Notes under the pieces: model-generated | The model's database searches: none | Told to the model about the DNA's origin: nothing | What the model saw: only the letters and a program-made list of their open reading frames with translations | Part shown: piece after piece, positions 1 to 64,000 of the stretch | Numbering within the stretch: position 1 is the first letter of the stretch | Layout of the letters: each line of letters begins with the position of its first letter | Made by a program: the position numbers and the translations under genes | Source: a virus | Lineage: Duplodnaviria > Heunggongvirae > Uroviricota > Caudoviricetes | Virus record (IMG/VR): IMGVR_UViG_3300037587_000312 | Span: 32,552-96,551 of that record | DNA length: 64,000 nt | Strand: one strand, 5' to 3'

Positions 1-7
1 ATTAATA

Positions 8-445
8 ATGATTACAAAACAAAAGAATTTAGAGATCCAAGTTGGCGATGAAAAGAAAGAGTTCATCAGTAATGCTTGGAGTCCAATGAAATGTTTCAGT
101 CACTTGCCTAAGATCGGAAAAGCTTTTGCTATACCGCTCTCAATGCTTACTACTGGTGATGAAGAAAGTATGGGTGAGTCTATCCCCCAAGCACTCTTTA
201 TGTTGTTTGAACAAATGGAAGAGCAAGATGTCTGGAAACTGTTCGAATTGATCGTGAGTGATGTCCATGTAGATGCTACTCGGAGACTAGATCTTAATAC
301 AGATCTGGATGGAGACTTAGGAGCTATTTTAACTATTGTTGCTGAATGTCTAAAGCATAACTACGGAAGTCTGTACTCGGGAAACGGTTTAAGCTCCCTG
401 ATGACCAATCTGATGGGAGTAACTCAAGCGGCTCAGATAGAGTAA
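8..445 (+). CDS. tail assembly chaperone (gpG-like); may be 5'-truncated at window edge
   Basis: Directly upstream of the tape measure gene. Slippery site near its 3' end with an overlapping -1 frame ORF. Confidence 0.4.
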   Translation: MITKQKNLEIQVGDEKKEFISNAWSPMKCFSHLPKIGKAFAIPLSMLTTGDEESMGESIPQALFMLFEQMEEQDVWKLFELIVSDVHVDATRRLDLNTDLDGDLGAILTIVAECLKHNYGSLYSGNGLSSLMTNLMGVTQAAQIE

Positions 446-672
446 CTATCTCTCCTGCTGTTCTAAAACTGATTGAGAAGTCATCATCCCTTGATTGGAT
501 GGATTATTTAATCATCCGGCTCGTTACCAAGACTAATGAGAATTATGCATCTCTTGAGGAGGCATCATTAGAGTATGCTATCAAGCTTCATGAACATCTG
601 GATATTCAAGAATACTTAGAAGATCATTTAGATAAGAAGCAGGAAACAATGACCAACCCTCTAGGAATGTAA
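8..672 (+). CDS. predicted GT-like frameshift fusion chaperone (8..385 joined to 385..672 after -1 slip)
   Basis: No stop codon in the -1 frame between 385 and 672. Ends 10 nt before the tape measure start. Confidence 0.35.
379..385 (+). other. candidate -1 programmed ribosomal frameshift slippery heptamer GGGAAAC (G GGA AAC in zero frame)
   Basis: X XXY YYZ heptamer in frame of ORF 8..445. The -1 frame is open from 385 to the stop at 670-672, the classic G/GT arrangement before a tape measure. Confidence 0.4.
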
Positions 673-681
673 GGTGACGGG

Positions 682-2496
682 ATGACCAGAAAAGTAATTG
701 GTAGTATAGTCAATACAGTTGGCTTTGAGATTGATAAAACATCTTGGAAGAATCTTAATAAGTTCCAAGAGAGAATTAGGGGTCTTAAGAAAGACATGAA
801 AGGTCTCTCTGGTGGAATCTCTATAAAGGGTTCAGGGGGATTTGGAGGGAGAGGAAATGCAAACCCCATTACACGGATCAAGAAAGAATCGGATGCCCAT
901 GTAGCTGCATATCATAAAGTTTTGAATATGAAGAAGAAGGCTCAGACTAAAGCGATCATTGAAGAGAGAAAAAGAACCCGTGCATCAGGAGCAGCCTCGA
1001 GAAAAGAGATTGCGAGTGATCATATTAAAGCCCTCTCTGAGAATATAAGAAGAAAGAAAGCAATAGCTAAGCGGAGCGAAACAGCTGATCTGAGAGATGT
1101 TGCTAGCAGTGATGTTCTTACTGGGATGAAAGGTAAACTGACACCAGCTGCCATTCAGTCTAAAAAGAAACAATTAGATGGTCTTTCCGAAGCCTATAGA
1201 AAAGGAACTATTTCCAAAGCCCACTACAGTCAAATGTCAAATAGGGTTGTAGCTGGGATGAGAAAGGAAGCCCGTGCGGCTGGTGGATTAAGTTCCAAGT
1301 TTATGGATCTGCGCCGGAACATGCTTGGTATAGGTATTGCTGGTACAGTTTTAGCTGGCGCGTCTGGTCTGATGAGAACTGGACAAAACTTTGAATCCAT
1401 GGGTGCTAAGATGCTCATGGCTACAGGTGGGGCCAAGCAAGCAGCAGAGGCTATGGATTTAGCTAGAAAGCAGAGTAAGAGATTAGGTCTTGATTTACTT
1501 TCAACAGCAGACTCACTAGCCCGTTTAGGTATTGCAGCCGATCAGAAATTAACAAAGGGTGAATTTAAAGAACTTTTTATCTCCTTCTCTGAATTAGGTG
1601 CAGCAGCTCAGCTACCAAAAGAGCAAATGGACCGTGGTCTTCGTGCTTTGGAGCAAATGCTGAACAAAGGCCAGTTAATGGCGGAAGAAGTAAAAGGTCA
1701 GTTCTCAGAAGCAATTCCCGGTGGTATCCGAATATTCGCTGATGCGTTAGGCATGTCAGAACAGGCATTTTTCAAGGCGATGGAAGCTGGTAAATTAATG
1801 TCGAAAGATGTTTTACCTAAAGTCGCCAAACAAATGGCCATAACAGCCCGTAAGGGTGGCGCTCTTTCCACAGCGATGGATACGAACAGAGCCTCCATGA
1901 ATAGAATGATTACTGCATTCCAGACTTTCCAGAAAAAGATTTTTGATGCAGGTTTTTCTAAAGTATTAACAGAATTATTTAATACCTTTACAGATTTGTT
2001 TACTGTTCTCGGTCCTCTTGCCACAACTACCATGGCAGCACTGACTACAGCTTTCCAAGTATTCACTTTCCCATTAAGAATCGCAGCAGCACTTATAGCG
2101 GATTTCATGGCATTCTTCGGGATGGATGAACAGAATAATGTATCCAAAATGACGGGTATTTTCATAGGTTTCGCTGGGGGAATATATATCCTAGTTAAAG
2201 CTATTCAGGCTCTAGCTAAGGCTAAATTAGTTCTGATGGCTATAGCGAGTCCCGGTAAGGCTCTTGCAGGAATAGCTGCAGTTGCAGCTATCTACGGAGG
2301 AGAGGCAGCTTATAATTACTATTCAGATAGGAACAAAGCATCTCAGAAAGGTTCTTCGATGAAAGCCAACTCCAAACAAGAGGTCTTTGTTAGGCTTGAA
2401 GGTGATATGGATAAACTGGATGGATTTGTTAAGTATAAGATTTCAAATAATAATGATGCGATAGCAAAAGAGCTTCTAACTAATATCCCGAGGTAA
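682..2496 (+). CDS. tail tape measure protein
   Basis: 604 aa, Ala/Gly/Lys-rich with predicted coiled coil and C-terminal hydrophobic segments. Sits between the chaperone frameshift pair and baseplate genes. Confidence 0.7.
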   Translation: MTRKVIGSIVNTVGFEIDKTSWKNLNKFQERIRGLKKDMKGLSGGISIKGSGGFGGRGNANPITRIKKESDAHVAAYHKVLNMKKKAQTKAIIEERKRTRASGAASRKEIASDHIKALSENIRRKKAIAKRSETADLRDVASSDVLTGMKGKLTPAAIQSKKKQLDGLSEAYRKGTISKAHYSQMSNRVVAGMRKEARAAGGLSSKFMDLRRNMLGIGIAGTVLAGASGLMRTGQNFESMGAKMLMATGGAKQAAEAMDLARKQSKRLGLDLLSTADSLARLGIAADQKLTKGEFKELFISFSELGAAAQLPKEQMDRGLRALEQMLNKGQLMAEEVKGQFSEAIPGGIRIFADALGMSEQAFFKAMEAGKLMSKDVLPKVAKQMAITARKGGALSTAMDTNRASMNRMITAFQTFQKKIFDAGFSKVLTELFNTFTDLFTVLGPLATTTMAALTTAFQVFTFPLRIAAALIADFMAFFGMDEQNNVSKMTGIFIGFAGGIYILVKAIQALAKAKLVLMAIASPGKALAGIAAVAAIYGGEAAYNYYSDRNKASQKGSSMKANSKQEVFVRLEGDMDKLDGFVKYKISNNNDAIAKELLTNIPR

Positions 2497-2500
2497 ATAT

Positions 2501-3154
2501 ATGTCATTTGTTATAATTGCTTCTGGAGGAGAGGGGTTCAGGACTTTAGATAATACTATCCCTCAAGTTTATAATTTTGATGCAACTGTTTCTTTAACTT
2601 CCAGACGAACAGCTAATGTAACTAGCCACCCCGTAGAGGGTGGTAGCACAGCGAGTGAACATGTTGTTGTTAGTAATACTATTGTAGATCTTGTTGGCAT
2701 TATCGTTCAAATCCCAATGCCTAAGCCTTATCATGAAATAAATAGGGGTAATGATGTAATAGAGGCATCAAGGGATGGTTTGGATTTAGATAGAATCCAT
2801 GCAGCCACTGACGTACTTGTGAAAGTATTCAATGATAGAGAACTTATTACAATATCCTCAGAGATTGATGTTTTCCCCAATTGTATCATCACAAGTCTCA
2901 ATTTACCGAGAACTGCTGAGATAGGGGATACTCTCAGAATAGAGATGACTCTCGAACAACTTCAAATAATCCAACTGGAGACTACAGAGGTTTCTAAAGA
3001 AATATTTGATTCAGCAGCGGCGAACAAGAAGATAGGTGGAACATCCTCTGTCGATTCTGATAACCCTGATAATAGTACTACAGAGAAAACAGTGTTGAGT
3101 TCTGTAGAGAAACAACTAGCTAACTTTTCTGGTTCGTTAGGATCGATATTATAG
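2501..3154 (+). CDS. tail/baseplate assembly protein (unassigned family)
   Basis: RBS gagg then ATG. In tail operon immediately after tape measure. Confidence 0.35.
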   Translation: MSFVIIASGGEGFRTLDNTIPQVYNFDATVSLTSRRTANVTSHPVEGGSTASEHVVVSNTIVDLVGIIVQIPMPKPYHEINRGNDVIEASRDGLDLDRIHAATDVLVKVFNDRELITISSEIDVFPNCIITSLNLPRTAEIGDTLRIEMTLEQLQIIQLETTEVSKEIFDSAAANKKIGGTSSVDSDNPDNSTTEKTVLSSVEKQLANFSGSLGSIL

Positions 3155-3166
3155 AGGATAGAATAA

Positions 3167-3499
3167 ATGCTTTTACTTCCAACAAGTACATTACCAGACT
3201 ATACACAGACTGTTGTTCTTGATGGTGTGAGTTATGATCTGAGACTTCAATGGAATACACGAGAAGAGGCTTGGTATGGGTATCTAGGTCCAACAGGACT
3301 TCCCTTCTTGATTAAAGTAAAGATTGTAAATGGTTGGGATCTATTACGACCATTCAAGTATATTGAGGGAATACCTAAAGGTGAACTCTACTTAATCGAT
3401 GTAGTGGCTAGTTGGGGAAGACCAACAAGATCAGAAGTTATCCAATTAGGAAGGTTCAATCTTGTGTATGTCACAAAGGAGGAATCTGATGCCGTTTGA
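3167..3499 (+). CDS. hypothetical tail protein
   Basis: ORF in tail operon; its stop overlaps the next start (ATGCCGTTTGA). Confidence 0.3.
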   Translation: MLLLPTSTLPDYTQTVVLDGVSYDLRLQWNTREEAWYGYLGPTGLPFLIKVKIVNGWDLLRPFKYIEGIPKGELYLIDVVASWGRPTRSEVIQLGRFNLVYVTKEESDAV

Positions 3500-4406
3500 T
3501 CGTCAATATAGACTCGAGATAGCAAAACCTGTAACAAAAGATATTGCTTTCCCTTTAAATGAGAATATGTTGTCTGGCTCAAGAGGTACGTCACTTATTC
3601 TTACTGACCACCAAATTACTTTTGAAATTAAGAAGACATCTGGTGCAGCTTTGAATCAGACTAAAATCGAAATTTCTAATCTGTCACCTGATAGTTTTGG
3701 ATTCATAAGTAATTTCAGGGGACAAGAGGTTTATTTAAAACTAGTAGGTGGTTATGTAGATGATATTAAAACTCTTCTAACTGGGCAAGTTGTTGCTGTT
3801 GGGGATACCTTCGAAGGTCATACTCGGAAGACAGAAATTACAGTTACTGAGGGGTTTACTAACGCAAAGGAGGCTAGATCCTCTTTTTCTTTTCTACCGG
3901 GAACCCTTCACTCAATTATACTTTCTGCACTAATGAATGATCTTGGTCTTCCTCAGGGTATCATTATTCGACCAAAAACTATTACCAAGGCTCCTTGGTC
4001 TTGGGAAGGAAAGACAATAGAGGCTTTGAAGAAACTAGCACTAGATACAAATTCTTCATTCAGTTTACAGAATTCTACAATACATTTTACTCCCCACCAA
4101 ACAAAAGATTTGGTTACTGTTAATAAATATACCCCGACGACAGGGTTGATTGGATCACCTTCTGCTCTCTCTGATGCGTCTAATGTTCCGCAAGATAATA
4201 AAAGTGCTCCCAAGGTGGGAATAAAGTTCAAGGTGGATCTTGATGGCTCTCTTTTACCAGATACACTGGTTAAAATAGAATCAAGAGAATATGAAGGTGT
4301 GTTTAGAATTCACAAGGTTAAGCATAGAGGTGACTACAGGGGAACAACTTGGGTCACTGAATGTGAAGCCTCTCAGCTATCCCCTTTTATTGAGGGAGAG
4401 GTATAA
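3489..4406 (+). CDS. putative baseplate hub protein (XkdQ / late-control-D-like)
   Basis: Start refined to ATG 3489 after RBS aggagg. Synteny with PBSX/P2-type baseplate clusters. Confidence 0.35.
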   Translation: MPFDRQYRLEIAKPVTKDIAFPLNENMLSGSRGTSLILTDHQITFEIKKTSGAALNQTKIEISNLSPDSFGFISNFRGQEVYLKLVGGYVDDIKTLLTGQVVAVGDTFEGHTRKTEITVTEGFTNAKEARSSFSFLPGTLHSIILSALMNDLGLPQGIIIRPKTITKAPWSWEGKTIEALKKLALDTNSSFSLQNSTIHFTPHQTKDLVTVNKYTPTTGLIGSPSALSDASNVPQDNKSAPKVGIKFKVDLDGSLLPDTLVKIESREYEGVFRIHKVKHRGDYRGTTWVTECEASQLSPFIEGEV

Positions 4407-4407
4407 C

Positions 4408-5091
4408 ATGGCACTACAAGATGGATTAGTGGATGCATTACAGGGAATGGTAGATTACAGACTTCTTAGTCTCTTTACTATCACACCTGCTAGGGTTACT
4501 AATGTTGATTATAATAACAACCACCTAAACGCTCAGCCACTTATTAGGACTAAGTATTCAGATAATAGTCAACAAACACCACCAGAACTTTTCCATATAC
4601 CAATCTTTATATTGAGTGCTAATGGTGGGACAGCAAGAGTCACACTTCCAGTGAAAGTTGGAGATACGGTTTTAGTTCTTTATTCTCAAAGAAGCCTAGG
4701 TGATTTCTATGAGAGTGATGGAAAAACGGTGGTTGATACAGATAGTCTGGTAACTCATGGTAGTTATCCCATTATGGCACTACCTTGTTTATTCACAAAG
4801 GCGAGTGCTAAGACAATAGATTCAGAAAATCTCGTAGTTGAGAATGGATCTACAAAAATGGTAATTAAGCCTAATGGTAATATTGAAACAACATGCCCAA
4901 CTTTTATAGTAAACGGTAATTTCGAAGTAAATGGGGATACAACCCATAAGGGTAATGAGACAACAACAGGAAATTCCGCAGTTGGTGGTACTATGACCAA
5001 TGATGGAACAGATGTTGGCAAGACTCATTCCCATACGCAAGCCAACGATTCAGGCGGTGATACACAACAACCAACCAGTACACCATCATAA
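4408..5091 (+). CDS. baseplate spike/central hub protein (gpV / gp5 OB-fold-like)
   Basis: Start refined to ATG 4408 (RBS gagggagagg). N-terminal region resembles phage baseplate assembly V family. C-terminus Thr/Gly/Asn-rich. Confidence 0.45.
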   Translation: MALQDGLVDALQGMVDYRLLSLFTITPARVTNVDYNNNHLNAQPLIRTKYSDNSQQTPPELFHIPIFILSANGGTARVTLPVKVGDTVLVLYSQRSLGDFYESDGKTVVDTDSLVTHGSYPIMALPCLFTKASAKTIDSENLVVENGSTKMVIKPNGNIETTCPTFIVNGNFEVNGDTTHKGNETTTGNSAVGGTMTNDGTDVGKTHSHTQANDSGGDTQQPTSTPS

Positions 5092-5117
5092 TAACATTCT
5101 AGTAGGGGTTAATAGAA

Positions 5118-5411
5118 ATGCCAGCAGAAGTAAGTTCAGATCCATTTGTTTGGAAAGCAATTGCAGGAGTTTTCGGAGTGATGACAACAATCTTTGGATA
5201 TTTCATTCGGAAACGTGATGAAAAAATCGATGAGAATACTAAAGAAGTGTTTTCATTAAGAGAGGAAGTCGCAATATTAAAAACCCATCTCGAGGTATTT
5301 TCTGCGGAACAGGCAGAGATGAAAGAGAGTATAAGGGGTATTGTAGATTGCGTCCAAGATATAAGGGTCTATATCGCAGGTATGCCCAATAAGAGTAATG
5401 ATACGAAGTAA
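5118..5411 (+). CDS. small membrane/coiled-coil protein in baseplate cluster
   Basis: N-terminal TM helix then coiled coil. Confidence 0.3.
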   Translation: MPAEVSSDPFVWKAIAGVFGVMTTIFGYFIRKRDEKIDENTKEVFSLREEVAILKTHLEVFSAEQAEMKESIRGIVDCVQDIRVYIAGMPNKSNDTK

Positions 5412-5419
5412 GGTGGGAT

Positions 5420-5848
5420 ATGACAGGTTTACTGCTTTCTGAAGAAACAAACGACCTACAGATAATTAATGGAGACCTCCAAATGTCTGTAGATTCCACT
5501 ACCGCGCTTAGGCAAAGGATTCTTATTACCCTGAGTGCTTGGTTAGGTGAGTGGAAATTAAACACAGCATTTGGTATTCCTTATAGACAAAGTATTTTTG
5601 TTAAAGGGGTAACGAAGGAAGGGGTGGATGCTATTTTCTTAGGGAAGATAGTTGAGTTTGAAGAAGTTGAAGTTGTTGAGGATTTTGAATCAACCTTTAA
5701 TAGTGCAACTCGTGAATATGATGTTACTCGTTTAGTAGTCAGAACCACAACAGTGTTTACTTCTCAAGTTACACAGTTCGATCCTGATGATGTAGATTAT
5801 CAACCATCACCGATTTCTCCCGTAGGAAATATATGTGTTGTTGTTTAA
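5420..5848 (+). CDS. baseplate wedge protein (XkdS/DUF2634, gp25/gpW-like)
   Basis: N-terminal NGDLQ...ALRQRI...GEWKLN..GIPY pattern typical of XkdS-like proteins. Precedes baseplate J. Confidence 0.5.
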   Translation: MTGLLLSEETNDLQIINGDLQMSVDSTTALRQRILITLSAWLGEWKLNTAFGIPYRQSIFVKGVTKEGVDAIFLGKIVEFEEVEVVEDFESTFNSATREYDVTRLVVRTTTVFTSQVTQFDPDDVDYQPSPISPVGNICVVV

Positions 5849-5885
5849 TTGGAATATTAATTAGTCCTTAGATAGGAGAGGGAAG

Positions 5886-7388
5886 ATGGCAGGTTTAACT
5901 GATACAGGTTTTACTCGGAAAACATTACCAGAGATATTAGACTCTCTTAAACAACGAGCAAAAGATGAATTTGGTACTGATTTCAATACAGCGGATGATT
6001 CAGTTTTTACCCAATTAGCGGGAGTCTTTGCACTAGAATGCGACGAGGCTTGGCAGGGTCTTGAAGGAGCCTATTCTGCATACACCTTAAACGGGGCAGA
6101 GGGGGTCTTTCTGGACGATATGTTCTCTAGGCATAACATCATAAGGCTAGATGCTACAGCAGGGTCTGGTGTGGCTTACATAGAGTCTGACAACACTACT
6201 GTCCTTCCGCAAGGGGTTACCCAAGCAAATAACACAGTTTTCTCCGCATCGAACAACATAAGCTATGATCTCTCAGTAGATAAAGTTATTGATATTGATG
6301 CTAGTGCAGCGTACAAAATAATCTCCAGTGATATTCTTATTGCAACTACGTATACGATCTTCTGTGAAGATGATCTAGGAGCAATCCAAGACACAGAGAT
6401 TATTGTTACTCTTGATACAGATAAAGCAGCTTTCGTAACAGCCGTTAAGGCGTTTGTTGATGCTACAAATACAAGTACATCTGGTAAGACTTTTGATTTT
6501 ACCACAGTAGGATCAGAAGAGTTCTATTTAGGATTCGATTCAAACAAGGGTCTTGATCCACTGGCAAGTGAAATAACTTTTTATACAAGTCCTGCTATAG
6601 GTAATAGATTCTCATCTGTATCATTGATAGCCAGTGAGATTGGTCATAATCCCCTACCAAGTAAAGGTATTAAGGATATGACACCTAAGTTCACTGGGTT
6701 CATATCAGCAGCTAATGTAGTGGCATTCGCATCAGGTACTGCGGTTGAAACAGATGCTGAATTCAGAGCTAGATTTAATCGTATAATTGATGCATCCGCA
6801 ACAGGTTGTGATAGGGCTTCTATTGAAACCGCTATTTCAAATCTAACGGGTGTAGCATCTGTACGTATTTATGAAAATCCTACAGATACACCAACAGCTG
6901 AAGTTGATACGGCGTATGCCTTTAATACTGTAGTCTCTGGTGGAGTCGCAGATGATATCGCACAAACTCTTTTTGATAATGGTCCTATCAATGTATTAAC
7001 CGCAGGAACAACCACAATTAACAAAACTACAACAGATGGAACAATCATCCCTGTAAAGTTTAGTGTTGCTATTTCTGCTGACTTGTCCTTGAGGATTACC
7101 TATAGCACCATCCTAAATACAGATTTTACTGAATTTGAAGAGCAGTCAATCAAAGATGAAATTGCTGTATTATCCCTGAATTTCGGGGTTGGAACTACAG
7201 TATATAATGCTCAATTGAACGGTGCTATTGTTTCATCTATTAATTATGGAAGATTATCAGGGACTCTTGTCGCTGAAACAAAATTGGTCTCCGAAGGAGC
7301 TGGGAGTTATACAACAGCAGACTTTGTACCAGCTTTTGATGAATTTCCACAAATAGCTGAAGTTGATATTACATTTGTGAGGGTCTAA
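5886..7388 (+). CDS. baseplate J-like protein (gpJ/XkdT)
   Basis: 500 aa. N-terminal region typical of baseplate J family. Follows gpW-like gene. Confidence 0.6.
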   Translation: MAGLTDTGFTRKTLPEILDSLKQRAKDEFGTDFNTADDSVFTQLAGVFALECDEAWQGLEGAYSAYTLNGAEGVFLDDMFSRHNIIRLDATAGSGVAYIESDNTTVLPQGVTQANNTVFSASNNISYDLSVDKVIDIDASAAYKIISSDILIATTYTIFCEDDLGAIQDTEIIVTLDTDKAAFVTAVKAFVDATNTSTSGKTFDFTTVGSEEFYLGFDSNKGLDPLASEITFYTSPAIGNRFSSVSLIASEIGHNPLPSKGIKDMTPKFTGFISAANVVAFASGTAVETDAEFRARFNRIIDASATGCDRASIETAISNLTGVASVRIYENPTDTPTAEVDTAYAFNTVVSGGVADDIAQTLFDNGPINVLTAGTTTINKTTTDGTIIPVKFSVAISADLSLRITYSTILNTDFTEFEEQSIKDEIAVLSLNFGVGTTVYNAQLNGAIVSSINYGRLSGTLVAETKLVSEGAGSYTTADFVPAFDEFPQIAEVDITFVRV

Positions 7389-7391
7389 ACC

Positions 7392-7985
7392 ATGGTTACA
7401 CCTGTAAATAATATTGTTTTAAAAGACAATGTTGTCGAGAGTGCCCAAAATAATCTGTTGTATCAGTTTAAAGACCTCCCCAACATTAATACGATGGTTA
7501 AGATCTTCGCCGCAGAACTTCAAGAGATAGAGAATGAATCTAATAACCTTTTATTATTTAGAACTCTTGAGGATGCATCTGGGAAACAACTAGATAATAT
7601 TGGTGAGGTTCTTGGTCTTGCAAGGCAAAGTACTAATGATGAGATCTATAGAAGTTTCTTAAAAATACGGAATGTTAGGCAGACAGGTGTGGGTAGTGCT
7701 GAGAGTGTAACCAGTCTACTCAAACTCTTTACTGGGGATGAGAATATCTCTTTTTATAAGGGTGAGAAATACCAAGTAGACGTGACGTATGATACAACAT
7801 GTAATCCTGCATCAGAGAGCCTCTCTGTTATTGGGGCATTCTTTCCAGTAGTTACAACAATTCGGGCGACAATTTCGAGTGGAACACCTTTTGGGTTTCT
7901 AGGCGATACAACTGCTCTAGGTTTCGGGTCTATTCATGATAGCGCGGCTGGTGGTGCATTTGTCAGCAACTTACAAGTAGTTTAA
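7392..7985 (+). CDS. tail protein gpI / XkdU-like
   Basis: Position after baseplate J and before tail fibre; ~200 aa. Confidence 0.4.
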   Translation: MVTPVNNIVLKDNVVESAQNNLLYQFKDLPNINTMVKIFAAELQEIENESNNLLLFRTLEDASGKQLDNIGEVLGLARQSTNDEIYRSFLKIRNVRQTGVGSAESVTSLLKLFTGDENISFYKGEKYQVDVTYDTTCNPASESLSVIGAFFPVVTTIRATISSGTPFGFLGDTTALGFGSIHDSAAGGAFVSNLQVV

Positions 7986-7999
7986 TTGAGGAATAATTA

Positions 8000-8665
8000 A
8001 TGGCGAAGCCAACCAATAAACCAGTAATCGCAGAATCAGATGTAAATCTGCCGAATACTGGGCAACCTAATAAATCCCAGCCAGTAGGGTCACTGCTTAC
8101 TGTTGGCTATGATAAGGGACAGAAACCTGCTGCCGAAGAATATAATTGGTTGTGGGATAATAACAAAGAGTGGATTGATTATTTCGAAGAAAAAGCATTT
8201 CCAACTGGCGGGATTATCATGTGGTCTGGATCTATCGGATCTATCCCAGCTGGGTGGTTCCTTTGTGATGGTAATAACAGCACCCCTAACTTACAAGATA
8301 GATTCATTGTGGGTGCTGGGTCTACTTATGCAGTAGATGCCACAGGTGGGGCGACTACAGATACATCCAGTTCTGACGGTGATCATAGTCATACAATTAC
8401 GGTTAATAATCACACTCTTACCGAAAGTGAAATGCCGTCACATACACATGATGTAACTAGGGTAGATGCTACAGGCGGCTCTTCTACCTTAATCGGTAAA
8501 ACCACCAGCGGATTAAGTACAATAAATGAAGCTAACGCTGCTACCTCTACAGGCGGCAGTAGTGGACACAACCATACAGCATCATCTAATTCTACTGGGG
8601 CGCATACCCACGAAGTAGATATTCTACCACCGTACTATGCTCTTGCATATATTATGAAGGCGTAA
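8000..8665 (+). CDS. tail fibre protein with phage tail-collar domain
   Basis: Motif GGIIMWSGSIGSIPAGWFLCDGNN...LQDRFIVGAG matches the tail collar domain. Has Thr/Ser/His-rich repeats. Confidence 0.65.
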   Translation: MAKPTNKPVIAESDVNLPNTGQPNKSQPVGSLLTVGYDKGQKPAAEEYNWLWDNNKEWIDYFEEKAFPTGGIIMWSGSIGSIPAGWFLCDGNNSTPNLQDRFIVGAGSTYAVDATGGATTDTSSSDGDHSHTITVNNHTLTESEMPSHTHDVTRVDATGGSSTLIGKTTSGLSTINEANAATSTGGSSGHNHTASSNSTGAHTHEVDILPPYYALAYIMKA

Positions 8666-8668
8666 AAT

Positions 8669-9232
8669 ATGAAAATTTCTATAGTTAATGGTAATGCTGG
8701 TGATGATACGGTTATTATTAATGGTGTCGCATCCAACTTTAACCTATCCCCATATATCGGTTCTTCTATATGGGCTATCCATTGGGATAGTGAGAAATCT
8801 GTAGGGGAGGTTGAATATACAGGAGGTATCAAACCAAACGAAGTTATCACAGATTTCACTGAATTTGATCCTGTTATCGCAGCTTATTATGAATCCTTAG
8901 AGCCTGTTCCCCTAACACAAGAGGAAACTAAAGTTCTTGCTATTAACCAAGCAAAAAATGTACGTAATACTGGAAGATATTCTCCTATCACAATTGGGAT
9001 AAATACTTTCGATGCGGATAAAGAGGCACAAAACAATATTAATTATAGTATCGATGGGTTCAATGAGATAACTAATCACTTAGGTTCCACAACGATTCCT
9101 TGGACATTAGCTGATAATTCAATCATAGATGTAACTCTTGATGCTTTGATGGCAGTTAAAACAGCTATCACTCTAAGAGCCATAGATCTTCATATCCAGT
9201 ATACAGTAGAAAAAGCTGCTATTGTCCAGTAG
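8669..9232 (+). CDS. tail fibre-associated/assembly protein (hypothetical)
   Basis: Immediately downstream of fibre gene. Confidence 0.3.
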   Translation: MKISIVNGNAGDDTVIINGVASNFNLSPYIGSSIWAIHWDSEKSVGEVEYTGGIKPNEVITDFTEFDPVIAAYYESLEPVPLTQEETKVLAINQAKNVRNTGRYSPITIGINTFDADKEAQNNINYSIDGFNEITNHLGSTTIPWTLADNSIIDVTLDALMAVKTAITLRAIDLHIQYTVEKAAIVQ

Positions 9233-9248
9233 CTCCACAGGAGATCTA

Positions 9249-9530
9249 ATGAATAAACTATTTTCCCGATTACTTGCTGGTCTTATCGGTATAGATCAGG
9301 CTTTTAATGGCTTCATTAACGGCTACCCTGATGAAACACTATCTGCTGCCTGTCATAGAAAAGCAAAATACGGAAAGAAGCGATGGATCTACTCAGAAAT
9401 TATAGTAGATATTCTTTTCTTTTGGGACAGGGAAGTCCGTAAAGGTAAGGTCTATAGACATTGCCAATTAAGTTATGAGTCAGAAATTTTAAAAAGACAT
9501 TTCCCTGAAGAATATAAAAAGAGATTATAA
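9249..9530 (+). CDS. hypothetical protein
   Basis: ATG 9249 with RBS aggag. The upstream TTG start in the ORF table is less likely. Confidence 0.3.
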   Translation: MNKLFSRLLAGLIGIDQAFNGFINGYPDETLSAACHRKAKYGKKRWIYSEIIVDILFFWDREVRKGKVYRHCQLSYESEILKRHFPEEYKKRL

Positions 9531-9532
9531 AA

Positions 9533-9766
9533 ATGAGTAATGCAAAGAAAAGAAACCTCGGGTCTATCAACCTAAAGAATGGCGCTGGAGATGATTCAGT
9601 TCACAACAACCTTGATGGTTTACAGGGCGGAACTACAGATGAGATGTTTCACCTAACCTCACAAGAGAATGATGATCTTGCTGCTGGTGCAACTGGTACA
9701 TTCACGACAGTTGATAGTAAAACAGTAACTGTTACAAATGGTATTATCACTGCTATCACTCCATAA
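9533..9766 (+). CDS. hypothetical small fibre-region protein
   Basis: ORF with tight spacing in operon. Confidence 0.3.
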   Translation: MSNAKKRNLGSINLKNGAGDDSVHNNLDGLQGGTTDEMFHLTSQENDDLAAGATGTFTTVDSKTVTVTNGIITAITP

Positions 9767-9778
9767 GGATAAACCCTA

Positions 9779-10126
9779 ATGACCCAGAAACGCACTAACC
9801 AACATAACCTATATGAATCACCTATTGAGACCGTGGCAACTACTCTCACTATTACGGATATTCTAAGGGATATGGAAAATCATTATATTGGTGTGAGGTA
9901 TTATTCGGATGCTATTGGTACACCTGTTACTCCTACTGCTGGAACTGTAGTTCTTAAAGTAGTGGATGAAGCTACTAATCAATTAACAGCTACGACTGCT
10001 GGACTAACAGCTACTGATATAACAGATAAGCAGACATATACAGGTAATATTACTTCAATGCAAGCAATACCTACTGGTATTCTAACTGCTACACATTGGC
10101 AACTATTCTCCTCATCTAACCTTTAA
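9779..10126 (+). CDS. hypothetical fibre-region protein (Thr/Ala-rich)
   Basis: ORF followed by intrinsic terminator. Confidence 0.3.
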   Translation: MTQKRTNQHNLYESPIETVATTLTITDILRDMENHYIGVRYYSDAIGTPVTPTAGTVVLKVVDEATNQLTATTAGLTATDITDKQTYTGNITSMQAIPTGILTATHWQLFSSSNL

Positions 10127-10144
10127 AATCAATCCGTAATCTAA

Positions 10145-10169
10145 AGAAGGGGCTATTGCCCCTTCTTTT
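10145..10169 (+). terminator. rho-independent terminator
   Basis: Hairpin aagaaggggc-tatt-gccccttctt followed by TTT. Confidence 0.5.
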
Positions 10170-10186
10170 GTCTAGAGAGGAACAAA

Positions 10187-10522
10187 ATGACAGATATTAC
10201 TATAGTCGCTGGTGATGATTATATTCTGACGCTTGTATATAAAGATAATGCTGGCGTTATTATTGATATCACGAGTGGCTCTGCACGAATGATGGTCAGG
10301 AAGAGTTATTATTCTACACCAGTTATTACTAAAGTAGCGACAATTGATGGACCTCTTGGTGAAATGGTTTTTGATTTTGATCCTGCTGATACTAATTCTC
10401 TCGTAACTCTCCTTTCCAAACAAATATATATTTATGATGTTGAATTAACCGAAGCCAATGGAGACATAACCACAGTCCTTACTGGTGATTTTATAGTTCA
10501 ACAAGCTGTTACAAGGGATTAA
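10187..10522 (+). CDS. hypothetical protein
   Basis: RBS gagagg, ATG start. Confidence 0.3.
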   Translation: MTDITIVAGDDYILTLVYKDNAGVIIDITSGSARMMVRKSYYSTPVITKVATIDGPLGEMVFDFDPADTNSLVTLLSKQIYIYDVELTEANGDITTVLTGDFIVQQAVTRD

Positions 10523-10524
10523 AT

Positions 10525-11322
10525 ATGACCACAGAAAATATTATTGAGGTTATTAAACCCAACATACGAACTATTGAAGTTAGTGCTGCCAAAGGAACAC
10601 AAGGTGATACTGGTGGTATAGGTTTAACTGGGGATACCGGAGATACTGGAGCTACTGGCGCAGATGGATCTACTGTTCTTAGTGGATTAGTTCCCCCAGA
10701 AGTCGGTGATGGTGTTGATGGGGACTTCTGGATAGATGTTATTACAAGCATTATTTACGGACCCAAAGCTTCTGGCGCATGGCCAGCAGGGGTTAATTTA
10801 AAAGGTGGTGATGGTAGCGATGGATCAGACGGTTCTGACGGAATAGATGGTGTAGGAGTCCCTGCAGGGGGTACTACAGGCCAACACCTGACAAAGATAG
10901 ACGCAACTGATCACAACACTGAATGGACTACACCAGCAACACCTGATGTAGAGGAAGCTCCTATTGATGGTTCTCCTTATGCCAGACAAGATACTGGGTG
11001 GGTATCATCTAATAGTGGTGTCACATTTACGGATATAACTGAAACAGTTCATGTTGCAACTACTGTCGATGTTGATCCAGCTGATGGTAACATACAGGTG
11101 AGAACCTTAGCTGGTAATGAAACACCAACATATTCTAATATTTCAACAGGCCAGTCTGTACTGATTAAATACGTGATTGGTGCTTTTATTTTAACCTTAA
11201 CCAATATCCCAAAATGGACCAATGATGGCACAGCTCCTAGCTCGATAGCTGCCGAGCATTGGTTAGTGATATCTAACGTAGATGGTACGATTGTTGGAAC
11301 TAATGTCGGAGGTGTTTCCTGA
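10525..11322 (+). CDS. collagen-like repeat tail fibre protein
   Basis: G-x-x triplets (GDTGGIGLTGDTGDTGATGADG; GGDGSDGSDGSDGIDG). Confidence 0.5.
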   Translation: MTTENIIEVIKPNIRTIEVSAAKGTQGDTGGIGLTGDTGDTGATGADGSTVLSGLVPPEVGDGVDGDFWIDVITSIIYGPKASGAWPAGVNLKGGDGSDGSDGSDGIDGVGVPAGGTTGQHLTKIDATDHNTEWTTPATPDVEEAPIDGSPYARQDTGWVSSNSGVTFTDITETVHVATTVDVDPADGNIQVRTLAGNETPTYSNISTGQSVLIKYVIGAFILTLTNIPKWTNDGTAPSSIAAEHWLVISNVDGTIVGTNVGGVS

Positions 11323-12011
11323 TGATGGCACGTAATCTTCTTAAAGCAGTCAGTGGTATCCCGATCACTTCACCTAATCACCCCGACCTGAAATGGCGGT
11401 ATTTGATGGGTAATATTAGCGGGTCAACGTTGAACGATGACTCCCCGAAGGGTGTGAATGGTACTATAACGGGAGCGGTATCCGGCACTGAGACAGGAGA
11501 TGACTTTCTTGATTTCTCCACATCAACCGACCGTGTGAATCTCCCAAATGGCGCTATGGCGAACTCCCCCAGCTTTGAAGGCGTATTTGTAATAAAAAAT
11601 GAGGATGGCTCGAACGGCGGCCTCTTCGATTATGACTGGGATATATTGGCGACTAAAGTCAGCGGGGACGTCATTCTGCTAAATGAGCCGTCGTCTTCTA
11701 GAGTGCGAATGTTATATCGACCTTCTGACCCCGGTGCTCCCGTGACAATTGTAACTACCTCGGCGTTATCGGTAGGAGTTAAGACGGTCATCTTTTTCGG
11801 GGTATCTTTTACTGGTATGTTTTTAGAACATGGTGGTGAAAGGGTTACAGCGGTCATAAGCCACTCAGGCGTACCCTCGGGGACATCTAAGTGTACATTC
11901 GGCAACAGAGGGTTAGAAAATGCCACGGCGGGTGGGAAAATCTATGATTTTGCTATGTTTAATCGGACTCTAACAACTGCAGAACGTCTAGAATGGGAGG
12001 CATCTATATGA
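11322..12011 (+). CDS. hypothetical structural protein
   Basis: Start overlaps the previous stop (TGATG). Confidence 0.35.
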   Translation: MMARNLLKAVSGIPITSPNHPDLKWRYLMGNISGSTLNDDSPKGVNGTITGAVSGTETGDDFLDFSTSTDRVNLPNGAMANSPSFEGVFVIKNEDGSNGGLFDYDWDILATKVSGDVILLNEPSSSRVRMLYRPSDPGAPVTIVTTSALSVGVKTVIFFGVSFTGMFLEHGGERVTAVISHSGVPSGTSKCTFGNRGLENATAGGKIYDFAMFNRTLTTAERLEWEASI

Positions 12012-12481
12012 TATATGTTGATTTAGATACAATGGAAGTATGTTCTCATATCTTCCTACAGAAAAAACATTCTGCATATAAGTTAACAGCTTTTACATCT
12101 GGTGAATTATTATCAATGAATGCAGCCCTCCTTGATGAATCTACATCGGGAGATGTGGCTACAGGTAATGCTATATCGGATAATGGAACATATAGACGAG
12201 AATATCGTAATTTTACCCCTGAAGAGATCTATAATAAAAATAAGGTAAATAGGTCGGAGTTAGTTAGTGAAATAACTGTAACCACCCTCTCAGGTAAAAC
12301 TTTCGATGGGGATGAAGATAGTCAGAACAGAATGGCCAGAGCCATTTCGGCAGGGAATGCCGGTGATACAACAGGTTGGAAACTTGCAGATAATACTTGG
12401 GAAGAGAATATTACTTGGGAAGAACTGCGTGAAGCGCTTCTTTTGGCGGGACAAGCTCAGACAGCAATTTGGAATATTTAA
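12008..12481 (+). CDS. hypothetical protein
   Basis: ATG 12008 with RBS ggagg 7 nt upstream. The longer ORF-table start lies inside the previous gene. Confidence 0.35.
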   Translation: MIYVDLDTMEVCSHIFLQKKHSAYKLTAFTSGELLSMNAALLDESTSGDVATGNAISDNGTYRREYRNFTPEEIYNKNKVNRSELVSEITVTTLSGKTFDGDEDSQNRMARAISAGNAGDTTGWKLADNTWEENITWEELREALLLAGQAQTAIWNI

Positions 12482-12513
12482 AGTATCTAAGTAATTATAT
12501 TCTGCACAAAAGA

Positions 12514-12543
12514 AAGGGGAGCCGATTGGCTCCCCTTTTTATT
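12514..12543. terminator. bidirectional rho-independent terminator between convergent modules
   Basis: 10-bp GC-rich stem aaggggagcc/ggctcccctt, loop gatt, with T-runs on both strands. Confidence 0.6.
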
Positions 12544-12548
12544 TCCCC

Positions 12549-13607
12549 TTAAAAAGGGATATCATCATCAAAGTCATCATCTACAGGCTGTGTAACCACC
12601 TTAGAAGAGGCTTTTGGTTTAGCCTTAGGCTTCGCCTTAGTTTCAGGCTTACTAGCCTCCTGAGGCTCTCCTTGTCCTTCTGAGGCACCTTTGTTGACAT
12701 ATCCTTTGTCGTTCACACCAACCTGATCGAAAGCCAACTTCATAGCACTTGGTTCGACTGGTTTAGATGGATCATCAAAGTTAATATTATCATAGTCCAT
12801 CGCAGACATGATCTTACGGCAAACTGCTGGACGGAAGAATTTAATATTCTCTACGATCTTCTCAACAGGTGAGTAGAAATTCAGAGCCAGAGGCTCAGCA
12901 TTCAACTCCCCAAGAGGCATACCCTCTATCAAAGGAGCATACGACTTAAGATTGACATTGGTGTAAACGATCAACTTCCCTGCATCATCTACCTTATCAC
13001 TCTTGTTCTGCTTGATGACACAATTCATCAGGAAAGGCTTACCAAGCAACCGAGTAATATCACTGCGAAGAGGGTTCTCCTCATCATACGTACCGGGATC
13101 AAGGATAACTTCTTCCTCTACCGCTTCAGCGATTTTAGCCCAACGGGAATTACTAGCAAGAGTCCAAGGAAGTTTGATCCACTCACCTGTTTTCTCATTC
13201 TTACCGTGACCAGTTTCAACGAAATTAATACCTCCATTCTTCTCGATCCGGCCTAGGAATTCATTATGCAGAGGCATACGGATTTGTTGTACACCGATAT
13301 CATCCCCGTAATCATGCTCATCTTGTAGCATATCTACATAAACACCCATCTGCTCAACAGGTTTAGGTGTATAGATATCAGGCTTACGCTCAGTGATACC
13401 TTCACCATTTACTACATCAACCCACTTCAGTTCACCAGTTTTATCATCAGTCTTCTGGAATGGATCGTTCTTATGCGTACCGAAAGATACCAAAAAGGAT
13501 ACTGCGACTTGGCGCAGACCTTTCTTTGGGATTGGTGTTACGAAAGGAGTATAATCCCCACCATCGCCCTGTGGAATCTCTTTACGCTTAGGTGTCATAC
13601 CGCCCAT
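12549..13607 (-). CDS. ssb: single-stranded DNA-binding protein
   Basis: C-terminal acidic tail DDDFDDDIPF identical in style to the bacterial SSB tip. Sits in replisome module. Confidence 0.6.
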   Translation of the reverse strand: MGGMTPKRKEIPQGDGGDYTPFVTPIPKKGLRQVAVSFLVSFGTHKNDPFQKTDDKTGELKWVDVVNGEGITERKPDIYTPKPVEQMGVYVDMLQDEHDYGDDIGVQQIRMPLHNEFLGRIEKNGGINFVETGHGKNEKTGEWIKLPWTLASNSRWAKIAEAVEEEVILDPGTYDEENPLRSDITRLLGKPFLMNCVIKQNKSDKVDDAGKLIVYTNVNLKSYAPLIEGMPLGELNAEPLALNFYSPVEKIVENIKFFRPAVCRKIMSAMDYDNINFDDPSKPVEPSAMKLAFDQVGVNDKGYVNKGASEGQGEPQEASKPETKAKPKAKPKASSKVVTQPVDDDFDDDIPF

Positions 13608-13907
13608 TTACTTCTCCTCTTTAGAGTTTAATTTAATACCACGATCAACAAAAGCCATAACAAAATCTAGACCATGTTGAGATTTACCTTTGATCTCCTT
13701 ACCCTTAGAAACTAGTTCATAGGTAGGCTCTCCGAGGGTTTTGCTGCCATCCTCATGGATGATCATTTCCCCATCAACTTTCTTGTACTTATCTTCAGTG
13801 ATGAGACCAACTTTAGTAACCCGATCCATACGTTGATGGACTTGTCGCTTAGTTAGTTGCTTCCCTTTAAACTTACCACCTGTCCGACGATTCCTACTTA
13901 CAGACAT
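13608..13907 (-). CDS. hypothetical basic protein
   Basis: ORF contiguous in replication operon. Confidence 0.3.
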   Translation of the reverse strand: MSVSRNRRTGGKFKGKQLTKRQVHQRMDRVTKVGLITEDKYKKVDGEMIIHEDGSKTLGEPTYELVSKGKEIKGKSQHGLDFVMAFVDRGIKLNSKEEK

Positions 13908-14136
13908 TTATTCCCCCCTTAGAGATTCTCTTCAATTTCTTCAGCAGCTTGTAATAACCTCGTTGAGTTTTAGGCTCAACACGGATGGTTATACTCTGAA
14001 CCCTCTCCAACTTCTTGGTCAAAGGATTGACCCGTGCAGTTGTCTTCTCTACAGTTTCGTAGTAAGCTCTCTCTGGCAAACCTTTAGCCAGCTCCCGAGC
14101 TTCCCGCCGCAGCTGCTTCGCTACCTTTCCTCTCAT
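13894..14136 (-). CDS. hypothetical basic protein
   Basis: ORF with operon context only. Confidence 0.25.
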   Translation of the reverse strand: MRGKVAKQLRREARELAKGLPERAYYETVEKTTARVNPLTKKLERVQSITIRVEPKTQRGYYKLLKKLKRISKGGINVCK

Positions 14137-14197
14137 TTACTTCTCCTCATTGAATTGAACCACATAACCGTAATTGTACAGCATGTGGCTCTGGTTG

Positions 14198-14698
14198 TCA
14201 AGCCTCAAAATGAACTTTGTGTGCATCGAATAATTCTTTGGCATCTTCATAAATGCAATCATAGAAGGATATTCCAGCACCTCTCTCAGATGGTTCATAT
14301 GCACACTCACCAAAGATCTGATGAAGGTCTTCTATTAAAGCATTCTGGGTCTGTTCTAATTCCTCCCCCTGTAGAAAGCATGATGACCCTGTGGCGACAG
14401 GAGTTTCAAAACGCATACCGCCACCAGCAACTCCTCCATAAAATAAAACCTCTGATGGGGCGTTCATCACTGATTCTTGTTTCCCCTCCCTATCAACCTT
14501 CATGACATTATCAACTGCATCAGCAGCTTCAATTCTGGTAATCCCTAGGAAGTACATATCTTTTGGTCGAGATGCTTCCGCCGAGATTAATGCATTACCA
14601 TAAGCCTCTGACCAAATGGAAACCTTATGAACACTGAGTAAATCTTCACCTTGCATACGCTCCTGTTTAAAACCATATAATGCTGTAAATTTTTCCAT
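14198..14698 (-). CDS. hypothetical protein
   Basis: 166-aa ORF in operon. Confidence 0.3.
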   Translation of the reverse strand: MEKFTALYGFKQERMQGEDLLSVHKVSIWSEAYGNALISAEASRPKDMYFLGITRIEAADAVDNVMKVDREGKQESVMNAPSEVLFYGGVAGGGMRFETPVATGSSCFLQGEELEQTQNALIEDLHQIFGECAYEPSERGAGISFYDCIYEDAKELFDAHKVHFEA

Positions 14699-14706
14699 TC
14701 ATCCTC

Positions 14707-15381
14707 CTAGTGTGTTTCCCTTAGTATACTCTCATTTAACTGCTTACGCTTCTTCCGTTGAACAGCTTTCTTTTTAGGTATTCCTGTTAGTTCACTCCAA
14801 TTCCTCCCTGTCCAAATATTGGAAACTGTTATTTGCTTCACTCCAAAAAGTTCTCCAATTGATTCTTGGGAAAGAGTTTTATTTTTAAGTAATTTAACAA
14901 TCTCAAGTACCTCCTTATTTGTAAGTACAGAGAGGACTGACTCTTCTCCTTTCTTTTGTTCTCGAGTACCCCTGACAAAAGAGTCTTTCAGATTATAACT
15001 CTGAGTACACCACTCAAGATTTTCAACCCTATTATCAGTACGGATACCGTTTATATGGTTGACAGCTACATAGTCTACTCCAGAGACTTTTGCCTCCTCC
15101 AAGAGAAAATCCGAAGGAGGCTCCAAAAAGCTTTCCGCTATTAATCTATGTACTCTTGCAGTTCGCACACCTCCAATTGTTAACCTTACTTGTGGGTATC
15201 CCGAGACATTCAGATTAAGCTCCATGATCATTTCAGGGTGTTTCTGTTCCCATGAAGTAACTTGATTTCTCCCTGTTGATATTACCTTGAGGCGCTTAAC
15301 ACATCCCAAAGAACTCACCTGATAAATCCCTATATGGGTTAATATATCTTTCCAAATTTCCATAGTTTCCTTTAAAATCAA
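14707..15381 (-). CDS. HNH homing endonuclease (NUMOD4 N-terminal motif + HNH_3 core + C-terminal HTH)
   Basis: MEIWKDIL..GIYQVSSLGCV (NUMOD4-like) and VAVNHINGIRTDNRVENLEWCT (HNH_3 signature). Its ATG overlaps the DNA polymerase stop (ATGA). Confidence 0.65.
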   Translation of the reverse strand: MILKETMEIWKDILTHIGIYQVSSLGCVKRLKVISTGRNQVTSWEQKHPEMIMELNLNVSGYPQVRLTIGGVRTARVHRLIAESFLEPPSDFLLEEAKVSGVDYVAVNHINGIRTDNRVENLEWCTQSYNLKDSFVRGTREQKKGEESVLSVLTNKEVLEIVKLLKNKTLSQESIGELFGVKQITVSNIWTGRNWSELTGIPKKKAVQRKKRKQLNESILRETH

Positions 15382-17957
15382 TGAGTTTCTGCAAGATTCA
15401 ATCCAATATCATATGTTGCTCCAAACGGTAGCGGCATATTCAGGAACTCCCCAGCCTTATTCAAACTCAAATTACCCAGTTCTCCAACCTGACAGTAGTA
15501 AACTTCGTAGTGGTTACCTACCCGATGTGGATTAGATAACAATCTCCCATCAGGATCTACATAAGCTTTAGCCTCTTCTTTTGCTTCCTTGTCACTATCC
15601 TCATCATCCTTGATCTTAATTTCAAAAGTAGCTACCAATTCAATCAGTTCATCAGGAACCTCATACTGGAACTCGTCGTGAACAAACGCTAATCGGTCCA
15701 CACCTTGATCCAGCAATCCTCTTCTCTTAAGCATATCATACATGTAACAAGCTGACAAGAACATAATGATACTTCCGCAACTCTGGAATAAAGCATTAAC
15801 CAAAGAGTGCTTAGAACGAGTAAAGATCTTACGTCCATCAATACCACGGATATATTTCTTACCTGTTGCAACCCAATACTCTTCCAGATCATCTCGCAGT
15901 AGCTTGAGACCATAGTTAGTGTCCCAGAAGGCGTCAATTACACGCTGAGCCGCTGATTGGATGATACCTAACATCTTGGCTACCTTAGCTGATTGGGCAC
16001 CATACAGGACAGCATACGTAATGTTCTTGCCCTCTGTTCGCGTTACCACCCGACAAGCAGCTATTGTATAAGCCTGTGCGTTGGTTTCGTGTGCATCCCC
16101 TTTAAGTTGGGCAGCATAATCACCGTTATCATAGTGGTAAGCATAACTAGCAGCTACAAACTGCTCGAGGTTAGATCCGTCATACCCTAATATCTTTTTA
16201 CCTTCAGGAGCAATGAAGTTAGCTCTCATTTCGTATCCAAGCAATACACTGGGATCAGCCTTAGGTAAGTTAACAATATCTCTGTGCTTATATCTATTGG
16301 TATTTGTTGGACCAGCATGCCCTTGGCCAATACGCCCATCAACTTTCAAACGCTTATTATTTAACCATCCAGTATCCTTTCCTTCAGCCTTAGTCTTGAT
16401 CGTACTACGCCTATTGCGCAGAGATAACCACTTGACGATGGCTTTCGCCATATCACCTTTCAGCATAGCCAATGAAGGGCATAGCTCACCACGTTCATCT
16501 TTAAATTTCGGTGTTGTAACAAGGTAACGTGCCTTACGCATTAACTTATCTACAATCTTTTCTGGTTGCCCACGTTCAAAATTAACACCCATCTCATCAT
16601 AGATATAAATTCTGTATGGAGATTCTTTTACATCCTCTACGTAAGCAGCAATCCTTTCCCATACTTCCTCCTCTGGACGATTCTGTTTCCTGTCATCTCG
16701 GGATACATCCTTTGTTCCCCAAATTGTGGGTTGCCAACCTTCATCACGGAACAGGTATAACTTAATATCCTTTTGGTTAGAAAGTTTCATCTCCGCTGTC
16801 ATATCAGGCATAACCTCATTTCTAAGGTCTTCCTTAGCCTGTTCAAGCAGTTCTGGATCTATTACCACAGGGTCAACTACAATACCTGCACCATCTCGGA
16901 TTTTACCCTTCAAACACTCAACATCTATATCCCTACTAATCTCCATTTTCTCTAACCAACTATAACCACTAGCAGAGATATCCCCATCTGCCTTAAAAGG
17001 TTTGGCTGGGTATTTGATTGGCTTATCAGTTTTAGTTTCCTCATCAATTTCATAACCCAGACGCTTCAACCAATTATAACCGTTAGCTGAAATACAACCG
17101 TCATCATTAAAAGGCTTTGCTGGGAAACTTGGTCGCTGTGAAGGTGGTAACTCTCTCCGTGGCAACTGAGGCTCAATATCCTCCTCAATCTCCTTCTGCA
17201 TTCTGTCAATACGGATAATCAGCCTCTCCATTGCCTCCTGATCAACGAGAATACCGCACTTATTCTGCACCTCCATTAAGTAGTCATTCTTGTTATTAAT
17301 CTTGAGAGCAGTTTTCCAACCAGAAGGTAATCCTAGTGGTGGTACAATATGCTCTCCAAGAGCAATATCTTGACTCTCTATAATCAATGCAGTCATAACC
17401 AGTTCGTTGATAATAACATCTTCAATACAACGGTGGAGATAGACCTCGAGTGGTTGGTTAACCCAATCATCTACATTAGGCTTTTTATTAGCCACACGAT
17501 AACCCCAAGCTGCCAATCCATGAGGACCAACAGTTCGGTATTTCTTATTCACAGGATCATACACTTTTGATGCACAACCATATGGAAGATATCGGTCTGG
17601 ATACAAAGCTCTGCTCATTGAGAGTGTATCAATCAACCGTACCTCTGAACCATCGATATTATCAGGTCCAAGATCATAGCTTTCAATATACCCTAGCTTG
17701 ACAAATAGGTCGAGATCGTAACCAAACAAATTGTGGATAGCCAAAGCACCTAGACTTCTAATCATCTGATTAAAGTCTTCGTGTTCTAGCCATTCAATAT
17801 TATATTTAGCTTCAATCTCATCAATGAATTCTTGTGGTAATTTATCTTTCTCACAAACAATCTGCCACTTATCTTTCTTATATCTCTTAACGACGAAGCA
17901 GTGCATTTTGGTCACTTCGTCAAGGAGACCATCAGCCTCCGCATCACCTATCCACAT
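15378..17957 (-). CDS. DNA polymerase, family A, T7 gp5-like, with 3'-5' exonuclease domain
   Basis: N-terminus MWIGDAEADGLLDEVTKMHCFVV parallels T7 gp5 MIVSDIEANALLESVTKFHCGVI. Motif A ILGYDGSNLEQ, motif B K..YAVLYG, motif C VHDE. Confidence 0.85.
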   Translation of the reverse strand: MWIGDAEADGLLDEVTKMHCFVVKRYKKDKWQIVCEKDKLPQEFIDEIEAKYNIEWLEHEDFNQMIRSLGALAIHNLFGYDLDLFVKLGYIESYDLGPDNIDGSEVRLIDTLSMSRALYPDRYLPYGCASKVYDPVNKKYRTVGPHGLAAWGYRVANKKPNVDDWVNQPLEVYLHRCIEDVIINELVMTALIIESQDIALGEHIVPPLGLPSGWKTALKINNKNDYLMEVQNKCGILVDQEAMERLIIRIDRMQKEIEEDIEPQLPRRELPPSQRPSFPAKPFNDDGCISANGYNWLKRLGYEIDEETKTDKPIKYPAKPFKADGDISASGYSWLEKMEISRDIDVECLKGKIRDGAGIVVDPVVIDPELLEQAKEDLRNEVMPDMTAEMKLSNQKDIKLYLFRDEGWQPTIWGTKDVSRDDRKQNRPEEEVWERIAAYVEDVKESPYRIYIYDEMGVNFERGQPEKIVDKLMRKARYLVTTPKFKDERGELCPSLAMLKGDMAKAIVKWLSLRNRRSTIKTKAEGKDTGWLNNKRLKVDGRIGQGHAGPTNTNRYKHRDIVNLPKADPSVLLGYEMRANFIAPEGKKILGYDGSNLEQFVAASYAYHYDNGDYAAQLKGDAHETNAQAYTIAACRVVTRTEGKNITYAVLYGAQSAKVAKMLGIIQSAAQRVIDAFWDTNYGLKLLRDDLEEYWVATGKKYIRGIDGRKIFTRSKHSLVNALFQSCGSIIMFLSACYMYDMLKRRGLLDQGVDRLAFVHDEFQYEVPDELIELVATFEIKIKDDEDSDKEAKEEAKAYVDPDGRLLSNPHRVGNHYEVYYCQVGELGNLSLNKAGEFLNMPLPFGATYDIGLNLAETH

Positions 17958-17960
17958 CTA

Positions 17961-18161
17961 TTATTCCTCGTTATCAAGTAAGTCTAATATTTCCTTAGCC
18001 TCTTTAGCCATTGAGACCATACCTGCATGATATCCCCAATGGTAATTAACCCCAGCAGGTTCTGAATCACTCTTCTTATTTACTTCCTCTCTCGCCCATA
18101 GAGTCACCCTCTTTTTCCAAATCTCTAATCTATCTGTCATCATTCCTCTCCCCTCTTCCAC
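17961..18161 (-). CDS. hypothetical small protein
   Basis: ORF in operon. Confidence 0.2.
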   Translation of the reverse strand: MEEGRGMMTDRLEIWKKRVTLWAREEVNKKSDSEPAGVNYHWGYHAGMVSMAKEAKEILDLLDNEE

Positions 18162-18343
18162 TTACCGATAATGTTTTGGAGTAACTGAGAAGCCAGTGAT
18201 CTCACGTACTTATGCTCTTTCTTCTTATCCCGAGACCTAGCCTTCTTACTCCTACGATTCTTGTAGGTATCATTGGGCCAAACATCATGGCCGGGACAGC
18301 ATTCATCTTGCTTAGGTTGAAGTTGCTTTAGTTCACGTTTCAC
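18140..18343 (-). CDS. hypothetical highly basic small protein
   Basis: Arg/Lys-rich ORF. Confidence 0.25.
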   Translation of the reverse strand: MKRELKQLQPKQDECCPGHDVWPNDTYKNRRSKKARSRDKKKEHKYVRSLASQLLQNIIGKWKRGEE

Positions 18344-18360
18344 ACTGGTTCCTCCTCTAC

Positions 18361-18573
18361 TTATGAATCCATAACTTCCTGAGGGATGATATCTCCTTGT
18401 TTACAGGTACGCCATTGGGATCTACTTTCATCTGTCACTTTAATACATTGCTCCAAGTAATAATGGAATACATGCTTCCCACAGGAAGATCTTCTAAATT
18501 TCTCAATACTATCCTTTGGTGCAAAGCCCCACATAGATAATTGCTGCCATTTATATTCTCCAACAGTATACAT
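18361..18573 (-). CDS. hypothetical small Cys-containing protein
   Basis: ORF in operon. Confidence 0.25.
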   Translation of the reverse strand: MYTVGEYKWQQLSMWGFAPKDSIEKFRRSSCGKHVFHYYLEQCIKVTDESRSQWRTCKQGDIIPQEVMDS

Positions 18574-18582
18574 ATTTCCCCC

Positions 18583-20394
18583 TTACATCATAGAATTTGG
18601 CCTACCGTTCTTTGGTTTCATCGAGGTTGTTCCTTCTGCCAATGGTGGGGTCACACCTCTCGTTTTATAATCCTCCCACTCACTTATGGTTTGGCAAGAA
18701 CTCTCAAGGAATCCCTCAGGTGGCTCCAGATAATCACCTGTAGCAACATCATAGAATACCTTAAAACGCCCTGTACGTCCATGCTTACGATCATCCAAGA
18801 CAACAAACCAGCTGGTGCTCTGCTCCTTTAATGATTTCTCTGGATCTTTATCACGTTCAATACCAATCATGTAATAACAAGACTGCATCATAGCACGACT
18901 ACCACGGAACTGCCCAGATTGAACTGCACCACCACGTTCATGAGGTGGACCTGAGTCAGGCTTCAACAAGTGGCAGAATACATAGAAAGTAAATCCTAGG
19001 TCTTTTGCTAACTTACTAATCTCATCACTGAATCTCTCCAACTCTGTGTTGGCATCTCCCGGTGACATACCTGAAGTCAAACGTGTCAATGGATCAATTA
19101 CAATATCCTCTACACCTTCAACTAATACAGCGTGACGGATAGCTCCTTTCAGTTCATCCCAGTATGCACGACCATAGTTGTTATAGTATATCACCTGATC
19201 ACCAACAGCGTCAACTGCTTCGTTCAAATCATTTTGAGTAAAGTATCCTCGCTCTCCTTCTGCGATAACCTCTCCCCACACATCTACCCAAGTCCCATCC
19301 TCAGTTTGGGTATAGATCTTCTCTGCATTAGTCAAGTCCTTATGATACATCTTACCAGCTATCTTCTGACAAGTGATACTGGGTTCTTCTTCAAATTTGA
19401 AGAGGGCAATCTTTTTCTTGTCGTGACGGATAACATACTCAGTAAACTGGTTCACCATCTCTGATTTACCCTGCTTTACACCAGCTCCTATGAAATAACC
19501 TTCCCCAAGCCGTCTACCTAGGGTTAATTTGGTCATAGTGGGCCATGGCCAAGGCTTACCCAGTTTTGGTGGCTCTTTAGCCTTCTTCTCAATCTGATCA
19601 TACGTAATAAAGCCTTCAGGCTTATATGAGATAGGCTTCATAACCGCCCAGAACAGCTGCTCAGCCATCCCTTCGTTGTACATGTCACAAGGATCATAGT
19701 CCTCTGGAAAGGTCGCTACAAGTATGTCAGGAAGCAATCCATAGACCGCTGCAACTGCATCTTGCCCTTTCATGATCTTCTTTTCTTTCTCAGAGGGAGT
19801 TGCTTTATCAGCATCAAAAGCCAAAATGATCTCTCGGAACTTGTCAAGGTATTTAATAGTTTTCTTCTGTCCCAAATTTTGGACAGCATTACTAGTTCCA
19901 TTACCAATTGACATCACTGATGGATTTCCCCTCCCATCATTCTTATCTTTCATTACTTGCCAAGTGATAGCACAATCGTATTCACCCTCAGTAATAACTG
20001 CTTTCTTTCCTCCTGTCTTATTACATGACATCATTCCAAAAAGATCACACTGTACACTCTGGAACCCAACAACAGTGAAATGGGTCTTCTGCTGTTTAGG
20101 AACAGTTAGGTCACGTTTTTTAAATCCCACAATACGCCCATCAAGTGTATATGGGAAGTAGTGTGCTATATGGGTCAAACCATCAGATGTATCTAATTTA
20201 GTCCGTATCCCAAAATGTTCACTTGTTCGTTGGTCAATACCTCTCTCTGGTATAGCTAAAGCTGGTAACTGTAGAATATCATCCACAGTCTCTTTTTTAT
20301 ATCTATCTCTTGGATAATTACCATTACTCACTTCTGCTCTTGCCTCTCTATTAAAATTATCGGGTCCGTATCCCCCAAAACTTCCATCATTCAA
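18583..20394 (-). CDS. DNA primase/helicase (TOPRIM primase fused to DnaB-like SF4 helicase, T7 gp4-like)
   Basis: TOPRIM EGEYD and FDADK motifs. Walker A GAGVKQGKSE, helicase H2-like VIDPLTRL, and a C-terminal region resembling T7 gp4. Confidence 0.75.
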   Translation of the reverse strand: MNDGSFGGYGPDNFNREARAEVSNGNYPRDRYKKETVDDILQLPALAIPERGIDQRTSEHFGIRTKLDTSDGLTHIAHYFPYTLDGRIVGFKKRDLTVPKQQKTHFTVVGFQSVQCDLFGMMSCNKTGGKKAVITEGEYDCAITWQVMKDKNDGRGNPSVMSIGNGTSNAVQNLGQKKTIKYLDKFREIILAFDADKATPSEKEKKIMKGQDAVAAVYGLLPDILVATFPEDYDPCDMYNEGMAEQLFWAVMKPISYKPEGFITYDQIEKKAKEPPKLGKPWPWPTMTKLTLGRRLGEGYFIGAGVKQGKSEMVNQFTEYVIRHDKKKIALFKFEEEPSITCQKIAGKMYHKDLTNAEKIYTQTEDGTWVDVWGEVIAEGERGYFTQNDLNEAVDAVGDQVIYYNNYGRAYWDELKGAIRHAVLVEGVEDIVIDPLTRLTSGMSPGDANTELERFSDEISKLAKDLGFTFYVFCHLLKPDSGPPHERGGAVQSGQFRGSRAMMQSCYYMIGIERDKDPEKSLKEQSTSWFVVLDDRKHGRTGRFKVFYDVATGDYLEPPEGFLESSCQTISEWEDYKTRGVTPPLAEGTTSMKPKNGRPNSMM

Positions 20395-20771
20395 TGCATA
20401 GTCCTCTTTACTAGTATCTTTTCATCAAAGAAAATCTTCGCTACTTCTCCTCCTAAAACAGTATCCGCATAATCAAAGAACCTCTGATATTGCTCTGCGA
20501 TAGCGTGGTGCAAATAAAGACTCTGTATCATCTTAAACCCCGCAGAAAGGTCTGGATTCTCCATAATCTTTTTATTCTCATCCCACATTAATATAAGGGA
20601 TTCTCCAAAGGTACAGGATTCAAATGTCAGAAGATTAAGATTTTTACCCTCTGCCTCAATCATCTCTGAAAGTTTTTCCATATACTTTTTATTATCTTCA
20701 AAAGATAATTCAAATTTACTCTTCTTCATCAAAGAACTCCTCGAAAAGTAAAGGCATGATGGTATCCTCAT
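20391..20771 (-). CDS. hypothetical protein
   Basis: ORF in operon. Confidence 0.3.
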   Translation of the reverse strand: MRIPSCLYFSRSSLMKKSKFELSFEDNKKYMEKLSEMIEAEGKNLNLLTFESCTFGESLILMWDENKKIMENPDLSAGFKMIQSLYLHHAIAEQYQRFFDYADTVLGGEVAKIFFDEKILVKRTMH

Positions 20772-20897
20772 CTAAGAATTCATCATAATCTGATAAGATA
20801 TCCTGCCCTCTTTTAAGTTTTGGTGGTGACAAATCTAAACCACGTAAATGATCCCATAGGATCTGTTGTTTCAAGTCCTCCAGTACAACCTTACCCA

Positions 20898-21083
20898 TTA
20901 GACCCCCTTTTCCTGCCCAAGCTCAAATGCTTTATCTGCGACCTCTTGAAGCATCACCAGAAACACTTGCATGTTATTGTTGTAATCATCGGAAGGACCA
21001 TAGAGCGCCCTGACCTTACTCTCAAACAGGGTGGTTATCTGCTCCCCATCTCTATCTAAATCAACACTTTTAACTACCTTCAT
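20898..21083 (-). CDS. hypothetical small protein
   Basis: ORF. Confidence 0.25.
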   Translation of the reverse strand: MKVVKSVDLDRDGEQITTLFESKVRALYGPSDDYNNNMQVFLVMLQEVADKAFELGQEKGV

Positions 21084-21324
21084 CCAGTGCCTCCTTCTTT
21101 ATATCTTCAGCTGCCTGAATCAATACGCTTTCCTGCATAATAGGAACCAGCACCCACTTCCCACGACTCTCAATTACCTGTTCGTGAAAGATATAACATA
21201 CATCATTTGCCTCTTCCTCTGTAGAGAAACCGAAAGCTTCTAGACCAAATTGTTTGTCAGTATACACACCAACAACACAATCCCATCCGAGTTCTGTACA
21301 GATCATAACATAGACCTTATTCAT
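21070..21324 (-). CDS. hypothetical acidic protein
   Basis: ORF. Confidence 0.3.
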   Translation of the reverse strand: MNKVYVMICTELGWDCVVGVYTDKQFGLEAFGFSTEEEANDVCYIFHEQVIESRGKWVLVPIMQESVLIQAAEDIKKEALDEGS

Positions 21325-21325
21325 A

Positions 21326-21553
21326 CTACGCCCCTTTTATTAACTCATAAACTTCCTTTGCACAGATCTCACAAATATACGCAGGATGTTTCATTGTACC
21401 ACCCGCCACATATTTCACATTGTTCTTTGCTCCTTCTGTGTGGGAATAACCACCTTTACAGAAACTGCATTGCCATGTGTATATAGTTGGAGTCTGTGTT
21501 CGATTTACAACCTCTCTCTTCTTAAAGTCAACCTCAATTATCTCTGCTGTCAT
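21326..21553 (-). CDS. zinc-ribbon protein (CxxC...CxxC)
   Basis: Start refined to internal Met (MTAEII). Has CSFC and CEIC pairs. Confidence 0.3.
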   Translation of the reverse strand: MTAEIIEVDFKKREVVNRTQTPTIYTWQCSFCKGGYSHTEGAKNNVKYVAGGTMKHPAYICEICAKEVYELIKGA

Positions 21554-21818
21554 TAGATACCTCCTCACCAAAGAGTTTAGTTTCGTTATTATTAAAGGCA
21601 TGCAACATATCATCACAAGCCATAAGTAGTTGAGGTCCAGAGAAATCACCAGCTAGGTATATCCCTGCATCAACCACCATACATGAAATAGCATCCGCAA
21701 GTAATTCTCTTTGCCTCTTAAGATCACGTATCTCTTTCCGAGCCTCAGCCATATCTCTTCGATACTGACGACTCTTCTCCCTTTGATACGTGATCACTTT
21801 ACAATTTCTACAGGACAT
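21534..21818 (-). CDS. hypothetical protein with N-terminal CxxC
   Basis: ORF. Confidence 0.3.
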   Translation of the reverse strand: MSCRNCKVITYQREKSRQYRRDMAEARKEIRDLKRQRELLADAISCMVVDAGIYLAGDFSGPQLLMACDDMLHAFNNNETKLFGEEVSNDSRDN

Positions 21819-21821
21819 TAC

Positions 21822-22226
21822 CTACTCCCTATACCCAACTTTATCCAGACCCTTGACAAAACTCCTCAGGAATGTCCACTCACAACTGAGATGATGGATA
21901 CCCGTCCCGTTGAATTTACTTTCCAGTAGAGCTTCTTTCATCTGGTTAGCTAAATGACATACAGCAACTACATTGTGCGGATGATACCCAATTGAGTTAT
22001 CAATCCTGTCCATAGTTCTGTCAGTAGCCTGAGGAGTCACAGGAGTCCCCTGAACAGCCGTTACAGCTTCAGTGAGGGAAACACCCGTGTAAGCGCATTT
22101 CTTTCGTCTGAGAAGCTTACGAACGTCCTGAAGGGTCAGACTGAACTCCTTCTTACGTTTGTTGGCACTGTTCATCAAAGAAGTGAACTTCCGAGCTACC
22201 TTAGCATCTTCATCGTTAAATCCCAT
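21822..22226 (-). CDS. HNH endonuclease (McrA-like)
   Basis: CAYTG...DRIDNSIGYHPHNVVAVCHLANQMK matches a classic HNH core. Confidence 0.5.
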   Translation of the reverse strand: MGFNDEDAKVARKFTSLMNSANKRKKEFSLTLQDVRKLLRRKKCAYTGVSLTEAVTAVQGTPVTPQATDRTMDRIDNSIGYHPHNVVAVCHLANQMKEALLESKFNGTGIHHLSCEWTFLRSFVKGLDKVGYRE

Positions 22227-22229
22227 TAA

Positions 22230-22652
22230 TCAGATCCCCAGCTTATCTAGACGTTCCTGTAGTTTCTGCATCTCAGCGACGATAGCATCCTTTTCAATCT
22301 CTTGTGGAGATTTACTTTGTTGTTCTTTGACCCGATATTCTGTGTGAAGAATCCAAGAAGGAAATTCTACAAGAAACCAGTTATCAGCAATAGGTTCTTT
22401 ACATTCAATCGCCGCTCCATCAGCCCAAGCCTTGATAACTTCAGCATGTTTATGGGGAGGATTCGGATAGGTTTGTGGTGCCAACTCAAAACCCCTACGC
22501 ATATCATATTTATGATACTCATCAATCTCCTCAAAAGAGAAATAAATACGATCAACTTCTGCGACAGTGTAGACTTCCCCTTTTTGAAGGAAGCAATAAT
22601 CACCCCTCCCATCTGTGCAAAGTACCTTCTCACCTTCTTCAAACTTTCTCAT
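22230..22652 (-). CDS. hypothetical protein (KOW/SH3-like N-terminus FEEGEKV)
   Basis: ORF; motif shared with several + strand genes. Confidence 0.35.
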   Translation of the reverse strand: MRKFEEGEKVLCTDGRGDYCFLQKGEVYTVAEVDRIYFSFEEIDEYHKYDMRRGFELAPQTYPNPPHKHAEVIKAWADGAAIECKEPIADNWFLVEFPSWILHTEYRVKEQQSKSPQEIEKDAIVAEMQKLQERLDKLGI

Positions 22653-22897
22653 TCTATATCCTCCACAGTTGTATTCACATCCACTTTATAGGATTCTTGA
22701 TCAACTGTCAAGGGGAATTCCCAGTAGCCGTGACCATCTTCTCGTCCATAACCTGCTGTATGGCTTCCACAATTACTGATAGAGAATGAAGGCTCTGCTC
22801 CTTCCTTATACATACCGACAGCGAAGTGACCATTCTGTTCGTACTCTTCGTCAGGGATATCCAACGTATCAAATTTATTACTCATAGTTTCCTCCAT
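22649..22897 (-). CDS. hypothetical acidic protein (first gene of leftward operon)
   Basis: ORF adjacent to divergent promoter region. Confidence 0.3.
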   Translation of the reverse strand: MEETMSNKFDTLDIPDEEYEQNGHFAVGMYKEGAEPSFSISNCGSHTAGYGREDGHGYWEFPLTVDQESYKVDVNTTVEDIE

Positions 22898-22956
22898 TAC
22901 TTCTGATTTCTATCTATTCTACACGAAAATAGTTGTATGTCAACAGTAGAAAGCAC

Positions 22957-22984
22957 TTGACACAGGTATAAATAGGGTTAAAAT
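22957..22984 (+). promoter_or_regulatory. sigma70-like promoter TTGACA-N16-TAAAAT
   Basis: Near-consensus hexamers ~25 nt upstream of the small ORF at 23010. Confidence 0.4.
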
Positions 22985-23009
22985 GTAACTATTAACCGAG
23001 GAGAGACCT

Positions 23010-23189
23010 ATGTACTGCATCCAATGTAAAGAGAACAGAGAATTTGATATGAGGTACATTGGATTTGCCGGTAGCGGAGAGTACTGTCTTACTTGTGAAG
23101 CCATCAAACATAACAGGGTTATTCCCACACCAAGACTCTTAACTGGAATCTTCTGGACCACCAAAGAATTTAAGATAATTAAGGAGTAG
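23010..23189 (+). CDS. small zinc-ribbon protein (59 aa)
   Basis: RBS gaggagag. CIQC...CLTC pairs. Below the 60-aa cutoff of the ORF table. Confidence 0.4.
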   Translation: MYCIQCKENREFDMRYIGFAGSGEYCLTCEAIKHNRVIPTPRLLTGIFWTTKEFKIIKE

Positions 23190-23405
23190 AATTAGAGGTA
23201 ATATGGAGGCAGAGAAAGGGTAGATATGTATAGGTATAGCATAAGGGGACTACAAGGAACCCTGAAAAGGGTAGATTTCGTTCGTAAGCCGTGGATCTAA
23301 TTGAACTTTTAGTTTCGGAAACCCATGTTTTCATTTGCGCCTCGTTGATATATGTCAACTAATTCCAGTACTTTCATGGTGTTGAAATTATTTTCAAAAT
23401 AGGGG

Positions 23406-23433
23406 TTGCAAACCTAGAAAATGTGTGTATAAT
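23406..23433 (+). promoter_or_regulatory. strong sigma70-like promoter TTGCAA-N16-TATAAT
   Basis: Consensus -10 hexamer. ~30 nt upstream of RBS aggagg and ATG 23467. Confidence 0.5.
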
Positions 23434-23466
23434 TCGATGAAAATTTGTACAGAAAGGAGGATTAAG

Positions 23467-24108
23467 ATGGGTTGTGATATACACTGTTTTGTAGAGCAGA
23501 AAGCTGATGATAGGTGGGAACAGATCGGGGATTTCCTCTCTGATTGGTATGAGGAAGGTGATAAGTATTTCGGAGAAGAGAGATTCAAATATTCTGATTC
23601 CCCTATTGATTGTCGGAACTATTCCCTGTTTGGTGTATTGGCTGGTGTACGGAGGGATTTTACACCAATAGCCGATCCTAGAGGTATCCCAGAAGATGTC
23701 TCTGATTCAATTGGAGAGGATTACAAAGGTTGGGGATGTGATGCTCATACCCCTTCGTGGCTAACTGTTAAAGAACTGTTGGATCATGACTGGGATCAGC
23801 TCATCCGTGTAGGTGGTCTAGTGGATCAATCGGGATTCAAGGAGTACATTAAGCGAGGAGAACCTTCCATATGGTGTGGTAATGTATTTGGTGGGGATAC
23901 TAAAATCATCAGTCAGGATCGTATGATGGTTGGAATTAAAGGGTTGATCCCATTACCAGAAGGACACACTTACTACTGTGGGATTGAATGGACTAACAAA
24001 CTATCCGATTATTTGGGTAAATTCTTGAAGGATACCTTGCCACAGCTTGAGAAGCGATGTAATGGCGATCCTGAGAATTTCCGTATCGTATTCTGGTTTG
24101 ATAACTAA
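23467..24108 (+). CDS. hypothetical early protein
   Basis: ATG 23467 with aggagg at 6-nt spacing. ORF-table start 23425 precedes the predicted transcript start. Confidence 0.45.
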   Translation: MGCDIHCFVEQKADDRWEQIGDFLSDWYEEGDKYFGEERFKYSDSPIDCRNYSLFGVLAGVRRDFTPIADPRGIPEDVSDSIGEDYKGWGCDAHTPSWLTVKELLDHDWDQLIRVGGLVDQSGFKEYIKRGEPSIWCGNVFGGDTKIISQDRMMVGIKGLIPLPEGHTYYCGIEWTNKLSDYLGKFLKDTLPQLEKRCNGDPENFRIVFWFDN

Positions 24109-24116
24109 GGAGTAAC

Positions 24117-24545
24117 ATGAGTAAGATTATACAATTCTCAGGTGAACATAGATACCTGTCAAACTTCTATGATAAGGCACCTTTTCGTTTGTTTGGGTAT
24201 GCTTGGAGAAATTCCGAGAATGCCTACCAAGCGATGAAAAGTTCGGATCAAGATGTGTGGGAATCTATGACAGATCTCTCACCTTTTGAGTCAAAGAAAA
24301 TAGGTAAACGGATCTACCTGCGTCATGATTGGGATGAGGTTAAATATCGAACTATGTACCTTATTGTCAAAGCAAAATTCACACAGAATCGTGATATTGC
24401 AGAGATGCTCATTGCTACAGGTGATTGTTTGATTGAAGAAGGTAATACATGGGGAGATGTTACATGGGGTATTAGCCCTCCTGATACAGGGACAGGGACT
24501 AATTGGTTAGGTAAGATTTTAATGGAAGTGAGGGAGGAACTATAA
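24117..24545 (+). CDS. NADAR-domain protein (YbiA-like; putative ADP-ribosyl hydrolase)
   Basis: FSGEHRYLSNFY...ENAYQAMK...WG signature of the NADAR/DUF1768 family. Confidence 0.6.
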   Translation: MSKIIQFSGEHRYLSNFYDKAPFRLFGYAWRNSENAYQAMKSSDQDVWESMTDLSPFESKKIGKRIYLRHDWDEVKYRTMYLIVKAKFTQNRDIAEMLIATGDCLIEEGNTWGDVTWGISPPDTGTGTNWLGKILMEVREEL

Positions 24546-24546
24546 A

Positions 24547-24816
24547 GTGAAACAACGTACAGGTTTTGTAAGTAATAGCTCGAGTTCCAGTTTTATAATC
24601 TTCAAGCGATTTCTGACACCAGAACAGGTTGATCAGATCAAAGATCACCAACGTTTAGGTAAGGAGTGGAAACTAGATTGGCCAGAAGATTATTGGAATA
24701 TATATGATCATCCAATGGATATATCAGGTTATACCACTATGGATAATTTTGATATGAATCAATTTTTGGATTTAATTGGGGTTGATCCCCAGAAAATAAC
24801 TTGGGAGTACGATTAA
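24547..24816 (+). CDS. paralog 1 of conserved-N-terminus family (MKQRTGFVSNSSSSSFII...)
   Basis: GTG start after gggagg. N-terminal 17-mer shared with four other genes. Confidence 0.5.
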   Translation: MKQRTGFVSNSSSSSFIIFKRFLTPEQVDQIKDHQRLGKEWKLDWPEDYWNIYDHPMDISGYTTMDNFDMNQFLDLIGVDPQKITWEYD

Positions 24817-24817
24817 T

Positions 24818-25315
24818 ATGAAATGTAGAAGTGGGTTTGTGAGCAATAGCTCGAGTAGTAGTTTTATTATCGGAATTGGTATTGTTGAAGATGTCAGTAC
24901 CTATAAGCATGATGATGCCGAGATTGTAACTATTGGTGCATTACGGGAGTGTGACAAACAATCACAAATTCGTTATCAAGAGTGCTTGAAAGAGAAAGCG
25001 TCTGGCACTAGACGTTACTGCTGGTCCCCAGAAAATAATATCAATGTACGGGGTGAGCGTGAATATATTCGCACAACTGCCTTCGATGATTCTGAGGTCT
25101 CTCTGGATATCACAGGTATGTCTGACGATACCACAGTAGCTATCCTAAGCACTGGCGGTGAATTGGATGGTGATCATGATTTTTGTGATGATGAAGATGA
25201 TTATGAGCCAGACTACAGTTTATCCCCAACAGAGCAAGATTATGAGGTGATGAGCGATTTTGAAACAGGGTTGAAATCATCAGAATGTTATGGTGGTGCT
25301 GGCCGTAACGGTTAG
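24818..25315 (+). CDS. paralog 2 of conserved-N-terminus family (MKCRSGFVSNSSSSSFII...), acidic C-terminal region
   Basis: Same 17-mer; divergent acidic tail. Confidence 0.5.
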   Translation: MKCRSGFVSNSSSSSFIIGIGIVEDVSTYKHDDAEIVTIGALRECDKQSQIRYQECLKEKASGTRRYCWSPENNINVRGEREYIRTTAFDDSEVSLDITGMSDDTTVAILSTGGELDGDHDFCDDEDDYEPDYSLSPTEQDYEVMSDFETGLKSSECYGGAGRNG

Positions 25316-25340
25316 TCCCCACAAATAGAGGAGCAATATT

Positions 25341-25772
25341 ATGAAAAGTCGTACAGGTTTTGTGAGCAATAGCTCGAGTTCAAGTTTCATTCTATATGGA
25401 GCAAATTTCCATGGAGATGAGGACGTAGTTGATGCTATCGGTAAACTTTTAACGGAGGAACAGACCCAAGAAGCTCTATCTAAGAGCCGTGATTGGGGTA
25501 ATGATAAACAACCATATGAGTCCATCAAGCTTTGGCTGGAGGATGATTGCTACGAGGTAACCGAGTCTGTAAATAAATATCTCCCTGATGGCATCAATAT
25601 CGAATGTGACGAAGGTGAGTGGTCCATAGGCTCTGATCAAGATCCAGAGTATATTTCCATGGAGCAGGCTCGTAATGGTTTCTGGACCAAAGAGCAAATG
25701 GAAACTGTTGATAAACTTCTGGAAAGTATTGGCAAAACTGCCAGTGTTTTCGGTGGAACACGTATGTGTTAA
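25341..25772 (+). CDS. paralog 3 of conserved-N-terminus family (MKSRTGFVSNSSSSSFIL...)
   Basis: RBS gaggag; same 17-mer. Confidence 0.5.
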   Translation: MKSRTGFVSNSSSSSFILYGANFHGDEDVVDAIGKLLTEEQTQEALSKSRDWGNDKQPYESIKLWLEDDCYEVTESVNKYLPDGINIECDEGEWSIGSDQDPEYISMEQARNGFWTKEQMETVDKLLESIGKTASVFGGTRMC

Positions 25773-25786
25773 GGGAGGATTGTTAA

Positions 25787-26346
25787 TGAAATATAGAACA
25801 GGTTTTGTAAGTAATAGTAGCTCCAGCTCATTCATCTGTGATATCTCAGGGAGATCTGAATCTGGATGGGATATGTGCTTCTCTGATGTTGGTATGTATA
25901 GCTGTGAGAACGGGCATACATTTGACGAGGATTATGCCTTATACAGTGATGAGATCAAGATTCATCTGTTGGAGGAACTAAAAGACACCATCTTAGAGTA
26001 TCACGATGAGGATCTCTGGGAATCATTGCAAGAGGCTGATGATATAACAGACTTCCATGATATTGATGATTTTGTGTATGAATTACCTGAGTGTTGCTGC
26101 CCAATCTGCACATTCAAGGTGTACTCTGAATCAGATATGAAAAGGTTCATGAAGAAGAAGTATGGCACCAGTGAGGAGGATGCATTCGCTGAAGTAAAAG
26201 CCTTGAACAAGCGCCGTAAGAAGTTGTACGATACTGAATACGTGACTTACGTCTGCAAGACTGAGAACACTACAGTTGATGCAGAATTTGATGAGATGCA
26301 GAAGTTTGGTGTCTACAGCAAGTTCAGAGAATACCTAAATAGTTAA
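25787..26346 (+). CDS. paralog 4 of conserved-N-terminus family (MKYRTGFVSNSSSSSFIC...), Cys-containing C-terminal region
   Basis: RBS gggagga then ATG 25787, internal to the longer table ORF 25675..26346. Same 17-mer. Confidence 0.5.
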
Positions 26347-26357
26347 AATAATCACCA

Positions 26358-26383
26358 AAGGGGCTTTACAGCCCCTTTTTCTT
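26358..26383 (+). terminator. rho-independent terminator
   Basis: aaggggct-ttac-agcccctt followed by TTTCTTT. Confidence 0.55.
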
Positions 26384-26387
26384 TGTG

Positions 26388-26408
26388 TAGACTACTCGCA
26401 TCTTAATT
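26388..26408 (+). promoter_or_regulatory. conserved 21-nt motif TAGACTACTCGCATCTTAATT (copy 1), candidate promoter -10/5'UTR element
   Basis: Near-identical copy at 37193..37213. Both lie exactly 39 nt upstream of an ATG and directly after a terminator or the tRNA cluster. Confidence 0.35.
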
Positions 26409-26426
26409 AAACAAGAGGCACACAAT

Positions 26427-26642
26427 ATGACAAATACTTTGGACAAACTATTTAAAATTTTCTTCTCTGCCGCAGGTTTCCTCCTAGCAGCGCAAGTATT
26501 ACAAGGTATGATGGTTGCCCAGAACCAATCACCAGATTTTACACTGTCTATTCTGTTCACTGTAGGGATGTTGGGTGGTATCGGCAACCTCGTAGCTGTC
26601 TGCCTGATTGCCCATGAAGACAACAAAAAGGAGTCAAAATAA
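26427..26642 (+). CDS. small membrane protein (2 TM)
   Basis: Hydrophobic segments. RBS aagagg. Confidence 0.35.
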   Translation: MTNTLDKLFKIFFSAAGFLLAAQVLQGMMVAQNQSPDFTLSILFTVGMLGGIGNLVAVCLIAHEDNKKESK

Positions 26643-26643
26643 T

Positions 26644-27759
26644 ATGAAATTACTTCAAGCCGTACAAGGTGATATCAAAGCAGTTCGTTCAGAGAACTAC
26701 AACTACGAATTCAACATGGAGAATGGTGCGTTCATGCGCTGGGGTAAGACATTCGAAGATGATCCTGACTATGCACCGTTCCCAGAGATTCTGGATATTG
26801 AGATCACATCCAAGTGTAATGGTCCAGCGGGAAAGTTGTGTAACTTCTGTTACAAGAGTAACAATCCGAAAGGTCACAACATGCGTTTTGATATGTTCAA
26901 GAACATCATTGATAAGATGCCCTTCCTGACTCAGATTGCCTTAGGTGCGGATGCACAGGGTATCACCAATCCAGATATGTTCAAGATGATGGGTTACGCC
27001 CGGAGCAAGAACATTATCCCAAACCTGACCATTGCTGACGTATCTTGGGAAGTAGCTGAGAAATTGAGTAAGGTTGCTGGTGCTGTTGCAGTCTCTGTCT
27101 ACAAGCATGCAGGCTTCGATGTAGCATTCGATTCTGTTAACCGTCTGGCTGTATCTGGACAGAAGCAAATCAACTTGCACTACATGATCTCTAAGGCAAC
27201 CCTTGCAGATGCCTATAAGGTTGTTGACGCGATGATGCTAGATTCTCGTCTAGAGAAGGTCAATGCCATCGTATTCTTATCGTTAAAGCAAAAGGGTCGT
27301 GGACTGCGGCATGAGTATGTTACTCAAGAAGAATACAAAGCCTTGGTTGATCATTGTTTGAAGAACAAAATCCCATTTGGTTTCGATTCATGTTCAGCCC
27401 CAACCTTCTTAGACTCAGTAAAGGAACATGAACACTTTGATAAGTTCAACCAAATGGCTGAGCCTTGTGAGAGTACGTTGTTCAGTTCCTATGTGAATGA
27501 GTACGGTCATTTCTACCCTTGCTCCTTCACTGAGAAGTGGAAGGAAGGTGATTGGTTAGAGGGTATCGACGTTGTTGCAGCAGAGAAATTCATCGAAGAT
27601 GTGTGGAATCACCCAAAAACTGTTGACTTCCGTGAGACTTTGATTAATAATAAGGACTCTAACGGATGCCGTCAATGCCCTGCGTATAACGTATGTGGTA
27701 AAGAGTCCATCCCAGACAAATATAAGAAGCAGACTATTGAGGTGGTTAATATTGGGTAA
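26644..27759 (+). CDS. radical SAM enzyme with C-terminal Cys-rich SPASM/twitch-like domain (putative peptide/protein-modifying maturase)
   Basis: EITSKCNGPAGKLCNFCY core (non-canonical CX7CX2C). C-terminal DSCSAP, EPCES, YPCSF and GCRQCPAYNVCG cysteines. Start refined to ATG 26644 after aaggag. Confidence 0.55.
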   Translation: MKLLQAVQGDIKAVRSENYNYEFNMENGAFMRWGKTFEDDPDYAPFPEILDIEITSKCNGPAGKLCNFCYKSNNPKGHNMRFDMFKNIIDKMPFLTQIALGADAQGITNPDMFKMMGYARSKNIIPNLTIADVSWEVAEKLSKVAGAVAVSVYKHAGFDVAFDSVNRLAVSGQKQINLHYMISKATLADAYKVVDAMMLDSRLEKVNAIVFLSLKQKGRGLRHEYVTQEEYKALVDHCLKNKIPFGFDSCSAPTFLDSVKEHEHFDKFNQMAEPCESTLFSSYVNEYGHFYPCSFTEKWKEGDWLEGIDVVAAEKFIEDVWNHPKTVDFRETLINNKDSNGCRQCPAYNVCGKESIPDKYKKQTIEVVNIG

Positions 27760-28205
27760 ACATCACGGGATGTGTGGAACTCCTACATATTGGTCTTGGC
27801 AGGGTATGAAGACTAGGTGTAATAATAGTAATAGGGATTTTACTGATATTTATCTTCAACTGGATTACGACTCTAAATGGGAGAATTTTCTAGGGTTTAT
27901 AGAGGATATGGGGGAAAGACCTGAAGGAACAACCTTGGATAGGAAAGATAATGCTCTTGGGTATACACTTGAAAATTGTAGGTGGGCTGATCTGAGCCCC
28001 CAATGCGCTAATAGAACTAAATTCAAAAGTAATAGCTCGGGGTTTACTGGTGTAAGGCAGCATGGTAGTAAATGGAGGGCGTAGGTTAATTGGAAAGGTA
28101 AACCCATTATAATAGGTTCTTATTCAGACCCATATATGGCGGCTGTTGAAAGAGATAGGTATATAAAAGATAATAACCTACCTCACACCTTAAATTTTAT
28201 AGAGG
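27752..28205 (+). pseudogene. HNH-AP2 type homing endonuclease gene interrupted by in-frame amber codon (TAG at 28082-28084)
   Basis: N-terminal half GKHHGMCGTPTYWSWQGMKTRC...LDRKDNALGYTLENCRWA. The AP2 strand GFTGVRQHGSKWRA is followed by TAG, then the frame stays open with AP2-like continuation VNWKGKPIIIGSYSDPYMAAVERDRYI to TAA 28205. Confidence 0.5.
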
Positions 28206-28216
28206 GGGATTAAATA

Positions 28217-28393
28217 ATGTTTAAATTTGTAATGGGTACGGCGTTGACGGCGGTAGTTTTTCTTGGCTGCCTCCACTTAACTGAGATGGGTCAGGCATAC
28301 AAGAAAACACAAGAGTCCATTTTTGAATGTACTAAGCAAAAGAAGGATACTTGTGTGGTAATCATTGATATGAAACCTTTCTTGGAGGATTAA
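28217..28393 (+). CDS. small lipoprotein (58 aa)
   Basis: Signal peptide MFKFVMGTALTAVVFLGC with lipobox L-G-C. RBS gggggattaaataATG. Confidence 0.4.
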   Translation: MFKFVMGTALTAVVFLGCLHLTEMGQAYKKTQESIFECTKQKKDTCVVIIDMKPFLED

Positions 28394-28396
28394 ATA

Positions 28397-28600
28397 ATGC
28401 GTAACGGGACAATCAAGATTATAAATTTCACTCGCGTAGGACACTATCAGTTAATTACTGACAGGATTGATGATCTTGATTGGGAGAAACTAAAGAGTTC
28501 CTATCGTAAAGTTGGTGTCAGAACTGGACGGGGACTTAGCATCTATGTTACATTCTCCGTTGAGAATGATGTTCTTATTGCAGAGGGGAGTGTAGAATAA
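28397..28600 (+). CDS. hypothetical protein
   Basis: RBS ggaggattaaataATG, a near-duplicate of the preceding initiation region. Confidence 0.35.
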   Translation: MRNGTIKIINFTRVGHYQLITDRIDDLDWEKLKSSYRKVGVRTGRGLSIYVTFSVENDVLIAEGSVE

Positions 28601-28806
28601 TGGAAGTCAATAGCCAAACAACTTATAAATTAAGTGAAAACGATATCAAAGAGGCTATCGCCCATTATATGATTGATCAGTATGGGGTTTGTATAGGAGA
28701 CGTTAACTTCAATGTAAAAGAGTTGACAGAGGATTACCCTATTGGTAACTTTGAGTCTGGTACTCGTCATGTTGGTTATGAGATTACAGCGGAGGGTAAG
28801 GTATGA
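28600..28806 (+). CDS. hypothetical protein
   Basis: Start overlaps the previous stop (TAATG). Confidence 0.3.
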   Translation: MEVNSQTTYKLSENDIKEAIAHYMIDQYGVCIGDVNFNVKELTEDYPIGNFESGTRHVGYEITAEGKV

Positions 28807-29282
28807 AACAGCGTAGTGGATTTGTGAGTAATAGTTCAAGCAGTTCCTTTATTATCGGTCTTCCAAAGAAGCCTGAGACTGAAGCAGAATTGGCTGAAAT
28901 GCTGGGGGATTGTGCTCCATTATGTGGATATGGTACACAATTAACCTCTGAGGAAGTGGTTCACCGAGTGTTTGGGGATATTCAGGGAGAGGATTCTCTA
29001 ACGCAAAGGGGATTAGATGTACCTTTCGACGCAGATTTATGGATTGATTCGGAGATAGATCATTGGAGCTTCGCGTATGATAGGGATAAGGAGGGGATGA
29101 CTTTCCTTGACGCAATTGAGGAGCTGAAGGCTAGTATCCTAGAGACTCAGAGCCAGAAGTTTAAAGGGTTTGACGGGCTTGTCTGTTATGAGCTATCCTA
29201 TTCAGATGATGGTGGGGAGAGTTCTCTTGAGCACGGTGATATCTTCCGTAACATCCCCCACAATCGGGAAAGCCACCACTAG
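28803..29282 (+). CDS. paralog 5 of conserved-N-terminus family (MKQRSGFVSNSSSSSFII...)
   Basis: Same 17-mer. RBS ggagggtaaggtATG. Confidence 0.5.
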   Translation: MKQRSGFVSNSSSSSFIIGLPKKPETEAELAEMLGDCAPLCGYGTQLTSEEVVHRVFGDIQGEDSLTQRGLDVPFDADLWIDSEIDHWSFAYDRDKEGMTFLDAIEELKASILETQSQKFKGFDGLVCYELSYSDDGGESSLEHGDIFRNIPHNRESHH

Positions 29283-29291
29283 GAGTTTACT

Positions 29292-29525
29292 ATGGACCTT
29301 TATACAGACTACCCTATCCATTTACTCGGTGATGAACCCTATCAGGAAGCACCAATCCGAAAGTGTGAGATTCTTAACTGGGATGGAGATAAATATTGTG
29401 ATGTTCTGGTTGAAGGTGTTGTAGTGAACTTCAAAGCAGGGTATATTTACACGGAAGAATGTACTTGGAAACAGGAACATGTGGTCCCTCTCGAATATTT
29501 AAAGACTAAGGAGAATATACTCTAA
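29292..29525 (+). CDS. hypothetical protein
   Basis: ORF. Confidence 0.3.
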   Translation: MDLYTDYPIHLLGDEPYQEAPIRKCEILNWDGDKYCDVLVEGVVVNFKAGYIYTEECTWKQEHVVPLEYLKTKENIL

Positions 29526-30037
29526 TGGATAGTACCCAACAGGCTTATGAACAGAAGATGGAAGAGATCGGTAAATACTATCTTCAGGTGGTTGGCCTAG
29601 TAATTCTTGACTTCTTGAGTGTATTCCCACACAATACGATGGAGATTAAGAAGCTGAAAGCGAATAACGCAGCGTACCAAGCCAGTAGTATTGTGTGGGA
29701 GAGTTACCCTGCTGTCCGTGAAGCTGTTAATGCTATCGAGAACACCCTCTATCTTGCCTGTAATGAGGTGTTCATACCATCCCTATGCAATGAGGTGGCT
29801 AAGTTACAACTATCCACAGAGGCTCTCCTAGAGGCTTATAGGGGGACTAAGAATAATCCTCACATGCAAGGATATTGTAAGGGATTCCCAACTATTTTCG
29901 GTAGACCGAAGGATCTAGTTGCACTTTTAGTTTCAGATTTGAAAAAGATGAATTTTGTAGTGGATCTAGATGAGAAGTTCGTTTATACTCTCTACAAAGA
30001 GGAATACCAAAAGGAGAAAAAGAATGCAAAAGTTTGA
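29525..30037 (+). CDS. hypothetical protein
   Basis: ORF. Confidence 0.3.
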   Translation: MDSTQQAYEQKMEEIGKYYLQVVGLVILDFLSVFPHNTMEIKKLKANNAAYQASSIVWESYPAVREAVNAIENTLYLACNEVFIPSLCNEVAKLQLSTEALLEAYRGTKNNPHMQGYCKGFPTIFGRPKDLVALLVSDLKKMNFVVDLDEKFVYTLYKEEYQKEKKNAKV

Positions 30038-30887
30038 GGCTGGTGATAAAGTTGAGGTTGTTGGTTGCTCCGATAAGGATCTCAGGAATTTTAACTGTAA
30101 CAGTAGAATTGTTGTTGGGTATAAGGGAACCGTAATACGAAACCACGGCAGTAAGGATCATGTCTTGCTTGACGACCTTGACAAAGGTTGGATACACTGT
30201 GATTGGATTAAGAAAATCAAATCGAATAAACAAGAGGAAACAAAAATGAGTAATAAGACTATTGAAGTAGGCGATACCGTAGAAGTTATTGCAAGTGGAG
30301 GTGGATTATTCCACTCAGATAATAAAGGAAAGCAAGGGGTTGTCACTAAAGTTAGCGGGCAGGATAGCGATGATCGTTTATATGTATCTTTTGATGAGGA
30401 GTCTGATTACGGGCATATTGAGGATGTGAAACTTATCACCAAACAGAAAGGAGGGCAGAAAGTGAAACACTATAACCCAGCTGGTGGCGGTAATGTTGTA
30501 CGAATCGAAGTTCTTTACAACGACAACACTCGGTATAATGTAGCTTCTTTAACCAATTTCGAGTATGATGTACGGGATTCGAACGGTGTTTATTGCTTCA
30601 AGTACACTAAGCCTATCAACGAAGATGTCGATTGCGATTTCTACATTAAGAAAGAGAATGTAGCAGCCATTATCATGCGGTCTGATAATGGTAAGACTGA
30701 AATCCACGAGTTTGTTGAGAAAGTTGTTGACACTGTGCAAATTCGGATGCAAAATCGTCCTGCCAAGACTGTTCTGACGCCAGAGCAGGCTGCTGAACGT
30801 GCAGAACGTCGAGGTGAGAAGGCAGCTAAGCGTCTTGATCCTACTAAGGTTCCAAAGGCGAAAGCGAAGGCGAAAACATCTAAATAA
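30024..30887 (+). CDS. hypothetical protein with tandem KOW/SH3-like repeats and Lys/Ala-rich C-terminus
   Basis: ATG 30024 after aaggag. Repeats FEAGDKVEVVG and IEVGDTVEVIASGG. Confidence 0.4.
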   Translation: MQKFEAGDKVEVVGCSDKDLRNFNCNSRIVVGYKGTVIRNHGSKDHVLLDDLDKGWIHCDWIKKIKSNKQEETKMSNKTIEVGDTVEVIASGGGLFHSDNKGKQGVVTKVSGQDSDDRLYVSFDEESDYGHIEDVKLITKQKGGQKVKHYNPAGGGNVVRIEVLYNDNTRYNVASLTNFEYDVRDSNGVYCFKYTKPINEDVDCDFYIKKENVAAIIMRSDNGKTEIHEFVEKVVDTVQIRMQNRPAKTVLTPEQAAERAERRGEKAAKRLDPTKVPKAKAKAKTSK

Positions 30888-30945
30888 AGTTATCCGTTTA
30901 CACGGATCAAAATTGAAAATTTTGACATCTTTGATGTAATAAAGG

Positions 30946-30974
30946 TTGACTATATTAACTGAGGTCTGTACACT
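30946..30974 (+). promoter_or_regulatory. sigma70-like promoter TTGACT-N17-TACACT
   Basis: Located in the 120-nt gap upstream of 31006. Confidence 0.4.
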
Positions 30975-31005
30975 GGGCTTCAGTTAATAAGGAAGGAGGG
31001 GTTAA

Positions 31006-31200
31006 ATGGCTATTGTAATATTCGTATTCTTGATTGTGTGCTTTATTGTTTGGTGGAGAACAGCACCCTATCGAAAATACGGCGGAGCAAAAAGGAGTCT
31101 TCAGGATGCCAAGGTCAATAAGGCAACCCGTGAAGTAGAAAGCGAAACTAATGAAATGGAGGATGATTATGTTAAATCAACTACTGAGCAAGAAGACTAA
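31006..31200 (+). CDS. small membrane protein
   Basis: N-terminal TM helix. RBS aaggaggagg. Confidence 0.35.
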   Translation: MAIVIFVFLIVCFIVWWRTAPYRKYGGAKRSLQDAKVNKATREVESETNEMEDDYVKSTTEQED

Positions 31201-31414
31201 AACGGTCTCTGGTGTATGTGATGCATTCACACAGGATCTAGAAGAAATTCGGGAATTACAGCAAGCTGAACAGACCAAATTGGCTACTCAAATTGCTAAC
31301 CTGAATACCAAGCACGAAACTGCGACGAAAGAAGTGGTTGAAGCAACAAACGCTATCGCGAACATTCGTAATATGTTCCGTGGTAACACAACTCAAACTC
31401 AAGAGGAAGTATAA
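31151..31414 (+). CDS. hypothetical coiled-coil protein
   Basis: ORF; start uncertain. Confidence 0.25.
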   Translation: MKWRMIMLNQLLSKKTKTVSGVCDAFTQDLEEIRELQQAEQTKLATQIANLNTKHETATKEVVEATNAIANIRNMFRGNTTQTQEEV

Positions 31415-31415
31415 T

Positions 31416-32699
31416 ATGAATCTATCAGGCAAACAAATTCTAGGATGGGGTGGCTCAGCAGTAGGTGCTATTGCTCTGGCTGTCGTAATGGCTACAACAA
31501 TGGGCATCAACAACGCGGGTTATCGAACGGTAATTCAGGGTGTCGGAGGTGATATGAGCGTCAAGTATGATGCCGGTATTTACTTCCCGATGTTTGGTAA
31601 GACCACTGAGTATCCTGATTACCTGACGTATGACTTCAGTGCAAAGGATAAGTCCTGTGACTTTGAAGAGAACGATGGTATCAAGGTACGGTATCAGGAT
31701 GGTGGTGAGGGTGTAGTATGTGGGATGGCTAACGTAATGTTGCCTGTTGCTGGTGATGAGGAAGCCATGATCGCTTTCCACAAACGTTATCGTTCTGAGG
31801 CCGGTGTGCGAGCTAAGCTGCTGAACCAGACGTTCCCTAAGGCTCTGAACCTGACTGCTGTACTAATGAGTTCTGAGGAAGCCTATGCTACCAAACGTTC
31901 TGAGTACATTTCGATGGGTCGTGATCAGGTGGAGAATGGTTTGTATAAGACCAAACTCGTTGAGAAGAATGTACAGGTTGGTATTGACTCTGATGGCGAG
32001 CCTGAGATGCAGTTGAAGGAAGTCCCTCAGATCGTTATGGTCGGTGGTCTTGCTCAACATGACGCTAGTGATCTAACTCAGTGGGGTTTAACCCTCTCTC
32101 AATTCGACTTGAAAGCTTGGGACTTTGAGCCTAACACTCTGACCCAAATCCGTAAGAAACGTGCTGCTGAGATGGCTATCGTAACTGCTAAGGCTAATGC
32201 TAAGAAAGCTTATTGGGAGGAGCAGGAAGTTGTAGCTAACGGTGCCAAGAATGCTGCTGCAGCTAAGGCAGATGCTATTACCGCCGCACAACCGTTGATC
32301 GAGAACAAACTGCGCGACAAGCAATTGGCGATCATTGCAGCTGAGCAACGTACCGCGACTGCTATTGAGAACACTTTGGCCGCTAAGGAAGAAGAGAAGC
32401 GTCAACGTGCATTGGCTAAGGCCGCAGTTCAGGAAGGTAAGAAGATCAAGACCTTGGCCTCTGCTGAGAAGTTCCGTCTTGAGTCTATCGCTGAAGGTGG
32501 TGAACTACAGATGCGTCTGCACACTGCTGAAGTCATGAACAAGGATGCTTGGGTAGAGATTGGTAAGCAGAAATGGACTCCTGAGATCGTTATGGGTGGT
32601 GGTGAAGGTGGTCAGTTGAATGAAGTACAGGCAATGGTACAGACACAATTGATTAAAAACCTTCAGAATGTGGGTATCAACTCTGGTATTCCTAAGTAA
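31416..32699 (+). CDS. SPFH/band-7 (flotillin/prohibitin-like) membrane protein
   Basis: ATG 31416 after aagaggaag. N-terminal TM helix. Long Ala/Glu/Lys-rich coiled-coil region typical of flotillin/HflK-like proteins. Confidence 0.45.
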   Translation: MNLSGKQILGWGGSAVGAIALAVVMATTMGINNAGYRTVIQGVGGDMSVKYDAGIYFPMFGKTTEYPDYLTYDFSAKDKSCDFEENDGIKVRYQDGGEGVVCGMANVMLPVAGDEEAMIAFHKRYRSEAGVRAKLLNQTFPKALNLTAVLMSSEEAYATKRSEYISMGRDQVENGLYKTKLVEKNVQVGIDSDGEPEMQLKEVPQIVMVGGLAQHDASDLTQWGLTLSQFDLKAWDFEPNTLTQIRKKRAAEMAIVTAKANAKKAYWEEQEVVANGAKNAAAAKADAITAAQPLIENKLRDKQLAIIAAEQRTATAIENTLAAKEEEKRQRALAKAAVQEGKKIKTLASAEKFRLESIAEGGELQMRLHTAEVMNKDAWVEIGKQKWTPEIVMGGGEGGQLNEVQAMVQTQLIKNLQNVGINSGIPK

Positions 32700-32718
32700 G
32701 AAATAGTTTGACACAAAC

Positions 32719-32751
32719 AAGGGGATAGCTTATGCTATCCCCTTACTCGTT
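32719..32751 (+). terminator. terminator-like hairpin
   Basis: aaggggatagc-ttat-gctatcccctt then a weak T-tract. It overlaps a possible TTGACA-N17-TATGCT promoter (32708..32736). Confidence 0.4.
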
Positions 32752-32765
32752 TAAGGAAGAAAATT

Positions 32766-33209
32766 ATGAAAGATCCAGCAGGTTTTGCATACCAAGTTGC
32801 ACTGAATGGTCATGATGGTCAGATGTATGGCACTGAGCCTTATATCCACCATGTTATTGATGTGAATGATAGGCTGAAGGAACTGTTCCCAACTCTCTCT
32901 GAGATCTCCCTCCCTATTGCAGAGGCTGTCTCCTTCCTACATGATGTTGTAGAGGATACGGATATCACCTTAGAGAACCTCAAGGTGTTTGGCTTTCCTC
33001 AGGAAGTTATCGATGGTGTTGATGCCATGACAAAACGTGATGGTGAATCCTATGACGAATATATAGAGCGTTTATCTGGGAATCTAATAGCTGTTATGGT
33101 TAAGATTGCTGACTCATATTCTAACCTGACAGCATCTATCATCTCAGGTGGAACCAAGCGTATCGCTAAGTACACAAAGAACATCGAAATTCTGTCAAAA
33201 TTCCTTTGA
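32766..33209 (+). CDS. HD-domain small alarmone hydrolase (SpoT/Mesh1-like (p)ppGpp hydrolase)
   Basis: H...LHDVVEDT signature (HD..ED) in a 147-aa stand-alone protein. Confidence 0.55.
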   Translation: MKDPAGFAYQVALNGHDGQMYGTEPYIHHVIDVNDRLKELFPTLSEISLPIAEAVSFLHDVVEDTDITLENLKVFGFPQEVIDGVDAMTKRDGESYDEYIERLSGNLIAVMVKIADSYSNLTASIISGGTKRIAKYTKNIEILSKFL

Positions 33210-33233
33210 CATAGGGTATACTTGGTGTAGAAT
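33206..33233 (+). promoter_or_regulatory. sigma70-like promoter TTGACA-N16-TAGAAT
   Basis: Near-consensus hexamers upstream of 33265. Confidence 0.45.
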
Positions 33234-33264
33234 GGACTCATCTTAAATATCTGAGGACAAGAAT

Positions 33265-33459
33265 ATGGCTTACTATTCAACTGATAGTGAAGAACACCTT
33301 GTTAATATTGGTGCTATGCAAGATCCAAATGAAGCTGCAATGATGGATTGGTGGTTTGAAGATCCCTATGATTATTCCGGTGAGGATATGGATTGCGCCT
33401 TGAATCCTGAAGTAGAGGCACACAATGATGAAATTATGGCGGAGGGGAGTGGACTATGA
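33265..33459 (+). CDS. hypothetical acidic protein
   Basis: ORF. Confidence 0.3.
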   Translation: MAYYSTDSEEHLVNIGAMQDPNEAAMMDWWFEDPYDYSGEDMDCALNPEVEAHNDEIMAEGSGL

Positions 33460-33725
33460 AATATATCTGTGTTGAAAAAGAAGACGGCAAACAAGAGATT
33501 ATTGTTTTCCCCAAGACCATTGACCATGATGTTATGGCTGAAAGCGTAGGTCGTATGAAGAATAGTACATACGGTAACTGGAAGCGTGAGTGGCGTACCC
33601 CTGTATCAGCTGGATTTGTGACAATGGATTGGAAGTGCTACGGACGTAGTGAGACACTAGATCTTGATTCGCGGCCCGAAGAAGATACAGAAATTCTACA
33701 GAACCATTTTCCTTTTGGAGGATAG
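33456..33725 (+). CDS. hypothetical protein
   Basis: ORF. Confidence 0.3.
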   Translation: MKYICVEKEDGKQEIIVFPKTIDHDVMAESVGRMKNSTYGNWKREWRTPVSAGFVTMDWKCYGRSETLDLDSRPEEDTEILQNHFPFGG

Positions 33726-33728
33726 AAT

Positions 33729-34649
33729 ATGACTTGGGATACAATTAATCGGATGGATAGTACTGACACAGATGTTTGTAAGTTTGTGTTCACCAAAGAC
33801 GATGCCGTAGCAGAGGCAGTTCTCTATAAGTATGGATCTTATAAGGACCGTACTGTTATCTGCTGCTCTACTCAATCAGGCTGTCCTATGGGCTGTACAT
33901 TCTGTGGAACAGGTAAGCAGTTTATTCGTAATCTGACTACAGATGAAATTGTTGCTCAGGTTAAAGCATGTCTTGATCATGCGTTCTATAATCACGGTAC
34001 ACTCTATTCCGATATTGATAAGTTCCAGATCATGTTTATGAGTATGGGTGAGCCTATGCTTAACTGGAAAGCCCTTAAAGACGCCATCCAGATCCTTCAC
34101 TATTCTTATCGGAATGCTGCACTGTTGATTTCAACCAGTGCTCCTGAAACTATTGTGGCGTTCGGTGAGCTTATTGAATTGTCGAAAGAGATCCCACAAA
34201 TAGGTCTACAATTTTCAGTTCACGAATCTTTACAGGAAGAACGTGACAAGCTGATACCTTTCAAAAAGAAACTCTCATTACGGGGGTTGGCTGCGACAGG
34301 AGAGGCATGGGCATATCAAACAGGTCGTAAGGTTTACTTTAATTACTGTGTCCATGAGAAGAATAATGGTGTGGAGGACGCTCAGCGGCTCTCTGAACTG
34401 TTTAAGCCTGAGATGTGGGAAGCCACCATCTCCGTGATCTGTGAGGCTGATGAAAGTGTGTCTGCGTCCATTGAAAGGCAGGAGGAATTAGCTACAGATT
34501 TCTCTGGACTTCTACTTGAACAGGGTTATAATACACGAGTATTCAATCCAGCAGGTCAGGATGATATCGGAGGTGGCTGTGGTCAACTTTGGTTCACCCA
34601 AGAATGGATGAAGAACAACCCTGACAAAGTACGTAAAACACGAGGATAA
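33729..34649 (+). CDS. radical SAM RNA methyltransferase, RlmN/Cfr family (N-terminally shortened)
   Basis: VICCSTQSGCPMGCTFCGTGKQFIRNLTTDEIVAQV parallels the RlmN motif [33 protein letters not shown]. Also MSMGEPMLN (GEP) and a C-terminal GGGCGQL. Confidence 0.6.
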   Translation: MTWDTINRMDSTDTDVCKFVFTKDDAVAEAVLYKYGSYKDRTVICCSTQSGCPMGCTFCGTGKQFIRNLTTDEIVAQVKACLDHAFYNHGTLYSDIDKFQIMFMSMGEPMLNWKALKDAIQILHYSYRNAALLISTSAPETIVAFGELIELSKEIPQIGLQFSVHESLQEERDKLIPFKKKLSLRGLAATGEAWAYQTGRKVYFNYCVHEKNNGVEDAQRLSELFKPEMWEATISVICEADESVSASIERQEELATDFSGLLLEQGYNTRVFNPAGQDDIGGGCGQLWFTQEWMKNNPDKVRKTRG

Positions 34650-34655
34650 AGAACT

Positions 34656-35051
34656 ATGAAATTACTACAACGAATTAAAGATGATCGCTTGGTAGCTCGT
34701 AAGGCCAAAGACACTACCCGCGCAACACTACTCACTACCTTGGTAGGAGAGGCTGAGACTGCGCTGAAGGGCAAGCAAGCAGCTAAGTTTGATACGCTCA
34801 GTCTGGTTAAGAAGTTCATGGCTAACTGTCAGGAGACACTCGCTGTTCGCTATACACCAGCTATCCAAGATGAGATCGATATCCTCAAAGAATATATCCC
34901 AGACCAGTTGACTAAGGAGGAGATTCAAGATATTCTTGCTTCTAAGTTCACAGGTGAAACACTTGGTAAGTTCATGGGCTTCATGAATAAAAACTATCGA
35001 GGAAAGTTCGATGGTAAACTTGCAAGTGATGTGTATAAAAGTACAGGATAA
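34656..35051 (+). CDS. GatB/YqeY-domain protein
   Basis: Length and sequence pattern (KDTTRATLLTTL...IDILKEYIPDQLTKEEIQDIL...GKFMGFMNKNYRGKFDGKLASDV) match the YqeY family. Confidence 0.5.
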   Translation: MKLLQRIKDDRLVARKAKDTTRATLLTTLVGEAETALKGKQAAKFDTLSLVKKFMANCQETLAVRYTPAIQDEIDILKEYIPDQLTKEEIQDILASKFTGETLGKFMGFMNKNYRGKFDGKLASDVYKSTG

Positions 35052-35080
35052 CTCTAAAGGTACTCATGAGGATATAGAAA

Positions 35081-35293
35081 ATGACTAAATCTAAAGCTTA
35101 TCTAACCACAACAGTGGTTTCAATCCTCCTAGTTATTGCATGGTTCACCCAAGTATGGTATCTTGCACTGAACAATGAAAGCTATTCTGGGGATCAAGGA
35201 TTTGTAATATTCGTCTTGTGTTTTGCGGAGGCAGCTGGTATCATATGTCTTACTACCTTTGTGGTTGACATCATCAAGAAAATGAGGGTTTAA
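35081..35293 (+). CDS. small 2-TM membrane protein, tandem paralog A
   Basis: MTKSKAYL...DIIKK; 40-50% identical to the next ORF. Confidence 0.35.
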   Translation: MTKSKAYLTTTVVSILLVIAWFTQVWYLALNNESYSGDQGFVIFVLCFAEAAGIICLTTFVVDIIKKMRV

Positions 35294-35295
35294 TT

Positions 35296-35511
35296 ATGAC
35301 CAAATCTAAAGCTTATCTATATACAGCGATTGTTTCAGGTACCCTCTGTATCGGATGGTTCATCCAAGTGTGGTATGTTATGCTGAATTCCACTGTATAC
35401 TCAGCACCCCAAGTACTCGGGATGAGTTGCTTGTTTCTTATAGAGGCGTGTGTTATCATCTTTCTTACTGCTTATATAATTGACATAATTGACAAGAAGA
35501 GGGATTGGTAA
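35296..35511 (+). CDS. small 2-TM membrane protein, tandem paralog B
   Basis: MTKSKAYL...DIIDKK. Confidence 0.35.
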   Translation: MTKSKAYLYTAIVSGTLCIGWFIQVWYVMLNSTVYSAPQVLGMSCLFLIEACVIIFLTAYIIDIIDKKRDW

Positions 35512-35891
35512 TGGAAATTTCAGCAGAGTACTTTAAAGAAGCCACAGGTCACGATCCGATCCAAGATGACCTCGAGCGTAGCAACTGTAAAGAGGCTGGC
35601 GAACTGGGTCATGGTTCCTGTGGATGGAATCACCAGCGAGATATGCCGGTGTTTATGGTTGGGGTTGAGACTACCCTTGAGAAACTAACTCAGGAAGAGG
35701 CTGCACTTCTCCTTGGACAAGCCTCTACTTTAGCTAGGTTAAATGATTGGCGTTTGGGGCAATCCCTATGGAACCTATTACCTCGTGACTTAATAGGTAA
35801 ATACACAGCTACTGTGTATGACTTCTTCTATTGGGGAAATAATGAGAAAGTGATTGAATGTTTCTACAAGATTTTCGTGAAAACCAGTTGA
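35505..35891 (+). CDS. hypothetical protein
   Basis: ORF. Confidence 0.3.
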   Translation: MVMEISAEYFKEATGHDPIQDDLERSNCKEAGELGHGSCGWNHQRDMPVFMVGVETTLEKLTQEEAALLLGQASTLARLNDWRLGQSLWNLLPRDLIGKYTATVYDFFYWGNNEKVIECFYKIFVKTS

Positions 35892-35925
35892 CTTTAAGTA
35901 AGAAATCTGTATAATGGAGGAATAA

Positions 35926-36174
35926 ATGATCAGTGCTTGGTGGTTGATTGTAATATTTGGCGGAGTTTTCCTTTACTCCTTCCACTTAAAGGATGTATAC
36001 TATGGGTATGGTCGTGCTAATGCATTGATCTGGGATCTGAAGTGTAAGGTTGAACAGGGTAAGGATGGAAGTCTAAGGTTTATTTCTCCGGTAGGTAAAG
36101 GTACGGAGAGTTATGTAGGGTATTTAGGAAAATCAGTTGGCAAGCTTTTACGGAAAGACGGTACGTTGAAATAA
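35926..36174 (+). CDS. hypothetical small membrane protein
   Basis: ORF with RBS ggagg. Confidence 0.3.
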   Translation: MISAWWLIVIFGGVFLYSFHLKDVYYGYGRANALIWDLKCKVEQGKDGSLRFISPVGKGTESYVGYLGKSVGKLLRKDGTLK

Positions 36175-36183
36175 GGAATTTAG

Positions 36184-36271
36184 ACTCGGTGTTCCCCTAC
36201 CAGCCTTCTAAGCTGATGACATAAAACCGGGGGATGGAAGTCGAGAGGTTCGATACCTCCACCGAGCGCCA
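36184..36271 (+). ncRNA. degenerate tRNA-like element (acceptor + T-arm + Arg-TCT-like anticodon hairpin, no canonical D-arm)
   Basis: 3' end GAGG-TTCGATA-CCTCC-ACCGAGC-G-CCA pairs with 5' ACTCGGT. Hairpin CAGC-CTTCTAA-GCTG could present anticodon UCU. No D-arm found by eye. Confidence 0.2.
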
Positions 36272-36276
36272 TTTTA

Positions 36277-36362
36277 GGAAGATTGGCAGAGTGGTAATGC
36301 AGCTGGTTGCTAACCAGTAGTGTCGAAAGGCACCGTAGGTTCGATACCTACATCTTCCGCCA
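36277..36362 (+). tRNA. tRNA-Ser (anticodon GCT), class II, CCA encoded
   Basis: Acceptor GGAAGAT/ATCTTCC, 3-bp D-stem, anticodon loop TTGCTAA, long variable arm, T-loop TTCGATA, 3' GCCA. Confidence 0.6.
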
Positions 36363-36372
36363 GTTTAATATA

Positions 36373-36465
36373 CCCCGCGTGGTGGAATGTATACGCACCG
36401 CAATTAAAATGCGACGACTTCGGTCATGAGGGTTCGAGTCTCTCCGTGGGGACCATTTTAGGGTA
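36373..36465 (+). tRNA. tRNA-Leu (anticodon TAA), class II, CCA encoded
   Basis: Acceptor CCCCGCG/CGTGGGG (one GU), anticodon loop ATTAAAA, variable hairpin GAC-TTCG-GTC, T-arm GAGGG-TTCGAGT-CTCTC, 3' ACCA. Confidence 0.55.
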
Positions 36466-36475
36466 AGGGAAACAA

Positions 36476-36982
36476 GTGAAGATGATTTGGAAAGATGTAG
36501 TTGGTTTTGAGAACTACTTTAAAATAAGTAATCATGGGGATATCTATTCATATAGAAGTGCTAGGGTTTTAAAAAGAGTTAAAGACAAATCGGGATATCT
36601 CACACTACCCACCAAAATTGGTGGTCGGGAAGGTAAGGATTATTGTTTTAAGATCCACAGGTTAGTGGCCATAGCTTTTATTCCTAATCCTAAGGGGAAA
36701 CCTTGCGTAAACCACAAAGATGGGGATAAGGAGAATAATCATATCTCTAATCTAGAATGGTGTACTGTTAAGGAGAATACTCAGCATGCTTTTGACACAG
36801 GGTTATCGAAAGCCTTAAAAGGGGAGAAGAATGTAGGTTCGAGGATTTCCCAAGTAGATGCCGATACTATAAGATTGGTATATACCCCATATTGTAGAAC
36901 CTACGGAGCACGGGCATTAGGAAGAAGATTTGGTATCTCTCACTCCAATATACTCAAAGTTATAAATGGTATTTCATACTAG
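36476..36982 (+). CDS. HNH homing endonuclease (NUMOD4 + HNH_3) inserted in tRNA cluster
   Basis: WKDVVGFENYFKISNHGDIYS (NUMOD4) and HRLVAIAFIPNPKGKPCVNHKDGDKENNHISNLEWCT (HNH_3). Confidence 0.65.
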   Translation: MKMIWKDVVGFENYFKISNHGDIYSYRSARVLKRVKDKSGYLTLPTKIGGREGKDYCFKIHRLVAIAFIPNPKGKPCVNHKDGDKENNHISNLEWCTVKENTQHAFDTGLSKALKGEKNVGSRISQVDADTIRLVYTPYCRTYGARALGRRFGISHSNILKVINGISY

Positions 36983-36988
36983 AATTTT

Positions 36989-37078
36989 AGGACTGACGCA
37001 GGTATTGGTTTGCCTGCACTCGCCTCATAAGCGAGTCTCTTCTGAGCGTTGTGGGTTCAATTCCCTCCGGTCCTACCA
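36989..37078 (+). tRNA. unusual tRNA with anticodon CAT (Met/Ile2-type) and a 15-nt variable region
   Basis: Acceptor AGGACTG/CGGTCCT, D-arm GCAGG-N10-CCTGC, anticodon arm CTCGC-CTCATAA-GCGAG, T-arm GTGGG-TTCAATT-CCCTC (one mismatch), 3' ACCA. The long variable arm is atypical for CAT tRNAs. Confidence 0.35.
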
Positions 37079-37086
37079 CCTATTAA

Positions 37087-37163
37087 GCGCCGGTGCCTCG
37101 AATGGATAAGGGCTGGGATTGCAAATCTCATGTTTGGCAGTTCAAGTCTGCCACGGTGCTCCA
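37087..37163 (+). tRNA. tRNA-Cys (anticodon GCA), CCA encoded
   Basis: Acceptor GCGCCGG/ACGGTGC (6 of 7 pairs), anticodon arm TGGGA-TTGCAAA-TCTCA (same loop as E. coli tRNA-Cys), T-arm GGCAG-TTCAAGT-CTGCC. Confidence 0.55.
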
Positions 37164-37192
37164 CTTTCTCTTGACTCTAAGTCTCCCTCCTG

Positions 37193-37213
37193 TAGACTAC
37201 TCACAACTTAATT
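37193..37213 (+). promoter_or_regulatory. conserved motif TAGACTACTCACAACTTAATT (copy 2); preceded by TTGACT at 17-nt spacing
   Basis: Same motif and same 39-nt spacing to ATG as at 26388. TTGACT-N16-TAGACT would make TAGACT a -10 element. Confidence 0.35.
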
Positions 37214-37231
37214 GATTAAAGGATCTTCATT

Positions 37232-37492
37232 ATGAATATAGAGTCAATTCTAGTAGTTGCCGCAGGTATTATTATTCTCGGTTATTTCATTGAAAGGGTA
37301 ATAGCCTATAAAAAGAAAGAGGACTATGAAAATGATCTATTCACCCTTGCCATTGATAGGAAAACCCCTATCCGAAATCTCCACTTCAATACGATGATCC
37401 GTCTTAAGAGCCTAGCCCTAAAAAAGCAGATTAAGTTTAGTGTTACTAGGCAATACGGAGTGATCCTTAAGGAAGAATCTCATGACTCATAA
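37232..37492 (+). CDS. hypothetical protein (N-terminal TM)
   Basis: ORF. Confidence 0.3.
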   Translation: MNIESILVVAAGIIILGYFIERVIAYKKKEDYENDLFTLAIDRKTPIRNLHFNTMIRLKSLALKKQIKFSVTRQYGVILKEESHDS

Positions 37493-37682
37493 GTGGATTC
37501 CTCATAGCTGGATCAGTGGGGACAAAGAGCCTCGTAAGGGTCAGTATCAGGTTTCATTTGAGAGGGATGATTTTTCTACTGAGACCATCAACCTCACTGA
37601 AGATAATTTAAAATTTGTGACAGAAGCACTTGACTCAGCTGGAATATACAATTACACTACTCATCAAGTCATTAGGACTTAA
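37482..37682 (+). CDS. hypothetical protein
   Basis: ORF. Confidence 0.3.
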   Translation: MTHKWIPHSWISGDKEPRKGQYQVSFERDDFSTETINLTEDNLKFVTEALDSAGIYNYTTHQVIRT

Positions 37683-37705
37683 AAGAAATTACAGAGGATA
37701 AAGTC

Positions 37706-37843
37706 ATGGCAAAATTTGAATCAGTAAACCCTGTAGTACGTAACCTGCAAAGTAAGCCTGTAGGTAATGCAGCTAAGAAAGCTGTTAAGGCTTATCGTAA
37801 CAACCGTCAGAATGCCCGTGGTCGTGGTTGGACTACTGTTTAA
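37706..37843 (+). CDS. small basic protein ending NRQNARGRGWTTV (45 aa)
   Basis: RBS gaggataaagtcATG. C-terminal motif shared with 48914..49000 and partly with 37910..38080. Confidence 0.35.
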   Translation: MAKFESVNPVVRNLQSKPVGNAAKKAVKAYRNNRQNARGRGWTTV

Positions 37844-37850
37844 ATAACCC

Positions 37851-37878
37851 TTGACACCAACAACACACGCTGTACAAT
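37851..37878 (+). promoter_or_regulatory. sigma70-like promoter TTGACA-N16-TACAAT
   Basis: Near-consensus hexamers upstream of 37910. Confidence 0.45.
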
Positions 37879-37909
37879 AGATTCAAATCAACCCAGAAAG
37901 GTAATCAAC

Positions 37910-38080
37910 ATGAAAATCTTCTTCCCAACTCGTCAAGAGATGCGTACCTTCACCAAGACTGCCCCTGCGTTCAAGAACTCAGCGGCGAAGGAAATTGGTA
38001 AGACTCGAGGTGGTCAATGGGCTGCTGTACGGAAGACCCACGAAGTTCAGGGTAAATTCAAATTCTCAGGAGCTAAATAA
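37910..38080 (+). CDS. small basic protein (56 aa) with TRGGQW motif
   Basis: RBS aaaggtaatcaacATG; ORF below table cutoff. Confidence 0.35.
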   Translation: MKIFFPTRQEMRTFTKTAPAFKNSAAKEIGKTRGGQWAAVRKTHEVQGKFKFSGAK

Positions 38081-38081
38081 T

Positions 38082-38306
38082 ATGTCCCTTATTCCAATTG
38101 AATCAGTTATCAAAGAGGCGAATATCAAGTTGCTTAAGATTCTACAAAAGAATCTACCCGAAACAACGTGGGAGGATATCATGGATGATGAAACTTTTGT
38201 GAGAGATGGTGAGTATGGTGGATATCTGGCGGGGTATCTATCAGCTCTTGATGCTTTTGTGGATGGCATGGACCTCTCCAAAGAAACCAATGGTTGGAAT
38301 ATTTAA
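38082..38306 (+). CDS. hypothetical acidic protein
   Basis: ATG 38082; the longer table ORF start 37995 overlaps the upstream gene. Confidence 0.3.
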   Translation: MSLIPIESVIKEANIKLLKILQKNLPETTWEDIMDDETFVRDGEYGGYLAGYLSALDAFVDGMDLSKETNGWNI

Positions 38307-38320
38307 ACAGGAGATAGATT

Positions 38321-38545
38321 ATGTTTGGAAGTTTTATGGATTCAGTAGTAAACACAGTAGATGATTTCGTAGATGACCCTATCGGAGTGTCGGTTAATAT
38401 TGCCACACAGCCCCTTAGGGATGCCCTAGAGGTAGTTGATGGACTAACCGAAGGGGAACTGCGGCATAAGGCTGCTATCCGACTAGGTACTGATGTCGCT
38501 GGTGGTATGGCATTGAGCGAACTGCTTGATTGGTACGCTGATTAA
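38321..38545 (+). CDS. hypothetical protein
   Basis: RBS aggag. Confidence 0.3.
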   Translation: MFGSFMDSVVNTVDDFVDDPIGVSVNIATQPLRDALEVVDGLTEGELRHKAAIRLGTDVAGGMALSELLDWYAD

Positions 38546-38548
38546 AAT

Positions 38549-38583
38549 AAAGGGGCTTGCTATTGCAAAGCCCCTTTTTCTTT
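38549..38583 (+). terminator. strong rho-independent terminator
   Basis: aaaggggcttgc-tatt-gcaaagcccctt followed by TTTTCTTT. Confidence 0.6.
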
Positions 38584-38623
38584 GGTAAAGTATAATCTCA
38601 GTCAACGGAACAGGTATAAAAAT

Positions 38624-39127
38624 ATGATTTCTATCATCAAAATCCAGCACGAATACAATCTGGTTTGCCACGACTTGAAAGAAAAATTCCCCCACTATGC
38701 CAAAACTATCCGTGCTGTTTATCTAAGTACAAATGGAAGTAAGAAAACTGTTTTCGGGACATACAACAGAATTCATCATAAAGTAACCATTTATCCCCAT
38801 ATGTATGTATCTGATGACATAGTTAAACTGAGAGATACTATCCGCCATGAATTGGCACATGCTGTAAATCATAAGCAACTGGGTGGTAGAGGACATGATA
38901 GATCTTGGAAGAGTGTAGCTCGTCAATTTGGTGCTGACCCTCGTGCAACCCATAAAGTTAGTAGGGCGGTTTATGATAGTATTGATTATAAGTATCGACT
39001 CATGTTCGGTGATGAATTTATCAGAGGGTATCATCGCAGACCTAAGTGGGCAGGAAGGGTTAAGTCTATCCGCCTACCAACTCGTCCAGAAACTGACGGC
39101 AAACTTATTCTGGTACAAATGCGATAA
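38624..39127 (+). CDS. SprT-like zinc metalloprotease domain protein
   Basis: RDTIRHELAHAV (HExxH) followed by GGRGHDRSW, typical of SprT/Mig-14-like domains. Start chosen at Met MISIIKIQ. Confidence 0.45.
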   Translation: MISIIKIQHEYNLVCHDLKEKFPHYAKTIRAVYLSTNGSKKTVFGTYNRIHHKVTIYPHMYVSDDIVKLRDTIRHELAHAVNHKQLGGRGHDRSWKSVARQFGADPRATHKVSRAVYDSIDYKYRLMFGDEFIRGYHRRPKWAGRVKSIRLPTRPETDGKLILVQMR

Positions 39128-39186
39128 AGTCTTGACACAGGGTTATTGTCATGGGATGATGACCCTACCTTAATAACAGGAGATAT

Positions 39187-39519
39187 GTGATGGCTGAAGA
39201 ATTTAAGTTTGGGTGTATATCTTTCGTAATAGGCGCTTGCTTGGCTGGCTTCATTGGATATAATATCAGTAAGGATTCTATCCAAATGAAAATTGATCAC
39301 GAAGCAGCTATTAAAACCTGTGAAGCAACCCTCCCTCGTAATCGTCATTGCGATGCAGTCTGGACAGCCTCTGTAAGGCCACTGAAGGTCACTTTGACTG
39401 GTCGGGGTACTAACGGTAAGGATATCGTAATTGAGCAGGAACTGGACGCTAAGGGGAAGCCTGTAAAGGCATCTAAGAAGGTTTCTAAGAAGAAGTCTAA
39501 GAAGAAGGGGAAATCATAA
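39187..39519 (+). CDS. membrane protein with Lys-rich C-terminus
   Basis: ORF with an N-terminal TM helix. Confidence 0.3.
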   Translation: MMAEEFKFGCISFVIGACLAGFIGYNISKDSIQMKIDHEAAIKTCEATLPRNRHCDAVWTASVRPLKVTLTGRGTNGKDIVIEQELDAKGKPVKASKKVSKKKSKKKGKS

Positions 39520-39860
39520 TGAATAAGACTATCCAATTGTTCATTCGAGCTTGTAAGGCAAAGGATGCAGATAAGCGTTTGCGTAGTGTATATCGACGCT
39601 TCTATTACTCAACTGATTGTAAGAAAACGCAGGATGCTGCCCTTGTCCATATCCTGAGTAAGATTTGTGAGGACCATGCACCTATTAGGTTGACTATTCT
39701 TATGGATCGGTTGAACCCTGAAAACCATTGGCAATATGGGATTACCTCAGATGAAGGGTTCAACTCCGCTGCCATAAAAATTCTGACTTCTCATCTCAGG
39801 TTCCTTAAGAAGGATGACCTAAAAGGGTTGACTTCTCCAAGGAGGTTCCGAGATGACTGA
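39519..39860 (+). CDS. hypothetical protein
   Basis: ORF. Confidence 0.3.
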   Translation: MNKTIQLFIRACKAKDADKRLRSVYRRFYYSTDCKKTQDAALVHILSKICEDHAPIRLTILMDRLNPENHWQYGITSDEGFNSAAIKILTSHLRFLKKDDLKGLTSPRRFRDD

Positions 39861-40059
39861 TAGGCCATATCCACCGGCACCTCCCGAGCCGCCACCCAAC
39901 AGGAAAATGTGCGGGTTCTGTGGGCATACAGATACAGCGGATAAATATAAGCATTTCTGTAAGTCTGGATTTGCACTGATGATAGGGCTTGCATCTTTAC
40001 CTGCTATATTGATTGCACTCTTCGGGGTAAAACTTTTACAGATGGGAGGTTTACTATGA
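39853..40059 (+). CDS. small proline-rich membrane protein with CxxC
   Basis: ORF. Confidence 0.3.
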   Translation: MTDRPYPPAPPEPPPNRKMCGFCGHTDTADKYKHFCKSGFALMIGLASLPAILIALFGVKLLQMGGLL

Positions 40060-40253
40060 CTACACTCCTTACTATACATATCTGCACTTGTGATAAGTCG
40101 GGTCGAACTGAGACTCATATTCTTGGTCTATTTGACAACCAACAGAAGATTGATCAAGTGACAGATGCTGCTAAGAAAAGGTATGAGCGATACCAGCATG
40201 CTATTGTCAAACGCGTATTGGATACTAATTCTCCTGTGGACATTAAGGTCTAA
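40056..40253 (+). CDS. hypothetical small protein
   Basis: ORF. Confidence 0.25.
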   Translation: MTTLLTIHICTCDKSGRTETHILGLFDNQQKIDQVTDAAKKRYERYQHAIVKRVLDTNSPVDIKV

Positions 40254-40279
40254 AAGGGGTTGACACCACCTATTTGAAC
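40251..40279 (+). promoter_or_regulatory. sigma70-like promoter TTGACA-N17-TAAACT
   Basis: Upstream of monocistronic gene 40324..40647, which is followed by a terminator. Confidence 0.45.
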
Positions 40280-40323
40280 CTGTAAACTAGTCTTATCAAA
40301 TCAATAAACAAAGGTAATAAACC

Positions 40324-40647
40324 ATGACTACTCCAAACACTGTTCTGACTGCTGAAGCTCAATCTGCCAAAGAAGCTATTGAGTTTGCTGGCTCCAAAGG
40401 CAAGATCTTCACTGTCACCTTCAAGAAGAAAGATGGTTCTGTTCGTGAGATGAATGCCCGACTGCATGTGGCTAAGTACACCTCAGGTGGTACTCGCTCC
40501 ACCGCAGGTAACCCGAACATCATGGGTCTGTATGATATGAAGCTCCGCAAAGAGTTGACTGAGGCAGAAGGCAAACGGGCTTACCGTTCACTGGACCTTA
40601 ACCGAGTTATCTCTGTTAACGGTCGTGGCTTTCGACTGACCAAGTAA
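40324..40647 (+). CDS. hypothetical protein, likely abundantly expressed (own promoter and terminator)
   Basis: RBS aaggtaataaaccATG; flanked by promoter and terminator. Confidence 0.4.
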   Translation: MTTPNTVLTAEAQSAKEAIEFAGSKGKIFTVTFKKKDGSVREMNARLHVAKYTSGGTRSTAGNPNIMGLYDMKLRKELTEAEGKRAYRSLDLNRVISVNGRGFRLTK

Positions 40648-40657
40648 ATCGAATCTA

Positions 40658-40690
40658 AGGGACTGCCAAATTTGGTAGTCCCTTTTTATT
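40658..40690 (+). terminator. rho-independent terminator
   Basis: agggactgccaaa/tttggtagtccct palindrome followed by TTTTATT. Confidence 0.5.
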
Positions 40691-40934
40691 GGGAGAAAAT
40701 TATGTACGGCTTTGAGAGTATGATCGATATGGGTTTGGATCTTGGTGGTGAATGGACAACACCGGATCATCGAATTGTCGCAGTCAATGCATGTATCTGC
40801 AATCCAAATGTTGCATGTATGGATGATCTGATGAAGAATGTAGAGATCATTAATAATATCCCTACAGAGGATATCCGCACGATTACTCTTGAAGGATTGC
40901 TCACTCTCGGTTGTTATTTATAAAGGAGAAAACT

Positions 40935-41111
40935 ATGATTATTTTGTGGACAGTTGTTGGTGTTATTCTTGGCTGGATGTCCGTTGAGGTGTTGACTTCA
41001 ATGACCAAAATGTTTTTCTCATCATTAATCAACATTGGAATGGCCTTTGTTGGTGGTGTGATTGCCTATACTTGGGTATCGGGGGGACTCAATGCCTGTA
41101 TGCAGCGTTGA
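40935..41111 (+). CDS. small 2-TM membrane protein
   Basis: RBS aaaggagaaaactATG; overlaps the channel gene start region. Confidence 0.3.
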   Translation: MIILWTVVGVILGWMSVEVLTSMTKMFFSSLINIGMAFVGGVIAYTWVSGGLNACMQR

Positions 41112-41514
41112 TGAATACGGTGTAAAGAACTACAGTATCACTAGTCTGATGGCTCTCGGTGTAGGGTTAATCATTGCAGCTATCTTTGGATTTGCTTGGG
41201 TCTTCCTACAACTGGAAGCAGGGCATCCTGATGCTAACGTGACCACTTATAGTGATGCTGTGTGGCTAATGGCGATGGCATCAAGCACAATTGGCTTTGG
41301 TGACTTCTACCCTGTCAGCTTAGGTGGTCGATTCATTACCTTTATCATGTTTATCCTAGGTATTGGATTAATGGGCTTTGTTGGTGGACTTGTCGCATCG
41401 AAGTTGTTAGGATGGTCCGATACAAATGTAAAGAACCGTGAATTGCGTAGTCAAAATGCAGAGATCCTTGAAATGCTAAAGGATCTTAATAGACGAGCTG
41501 ATACCAACAGCTAG
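41092..41514 (+). CDS. minimal 2-TM potassium channel (Kcv/KcsA-type pore)
   Basis: TM1, pore helix and selectivity filter TIGFGD, then TM2. Start uncertain (TTG 41062, ATG 41092 after gggggg, or ATG 41149). Confidence 0.6.
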   Translation: MPVCSVDEYGVKNYSITSLMALGVGLIIAAIFGFAWVFLQLEAGHPDANVTTYSDAVWLMAMASSTIGFGDFYPVSLGGRFITFIMFILGIGLMGFVGGLVASKLLGWSDTNVKNRELRSQNAEILEMLKDLNRRADTNS

Positions 41515-41588
41515 TAGTGTTGTTCCTCTATGACGGGAAGTAAGGTGGTACTTACAAGGAACTAGGTAGATGATCCTATAATCATCTC

Positions 41589-41617
41589 TTGACAGGGCAA
41601 GAAAGGTTGGATAGGAT
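41589..41617 (+). promoter_or_regulatory. sigma70-like promoter TTGACA-N17-TAGGAT (with upstream TATAAT at 41577)
   Basis: Lies in the 175-nt gap before 41691. Confidence 0.35.
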
Positions 41618-41690
41618 GGAGTTCGATTAAGCAGTCGGGCGAGGAAGTCTCCCAACCACCCTCCGAATTTATATCTTAAGAGGTAGTAGA

Positions 41691-41927
41691 ATGGCTAAGC
41701 AGTATAAGAAAAAAACACCAAAGACCACTCCATTCTCCCACTTGGGGGTCATTATTAACTGGTCTGGTGTTAGGGTCTGTAAAGCTGAATATAAAGGCTT
41801 GGAATTAGAAATTAGAGGTAATGGAATGTACTCACGATCATTATATATTGATGGACGCAAAGCGCATTCTAGTGATACAATTGATTCATTGAAGCGGTAT
41901 GCCGCTGAATACTTAAAGGGAGGTTAG
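41691..41927 (+). CDS. hypothetical basic protein
   Basis: ORF. Confidence 0.3.
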   Translation: MAKQYKKKTPKTTPFSHLGVIINWSGVRVCKAEYKGLELEIRGNGMYSRSLYIDGRKAHSSDTIDSLKRYAAEYLKGG

Positions 41928-41930
41928 TGT

Positions 41931-42299
41931 ATGTTATTTTTAAGAGTTTTATTGACAAATTGTGTACTGTGGGGGTTATTTTATCTCTCAGAATTTAAAG
42001 ACATAAGTGGTGTTGGTGGTCTACTTACCATCTTCATCACAATAATGGCTATTTGTATCCTTATTGGTGGTTGTGTTATAGTATATACCGATAAGTGGGA
42101 TAGTAAGGATATTGAAAAGGCGTTGGAAACACCCATAAGATCAGCGATAGTTCAGACCCTCGGCATGACCTCTTCCTTTTCAATGGTTTATCTTATGCTA
42201 AGTCATGGTTGGGGTTATACAGGGGTTGTGTTACTCTTACAGATGATAATGGTATGTACTCTTCTAACCAAATTCTATAAACAGGTATTTAATAAATAA
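41931..42299 (+). CDS. multi-pass membrane protein
   Basis: Three to four hydrophobic segments. Confidence 0.35.
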   Translation: MLFLRVLLTNCVLWGLFYLSEFKDISGVGGLLTIFITIMAICILIGGCVIVYTDKWDSKDIEKALETPIRSAIVQTLGMTSSFSMVYLMLSHGWGYTGVVLLLQMIMVCTLLTKFYKQVFNK

Positions 42300-42309
42300 G
42301 GAGATAACA

Positions 42310-42582
42310 ATGAACACAGTTTCTAAGGTAGAAGAGGCAATGAAGACTCTGATTGATTGCACCAACGTAATGGGATCTGATAAGGCGGTTGCTGAAGGGA
42401 TGGTACTTGGTCTGCTTCATTGCCACCCAACCCTAGTCCAGAGCTTCTTCAGAGCACTGAGAACCTCTTGTCAGGATATCAACGACAATACCCCTTACTG
42501 GCTCGAGGATGGACGACTGCAAGGCTCTGATAAGCTTGTGAAGGCTATTGCAGAATTCGATCAAGCTATTCCGTTTATCTAA
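42310..42582 (+). CDS. hypothetical protein
   Basis: RBS aaggagataacaATG. Confidence 0.3.
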   Translation: MNTVSKVEEAMKTLIDCTNVMGSDKAVAEGMVLGLLHCHPTLVQSFFRALRTSCQDINDNTPYWLEDGRLQGSDKLVKAIAEFDQAIPFI

Positions 42583-42592
42583 GGAGGCCTAT

Positions 42593-42805
42593 ATGGGTAA
42601 ATTACTAGATGTAAATGAGGCGCAAGCCAACTTCATATCAATCCTCTTGTATGGATTATCCATCTATCTGTTGTGGGGTGCCGATTGGTCATATATTCTC
42701 GGGGCTGTGTTAGTGTTACCAGCTGCAATATTCGCTACAAGGTCTAACCAATTGAAAAGGGAGAAACAGAATGGGTCACAAACGCAGACAGAAACGGGAT
42801 CGTAA
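42593..42805 (+). CDS. small membrane protein
   Basis: ATG 42593 after aaggagg. Confidence 0.3.
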   Translation: MGKLLDVNEAQANFISILLYGLSIYLLWGADWSYILGAVLVLPAAIFATRSNQLKREKQNGSQTQTETGS

Positions 42806-42930
42806 GCTCCGTCAGAAGGTAGAGTTGTCTGTTCGTAAGCAGACACCTTCACATGGTCGTAGTCAGCTCCACAAGGACAAAAAGAAGGCGTCTAAGGGTG
42901 GCTATCAGAAGCACAAGGGAGAAGTATAAT
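42772..42930 (+). CDS. very basic small protein (52 aa, Arg/Lys-rich)
   Basis: ORF below table cutoff. RBS gggagaaacagaATG. Confidence 0.25.
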
Positions 42931-43159
42931 GGAAGCTATACTAATTGCTCATTTCTTTTACCAATCTGCATTCACGAAGATAGCATATCAGTCTTTTGAT
43001 GTGGAATACTTCCCTACGATTGAACTGTGTGAAGAGGCTAAGACCTTGGTTCTACAGGAGATTGTAGGTCCACGGTTTGATATCAAGAAGGTTTCTTGTA
43101 AAAAGATCGGTAAAGGGTTGACTCAGACACCCATGGGGAATAAGATAGCTACATCTTAA
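42929..43159 (+). CDS. hypothetical protein
   Basis: ORF. Confidence 0.3.
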   Translation: MEAILIAHFFYQSAFTKIAYQSFDVEYFPTIELCEEAKTLVLQEIVGPRFDIKKVSCKKIGKGLTQTPMGNKIATS

Positions 43160-43180
43160 ACAGAACAGGGGATTTCACCA

Positions 43181-43350
43181 TGGTTAAAGTATCCAAGGCA
43201 GCTTTCGATCAGTTGAAGGAAGACTTCAAATTAACCCCTAAGTACAGCCGTGTGCGTAAGTGGGAACAAGAAACACTCCCTCTGTGCAAGGAACAGGGAT
43301 TCCGGTTCTCTCCTGCTCAGATCCGTTCTATTGAAAACTTAGTCTACTAA
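43181..43350 (+). CDS. hypothetical small protein (56 aa)
   Basis: ORF below cutoff. RBS caggggatttcaccATG. Confidence 0.25.
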
Positions 43351-43365
43351 TACAGGGATAAATTT

Positions 43366-43758
43366 ATGAAAGAGCTACTCAATGTTCTGTTGGCACTAGT
43401 ACCGGGGAAAGAGTATAAGAATAAGGTTGGCTTCCTTATCGGACTCTTAATTGGAGCTGTGATCTTCTTTGGTGTCAGGTCTCTTGGTCACCCCGTATTT
43501 CTCGATGAACCTTCAAAAGTTTACCTCCTTAATTGCCCTGATGATCAAGATGAAGAACTAGTGGGTTTGGGTTATCACATGATCCCTTGGGAGTGTAGTG
43601 TCATAACTTACTCAAAGGACCGCACCTATGATACCAATGTTGGAACTACCTACCCGTATCCACTCTCACCGGAAAAATGCGAGCTGGTATCTATTGAGGG
43701 GACTACTGCTAGAGAAATTTGTGGTGAGAGTATTGACACCCCCTATAATATTCGATAA
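43366..43758 (+). CDS. membrane-anchored protein
   Basis: N-terminal TM helix. Confidence 0.3.
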   Translation: MKELLNVLLALVPGKEYKNKVGFLIGLLIGAVIFFGVRSLGHPVFLDEPSKVYLLNCPDDQDEELVGLGYHMIPWECSVITYSKDRTYDTNVGTTYPYPLSPEKCELVSIEGTTAREICGESIDTPYNIR

Positions 43759-43794
43759 GATAGATCCATCTTAATCAATACAGGGATTCACATC

Positions 43795-44607
43795 ATGATC
43801 ATTTCATCCACTCCGATGTACTCTTTCATCTCCACTGGTGAGAAGACCGCTATGTACACTTTGAAGACCATGAGCAAGGTGGTTGGTGTTAACCCTTTCG
43901 GAGTTCGTGAGTATTACAACGATTCCTTCTATATCCAAAACCTGTCTACTGACAAGCAAACTGCAGTTGATAAGGCTAACAGCCTCTCCGCTGCCATGGG
44001 TATCCCTTTCCGTGACAATGCAGACTTCGATCTGAATGAGATCAAGCGCCGTAAGGCTGGTGAAGTTAAAGCTGAGCAAGAGGCTCGTGAAAAGGCTCAC
44101 CGTGAGTATGAAGCCAAAATGGCAGATGAGTTCCAATCAGAGGTTGATACAGGTTTCATGGTCTGTGGCAAGCACATGGGTAAGACTGCTCAAGAAACTG
44201 TTGATGCCGGTGATATCGATTATGTATTGTATTGTGCTTCTCAGTTCGTTGTAGATTCAATCAATATGGGTGCATGGCGCATCAACTGTGCTATCTGCTC
44301 TCAGTGGCTCTCAGAGAACCCACAGCCAGTGTCTGATTACGTTGGTGTGGTTGGCAGTGTATTGGAAGAAAAGGTCACTGTGAAGCGTGTGAGTGTCTGT
44401 AATGGACGTTTCTACACTGTAATGTTCCTTTGTGTCACTGCCGAAGGCAATCTAATCAAATTCTTCACTACTGCTAAGGCTTTTAATGATACCGAACGTG
44501 GTGATGTGTTCACTGTCAAGGGTAATGTCAAGGAGCATGCCAAAGATCACTATGTTGATGGTAGCCCAAAGGTTACTATGATCAATCGTCCAAAAATGGT
44601 GAAATAA
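43795..44607 (+). CDS. hypothetical protein
   Basis: 270-aa ORF; start uncertain. Confidence 0.35.
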   Translation: MIISSTPMYSFISTGEKTAMYTLKTMSKVVGVNPFGVREYYNDSFYIQNLSTDKQTAVDKANSLSAAMGIPFRDNADFDLNEIKRRKAGEVKAEQEAREKAHREYEAKMADEFQSEVDTGFMVCGKHMGKTAQETVDAGDIDYVLYCASQFVVDSINMGAWRINCAICSQWLSENPQPVSDYVGVVGSVLEEKVTVKRVSVCNGRFYTVMFLCVTAEGNLIKFFTTAKAFNDTERGDVFTVKGNVKEHAKDHYVDGSPKVTMINRPKMVK

Positions 44608-44673
44608 AGGGTTGACTCCAAGGGGGGCTGTCTATTAAGATGGTTCCAACTTCACTGATAAAGGTACTCCCAT

Positions 44674-45045
44674 ATGAAAACCAAGAACTGTAAAGTCCGA
44701 GTCAAAGATATCAAACAGGGTGTAACAGTGTATCGTGCCAATTTCTACGGTACTGAGAAAATCTTTATCACTGGTCGCCCTCACCTGAATAAATCCACGA
44801 ATAGTTTGTTCGTGGATGGGAAAAATGAAGACGGAAGGAAAATCTGGTTCAGCCTGAATGATGCAGGTATCACTGCTGGTGAGAGTGTTAATGATAAGCG
44901 CACATTCTTTAAGCGGAAACATGCCGATGGGTATATCCGTAAGATGTCTACAGATAAACGGGTAGCTGCTCGTCGTGAGGATCATGATCGTCGTTGTAGG
45001 GAGCATGATGAGTGGCAGTTTGAGATGGATGGGTATAAATTATGA
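44674..45045 (+). CDS. hypothetical basic protein
   Basis: ORF preceded by a TTGACT promoter-like site at 44611. Confidence 0.3.
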   Translation: MKTKNCKVRVKDIKQGVTVYRANFYGTEKIFITGRPHLNKSTNSLFVDGKNEDGRKIWFSLNDAGITAGESVNDKRTFFKRKHADGYIRKMSTDKRVAARREDHDRRCREHDEWQFEMDGYKL

Positions 45046-45257
45046 ACACATTTAAAACTGGTGATAAGGTTGTCATTGAACGCACTGAAGGTGCTTTTGA
45101 TTACAACAAAGGAAAGACAGGGGTGGTAGTTGGTCTTGATCTCAGTTCGGATCTCGATGTGCATGTTGAACTGGATGAACCCCATCCTGATGATGCACAT
45201 GACTGGGTATTCAGCTCAGATCTTGAGTTGATTGTGGAGATGGAACCTAAACCATGA
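45042..45257 (+). CDS. hypothetical protein (KOW/SH3-like FKTGDKV N-terminus)
   Basis: ORF. Confidence 0.3.
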   Translation: MNTFKTGDKVVIERTEGAFDYNKGKTGVVVGLDLSSDLDVHVELDEPHPDDAHDWVFSSDLELIVEMEPKP

Positions 45258-45475
45258 AAATGACCCCTTGGATACGCATTATGCTTACAGCTGAGAGTAA
45301 GGTCAGTCATGTTGATGGTAGAGTATATACTGCCTACCTGACCCCTATGGAGATTATTACACTCCGGTGCCACTCAGATTACCTTTTCAAGGGGCGGGAT
45401 TGGTCACTGGCTACAGAGGATAAGGCTAACGGCATCTGTAATAGCCGTTGGATTACATTCACAAAGAGAGGATAG
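45254..45475 (+). CDS. hypothetical protein
   Basis: ORF. Confidence 0.25.
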   Translation: MKMTPWIRIMLTAESKVSHVDGRVYTAYLTPMEIITLRCHSDYLFKGRDWSLATEDKANGICNSRWITFTKRG

Positions 45476-45479
45476 AACC

Positions 45480-45785
45480 ATGAATAAGCCTTGGCCTTGG
45501 CCCCAATTCCACTGTGGCGTGAAGAAAGGAGAGATGTCTGTGATAAGTGCTGGCAAAGGAGTAGGGAGAACTATGAACAAAGCTGAACAATTGGAAAGCG
45601 TAGTGGGTGAAGATATTATGACCCTCGCAGAACGGGCTACATTCGATTCTGTGGCTACTGGTATCTGTATGAACGAAGGGTGTGACTATACCACTGAAGT
45701 CGAGCCAGACGCATCTGAGGGGCATTGTGAAGAGTGTAGAACACCTACCGTCATGTCATGTTTAGTACTATTGGGGATTATCTAA
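45480..45785 (+). CDS. zinc-ribbon protein (paralog of 46873..47190)
   Basis: GICMNEGCDYT...CEECRTPTVMSCLVLLG. Confidence 0.3.
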   Translation: MNKPWPWPQFHCGVKKGEMSVISAGKGVGRTMNKAEQLESVVGEDIMTLAERATFDSVATGICMNEGCDYTTEVEPDASEGHCEECRTPTVMSCLVLLGII

Positions 45786-45794
45786 GGGGTATTT

Positions 45795-46139
45795 ATGTTT
45801 TTCGGTAAATCAAAAAGGATTAAGGAACTAGAGGAAGAACTTAAGAGGACGGCGCTAGGAGAAGCCACCTTCCGAGATCACTGGTTGACTGCTAAATATA
45901 GATTGGATGAGGCTCATAAACTCCTTGAGAATGTAACTGATCGTATAGATGAATTAGATCTCTGGGACTACATGCAGGGGCGTGGTGAGAGACCACCCGA
46001 GAAAGAACAACCTATTTCTTTTAATGAACAAGTCTTGAAACGGTTAATACGCCTCTGTCATCCCGATAAGCACGGAGATAGTAAAATGTCTACCGATATG
46101 ACCAAATATCTACTGGATCTGCGTAAAACAGTTAAATAG
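45795..46139 (+). CDS. J-domain (DnaJ-like) protein
   Basis: LIRLCHPDKHGD contains the HPD tripeptide in J-domain context. Confidence 0.45.
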   Translation: MFFGKSKRIKELEEELKRTALGEATFRDHWLTAKYRLDEAHKLLENVTDRIDELDLWDYMQGRGERPPEKEQPISFNEQVLKRLIRLCHPDKHGDSKMSTDMTKYLLDLRKTVK

Positions 46140-46153
46140 AAAGGAGAAATCAA

Positions 46154-46609
46154 ATGAGTAAATTCAATGCAGGGGATAAAATTCGTCTTTTGGAGACCCC
46201 GATGGGTGCTATGGATATCGGAGATATTGTTACAGTGAAACGTTATGTAGCAGATGACTCTTTTCATATCAAGGAGAAGGTAGGAGATCGTGATCCGTAT
46301 ATCTTCGGAGATAAGTTCTTTGAATTAGTTGAACCAGCTACTGCTGCTCGTGATGAGATTGTAAGGATAATGCTGGCTGTTATGGGAGGAGACCGCGTAG
46401 GGTATGGGGATTTATCTTACAGCGATCTTGTGTCTCCCGACAACTCTATCAGTAGAGCTGCACACCATCTCAATGAGGCGCTTAAGTCTCTGTATGGTGG
46501 GAATGAGTATACCCTTGAATCAGAGGATATTGAAAAGGTTAAACAGGGGAAAGCAACTGCTATTCAAGAACAAATCAATGAACTGCAGGCTCAATTACTG
46601 GAACTTTAA
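46154..46609 (+). CDS. hypothetical protein (KOW/SH3-like FNAGDKI N-terminus)
   Basis: ORF. Confidence 0.3.
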   Translation: MSKFNAGDKIRLLETPMGAMDIGDIVTVKRYVADDSFHIKEKVGDRDPYIFGDKFFELVEPATAARDEIVRIMLAVMGGDRVGYGDLSYSDLVSPDNSISRAAHHLNEALKSLYGGNEYTLESEDIEKVKQGKATAIQEQINELQAQLLEL

Positions 46610-46610
46610 T

Positions 46611-46913
46611 ATGGAAACAAACAGCACAGCGCAAGAAACACTGACAATGGAGAAATTCCTTTCTATTGTTGATGAGATCAATGCGGATGACCTCAAGAGG
46701 CAACAAGCACTCCAAGAAGCTCTCAGCAGGGCAGGAATAGACGTTGATCTATCTACCCATACCGTTATGGTAGGAATGGACCTAGAGTGTCTTGCAGTCC
46801 ACCCTGAGATCACCTGTAGTAAGTTACTTGGACCTAATCAGGTAATACTCTTGCCTACCCCAAAAAGTTACTTTGATGATATATTCGATGCGGGAGGTTC
46901 TATTGGCTGGTGA
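46611..46913 (+). CDS. hypothetical protein
   Basis: ATG 46611 in the same frame as table ORF 46404..46913. Confidence 0.3.
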   Translation: METNSTAQETLTMEKFLSIVDEINADDLKRQQALQEALSRAGIDVDLSTHTVMVGMDLECLAVHPEITCSKLLGPNQVILLPTPKSYFDDIFDAGGSIGW

Positions 46914-47190
46914 ACTAGGTAAGGCACTCGAGCTGTCACATAAACTGAAAAAGACTGTCGGTGATTTAGTGGCGGCGGGGCTTATATCTGGGAAGCCTCA
47001 GGGGATCTGTTTGAATACTAACTGTGAATTCACCGTACAACTGCCTGAGAGGACAGAGACAAGGTATTGCCCCCTGTGTAAGACTGCTACAGTACAGGAT
47101 GTACTAACCTTGTGTGTGCTACCTGAGGGAGCTTCAGGGACTAGCTACGGGGAACCACCAAAGAAGAAAAACAAGTGGAGATCTAGATAG
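46873..47190 (+). CDS. zinc-ribbon protein (paralog of 45480..45785)
   Basis: GICLNTNCEFT...CPLCKTATVQDVLTLCVLPEG. Confidence 0.3.
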   Translation: MMIYSMREVLLAGELGKALELSHKLKKTVGDLVAAGLISGKPQGICLNTNCEFTVQLPERTETRYCPLCKTATVQDVLTLCVLPEGASGTSYGEPPKKKNKWRSR

Positions 47191-47277
47191 CTTTTTCGTT
47201 CTGAGATCTAGATAGGTATTTCGTTTGGGAAAAGTGAAAGCATAAAATAAGCCGTGGATCTAGATGGCTTTTTCGTT
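47181..47277. repeat. three direct copies of palindrome-containing ~20-bp repeat ATCTAGATRGSTWTTTCGTT(T) in a GATC-rich segment
   Basis: Copies at 47181-47200, 47206-47226 and 47258-47277. Each has the palindrome ATCTAGAT. Four GATC within ~110 bp. Confidence 0.5.
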
Positions 47278-47817
47278 TGAGGGATCTGTAAATTTGTACA
47301 GAATACAGTTTCCGTATATACACCCTATTCCAACCATTTCACTCGGGTATAATACGAAACTTTTTCCCCTCACAAGAAACACCTTATAAATCAATCATAT
47401 AGTCTGGCGTGATATCAAAACAGGATACATTTATTTCATGAATAGGTAATTTTACCTACAGAAAAATCTGCCGGATAATAACCCACCAAAAAGATAAGGT
47501 ACTATTCCGCTGTTTCTTGCTTATGCTTTCAAGTTATAAAAGAGCGAGCAATATATAATTTATTTACATATTGCCCGTATACAATAACAAACCAAAATTT
47601 TGACGCCCTAACGTTTTTTTATGACATTTTGATCTATACAACCAAACTTTTAGTTATATGACAATTATCAAATTATTTCGGATACAACGGCAATTTCCTA
47701 GCAGGTATCATGCCAACTCTTCGGACTATTAAAAATCCGCATGTTAAAAGTTTCAAAGTGAATCAAATTAATAAACAGCGGATTTGCTCTTTTGAGGGCA
47801 AAATTTATCGATTACAC

Positions 47818-47847
47818 GCCCTCTAATTTGCCCCGTATCAATCAATC
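47818..47847. repeat. ~30-bp direct repeat A (GCCCTCTAATTTGCCCCGTATCAATCAATC), followed by gcTATAGG at 47864-47871
   Basis: Imperfect copies at 51838-51863 and 52053-52079. Confidence 0.45.
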
Positions 47848-48177
47848 TTTTTCGGCTTGCCTTGCTATAGGTAAAATTCGAGACGCCTTAGCGGCTATTC
47901 TAGGCCATACCAGATCGATATAAGAGAATCCTAATATACACCTAAAATGAAATAAATTTGTACTATTCGAAAAAGTGTGTTATCACGCGCACGCGGTCTA
48001 TCTATAGTTAAAAATCACCCTCTAAAATTAATTTCCCCTATATGGTTGCAATGCTCTGAAATAGGACTAGTATTCATTTCAACAACGGGGCGAGGCTTAA
48101 GCCTAATCCCCTAGGGATTAACCCTAAAACGCTTTTTAACAAAATGACTTTTAACACTTTGTTGATTTAACATCATA

Positions 48178-48200
48178 GCCGCTAGAAATAGCGGTTATTT
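48178..48200 (+). promoter_or_regulatory. AATAGCGG-family hairpin 1 (ccgcta-gaaa-tagcgg + TTATTT), terminator-like
   Basis: One of three related hairpins confined to the 48-51 kb cassette. Confidence 0.35.
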
Positions 48201-48384
48201 GTAAACCAACCAAGCGAGAGTAAAACAATGTCTATATACAGGCGTCGTCAGGCAAAGATAAACCGACACAATATGATCGTTTTAGCATGGTCCCTAGTGT
48301 TGTTACCACTTGCCGCTTTTCTTTCTTATGCGGTTGGTCTATCACTAGTTAGCTAACAACAACCCACAATAAATAGGCTACACA

Positions 48385-48699
48385 ATGGCACAATATAAAA
48401 AGATTGTTGATATATGGCCAATTACAACCGCTATCATGGCGGGTAAAATCAAACTGCAATCAGGTCAACCAATCAGGTGCGGTTGTGATAAAAACGGCTG
48501 TATCAGTGTTTTCGACTATGCCACGCCGACATATATCCGCGCTTTTCATGGCGGTAATTACAGGCAAGCGAGGGCAAAGTATCTCAGCGTTAAACGAACC
48601 GAGCGTATCAATACAGCCGCAGTTGCTGGCAAGTTTCCGAAACACTTAATACATGCTGCGCATATGCATAGTATGCGAATGTTTCAACCGATCAACTAA
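48385..48699 (+). CDS. hypothetical protein (cassette gene 1)
   Basis: ORF after a 1.2-kb ORF-free leader. Confidence 0.3.
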   Translation: MAQYKKIVDIWPITTAIMAGKIKLQSGQPIRCGCDKNGCISVFDYATPTYIRAFHGGNYRQARAKYLSVKRTERINTAAVAGKFPKHLIHAAHMHSMRMFQPIN

Positions 48700-48759
48700 A
48701 GGGCGGCTTTAGCCGTCGATATAATCGACCCCGTAAACGGGGCTAAACAGGCCGACATA

Positions 48760-48894
48760 ATGAAGCGTTTTATTGATACCAAAATAAAAGAGTATTTAAA
48801 AAAGCGTTATCATCAGCAAATTAATAAGGGATTGATAAGCGAGCAAGTTTACAGTGCTTTAATTAATCGCCTTCAATATGTCCGTTTCATCTAA
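48760..48894 (+). CDS. hypothetical small protein (44 aa)
   Basis: Short ORF below cutoff. Confidence 0.2.
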   Translation: MKRFIDTKIKEYLKKRYHQQINKGLISEQVYSALINRLQYVRFI

Positions 48895-48913
48895 TCAAAA
48901 AGGTAAACAAATC

Positions 48914-49000
48914 ATGAATAAGCCAAACAAAGCCGAACGCAAAGTAATTAAACAAAACCGCGACAACCGTAAAAATGCACGGGGTCGTCAGTGGGTTTAA
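48914..49000 (+). CDS. small basic protein ending NRKNARGRQWV (28 aa)
   Basis: C-terminal motif shared with 37706..37843. Confidence 0.3.
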   Translation: MNKPNKAERKVIKQNRDNRKNARGRQWV

Positions 49001-49010
49001 AGGTTTAAAT

Positions 49011-49037
49011 AATAGCGGTTTGAATAAAGCCGCTATT
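49011..49037 (+). promoter_or_regulatory. AATAGCGG-family hairpin 2 (aatagcgg...ccgctatt)
   Basis: 8-10 bp inverted repeat immediately after the small ORF. Confidence 0.35.
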
Positions 49038-49078
49038 GATAAACTAAATAACCAAAATCATTAATAACAGGTGATACC

Positions 49079-49468
49079 ATGTCAAAAGCAATTGAATTAA
49101 CCTTTACGCAATGCAAACAGCTAATCGAAAAAGATATTGATTTGCGTGATTTTATCGAGTCAATCGAAAATCAACCCACCTTTATTAAATCGATGGGGGC
49201 GATTGATTCAATCAGCGAATTACAGGCCATTCAAGAGGGCGGCTGTGCAAGCGGGGCGTATATGCCAGCCGTTACTTACCATACTGCTAATAAGTGCATG
49301 ACGGATCATAGCGACGAGGTAGAAACCTTACTAGTACAGCACGGCGTCGAAGCCTTTACGTTTAACCCTGAAACAGATTCATGGTACTGCTTTGCTTCGA
49401 AGCTTGTATCCGCTGCCGTCGAATTGTGGGTCAATCAATTCGATCTAGATGGGGTCGATTGGGACTAA
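49079..49468 (+). CDS. hypothetical acidic protein (cassette gene)
   Basis: RBS aggtgataccATG. Confidence 0.35.
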   Translation: MSKAIELTFTQCKQLIEKDIDLRDFIESIENQPTFIKSMGAIDSISELQAIQEGGCASGAYMPAVTYHTANKCMTDHSDEVETLLVQHGVEAFTFNPETDSWYCFASKLVSAAVELWVNQFDLDGVDWD

Positions 49469-49551
49469 TGAAAAAGATCATCAAAGGGGCGTCAATTTTC
49501 GCCCTCTCTTTTATCTGGTTTTGTTCAATAATTTATTTTGGAGTTTAGATC

Positions 49552-49821
49552 ATGCGCGTACTAGGAATTCATTTAACAGCTGAGCAACAAAAACAGGTTT
49601 TATCCTCTTATACCTATCGTTACACTGGGGACAATAAGCCGAGCTGGGCAAATGCTGAATGGAAAAATGGCCAGCCATACCCGTTACAGTTTAAAGATGA
49701 TCAGGATTGGTTGGCCAATACGGATTTTAATGTTACTCAAAAGGGTAAATTATCCCTTACTGATACTGACTGCTATAGCCGTCAAACATGGCCAAACAAC
49801 CCTGAATTAAGAAAAGGTTAA
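49552..49821 (+). CDS. hypothetical protein
   Basis: RBS ggagtttagatcATG. Confidence 0.3.
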   Translation: MRVLGIHLTAEQQKQVLSSYTYRYTGDNKPSWANAEWKNGQPYPLQFKDDQDWLANTDFNVTQKGKLSLTDTDCYSRQTWPNNPELRKG

Positions 49822-49825
49822 AATC

Positions 49826-50032
49826 ATGCGAATATCTAAATTAACCGCTAAGCAATTAAACGAACTGCAAAACGAAAAATATATTGATATTGAATATAAA
49901 GGAAACGAATTCCGAATAGTAAAGCGAGGCGATATACTAACACCGTTTAAAGTTTACGATTTTAGCAATGACGGCGTTTATTCGGCGGCTAATTTATCAG
50001 ACATTAAATTTTACATTTGTGATCTGATTTAA
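49826..50032 (+). CDS. hypothetical protein
   Basis: ORF. Confidence 0.3.
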   Translation: MRISKLTAKQLNELQNEKYIDIEYKGNEFRIVKRGDILTPFKVYDFSNDGVYSAANLSDIKFYICDLI

Positions 50033-50035
50033 AGT

Positions 50036-50074
50036 TTTATTAATAGCGGTTTTGATTAAAGCCGTTATTAATAA
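50036..50074 (+). promoter_or_regulatory. AATAGCGG-family hairpin 3 (13-bp stem ttattaatagcgg / ccgttattaataa)
   Basis: Long inverted repeat between cassette ORFs. Confidence 0.35.
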
Positions 50075-50105
50075 AACAAACCAAAACAGAATAGAGAATC
50101 GAATT

Positions 50106-50798
50106 ATGATCATTGCAACCATTAAGCAAGCCAAGCTAGTAAGCGGCGTCGTTACAGCTGGGAATTCAAAGGTGCATGGTTCGACTTTTTCAGTTGACCC
50201 TACGCAATGCAAAGTCGGTAGCAAGCTAGCAAAGATTAAAGGGAGTACATGCTCAAAATGTTACGCGATTAAATTGAGCCGGGTTTATCCTACTGCGTTA
50301 AAAAGCTGGTCTGATAACCTAGCTATTTTTAATACTCACAAGAAAGTCGATACCCTAGACCATTGGGCAAAAGGTATAGCAAAACAAATAACCCAACATA
50401 GCCAACGCAAAGCCAAAAAGGGTATCGATGGGGCGCGGTATCATAGATGGTTTGCAGCTGGGGATTTATCTTGTATTGATATGCTCAGAGCTATTGTAAA
50501 GGTTGCAGAGCAGACGCCAGACATTAACCATTGGTTACCAACGCGTGAAGCTGGAATCATTCGCCAGTATAAAAACATGCTTGGTACTATCCCTAACAAT
50601 CTGATTATTCGTGTTAGTAGCGCAATGGTAAATGCATCGCCTAACAAGCAATTCAAAAATACCTCAACCGTTCATGGTAAAACAGATAACAAAATAGGCG
50701 CGTTTAGTTGCCCCGCATATGATAACGAAGGGTCTTGTGGTTCCTGTATTAGTTGCTGGGATAAGAAAGTATCAAACGTATCGTATAAACAGCATTAA
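50106..50798 (+). CDS. Cys-rich hypothetical protein (TCSKC, SCPAY, SCGSCISCW motifs)
   Basis: Start moved to ATG 50106 because the upstream part overlaps hairpin 3. Confidence 0.35.
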   Translation: MIIATIKQAKLVSGVVTAGNSKVHGSTFSVDPTQCKVGSKLAKIKGSTCSKCYAIKLSRVYPTALKSWSDNLAIFNTHKKVDTLDHWAKGIAKQITQHSQRKAKKGIDGARYHRWFAAGDLSCIDMLRAIVKVAEQTPDINHWLPTREAGIIRQYKNMLGTIPNNLIIRVSSAMVNASPNKQFKNTSTVHGKTDNKIGAFSCPAYDNEGSCGSCISCWDKKVSNVSYKQH

Positions 50799-50864
50799 GC
50801 TTTAAAAGTATATAGGGCCATTACAGGCGGCCTTATAGCCGCCACAACCAAAAGGATTAAAACC

Positions 50865-51179
50865 ATGCTGTCATATGATGAAGTTTTGAAGCGAGCCATA
50901 ACGTGGTACGTCTTGGCAACATACAACGAAGGCCATCCAAACAACTCAACCGCCTACTCTAAAGCTCATGCTTATATTGATGTTTTGAATCTGCCGTATC
51001 ATAAGTGCTGCGGCATTAAATGCGCCGAAAATTTAAAGGAATATGCAAAGGGTTTAGCTTATGGCTATAAAACTTTTGAGATAATACACGACCACAACCC
51101 ACCAATTATGATAAACGAATATATAAGAGAAAGATTAGATCTGAATTTTTGGGATAACCTAACAAACAAAAAGGTTTAA
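50865..51179 (+). CDS. hypothetical protein
   Basis: RBS aaaggattaaaaccATG. Confidence 0.3.
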   Translation: MLSYDEVLKRAITWYVLATYNEGHPNNSTAYSKAHAYIDVLNLPYHKCCGIKCAENLKEYAKGLAYGYKTFEIIHDHNPPIMINEYIRERLDLNFWDNLTNKKV

Positions 51180-51183
51180 AACT

Positions 51184-51534
51184 ATGTCACATTTAACCGC
51201 TCAATCAAGCTCTGAATTTTCTTTTAAATATATCTGCGCACGTTTAAACAAAAACAACCCTGCTGCTAAGAAAACAATTGAACGGGCTATTAGAAACGCT
51301 AACGACAGCGAAGGTAATTACAGCTGCTCATATAACCAATACGTTGACAAGGAGACAAAGAACGCGGCTTGGTATTCAGTAGCAGACGGCTCGTTTTTCG
51401 GAATTATTGAAGATATGGAAAAAGGTAATTGTAATTCAATGTTTACACCACAACAAATAAACGGGTTTATTAGAGCTTATAACAATGCTGCCGCTATGGC
51501 GTATGGTATGATTAAGGCGAGGGGATTAAAATAA
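51184..51534 (+). CDS. hypothetical protein
   Basis: ORF. Confidence 0.3.
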   Translation: MSHLTAQSSSEFSFKYICARLNKNNPAAKKTIERAIRNANDSEGNYSCSYNQYVDKETKNAAWYSVADGSFFGIIEDMEKGNCNSMFTPQQINGFIRAYNNAAAMAYGMIKARGLK

Positions 51535-51776
51535 TGATTAAACCAACTGTTGAAATTAAATGCACTATCACTTTTTCAGATCTTATAGATTATCTAATGG
51601 CAGCGACTGGCAAAGATTACAGCACAATCGAAAACAGTTTACCGGATTGGATTTATGAGGATAATTATCACCTATCCGCCGATGGTGTTGGCAACTCTGC
51701 TGGCGAATGGTTTAAACCTTTGGGGGAATGGCTTACTAATAATAATATTGAACGTATTTATATGTACCACGATTAA
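51534..51776 (+). CDS. hypothetical protein
   Basis: Start overlaps the previous stop (TAATG). Confidence 0.3.
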   Translation: MIKPTVEIKCTITFSDLIDYLMAATGKDYSTIENSLPDWIYEDNYHLSADGVGNSAGEWFKPLGEWLTNNNIERIYMYHD

Positions 51777-51800
51777 TTAACAATCAATACCAGATATAAA

Positions 51801-51838
51801 GGCTAATCCTAACGGGTTAGCCTTTTTGTCGTTTAGGG
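51801..51838 (+). terminator. rho-independent terminator closing the cassette
   Basis: ggctaatcc-taac-gggttagcc followed by TTTTTGTCGTTT. Confidence 0.55.
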
Positions 51839-51870
51839 CCGTCTAGTTTGCCCCATATCAATCGTATAGG
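51838..51870. repeat. direct repeat B (GCCGTCTAGTTTGCCCCATATCAATCG) fused to cgTATAGGG
   Basis: About 25 of 30 positions match repeat A. Confidence 0.45.
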
Positions 51871-52052
51871 GCCATACCTTGCAAACCATACCACTCAACA
51901 ACGGCATAGCCTTAGCTGTACGCATACAGCCGTATAGAATACGGCGCTATCCCCAGAATCAACCCTTTACAGTATGGACAGCATGAAATGATCATTTATA
52001 TGGTTTCTATTGTCTTCAATGGTCTTTTAAGAGGCTCTATGCACGGGCTAAC

Positions 52053-52152
52053 GCCCTCTAATTTGCCGTGTAGCGGCTGTTTAGCTATAGGGCAATGCAT
52101 TCGTATAGGTACAATTGAACAGGGCTTAGAGGGCGTTATATGGCGTTATAGG
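52053..52152. repeat. direct repeat C (GCCCTCTAATTTGCCGTGTAGCGGCTG) plus three closely spaced (g)cgtTATAGG(g/t) motifs at 52086, 52104, 52147
   Basis: Recurrent TATAGG core with conserved 5' flank. Confidence 0.4.
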
Positions 52153-53390
52153 GTTATTTGTGGCAAGGACATTACATGGTGCATTCTGGCAAGGGTACAT
52201 TGTGGCGGGGCTATATATGGGGTTATATATGGCTTAGATGCTAAACAATCAGAAATTACCACTTCCTTCCTTTAATCGATGTTATTTGATCAATGTTACC
52301 CACAATGGGTGAATGAGTATAATTGGCATAACATATGCATAGTAATCAATCGAATGGATGAATCAGATAATAATGTAATTGTCAACGAATAATAATCCTC
52401 CTAGCAATAGGCATGCCAACATGATCAATCAGGCTGATTGATCTAATGCTACGCATAACCTGTATTATGTTAAATGAGTATTATTGAATGTAATGATTGG
52501 CAAGGGTATCGGGCAAAAGTGATCCATTGATTTAGTTATATCTGAGGGGTGTTCATATGCTAAATCGGTCTTGTGGATATTTTCAAATTCTGGTAAAATA
52601 GAGAGTCGGGCACCAGTTCGTGTCAAGCACCAAAACTGTGGAATTAGGGGAAGCACCCAAATTGTGAAATAGTGGTATAGGCTACTGATCGAGGATATTT
52701 CCTTATCTGAATACTCGGAACTTTATGCCCCGTAAAAGGGGTAGCCGTAGGCTAACAGCTGCGCTGTCATTTCAATGCTGAAGTCCCTCCCAATTTACAA
52801 AATTATGATATTCCACCACATGATCCTGCCTGAGTATCTCCCCAACGTATACTTCCTATAGATACAGATATTTCCCCCATCACAACACCAACAAAGTACC
52901 TCCTAACAAAATCCCACATTAGTTAGGGTAAACATACATCCACACAAATATACACACATCAACACAAAGACACATATCCCTATATTTAATGGATTCGGGG
53001 AGGGTACTATGATCTACCACATCTACGGTGTAACTTTAAACCTAGACCCTATAAACACTCTAAGGAAACAATAACCCCCAACTGTACACTAATAATGAAC
53101 AATAGTAACAAAAGGTATTTGAATCAAAGTCTTACCTAAGAAGAGTTAAAACTTAAGAGTGTTTATAACTAATAGGAATACCTATTCAAAGCTGACGCTT
53201 TAGCCAAGGTCAAGAGCAAAGATCCTAGTCTGCTGACATACGGATCTCCTAGGGTATTTCTTTCTCTCTTTTAATGTTCTTTTAATCTACAGAGTGTAGA
53301 CCTATTGATCTGACGATCAGAAAGGGTATACTATTGTTGGGGAGTGTAACCACACAGATACATTCATGGCAATATTAGAAGTTGCTAATA

Positions 53391-53930
53391 CTAGATATTC
53401 TCGTATAGGGATCTTCCTTCATAAGTATACTCAAGAAGGGCTTTGTAGATAGAGGGTTTCAGTTGGTCCTTATATTCCTCTGCAAGCTTTTTAATATTAG
53501 CTTCTTTCCTGTCTCCATATACTTTAATTTTGTGTGGGTTATCTGTTGTTACTTTTTTATATTTCCCCCTGTAGAGCAGATGATTGGCAAGTGTCGCATT
53601 TATAATCTGTGGAAGAAAGCAACAAGTCTCAGGTGAATATACTTTTACCTTCATACCTGAGAGGAGATCCTTATCTATAGACCAACCCTCTACATAGTTC
53701 TCTAGATACCATCTCCTGAAGTTTTCATACACTAACCACTCATCACAGACAGTTACCTCTAGATATGTAGGGTTCAACAGTGAAAATCTTCTGTCCGTTG
53801 CCCTCTTCATGACACTAGCATACCTACTTTTTATTCTCTTCTCTTCTTTACTCATAACCATATATATTCTCCTCACGTAAAGAAAGGAGCCTATGGCTCC
53901 TTGTATGTGTTCATTCTGGGTAAGGTACAA
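53391..53930 (-). CDS. AP2-domain homing-endonuclease-like protein, paralog 1
   Basis: N-terminal Y..W..M..R and CDEW...F..W motifs, then an AP2-like region. Paralogous to 53911..54690 and 59899..60504. Confidence 0.45.
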   Translation of the reverse strand: MYLTQNEHIQGAIGSFLYVRRIYMVMSKEEKRIKSRYASVMKRATDRRFSLLNPTYLEVTVCDEWLVYENFRRWYLENYVEGWSIDKDLLSGMKVKVYSPETCCFLPQIINATLANHLLYRGKYKKVTTDNPHKIKVYGDRKEANIKKLAEEYKDQLKPSIYKALLEYTYEGRSLYENI

Positions 53931-54690
53931 TCTCCCAGTTCATTAATGTGTTGTAGGCCTGTTCAGAGATATCACCCTGATCGAAGTACTTCTGAGCTAC
54001 CTCTTTGATATACTTTTCCTTGGCTACTTTGTATACTTGGAAAGCTAGTTCAGGTGTATTGAAGTACCCTAGATATTCCGAGCCAGCCCCCCTGTTCAAA
54101 CTAGCTTGGAACTTCTTCTCGTGTTTGGACACACCGATAGGATATTTCCCTCTTTCAGCTCGTCTATTTGTTAAAAGAATATTTATCTCTTTTGGAACAA
54201 ATTCACAGGTCTCAGGTGAATATAATAGGCTCCCCCTAATCCTTAGGTCTTTATCAATATGAAAACCATACCTTGAATTCTCTCCATACCACCTAGCAAA
54301 GTTCTGGAAATTATGCCATTCATTGCAGACTACCACTCCCCTACCACCATACCAGCGATATCCCTTATTTCCCCTGTTATAGCACCTCCTGAATATATTA
54401 TACCACGCATCATATGCAGGGGTATTCTTACCTAGAATTTTTGCGCTATACCGTCCCTCACCTAGGTAGCCCACACCACAAGTGGAAGGTACATACGGGT
54501 CTCTGACCGCCCCACTACGGAGCTGCCCAGCTGTCACTGTGGTTGAATAGCTGGTACAAGAGAATATAACCATTATCTCACCACACCCTTTATAGGAAGT
54601 TACGATACACTTTCCACAATGAACTGTTTCAAATTCATCCCCTACACCAATACCCGGTTTACTCATTGTTCTCCTCACTACCGCCCTCAA
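53911..54690 (-). CDS. AP2-domain homing-endonuclease-like protein, paralog 2
   Basis: TPAYDAWYNIFRRCY...YGGRGVVVCNEWHNFQNFARW, AP2-like GVSKHEKKFQASL...YLGYFNTPELAFQVY. Confidence 0.5.
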   Translation of the reverse strand: MRAVVRRTMSKPGIGVGDEFETVHCGKCIVTSYKGCGEIMVIFSCTSYSTTVTAGQLRSGAVRDPYVPSTCGVGYLGEGRYSAKILGKNTPAYDAWYNIFRRCYNRGNKGYRWYGGRGVVVCNEWHNFQNFARWYGENSRYGFHIDKDLRIRGSLLYSPETCEFVPKEINILLTNRRAERGKYPIGVSKHEKKFQASLNRGAGSEYLGYFNTPELAFQVYKVAKEKYIKEVAQKYFDQGDISEQAYNTLMNWEIVPYPE

Positions 54691-54819
54691 GTGTATATAT
54701 TGCCTCTTTAGACCACTTAAGGATAGTCACAATGTGCTGACGCTCAAGGGTGTCCTCCTGAGTGTTATCCAGCAGCCACTGTATATCCTCATCAACCATC
54801 AAAGCGTATGTGTGTTTTG

Positions 54820-55092
54820 TTAGTTTACCGCCCACTGATATCTCCTGTATATTTCTCTGTAGTGTTTGTTTCGGAAAAGAACAGGCTGACCCTTATTCTT
54901 CTTCCTTAGGTGTGTCTGTTTCTGAATGAGTTTGTTCATAAGAATCTTATGGCGAGTAGCCCTTTCATGTGCAGCTAAACCCACTTCCGGTTTGGGGGAT
55001 TCCTCTTCATCCTCATCGTATAATTCTTCGAAGGCGAATGGGGATTCGAATAGATCATCTTCTGGATTTAGATCACTTTGCTCAGTTCCCAT
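54820..55092 (-). CDS. hypothetical acidic/basic protein
   Basis: ORF. Confidence 0.3.
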   Translation of the reverse strand: MGTEQSDLNPEDDLFESPFAFEELYDEDEEESPKPEVGLAAHERATRHKILMNKLIQKQTHLRKKNKGQPVLFRNKHYREIYRRYQWAVN

Positions 55093-55289
55093 TTATCCCC
55101 CTTATGATCTACAAGGATTCTTCTCCCGCTATCACTAACGAACATAACACCCTCAAGGAATTCCCCGATCTTCCAGTCATGGGCTAGGAAGTCAGCTACA
55201 TAGTACCTGCCCTTCTCATTGAAGGGTCGCACTAAATGCTCATAGGCTTCTTTATCTAATTGTACCATATGGTCCCCTCCGTTTCCCAA
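55068..55289 (-). CDS. hypothetical protein
   Basis: ORF. Confidence 0.3.
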   Translation of the reverse strand: MGNGGDHMVQLDKEAYEHLVRPFNEKGRYYVADFLAHDWKIGEFLEGVMFVSDSGRRILVDHKGDKWELSKVI

Positions 55290-55524
55290 GATATTCTTTT
55301 CCTTTCCGCTCTAAGTTTCTATGGCAGATACGCCACTTGAGTTGGGGCATTACCTCTTTATGACCTAACGCAACACACAGTTTAGCTTTCAGAGCGAATT
55401 CCTGACCACACTCACAGAAATAATACCTGTTACCGAAGTCAGCTACGTGGTACTTAGAATAGATGTGGCATTTCTGAGCACCCAATACCCACGAGCAGAG
55501 TGCATAGGGTCTAGGTCTACTCAT
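55252..55524 (-). CDS. zinc-finger protein
   Basis: CECGQEF...C...H...H pattern. Confidence 0.3.
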   Translation of the reverse strand: MSRPRPYALCSWVLGAQKCHIYSKYHVADFGNRYYFCECGQEFALKAKLCVALGHKEVMPQLKWRICHRNLERKGKEYLGKRRGPYGTIR

Positions 55525-55724
55525 AATCTCTCCTTTGTATCTACTTTATCCAACAAGTAAAGGAAACCTGCAGTTATCAATGCTGCTGGCCATAAACCAA
55601 TATGCAAGAGATCTACCCGATCAAGATTAAAATTGGGTTTACCTTTCCATGGGAGTTGTGCCAATACAGTACAAGCAATAGCACCTGCCAAATAAATATA
55701 TGATAGAATTATAAATGTGTTCAT
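55521..55724 (-). CDS. small 2-TM membrane protein
   Basis: Hydrophobic ORF. Confidence 0.3.
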   Translation of the reverse strand: MNTFIILSYIYLAGAIACTVLAQLPWKGKPNFNLDRVDLLHIGLWPAALITAGFLYLLDKVDTKERL

Positions 55725-55828
55725 GTATCTCCCCTAATCATGATAAAAGTCAACCGTATGTTCATTCCTAGTTACATAGATTATGATGAGGAATGGACCA
55801 AGGAAGACTAGTGTTTGGATTAGTCCCA

Positions 55829-56239
55829 TCATACCAGTTCCCAATCCCCCTCTGCATTAGTAAACCTAATCTCAATCTCTACAATATCCTCCACCATATA
55901 GAATGTTGGTTGTACATTATGTTCTGTTGCCCAATCATCAATAACTTTATGGACACGGTTTATAAGATCATTCTTACATTTATTATCTAATCCACTGAGC
56001 CAATCATCAGCAAACTCTCCACACTCATCATACGCATTCTCTGCCAGAGTGTCAATCAAATAATTAGGTGAATAATCAGAAGCCACGCTCTCTATGACCT
56101 TACCTTCATAGATTGTGACGATATCCCCTACTGCCAACGGATCTGGCCAATGAACATCAGCCATATCTATTGCCGCTTCACTGATACTATCATAGTTGAA
56201 CATTTCTTGATCGACACTATAAACTCGTCTACTCATCAT
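55829..56239 (-). CDS. hypothetical acidic protein
   Basis: ORF. Confidence 0.3.
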   Translation of the reverse strand: MMSRRVYSVDQEMFNYDSISEAAIDMADVHWPDPLAVGDIVTIYEGKVIESVASDYSPNYLIDTLAENAYDECGEFADDWLSGLDNKCKNDLINRVHKVIDDWATEHNVQPTFYMVEDIVEIEIRFTNAEGDWELV

Positions 56240-56672
56240 TATCTCCTATATTCTGGTAAATAAAAATAGCTTCTTTACTGTCGAGGTATACGGGATCACC
56301 AAGCCTTCCACACGCATGTAGTCTCCCCGCGACATCGAGGAGGTCGTCAGTTAGTTTGACGGCATTGTGGTGTGGGTGACGACTATCATATTTTGTAGTC
56401 CCGTGAAAAGTTAAAACTCTATCAATCTTTGATTGCCAGAATGAACCCCCATCTAATGAATCAAACTTCTGTTTCTGAGTAAATTGCTTATGACCTGTCA
56501 TTTTCTCGGAGCTAATCCATTTAGAGAACCAACTATGATTATCAAAGACGTTCTCCGCTAGGAGGTAAGCCTCTTTTTGTAAGAAGTCTGCCTCGGCTAC
56601 AGAAACCTTTGAAGCTTCCGTTAATTGGGTTGCTAGGGATAAAGCCCTTTGTGCCGATATCTGTGTTTTCAT
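56229..56672 (-). CDS. hypothetical protein
   Basis: ORF. Confidence 0.3.
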   Translation of the reverse strand: MKTQISAQRALSLATQLTEASKVSVAEADFLQKEAYLLAENVFDNHSWFSKWISSEKMTGHKQFTQKQKFDSLDGGSFWQSKIDRVLTFHGTTKYDSRHPHHNAVKLTDDLLDVAGRLHACGRLGDPVYLDSKEAIFIYQNIGDNDE

Positions 56673-56905
56673 TAAAAGACCCTCTCTACCATTTGGTACA
56701 TTCGTAAATTACCATCCGGTGTTGTTTCAAAAGACTTTGCTATCCTTTCATTCATATCCACCTTCCGATGCGTCATATCATAGACCGTTAGCTTCTCTGG
56801 TGTATTAATAAGTTCATAGAAAGCCCCTTGCCTGAAATCCATATATTCATCATTCTCCCTTGAGCAGGCTTCAGCACACCGTATGTAATCAGTATTAAGT
56901 TTCAT
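56672..56905 (-). CDS. hypothetical protein
   Basis: ORF. Confidence 0.3.
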   Translation of the reverse strand: MKLNTDYIRCAEACSRENDEYMDFRQGAFYELINTPEKLTVYDMTHRKVDMNERIAKSFETTPDGNLRMYQMVERVF

Positions 56906-57224
56906 CTCTAGCCACCACCTTCTGACCTGTTTTCATGAGTGCCTCTTGTAATACAGCAGAGCCTACGTTTGTAGATAGCCACTGGAACGTGGTGAAGGCT
57001 GCTTTAAGTGCTACTGGATCATTACCTACAATATTGGTCAGGTTCGATCCACACCCTTCGTGGAAGTCTTTTATGACATCACTATAGATACGATCCCGCT
57101 CACCCTGTTTGTCATCAATAAAGGCTCTATTGATAAAATGATCACCTCGGTTCTGGAAATACTCCAGCGACAGTAGTTGATCCTCAGGTATATGCTTAAG
57201 ACTCAATGATAATTGTTTGTTCAT
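56895..57224 (-). CDS. hypothetical protein
   Basis: ORF. Confidence 0.3.
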   Translation of the reverse strand: MNKQLSLSLKHIPEDQLLSLEYFQNRGDHFINRAFIDDKQGERDRIYSDVIKDFHEGCGSNLTNIVGNDPVALKAAFTTFQWLSTNVGSAVLQEALMKTGQKVVARDET

Positions 57225-57402
57225 TATGTTTCTTTATCCTTTTATAAGGTTGAGGGCGATAGTCTTCACATCCAGCTCCAGATGGACAACTCCAATCATG
57301 GCTCGGGTGTTGGCAAAGACCTCCTATACGGCACCCACCGCACATTCTTATTCTAACCCAATACTGACAACCACCACAAGTCTTTTTACGCGTCTTTGAC
57401 AT
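57196..57402 (-). CDS. Cys-rich small protein (CGGCxYW...CGGCRIGGLC...C)
   Basis: Eight or more cysteines in 68 aa. Confidence 0.3.
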   Translation of the reverse strand: MSKTRKKTCGGCQYWVRIRMCGGCRIGGLCQHPSHDWSCPSGAGCEDYRPQPYKRIKKHNEQTIIIES

Positions 57403-57532
57403 CTACAAAACCTATTTCCTATTTATATGAATCTTGGGTGTTTCAAGCCACCCACACCTATCACAAGATAATAAGAGTTGTGTGGCACCAGTTTGTGTTT
57501 TAGTATTCTTGTTCTTACACCGTGGGCACATA

Positions 57533-57718
57533 TTATACCCAATCCACTGTTACTTGCCAATCACAACCTTCATCAGCTGATCCCTTCTTATCTACCTCAA
57601 GAGTCTGTAAACGATCACGCTCCTTGAGTGCCTTCTTAGGACAAGAGAAAGTAGTCTTCTTTGTTTTAGCTGTGACGTTACCATACATGTAGTATGTTCC
57701 TTGCAAAATGTATTCCAT
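57533..57718 (-). CDS. hypothetical small protein
   Basis: ORF. Confidence 0.25.
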   Translation of the reverse strand: MEYILQGTYYMYGNVTAKTKKTTFSCPKKALKERDRLQTLEVDKKGSADEGCDWQVTVDWV

Positions 57719-57719
57719 A

Positions 57720-58424
57720 TCAAATCTCCAATAAAGTTAAATCGTTATTAAAAACACCACCTGTATCGATGTAATAGACATTACCAAATTGTTGTATGCC
57801 TTGTACAGGTGTATGGCCAACAAAGACCTTATCGATATCCTTGACAGGTCTGCTGTTCTTAGCTGCAATACGATCTCTGCCCCAGAGAGTCTTCATACGA
57901 CAATCCCTGATAAGAGCCTCATTCCAGAATTCAGGAGCATCCCCATGTAAGACACCTATAGTCTCACCTGAGTTAGTGTCAATCTGGAAAGCCAGAGGCA
58001 TGACACTCTGACAAGCCATAAGAGTATCTACGAAGGTCTGATCCACATGGTTCATCTCTATAAAATCTAAAGCCCATGTGCCACCGTTCTGCATCCAACA
58101 CTGGAATTCACCCATGGAACTCTCTAAGACGCCATTGAACATCATTTCACAGTGATTACCCAGCACTGAGTGGAACCAATTTTCAAACACAAGACTTAGA
58201 CACTTAAGTGATTCCGGTCCTCTGTCAACGAGATCACCTACAGCAAAGATTCGGTCTTTAGACTTATCGAAGTCCACTTTCTTCATCTCTGCCACAAGGA
58301 GATCATAGCATCCATGGAGGTCTCCCAGAACGAAGTCCCTCCCATGGTAGTTCTCTCTAAATTTCTGTATTACCATCATAGATTCCATATAACCAACATA
58401 ACCGCTATAGCAAAGGAGGCACAC
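57720..58424 (-). CDS. Ser/Thr protein phosphatase (lambda-PPase / calcineurin-like metallophosphoesterase)
   Basis: Motifs GDLHGC, GDLVDRGP, GNHE. Confidence 0.6.
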   Translation of the reverse strand: MCLLCYSGYVGYMESMMVIQKFRENYHGRDFVLGDLHGCYDLLVAEMKKVDFDKSKDRIFAVGDLVDRGPESLKCLSLVFENWFHSVLGNHCEMMFNGVLESSMGEFQCWMQNGGTWALDFIEMNHVDQTFVDTLMACQSVMPLAFQIDTNSGETIGVLHGDAPEFWNEALIRDCRMKTLWGRDRIAAKNSRPVKDIDKVFVGHTPVQGIQQFGNVYYIDTGGVFNNDLTLLEI

Positions 58425-58570
58425 ATAGTCACAACAAGCCCACCGAAAAACATATCAATTTTCTGATATGTGGATTTTTCCACACTCTTCTCAACCTCTT
58501 TAGCAAAGACTGCTACAAAGAGAAGTAGGATTAGGAGGCTCCCGCTCAACTTAAAAAGAAATTCTATCAT
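58376..58570 (-). CDS. small 2-TM membrane protein
   Basis: Hydrophobic ORF. Confidence 0.3.
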   Translation of the reverse strand: MIEFLFKLSGSLLILLLFVAVFAKEVEKSVEKSTYQKIDMFFGGLVVTMCASFAIAVMLVIWNL

Positions 58571-59883
58571 ACATTAAATACCTCCTTAATTCTCTCTAGT
58601 GTGTCAGCGGTATCCTTATCATTACAACGCCAATCTTCATGACGAGGTAAGAACAAACTCCACAGTGGGTTAGTCTTACTTGGTGGCAATGGTCCATTAC
58701 TCTTAACACCCATCACCTTGTACTGATAATAGTCCCAATTCTCGAAGATTTCAAGTCTTAGTTTATCAGAGAATCCAGTACAGGCTACTCGTAATAGTCC
58801 ATCCTCACTCTCACAGAGGATACTACCAAAGGTGTTCTCATTCTTCTTACCTTCACCACCGGGAATTAGTGCGATAGCACGAAGCTCTACAACCTCCTCA
58901 ACTTTATTCTTGATCTGACCTTTGGATGTACCATCCTTATAGGGGGCATCCATATCCTTATCGATAGTTCCTTCACCACCAGCGGCAACAATCTCGCGAT
59001 AGTAGTCATCAGCTTCTTTCCGGCTGTTCACAATCCGGTATGGGGTAAGGAAAAGACTCTCGAGGTTAGCCCTCATCAGTTGATCTTCGAGTGCGAATAG
59101 ACGAGTAGCTCGGGGGACAGCCCACAGCCCAACCCAGTAATCTTTCTCTGGGATAATCTCCCACAACTGTACACGGAGTTTCTGGTTGGATTCAAGGTCA
59201 CGTTTCCCGTGAAGGAAACAAGCATTGATGATACCATTACCGATCTCGCGAGGAAGTACTTTACCATCCTCTTCAATTAGCATCTCTCCTTCATAAACCG
59301 CTTGCTTAATCTCACTGAAGTCAGAAATAACGTAGTCAGGGATATTAATCAAGGGTGTTCCATTACGGGTCTTAGCCTCAATACCTTTTTCCCGATTAAA
59401 CCAACGAGAGAATATTCCATCACCTTTCAACTCACTGATTGCAGGGAATGGGACTTCACCTTTCGAACTGCAACGCATATAAGGATAATATGGGAACAGA
59501 TCTGGCCATACACTGAGGATACTCTTAGCACTAATGCCAGCCTTTACATCACGCTTGATCACGTAGGTCAGGCACTCTCTGTCATCCTGTGATAAGGTTT
59601 GGAATAAGTCCTTCACAGCAGATTTAGCCGCTTTACCTGTAACCTTACGCTTACTTAGTTGGTCAACCATGACACTGAGTGCGTATTCCAAAGTATTAAG
59701 ACCTTTCACTGGTCCTAGATTCTTTGGAATAACTGTTGTGTAGTAATTAAAACTCTTGTCATATGCAAGCTTTAGAACAGCCTTCAATTCTGTATTGAAT
59801 TCATTATCTTTCAGGATCTGACGCTTGTCATTCTTACCAGCTGTAGCTCTGATCTCTTTAATTACATCTGCTGTATGCCTCAT
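58567..59883 (-). CDS. ATP-dependent nucleic-acid ligase (KxDG nucleotidyltransferase motif; DNA vs RNA ligase unresolved)
   Basis: SELKGDGIF motif I-like lysine-nucleotidyl site; 438 aa. Lacks the Arg at +2 usually seen in DNA ligases. Confidence 0.5.
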   Translation of the reverse strand: MRHTADVIKEIRATAGKNDKRQILKDNEFNTELKAVLKLAYDKSFNYYTTVIPKNLGPVKGLNTLEYALSVMVDQLSKRKVTGKAAKSAVKDLFQTLSQDDRECLTYVIKRDVKAGISAKSILSVWPDLFPYYPYMRCSSKGEVPFPAISELKGDGIFSRWFNREKGIEAKTRNGTPLINIPDYVISDFSEIKQAVYEGEMLIEEDGKVLPREIGNGIINACFLHGKRDLESNQKLRVQLWEIIPEKDYWVGLWAVPRATRLFALEDQLMRANLESLFLTPYRIVNSRKEADDYYREIVAAGGEGTIDKDMDAPYKDGTSKGQIKNKVEEVVELRAIALIPGGEGKKNENTFGSILCESEDGLLRVACTGFSDKLRLEIFENWDYYQYKVMGVKSNGPLPPSKTNPLWSLFLPRHEDWRCNDKDTADTLERIKEVFNV

Positions 59884-59898
59884 AGAATATCCTCTCTA

Positions 59899-60504
59899 TT
59901 ATTCGGGGAAGGGGGTAATTACCCAATCCATCAGTGTATTGTAGATCTCCTCAGAGATCTCATTATTACCAAAACATTCTTTGGCAACAACTTTAATATA
60001 GTCTTCCTTCTGTCTTTTGTAAGCAGAAAAAGCCGCTTCAGAAGTCTCAAAGGAACCTATATACTTCCTCTTCCTACCTAGATTAATATCTGTGTGAAAT
60101 CTCCCTCTTCTTTCATAAACACCCACGGGGAGGCTCCCTCTCGTTTTGTTATTACTTATTAAAAGTTTATTCACCTTTTGAGGAATAAACTCACAAGTCT
60201 CCTCAGAGTACACCCTTGATCTTGGTTTACGAAGATCTTTATCCATAACAAACCCCAACCTGTAATTTTCTTCATACCATTTTGCATAGGTCTGGAAGTT
60301 ATGCCACCCACCACATACGGTAATCCCTCTCCCACCGTACCGTGGGTATCTCCAATCAGCTACATTGTAGCACCGCCCAATCATGTTTTGCCAAGCCCCA
60401 TATGATTTGGTCTTTTTTCCAGAGCTAAAAGATTTGTATTGGCCTACACCTAAGTACCCCACCCCGTGCATAGTTGGCGTGAAACGGTTTTTCCTAGGTT
60501 TCAT
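59899..60504 (-). CDS. AP2-domain homing-endonuclease-like protein, paralog 3
   Basis: KSYGAWQNMIGRCY...YGGRGITVCGGWHNFQTYAKW, AP2-like GVYERRGRFHTDINLGRKRKYIGSFETSEAAFSAY. Confidence 0.5.
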   Translation of the reverse strand: MKPRKNRFTPTMHGVGYLGVGQYKSFSSGKKTKSYGAWQNMIGRCYNVADWRYPRYGGRGITVCGGWHNFQTYAKWYEENYRLGFVMDKDLRKPRSRVYSEETCEFIPQKVNKLLISNNKTRGSLPVGVYERRGRFHTDINLGRKRKYIGSFETSEAAFSAYKRQKEDYIKVVAKECFGNNEISEEIYNTLMDWVITPFPE

Positions 60505-60745
60505 TTTGTCTCCCTAAAGCTGTTTCCGCTATATCCACTATCCTGTAAACACTATTAGAGGCAATTATAGCCTCCAGTGCCATTTCGTATCTGATCATTT
60601 TATCTCTATCAGATAAGGTATTTCCCATTTTAGAAATCTCTGCTTTACATTTACTGCACTTACCACATGCATTCCCCAGATTGAAACTACCTTTACAAGT
60701 GGCTTCAGAGTTTTTGGGTATCAAGTGATCTGCTGATGTTGTCAT
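60494..60745 (-). CDS. zinc-ribbon protein
   Basis: CKGSFNLGNACGKCSKC. Confidence 0.3.
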   Translation of the reverse strand: MTTSADHLIPKNSEATCKGSFNLGNACGKCSKCKAEISKMGNTLSDRDKMIRYEMALEAIIASNSVYRIVDIAETALGRQNET

Positions 60746-61050
60746 TTTACTCTCCCTCTCTTTATCAGATTTTTGAATATTGTCCCATTCTTTTTAATAC
60801 CCTTGCTACGGGAATTATCGAAACATTTATCACAAAGGCAATACTCAGCCTCTATGTCGAATTTTGGTCGTGCGGGGTCATGATGCCAACTAAAACCTCT
60901 TCTCTCACACTCACTTCTTGCAATCCTCTTGATACCATCCCAGTCTAATTTCACAAAGTGTATCGTGCAACACAAAGGTATCCCACTTCGTACACCATTG
61001 ATCGAGTGATAGGTTGCCCTTTTGACTTTCTGGGTGAGTGTAAGTTTCAT
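60742..61050 (-). CDS. Cys-rich hypothetical protein
   Basis: LCCTIHF...CLCDKC. Confidence 0.3.
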   Translation of the reverse strand: MKLTLTQKVKRATYHSINGVRSGIPLCCTIHFVKLDWDGIKRIARSECERRGFSWHHDPARPKFDIEAEYCLCDKCFDNSRSKGIKKNGTIFKNLIKRGRVK

Positions 61051-61059
61051 TTATTCCTC

Positions 61060-61380
61060 CTACTTAAGTTTAAGATACCCATTACCCATATCTCCAAGGT
61101 AAAGATGGTTATTTCTCAAATTCCTTTCGATAGAGCTGTTTACATCCCATCCATATTGACCACGAGCCTTAGAGGCTAGCATATCTTCCCAAAATTTTTC
61201 AATCCGCTCTGATACAGGTGGTAGGTCTACAAGTAAACTCTCCGCAGCAGCTTCATGGGACAGAGTACGTAAATTACCGTTATCCTCTCGCAGTACCACA
61301 GATTTCGCATCATGAGCCACATAAGTCAGGGATAAATCTGTCCCTCTTATTGTGTATTTCACTTTATTATTGAATTTCAT
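61060..61380 (-). CDS. hypothetical protein
   Basis: ORF. Confidence 0.3.
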   Translation of the reverse strand: MKFNNKVKYTIRGTDLSLTYVAHDAKSVVLREDNGNLRTLSHEAAAESLLVDLPPVSERIEKFWEDMLASKARGQYGWDVNSSIERNLRNNHLYLGDMGNGYLKLK

Positions 61381-61919
61381 TTATCCTCCTTAATTTTACC
61401 TGTTTCAAAGTCAATATCTTTACACAGTTGGCAGGTCTTTGTCAACCACAGAGGAGCCTTAAGATTAGAGATCCAATTACCAAGCTTATCCCAACCACTG
61501 AAACCCCCAAACCACCTAAAGATATCTTTAATGAATTGTAACTTGATCAAATACCAAATTGCATAAGATACTGCGGCTGCGAGTAGGGCGACAACGGAAA
61601 TTAATCCCGCTATGTACCCCCAGAGACCGCTGAGTGCAATAACAACTTGGATCGTTAGCCCCGGCAAACCTAACATGGTAATGAAATCCTCTATAGGATA
61701 GAGGTCTCCGTGTACCTCCATACCTAACCACGTTGTAGTAAACCCTATATAGAATAAAGTGATAAAACCAACAATTGCCAAGGCTACATGGAGCCATACA
61801 AAGACATTAAATACTGTCTGAAGGAAATACCAACAAATATTGGAGGGAATACCATACTTTCCCCACATAAATTTACTTAGTTTATATGACCAGCTTGCCT
61901 TGGTTGGGAAAATTTTCAT
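61377..61919 (-). CDS. multi-pass membrane protein
   Basis: Four or more hydrophobic segments. Confidence 0.35.
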   Translation of the reverse strand: MKIFPTKASWSYKLSKFMWGKYGIPSNICWYFLQTVFNVFVWLHVALAIVGFITLFYIGFTTTWLGMEVHGDLYPIEDFITMLGLPGLTIQVVIALSGLWGYIAGLISVVALLAAAVSYAIWYLIKLQFIKDIFRWFGGFSGWDKLGNWISNLKAPLWLTKTCQLCKDIDFETGKIKEDK

Positions 61920-61922
61920 AGT

Positions 61923-62183
61923 TTAAAATACTCCTTTGTCTTCTGAATATGATAGTTTACCACAAAGATCACACTTATTGTGATAATTATCCTCCCCTTT
62001 ATGGTAATCACGGAAGTAGTCTGATCTGAAAGACTCGTGGGAACAGAGATCCTGTATTTTCATGAGATCTTTGTTCAAGATTTCCTTCCGTTTATAAATT
62101 TCCTTATCGAGGAGTTCCTTCTCCTTCAAATACTCATTCATAAGAATCCCTATAGCCACTTTATTACTCATCATTCCCTCCAA
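61923..62183 (-). CDS. hypothetical protein with C-terminal HxC...CDLC
   Basis: ORF. Confidence 0.3.
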   Translation of the reverse strand: MEGMMSNKVAIGILMNEYLKEKELLDKEIYKRKEILNKDLMKIQDLCSHESFRSDYFRDYHKGEDNYHNKCDLCGKLSYSEDKGVF

Positions 62184-63247
62184 TAGATGTCTTGAACAGT
62201 CATAAGTACCTTAGATGCCAATTTTACATCAGGCTTTCGCCGTAAGCAAGTGTTTTTGTACAATTCACCACGAATTAACTCATCTTTCCCTTCAGCCATA
62301 GCCAAAAGCTCATTATAGGTGTACTTCCCTGCTCGGATATCCAACAACTCCTGTGCATCTGGACGTTTTACGATGACTTCACCCGTTGTAAGGATTTCCT
62401 CACCCATACGGAGCAACCTGATTAGATGAGATGCGTGTTTGGTGTCATATCCGTGGTGTTCCTCTAGTACGCTACGCTTTTTGTTACGATTAGCCTTCCA
62501 ATTCCAGTAGTTTTTATGGTCATCGTTCTCCCTGAGGTACTCATCCTTGTTAAACTTGACGATAAGATGAGGAGCACCGTACTCTGACCTTGATTCATCA
62601 TCAAAAACAGTGTTCAAGGTAAAATCATCTGAGAAAGTTTCATACCCTTTGGCTTTATCTGAAAATTCCCCAATATAGAGACCAAAAAGATTATTCCCGA
62701 AGGGTACTAACCGCCCATGACGGAATGATTCAAGTGTGAACATCCTTGATAAGATCTTAGCACTAGTAAAGTTCTGCACCATACTAACGAAATCAGTCTG
62801 ACGAGGTGGTTCTGCCGACTTTGGATTGTTAATGAACTTATTATGACCCTTGATACGCTTCATCTGGCTCATTGCATAACCTGAGAAGGTAAAAGCTACC
62901 TTACTAGATAGTAAATCCTTACGATAGTGCTGTAAAACACCGTATGCTTCACTGGATTGAATGATAGACTCTTCTGGAACCCACAACGTTTCAATAATAT
63001 TGGGGTTACAGTCCAAATATAGCTTCATGAAGTTGGTCAGTTCATAAACTTTGGCATCTTCCATCTCTGGGATAGTCTGTTCACGACAAGGGAACCAAGG
63101 TGTACGGATATTCTCCTGTGTTCCACAGAAAATACCCCTGACATCTACATCAGACTCGGGTGTGCTCATGCCGTAGGCATGTGAACCAGCTAAATGTGAG
63201 ACAATTAGGTTATCTACTCCTGTAATTTTGTGTTCAAATCTATTCAT
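62171..63247 (-). CDS. pol-beta-superfamily nucleotidyltransferase (RlaP-like, GS...DxD motif)
   Basis: LAGSHAYGMSTPESDVDVRGIF matches the GS-x-AYG...D-x-D nucleotidyltransferase signature. Confidence 0.5.
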   Translation of the reverse strand: MNRFEHKITGVDNLIVSHLAGSHAYGMSTPESDVDVRGIFCGTQENIRTPWFPCREQTIPEMEDAKVYELTNFMKLYLDCNPNIIETLWVPEESIIQSSEAYGVLQHYRKDLLSSKVAFTFSGYAMSQMKRIKGHNKFINNPKSAEPPRQTDFVSMVQNFTSAKILSRMFTLESFRHGRLVPFGNNLFGLYIGEFSDKAKGYETFSDDFTLNTVFDDESRSEYGAPHLIVKFNKDEYLRENDDHKNYWNWKANRNKKRSVLEEHHGYDTKHASHLIRLLRMGEEILTTGEVIVKRPDAQELLDIRAGKYTYNELLAMAEGKDELIRGELYKNTCLRRKPDVKLASKVLMTVQDIYWRE

Positions 63248-63476
63248 AGGTATATGAAACCTTTTTTACCTTCACACTGAGGGTGAAATAATCGATAGCT
63301 TTGAAGCCATCATCTTGGGCATCAAAGTTAAGCCAGTGCTTTTGGTTATGATCAGTGAGTATGTAAGTCTTATCTGGATAACCAAATACTTCATATTCTT
63401 TTTCTAAAGTCAGGTCGTTTTCATGATCACCATCATCCATCAAAAATGCTTTTGTGTACTTAGCAAAAATTTTCAT
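63240..63476 (-). CDS. hypothetical protein
   Basis: ORF. Confidence 0.3.
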   Translation of the reverse strand: MKIFAKYTKAFLMDDGDHENDLTLEKEYEVFGYPDKTYILTDHNQKHWLNFDAQDDGFKAIDYFTLSVKVKKVSYTYE

Positions 63477-63480
63477 TATG

Positions 63481-63996
63481 TTACCTCTCCATTAAAGCGT
63501 CAAGTCTTCCAATACATTTATCCAAGAACTCAACCATATCGTATTCAGAACAATCCTGCAAGAATTTTTTAGTTCCACCTTTCCAATTGGTCGCTACAAT
63601 AGCTGATTGTTTAGGTGATAGCTCCCCGTATTTATAAAAGTGTGTAGCAAAGCCTTTCAGGAAGGTCAGGGTCTTAACCTCTTTGCCAAGTTTAGCCTTT
63701 ACACTTGTGGATATCTTCTTTACTGGTGCAGAAGACTCCCTTCCCGCAGCATCATCGGCTTTATAGAAGTCTAATTGGGCTTTATAGAATGCAGCCTCAT
63801 GATTAAAGGTTCTTTCACAGACATCATCCCAAGCTCTTTGCATTCCTTCCTGTTCAACACCTTGCTCATCTACGAATCCATGTTCATAGGCTTCTAAGAT
63901 GTCCATATTACCGCTTGCAAAGTCATCGCGGAGGAATTCCATGGTCTGAGTATCCTCAAGAGCCATATCTGCCATCTCACCCATAGGAGACCTCAC
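63481..63996 (-). CDS. hypothetical acidic protein (possibly continues beyond window end)
   Basis: ORF abutting the window edge. Confidence 0.3.
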   Translation of the reverse strand: MRSPMGEMADMALEDTQTMEFLRDDFASGNMDILEAYEHGFVDEQGVEQEGMQRAWDDVCERTFNHEAAFYKAQLDFYKADDAAGRESSAPVKKISTSVKAKLGKEVKTLTFLKGFATHFYKYGELSPKQSAIVATNWKGGTKKFLQDCSEYDMVEFLDKCIGRLDALMER

Positions 63997-64000
63997 TTAA

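Follow-up and report, generated by a model that had tools for sequence, protein, structure and literature searches.

The stretch of DNA analysed here (64,000 nucleotides, hereafter the window) comes from a marine myophage of about 122 kb, which has the Vibrio phages 277E43-1, PWH3a-P1, and ICP1 as distant kin and no close relative in any collection searched. Where its + strand early genes meet a block of - strand genes, a cassette of small genes lies between two long ORF-poor stretches. The native + strand block ends with three direct repeats of 21-25 nt, (A)GATCTAGAT(A/G)G(C/G)T(T/A)TTTCGTT, at 47178-47277 on the + strand, which the initial annotation had already noticed and which have a backbone-like composition. 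The first repeat and the stop codon of the final gene of the block overlap. The third folds into a hairpin (47249-47270) bordered on both sides by T-rich tracts and is therefore likely to be a bidirectional terminator. On the other side of the cassette, the native - strand block ends with two overlapping HNH homing-endonuclease ORFs (53391-54690, - strand).

The left stretch (47191-48384, 1194 nt) carries no ORF of at least 60 aa, the longest comparable gap elsewhere in the window being 312 nt. Most of it is a non-coding leader (47385-48227) sharing the dinucleotide signature of the cassette (distance 0.104, vs. 0.226 to the backbone). The leader contains a hairpin resembling an intrinsic terminator on the - strand (47545-47577, 14 pairs, tail CTCTTTTATA, local folding z about -4), with no ORF upstream of it on that strand. 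It also contains an imperfect inverted repeat of about 80 nt, whose arms (47686-47764 and 48116-48196) match at 67% over 82 nt (E 1e-5). The right stretch had likewise been described as ORF-free, but two ORFs of at least 60 aa are found there, 51988-52275 (+, 95 aa) and 52465-52656 (-, 63 aa), both without any support.

The cassette is a one-directional operon on the + strand (48228-51776). The eight genes initially called are present, at 48385-48699, 49079-49468, 49552-49821, 49826-50032, 50106-50798, 50865-51179, 51184-51534, and 51534-51776, but four smaller ORFs on the same strand are plausible genes as well. They encode peptides of 42 aa (48228-48356, membrane-like), 44 aa (48760-48894), 28 aa (48914-49000, basic, paralogous to a native phage gene), and 26 aa (49468-49548, membrane-like). 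All eight called genes had been considered of unknown function. Six of them indeed have no family, but the remaining two have recognizable ones. The product of 50106-50798 belongs to the GP88 family (PF17338) and has a partial, radical-SAM-like barrel with seven invariant cysteines, and 49079-49468 encodes a 129-aa all-helical protein (phrog_12388, weak DUF7222 similarity) whose family is common across marine phage contigs. Homologues of both occur in marine phage contigs that are numerous and unrelated, where their neighbours and order differ; both genes are shuffled between marine phages, and their synteny is not conserved. A search of 277E43-1 gave no homologue for any of the cassette genes, and GP88 is absent from the relatives. 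None of the cassette genes matched a recombinase, replication initiator, or defence model.

Four hairpins specific to the island punctuate the operon on the + strand. H1 (48178-48201; 8-bp stem, GAAA loop, then AACCAACCAA) is located upstream of the first small ORF and is overlapped by the right arm of the inverted repeat of the leader. H2 (49011-49037) pairs AATAGCGG with CCGCTATT, H3 (50034-50077) has 20-nt arms that are 90% complementary, and H4 (50826-50843), read from the sequence, consists of GGCGGC / GCCGCC followed by ACAACCAAAAGG. The motif AATAGCGG occurs six times in the window (0.84 expected), four times within cassette hairpins; it is not, however, absent elsewhere as first proposed, since the other copies are at 6829 and 15135. 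The operon is closed by its own strong intrinsic terminator (51798-51825, +, 12-bp stem, z -3.9), in agreement with the initial annotation. Promoter-like sites in the region show no excess over chance (20 found, 22.7 expected), so that any promoter of the island is putative.

The composition of this segment is foreign to the phage. Dinucleotide signature delimits an island (47385-52520) for which Markov log-likelihood ratios place the left change point at about 47385-47450 and the right edge on a plateau from 52100 to 52520, that is, from about 47.4 to 52.1-52.5 kb (about 4.7-5.1 kb). Relative abundances of CpG and GpC are 1.18 and 1.54 in the island and 1.21 and 1.54 in the cassette alone, vs. 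0.57 and 0.83 in the backbone. The distance from cassette to backbone is 0.227, whereas backbone stretches of equal size average 0.044 and reach 0.091 at most (n=255), and the island signature recurs in none of the other 1-kb stretches of the window. The backbone signature matches those of 277E43-1, PWH3a-P1, and ICP1 (0.08-0.10), and that of the island matches none of the three. Codon use is below the phage mean in all eight called genes (z -0.4 to -3.6), and GC3 skew is negative in seven of them, vs. +0.15 for the rest. Hence, the earlier proposal of a horizontally acquired moron is strongly supported. No DNA match that would point to a donor was found in either phages or plasmids. The two ORF-poor stretches differ in origin: nearly all of the left is part of the imported DNA (CpG 1.18, GpC 1.28), and the right is mostly native (CpG 0.58).

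The island also carries three copies of a repeat of about 85 nt, all on the + strand, with nothing comparable elsewhere in the 64 kb. R1 (47815-47894), enclosed between the arms of the inverted repeat of the leader, has the core GCCCTCTAATTTGCC ... TATAGG ... GCCTTAGCGG. R2 (51835-51918) is a shortened copy beginning right after the terminator tail sequence (TTGTCGTTTA), and R3 (52050-52132), located at the island's right edge, ends in a perfect 13-bp inverted repeat, TAACGCCCTCTAA / TTAGAGGGCGTTA. These units include the direct repeats previously seen at 47818, 51838, and 52053: the first two share 26 nt with three mismatches, none being expected by chance, and the third is degenerate. They had been thought to bracket the cassette, but all copies are inside foreign DNA, and about 430 nt of island DNA precede R1. 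A regulatory role is a guess, because a good sigma-70 -10 element is missing from the units and TTTGCC and TATAGG are variably spaced (about 12, 17, and 33 nt).

We consider, with a probability of roughly 60%, that the segment is a horizontally acquired island of accessory (moron) genes inserted at the convergent junction of the + strand early block and the - strand block. Adjoining it, or possibly surrounding it, is a native spacer of about 1 kb, devoid of genes, which in this lineage is found beside an HNH gene. The R repeats are repeated, terminator-proximal modules of the island itself and, by analogy with the PeSL cassettes of T4-type phages, would most likely act in regulation and as sites at which homologous recombination can take place.

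A less probable alternative is that the gene-free stretches serve as genes for non-coding RNA. The native right spacer, perhaps together with the leader, would give a long RNA like that of ICP1, and the island would have inserted into this locus or next to it; such a reading is compatible with the acquired island as explanation of the cassette itself. In ICP1, a 1-kb orf-less space produces an abundant non-coding RNA of about 800 nt (PMC7567579, PMC9040626), and a review reports that the locus is kept in related phages with highly divergent sequence (PMC9040626). The native CpG-depleted spacer of the window (52600-53390), which adjoins the 3′ end of the - strand HNH genes and has a C/A-rich, G-poor tract at about 52790-52990, resembles it as a gene-free space of about 1 kb ending a - strand block in a related lineage; the native remnants in this region sum to about 1.07 kb. 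Positional counterparts of about 1.0-1.5 kb are present at the end of the - block in ICP1, PWH3a-P1, and 277E43-1, and in the latter two an HNH gene adjoins the spacer, as in the window. In the leader, the orphan - strand terminator and the long inverted repeat, which the island model does not explain, hint at a non-coding RNA, and the - strand fold of 47540-48200 has a z of -2.6. The comparison with ICP1 fits the native right spacer alone, however, not the cassette. The spacers share no sequence or structural similarity, the flanking proteins are non-homologous, and no lysis cluster follows downstream in the window. Moreover, Rfam returned no match, and candidate transcripts of the right spacer fold like shuffled sequences (z -0.25 and -0.96), the RNA of ICP1 itself giving -1.5.

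That the region is a replication origin or pac site, with repeats acting as iterons or terminase-binding sites beside AT-rich DNA, seems unlikely. A long non-coding region between convergent blocks would suit such a site, as would the short repeats (R1-R3, three TGGCAAGG, two GGCTATATATGG, and a 21-nt palindrome at 52423-52443), the AT-rich patches at 47400-47700 and 52200-52500, and two DnaA-box-like 9-mers (52296 and 52572). Yet the R repeats are in foreign DNA and not in the native spacer, and DnaA-like boxes are not clustered in the segment, which has just these two. Their number in the whole window is just marginally above chance (31 vs. 21.8 expected, 31 being reached in 5 of 100 shuffles). 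Clustered Dam sites, initially taken as a mark of an origin or pac site, are not specific to the region: GATC is not enriched in the window (294 vs. 275 expected), and at least four GATC within 110 nt are found at five places (six overlapping stretches), four of them outside this one. Within the window, no gene for a terminase lies close to the region, and in ICP1 the rolling-circle origin and the pac site are near the genome end, neither being the orf-less space (PMC7145576, PMC9040626).

Slightly less probable still is an integrase-less mobile element with R-like ends, which would move through recombination that is either site-specific or repeat-mediated. In its favour, the operon has directly oriented R copies near each of its sides, R3 and its inverted repeat are at the right compositional edge, and T4-type PeSL mini-circles offer a precedent (PMC2839356). 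At the left change point there is a weak R-like half-site (CCTTATAAATCAATCATATAG; shuffle fraction 0.02-0.04), but it is within chance range, and R1 itself is well inside the island. Furthermore, no recombinase is encoded, the cassette genes are non-syntenic elsewhere, and searches of the IMG/VR, JGI metagenome, and GTDB genome collections gave no second copy of either R or the island.

It is improbable that the island is an assembly chimera of reads from two genomes, as the abrupt compositional change at both edges and the recovery of the phage from one sample could suggest. A Logan contig (9625 nt) and the JGI contig (121,737 nt) are identical base for base over 45253-54877, both junctions included; two false joins restoring the phage backbone would be required, and the 28-aa island peptide has its paralogue in the native phage genome.

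The TATAGG motif recalls the initiation core of T7 promoters. The five sites reported in the initial annotation are all where it placed them, and such sites are locally clustered (nine in the 1.6 kb of 51777-53409 vs. 1.05 expected, P about 1.6e-6), but the window as a whole shows no enrichment (41 vs. 41.6 expected). ICP1 is reported to have no single-subunit RNA polymerase gene (PMC9040626). Promoters for a T7-class phage RNA polymerase are thus very improbable and already largely refuted: upstream sequences share only about 3 bases and no conserved 17-23-bp context or extended consensus, the sites show no association with gene starts in the window, none of the ORFs of the window is similar to a single-subunit RNA polymerase, and native promoters are near-consensus sigma-70 (e.g., TTGACA-N17-TACAAT at 37852).

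Returning to the acquired island, its closest parallels are other accessory elements of phages. Morons were reportedly described by Hendrix and colleagues as autonomous extra transcription units in lambdoid phage genomes. Like them, the island places extra, non-core genes at the boundary of conserved modules, with its own terminator and a composition unlike that of the surrounding genome. In contrast, it is far larger (about 12 ORFs vs. typically one gene), has a 0.8-kb non-coding leader, internal repeats, and a putative promoter, and is carried by a virulent myophage and not a lambdoid prophage. In the hyperplastic regions of T4-type phages, PeSL cassettes also have small genes of unknown function flanked by short repeats next to stem-loop terminators, in direct orientation, and recombination between repeats could excise or swap genes (PMC2839356, PMC4122927). 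However, PeSLs are many per genome and R has three copies in one place, in a phage that is not T4-type. The “ORFanage” of cyanophage S-PM2 similarly groups small genes without known function in a marine myophage that is large and lytic, and such a block may be gained or lost together; spontaneous deletion was shown for that region (PMC4503421).

On this reading, the island would have been imported from an unrelated genome and inserted where the + strand early block meets the - strand block. It would form a self-contained transcription unit, whose promoter use and expression timing we infer, read rightward from putative signals in the leader and stopping at 51798-51825. It may supply the phage with accessory proteins, namely a predicted GP88 iron-sulfur enzyme of radical-SAM fold and a conserved helical protein, together with tiny membrane peptides and one tiny basic peptide. 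The segment would then represent an ordinary kind of phage gene acquisition, and neither a promoter array nor a packaging site.

The window comes from a large tailed phage and encodes a tape measure, a baseplate, a family-A DNA polymerase, a primase-helicase, a ligase and HNH endonucleases. It is part of a 121,737-nt contig of a JGI metagenome, and the independent Logan assembly of SRR12613195 contains a 9625-nt contig identical to window 45253-54877. No close relative of the phage was found among GenBank phages, in IMG/VR or in the protein collection. The segment and its flank gave zero matches in near and distant DNA searches of GenBank phages and plasmids, IMG/VR scans with GP88, the ligase and the left-flank protein as queries retrieved no relatives, and the last of these proteins matches only itself among 5.8 billion proteins. 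Distant relatives are the Vibrio phages 277E43-1 and PWH3a-P1, whose DNA polymerases are 57 and 53% identical to that of the window phage, and ICP1. The gene order of the tail and replication modules is common to the window phage and 277E43-1, and PWH3a-P1 is counted among the ICP1 relatives (PMC9040626). Four tRNA genes (Ser-GCT, Leu-TAA, Met-CAT, and Cys-GCA), only two of which reach the Rfam gathering score, are clustered at 36277-37163 in the + strand early block.

One stretch of the window, the island (~47.4 to 52.1-52.5 kb), stands apart from the remainder, the backbone. The relative abundances of CpG and GpC are 0.57 and 0.83 in the backbone, and 1.21 and 1.54 in the cassette, a rightward operon of small genes located inside the island at 48228-51776. 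The strong CpG depletion of the backbone (0.57) holds for window 1-47190 and 53391-64000, and the relatives 277E43-1, PWH3a-P1, and ICP1 are CpG-depleted as well (CpG 0.67-0.75, GpC 0.81-0.85); the depletion may stem from restriction avoidance, methylation, or mutation bias. The dinucleotide distance between cassette and backbone is 0.227 vs. a maximum of 0.091 for 255 equal-sized backbone stretches, which supports the alternative suggestion of the initial annotation that the segment is a horizontally acquired moron. Codon use, proposed there as a check, matches this foreign signature, since all eight cassette genes fall below the phage mean (z -0.4 to -3.6), and seven of them have a negative GC3 skew vs. 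+0.15 in the rest. A second-order Markov log-likelihood ratio places the left change point at ~47385, whereas the right edge is a plateau at 52100-52520, with a clearly native signature from 52600. Elsewhere in the window, not a single 1-kb stretch has an island-like score. Composition and codon use therefore identify ~4.7-5.1 kb as imported DNA. The operon with its terminator, the three copies of a direct repeat, R, and almost the entire left gene-free stretch fall within it. The foreign origin of the island, its boundaries, gene content, and sequence elements are established.

Hence, the two gene-free regions thought to bracket the cassette are not equivalent. The left one (47191-48384) is real and exceptional, with 1194 nt vs. 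at most 312 nt elsewhere in the window. Its CpG and GpC values are 1.18 and 1.28, its dinucleotide distance is 0.10 to the cassette and 0.23 to the backbone, and it represents the island's own leader (non-coding, 47385-48227). The right one (51777-53390; CpG 0.58, GpC 1.03) is mostly native and less strictly empty than described, two ORFs of 95 and 63 aa, both without support, lying inside it. These different origins shift where regulatory or RNA functions should be sought.

The cassette does contain the eight called genes initially described, with four small ORFs besides. Only two of the genes, those of GP88 and of a 129-aa protein, belong to recognized families. Marine metagenomes and prophages yielded at least 195 homologues of GP88 (PF17338; window 50106-50798), whose best phage matches are roseophages at 45-48% identity. 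The family models confidently as a radical-SAM-like partial (beta/alpha) barrel, the fold of that superfamily. Instead of the CX3CX2C cluster-binding motif of radical SAM enzymes, GP88 has CX13CX2C (C35, C49, C52), and a long-spaced variant of the cysteine motif is known in one QueE. The invariance of these three cysteines and of four more in a C-terminal CX8CX2CX2C (C202, C211, C214, C217) suggests that GP88 carries one or two iron-sulfur clusters. GP88 is thus probably an iron-sulfur enzyme and a candidate member of the radical SAM superfamily. A PDB sequence search with GP88 found nothing, and the literature on GP88/PF17338 yielded only unrelated "GP88" papers. The 129-aa protein matches phrog_12388 and, weakly, DUF7222, and has 274 homologues.

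Elsewhere, the neighbors and order of the GP88 and 129-aa genes differ between contigs, and a single comparison locus (L009) carries both, in reverse order. At the GP88 loci of GTDB bacterial genomes, neither cassette synteny nor R was found. GP88 is absent from PWH3a-P1, 277E43-1, and ICP1, and 277E43-1 has no cassette homologue; these phages are distant, the DNA polymerases of the first two being 53-57% identical to that of the window phage. No similarity to recombinases, replication initiators, or known defence proteins was seen in the cassette, and PADLOC and NCBIfam gave no matches for ten of its proteins (the eight called genes plus ORFs of 42 and 44 aa). The GP88 gene is first or last in the record in six roseophage genomes (H26-H31), and lies within a few kb of the contig end in several metagenomic contigs; it may typically be found beside genome termini or hypervariable regions. 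In an unrelated GP88-carrying contig, L011, 1.5 kb at a convergent junction (7303-8838) are likewise gene-free and contain eight or more CTTCTAA(G/A) repeats, plus several copies of TGTCAAG, all of iteron-like appearance. An iteron link between the CCCTCTAA motif of the window and the CTTCTAAG repeats of L011 is unsupported. A 28-aa basic peptide of the island (48914-49000) is a paralogue of the product of a native 45-aa gene (37706-37843). The two have a C-terminal NRxNARGRxW motif in common and are 55% identical over 22 aa (E 6e-8), so that they would define an unannotated micro-protein family.

The cassette also has its own hairpins and terminator. Its AATAGCGG hairpins are confirmed (the motif is found six times vs. 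0.84 expected), and a fourth hairpin of the same style lies at 50826-50843. All four cassette hairpins are followed by an AACCAA-type motif shortly 5' of the next start codon. The terminator assigned to the operon is clear, at 51798-51825. Promoter candidates (47980-48008, TTATCA-17-TATAGT) do not rise above chance matches. The leader contains an orphan - strand terminator (47545-47577) and an imperfect inverted repeat of ~80 nt (arms 47686-47764 and 48116-48196), with the first R copy between its arms, and its - strand fold beats shuffles (z -2.6). These elements may correspond to a non-coding RNA brought in with the island.

The direct repeats noted at 47818 and 51838 share a 26-nt match far beyond chance. 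Alignment and profile search extend the units to ~85 nt, all on the + strand: R1 (47815-47894), R2 (51835-51918), and R3 (52050-52132). The profile found no further copy in the 64-kb window or in any fetched locus. Pattern scans of IMG/VR, with a pattern that was too loose, and of JGI metagenomes returned chance matches in unrelated coding DNA only. The units do not represent insertion-junction repeats: the first copy is found ~430 nt within the island and the third at its right edge, and a weak R-like half-site at the left change point is within chance range. R1, R2, and R3 have no common fold. A strong terminator lies immediately 5' of R2, R1 is preceded by a weak hairpin (8-bp stem, large loop), and there is no hairpin upstream of R3. 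R3 carries a 13-bp inverted repeat that is missing from R1 and R2. Integron attC sites are imperfect palindromes with RYYYAAC ... GTTRRRY ends, located beside an integrase or in an array; an attC reading of R3 was dropped because its ends (GGCTAAC ... GTTATAT) misfit and an integrase is absent. Short motifs that might be read as sigma-54 or IHF sites proved on inspection to have the wrong spacing, and these readings were rejected.

As putative repeated regulatory and recombination modules, the R units would be similar to the PeSLs of T4-type phages (PMC2839356, PMC4122927), in which a stem-loop terminator is part of the repeat. However, PeSLs are defined by a strong sigma-70-like early promoter inside the repeat, whereas no R copy passes a sigma-70 consensus scan, the best being R3 (TTGCCG-17-TATAGG, with G at the last -10 position). 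PeSLs also occur in many copies per genome and mark indels between close relatives; R has three copies in 64 kb. By analogy, the R units would most likely be PeSL-like modules of regulation and recombination.

A further proposal concerns the DNA into which the island was inserted. The native spacer at 52.6-53.39 kb adjoins two overlapping - strand ORFs (53391-54690; 179 and 259 aa) that match the same HNH homing-endonuclease PHROGs and may be tandem copies or a single gene broken by a frameshift. A gene-free stretch at the 3' end of an HNH gene, closing the - strand block, is also present in 277E43-1 (~1.1 kb) and PWH3a-P1 (1469 nt), and the arrangement is the same in the three phages. In ICP1, ORF139 and ORF140 are separated by a 1011-nt orf-less space, with both a sigma-70 promoter and a terminator on the - strand. 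This space produces the most abundant transcript of the phage, a non-coding RNA of ~800 nt (PMC7567579), and the locus is reported to persist in related phages despite sequence divergence (PMC9040626). The native remnants of the window (52.6-53.39 kb and 47.19-47.385 kb) form a comparable gene-free space of ~1 kb at the end of a - strand block; since they sum to ~1.07 kb, the island may have split an ICP1-type locus. 277E43-1, PWH3a-P1, and the window have gene-free spacers without detectable sequence similarity to one another, no homology was found for the flanking proteins, including the ICP1 lysis cluster, and searches with Rfam at gathering and E-value thresholds gave nothing credible. Folding z-scores of the spacer candidates are unremarkable, as is that of the ICP1 RNA itself. 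Moreover, the ICP1 space lies upstream of the lysis cluster, whereas no - strand genes follow the spacer in the window. The apparent link to the ICP1 RNA locus is positional only.

Several further features were seen in these spacers. Inspection by eye shows ATTAAAGCGG(C)AGCTTTGAA in both those of PWH3a-P1 (L010 12744-12770) and 277E43-1 (L002 26988-27012), together with several mini-hairpins of the GCG(A/G)AGC type, possibly the conserved core of a non-coding RNA of the lineage; BLAST between the two gave no significant similarity. In the window, a G-rich stretch (52000-52700) precedes a ~200-nt C/A-rich, G-poor tract of the + strand (52790-52990, GC skew down to -0.5), which could be a Rho-utilisation-type tract or a trace of - strand transcription.

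It is unlikely that the island both landed non-randomly, splitting a lineage-conserved ~1-kb non-coding RNA locus of ICP1-like phages, and carries, in its R units and four hairpins, a new non-sigma-70 mobile terminator/regulatory cassette shuttling gene blocks between unrelated marine phages. If true, this would describe either a counterpart of PeSLs beyond the T4 group or a hitch-hiker that lacks an integrase and uses the phage's own recombination.

The idea that the region is an origin or a pac site is not supported and seems unlikely. The three GATCTAGAT direct repeats on which it drew are confirmed, and contain the four GATC sites at 47180-47283. However, GATC is at chance level window-wide, and clusters of at least four sites within 110 nt are found at four further places. 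The pac site of P1 consists of two groups of Dam-methylated TGATCA/G hexamers flanking the cleavage site, whereas the sites of the window belong to direct repeats and have equal clusters elsewhere. The R repeats belong to the foreign DNA, DnaA-like boxes exceed chance only marginally over the window as a whole and show no clustering within the segment, and the mapped origins and pac site of ICP1 lie elsewhere than in the orf-less space (PMC7145576, PMC9040626). Other short elements were recorded nearby: a near-perfect 21-nt palindrome, TGATCAATCAGGCTGATTGATC, with two GATC sites (52423-52443); ATCAATC-type words recurring in the right gene-free stretch and the R cores; and a second four-GATC cluster (53221-53315) with small palindromes, TGATCTGACGATCA and TCTACAGAGTGTAGA, just downstream of the HNH stop codon, which mirrors the 47180-47283 cluster at the opposite outer edge of the segment.

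Finally, the TATAGG motif does cluster in 51777-53409 (9 vs. 1.05 expected), but its total over the window matches chance (41 vs. 41.6 expected), and its reading as a T7-type promoter is excluded for practical purposes: the sites have only (c/g)(g/c)TATAGG(g/t) in common instead of a conserved ~17-23 bp, no single-subunit RNA polymerase gene occurs among the ORFs of the 64-kb window, the native promoters are near-consensus sigma-70, and ICP1 reportedly encodes no such polymerase (PMC9040626).

Most of what the initial annotation observed is thus correct. The island is best understood as a moron, that is, a self-contained rightward transcription unit. It would have been acquired by recombination from a putative donor, an unrelated, phage-like genome lacking CpG depletion, and inserted at a transcriptionally quiet convergent junction. 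Reading, whose promoter use and timing we infer, would start from signals in the leader; the transcript would be processed or stabilised at the four hairpins, and transcription would end at 51798-51825. R1-R3 would most likely act as PeSL-like regulatory and recombination modules.

Current views are not overturned, and the value of these observations lies mainly in annotation and in experimental targets. The widespread, uncharacterised GP88 family gains a probable iron-sulfur, radical-SAM-like fold, as predicted by modeling. The observation of a persistent gene-free spacer, which is a non-coding RNA locus in ICP1, is now extended to an uncultured relative. With its stark contrast between a CpG-depleted backbone, shared by the relatives, and a non-depleted island, the segment is a clean, sharply bounded case in which a large virulent marine phage has recently imported genes.
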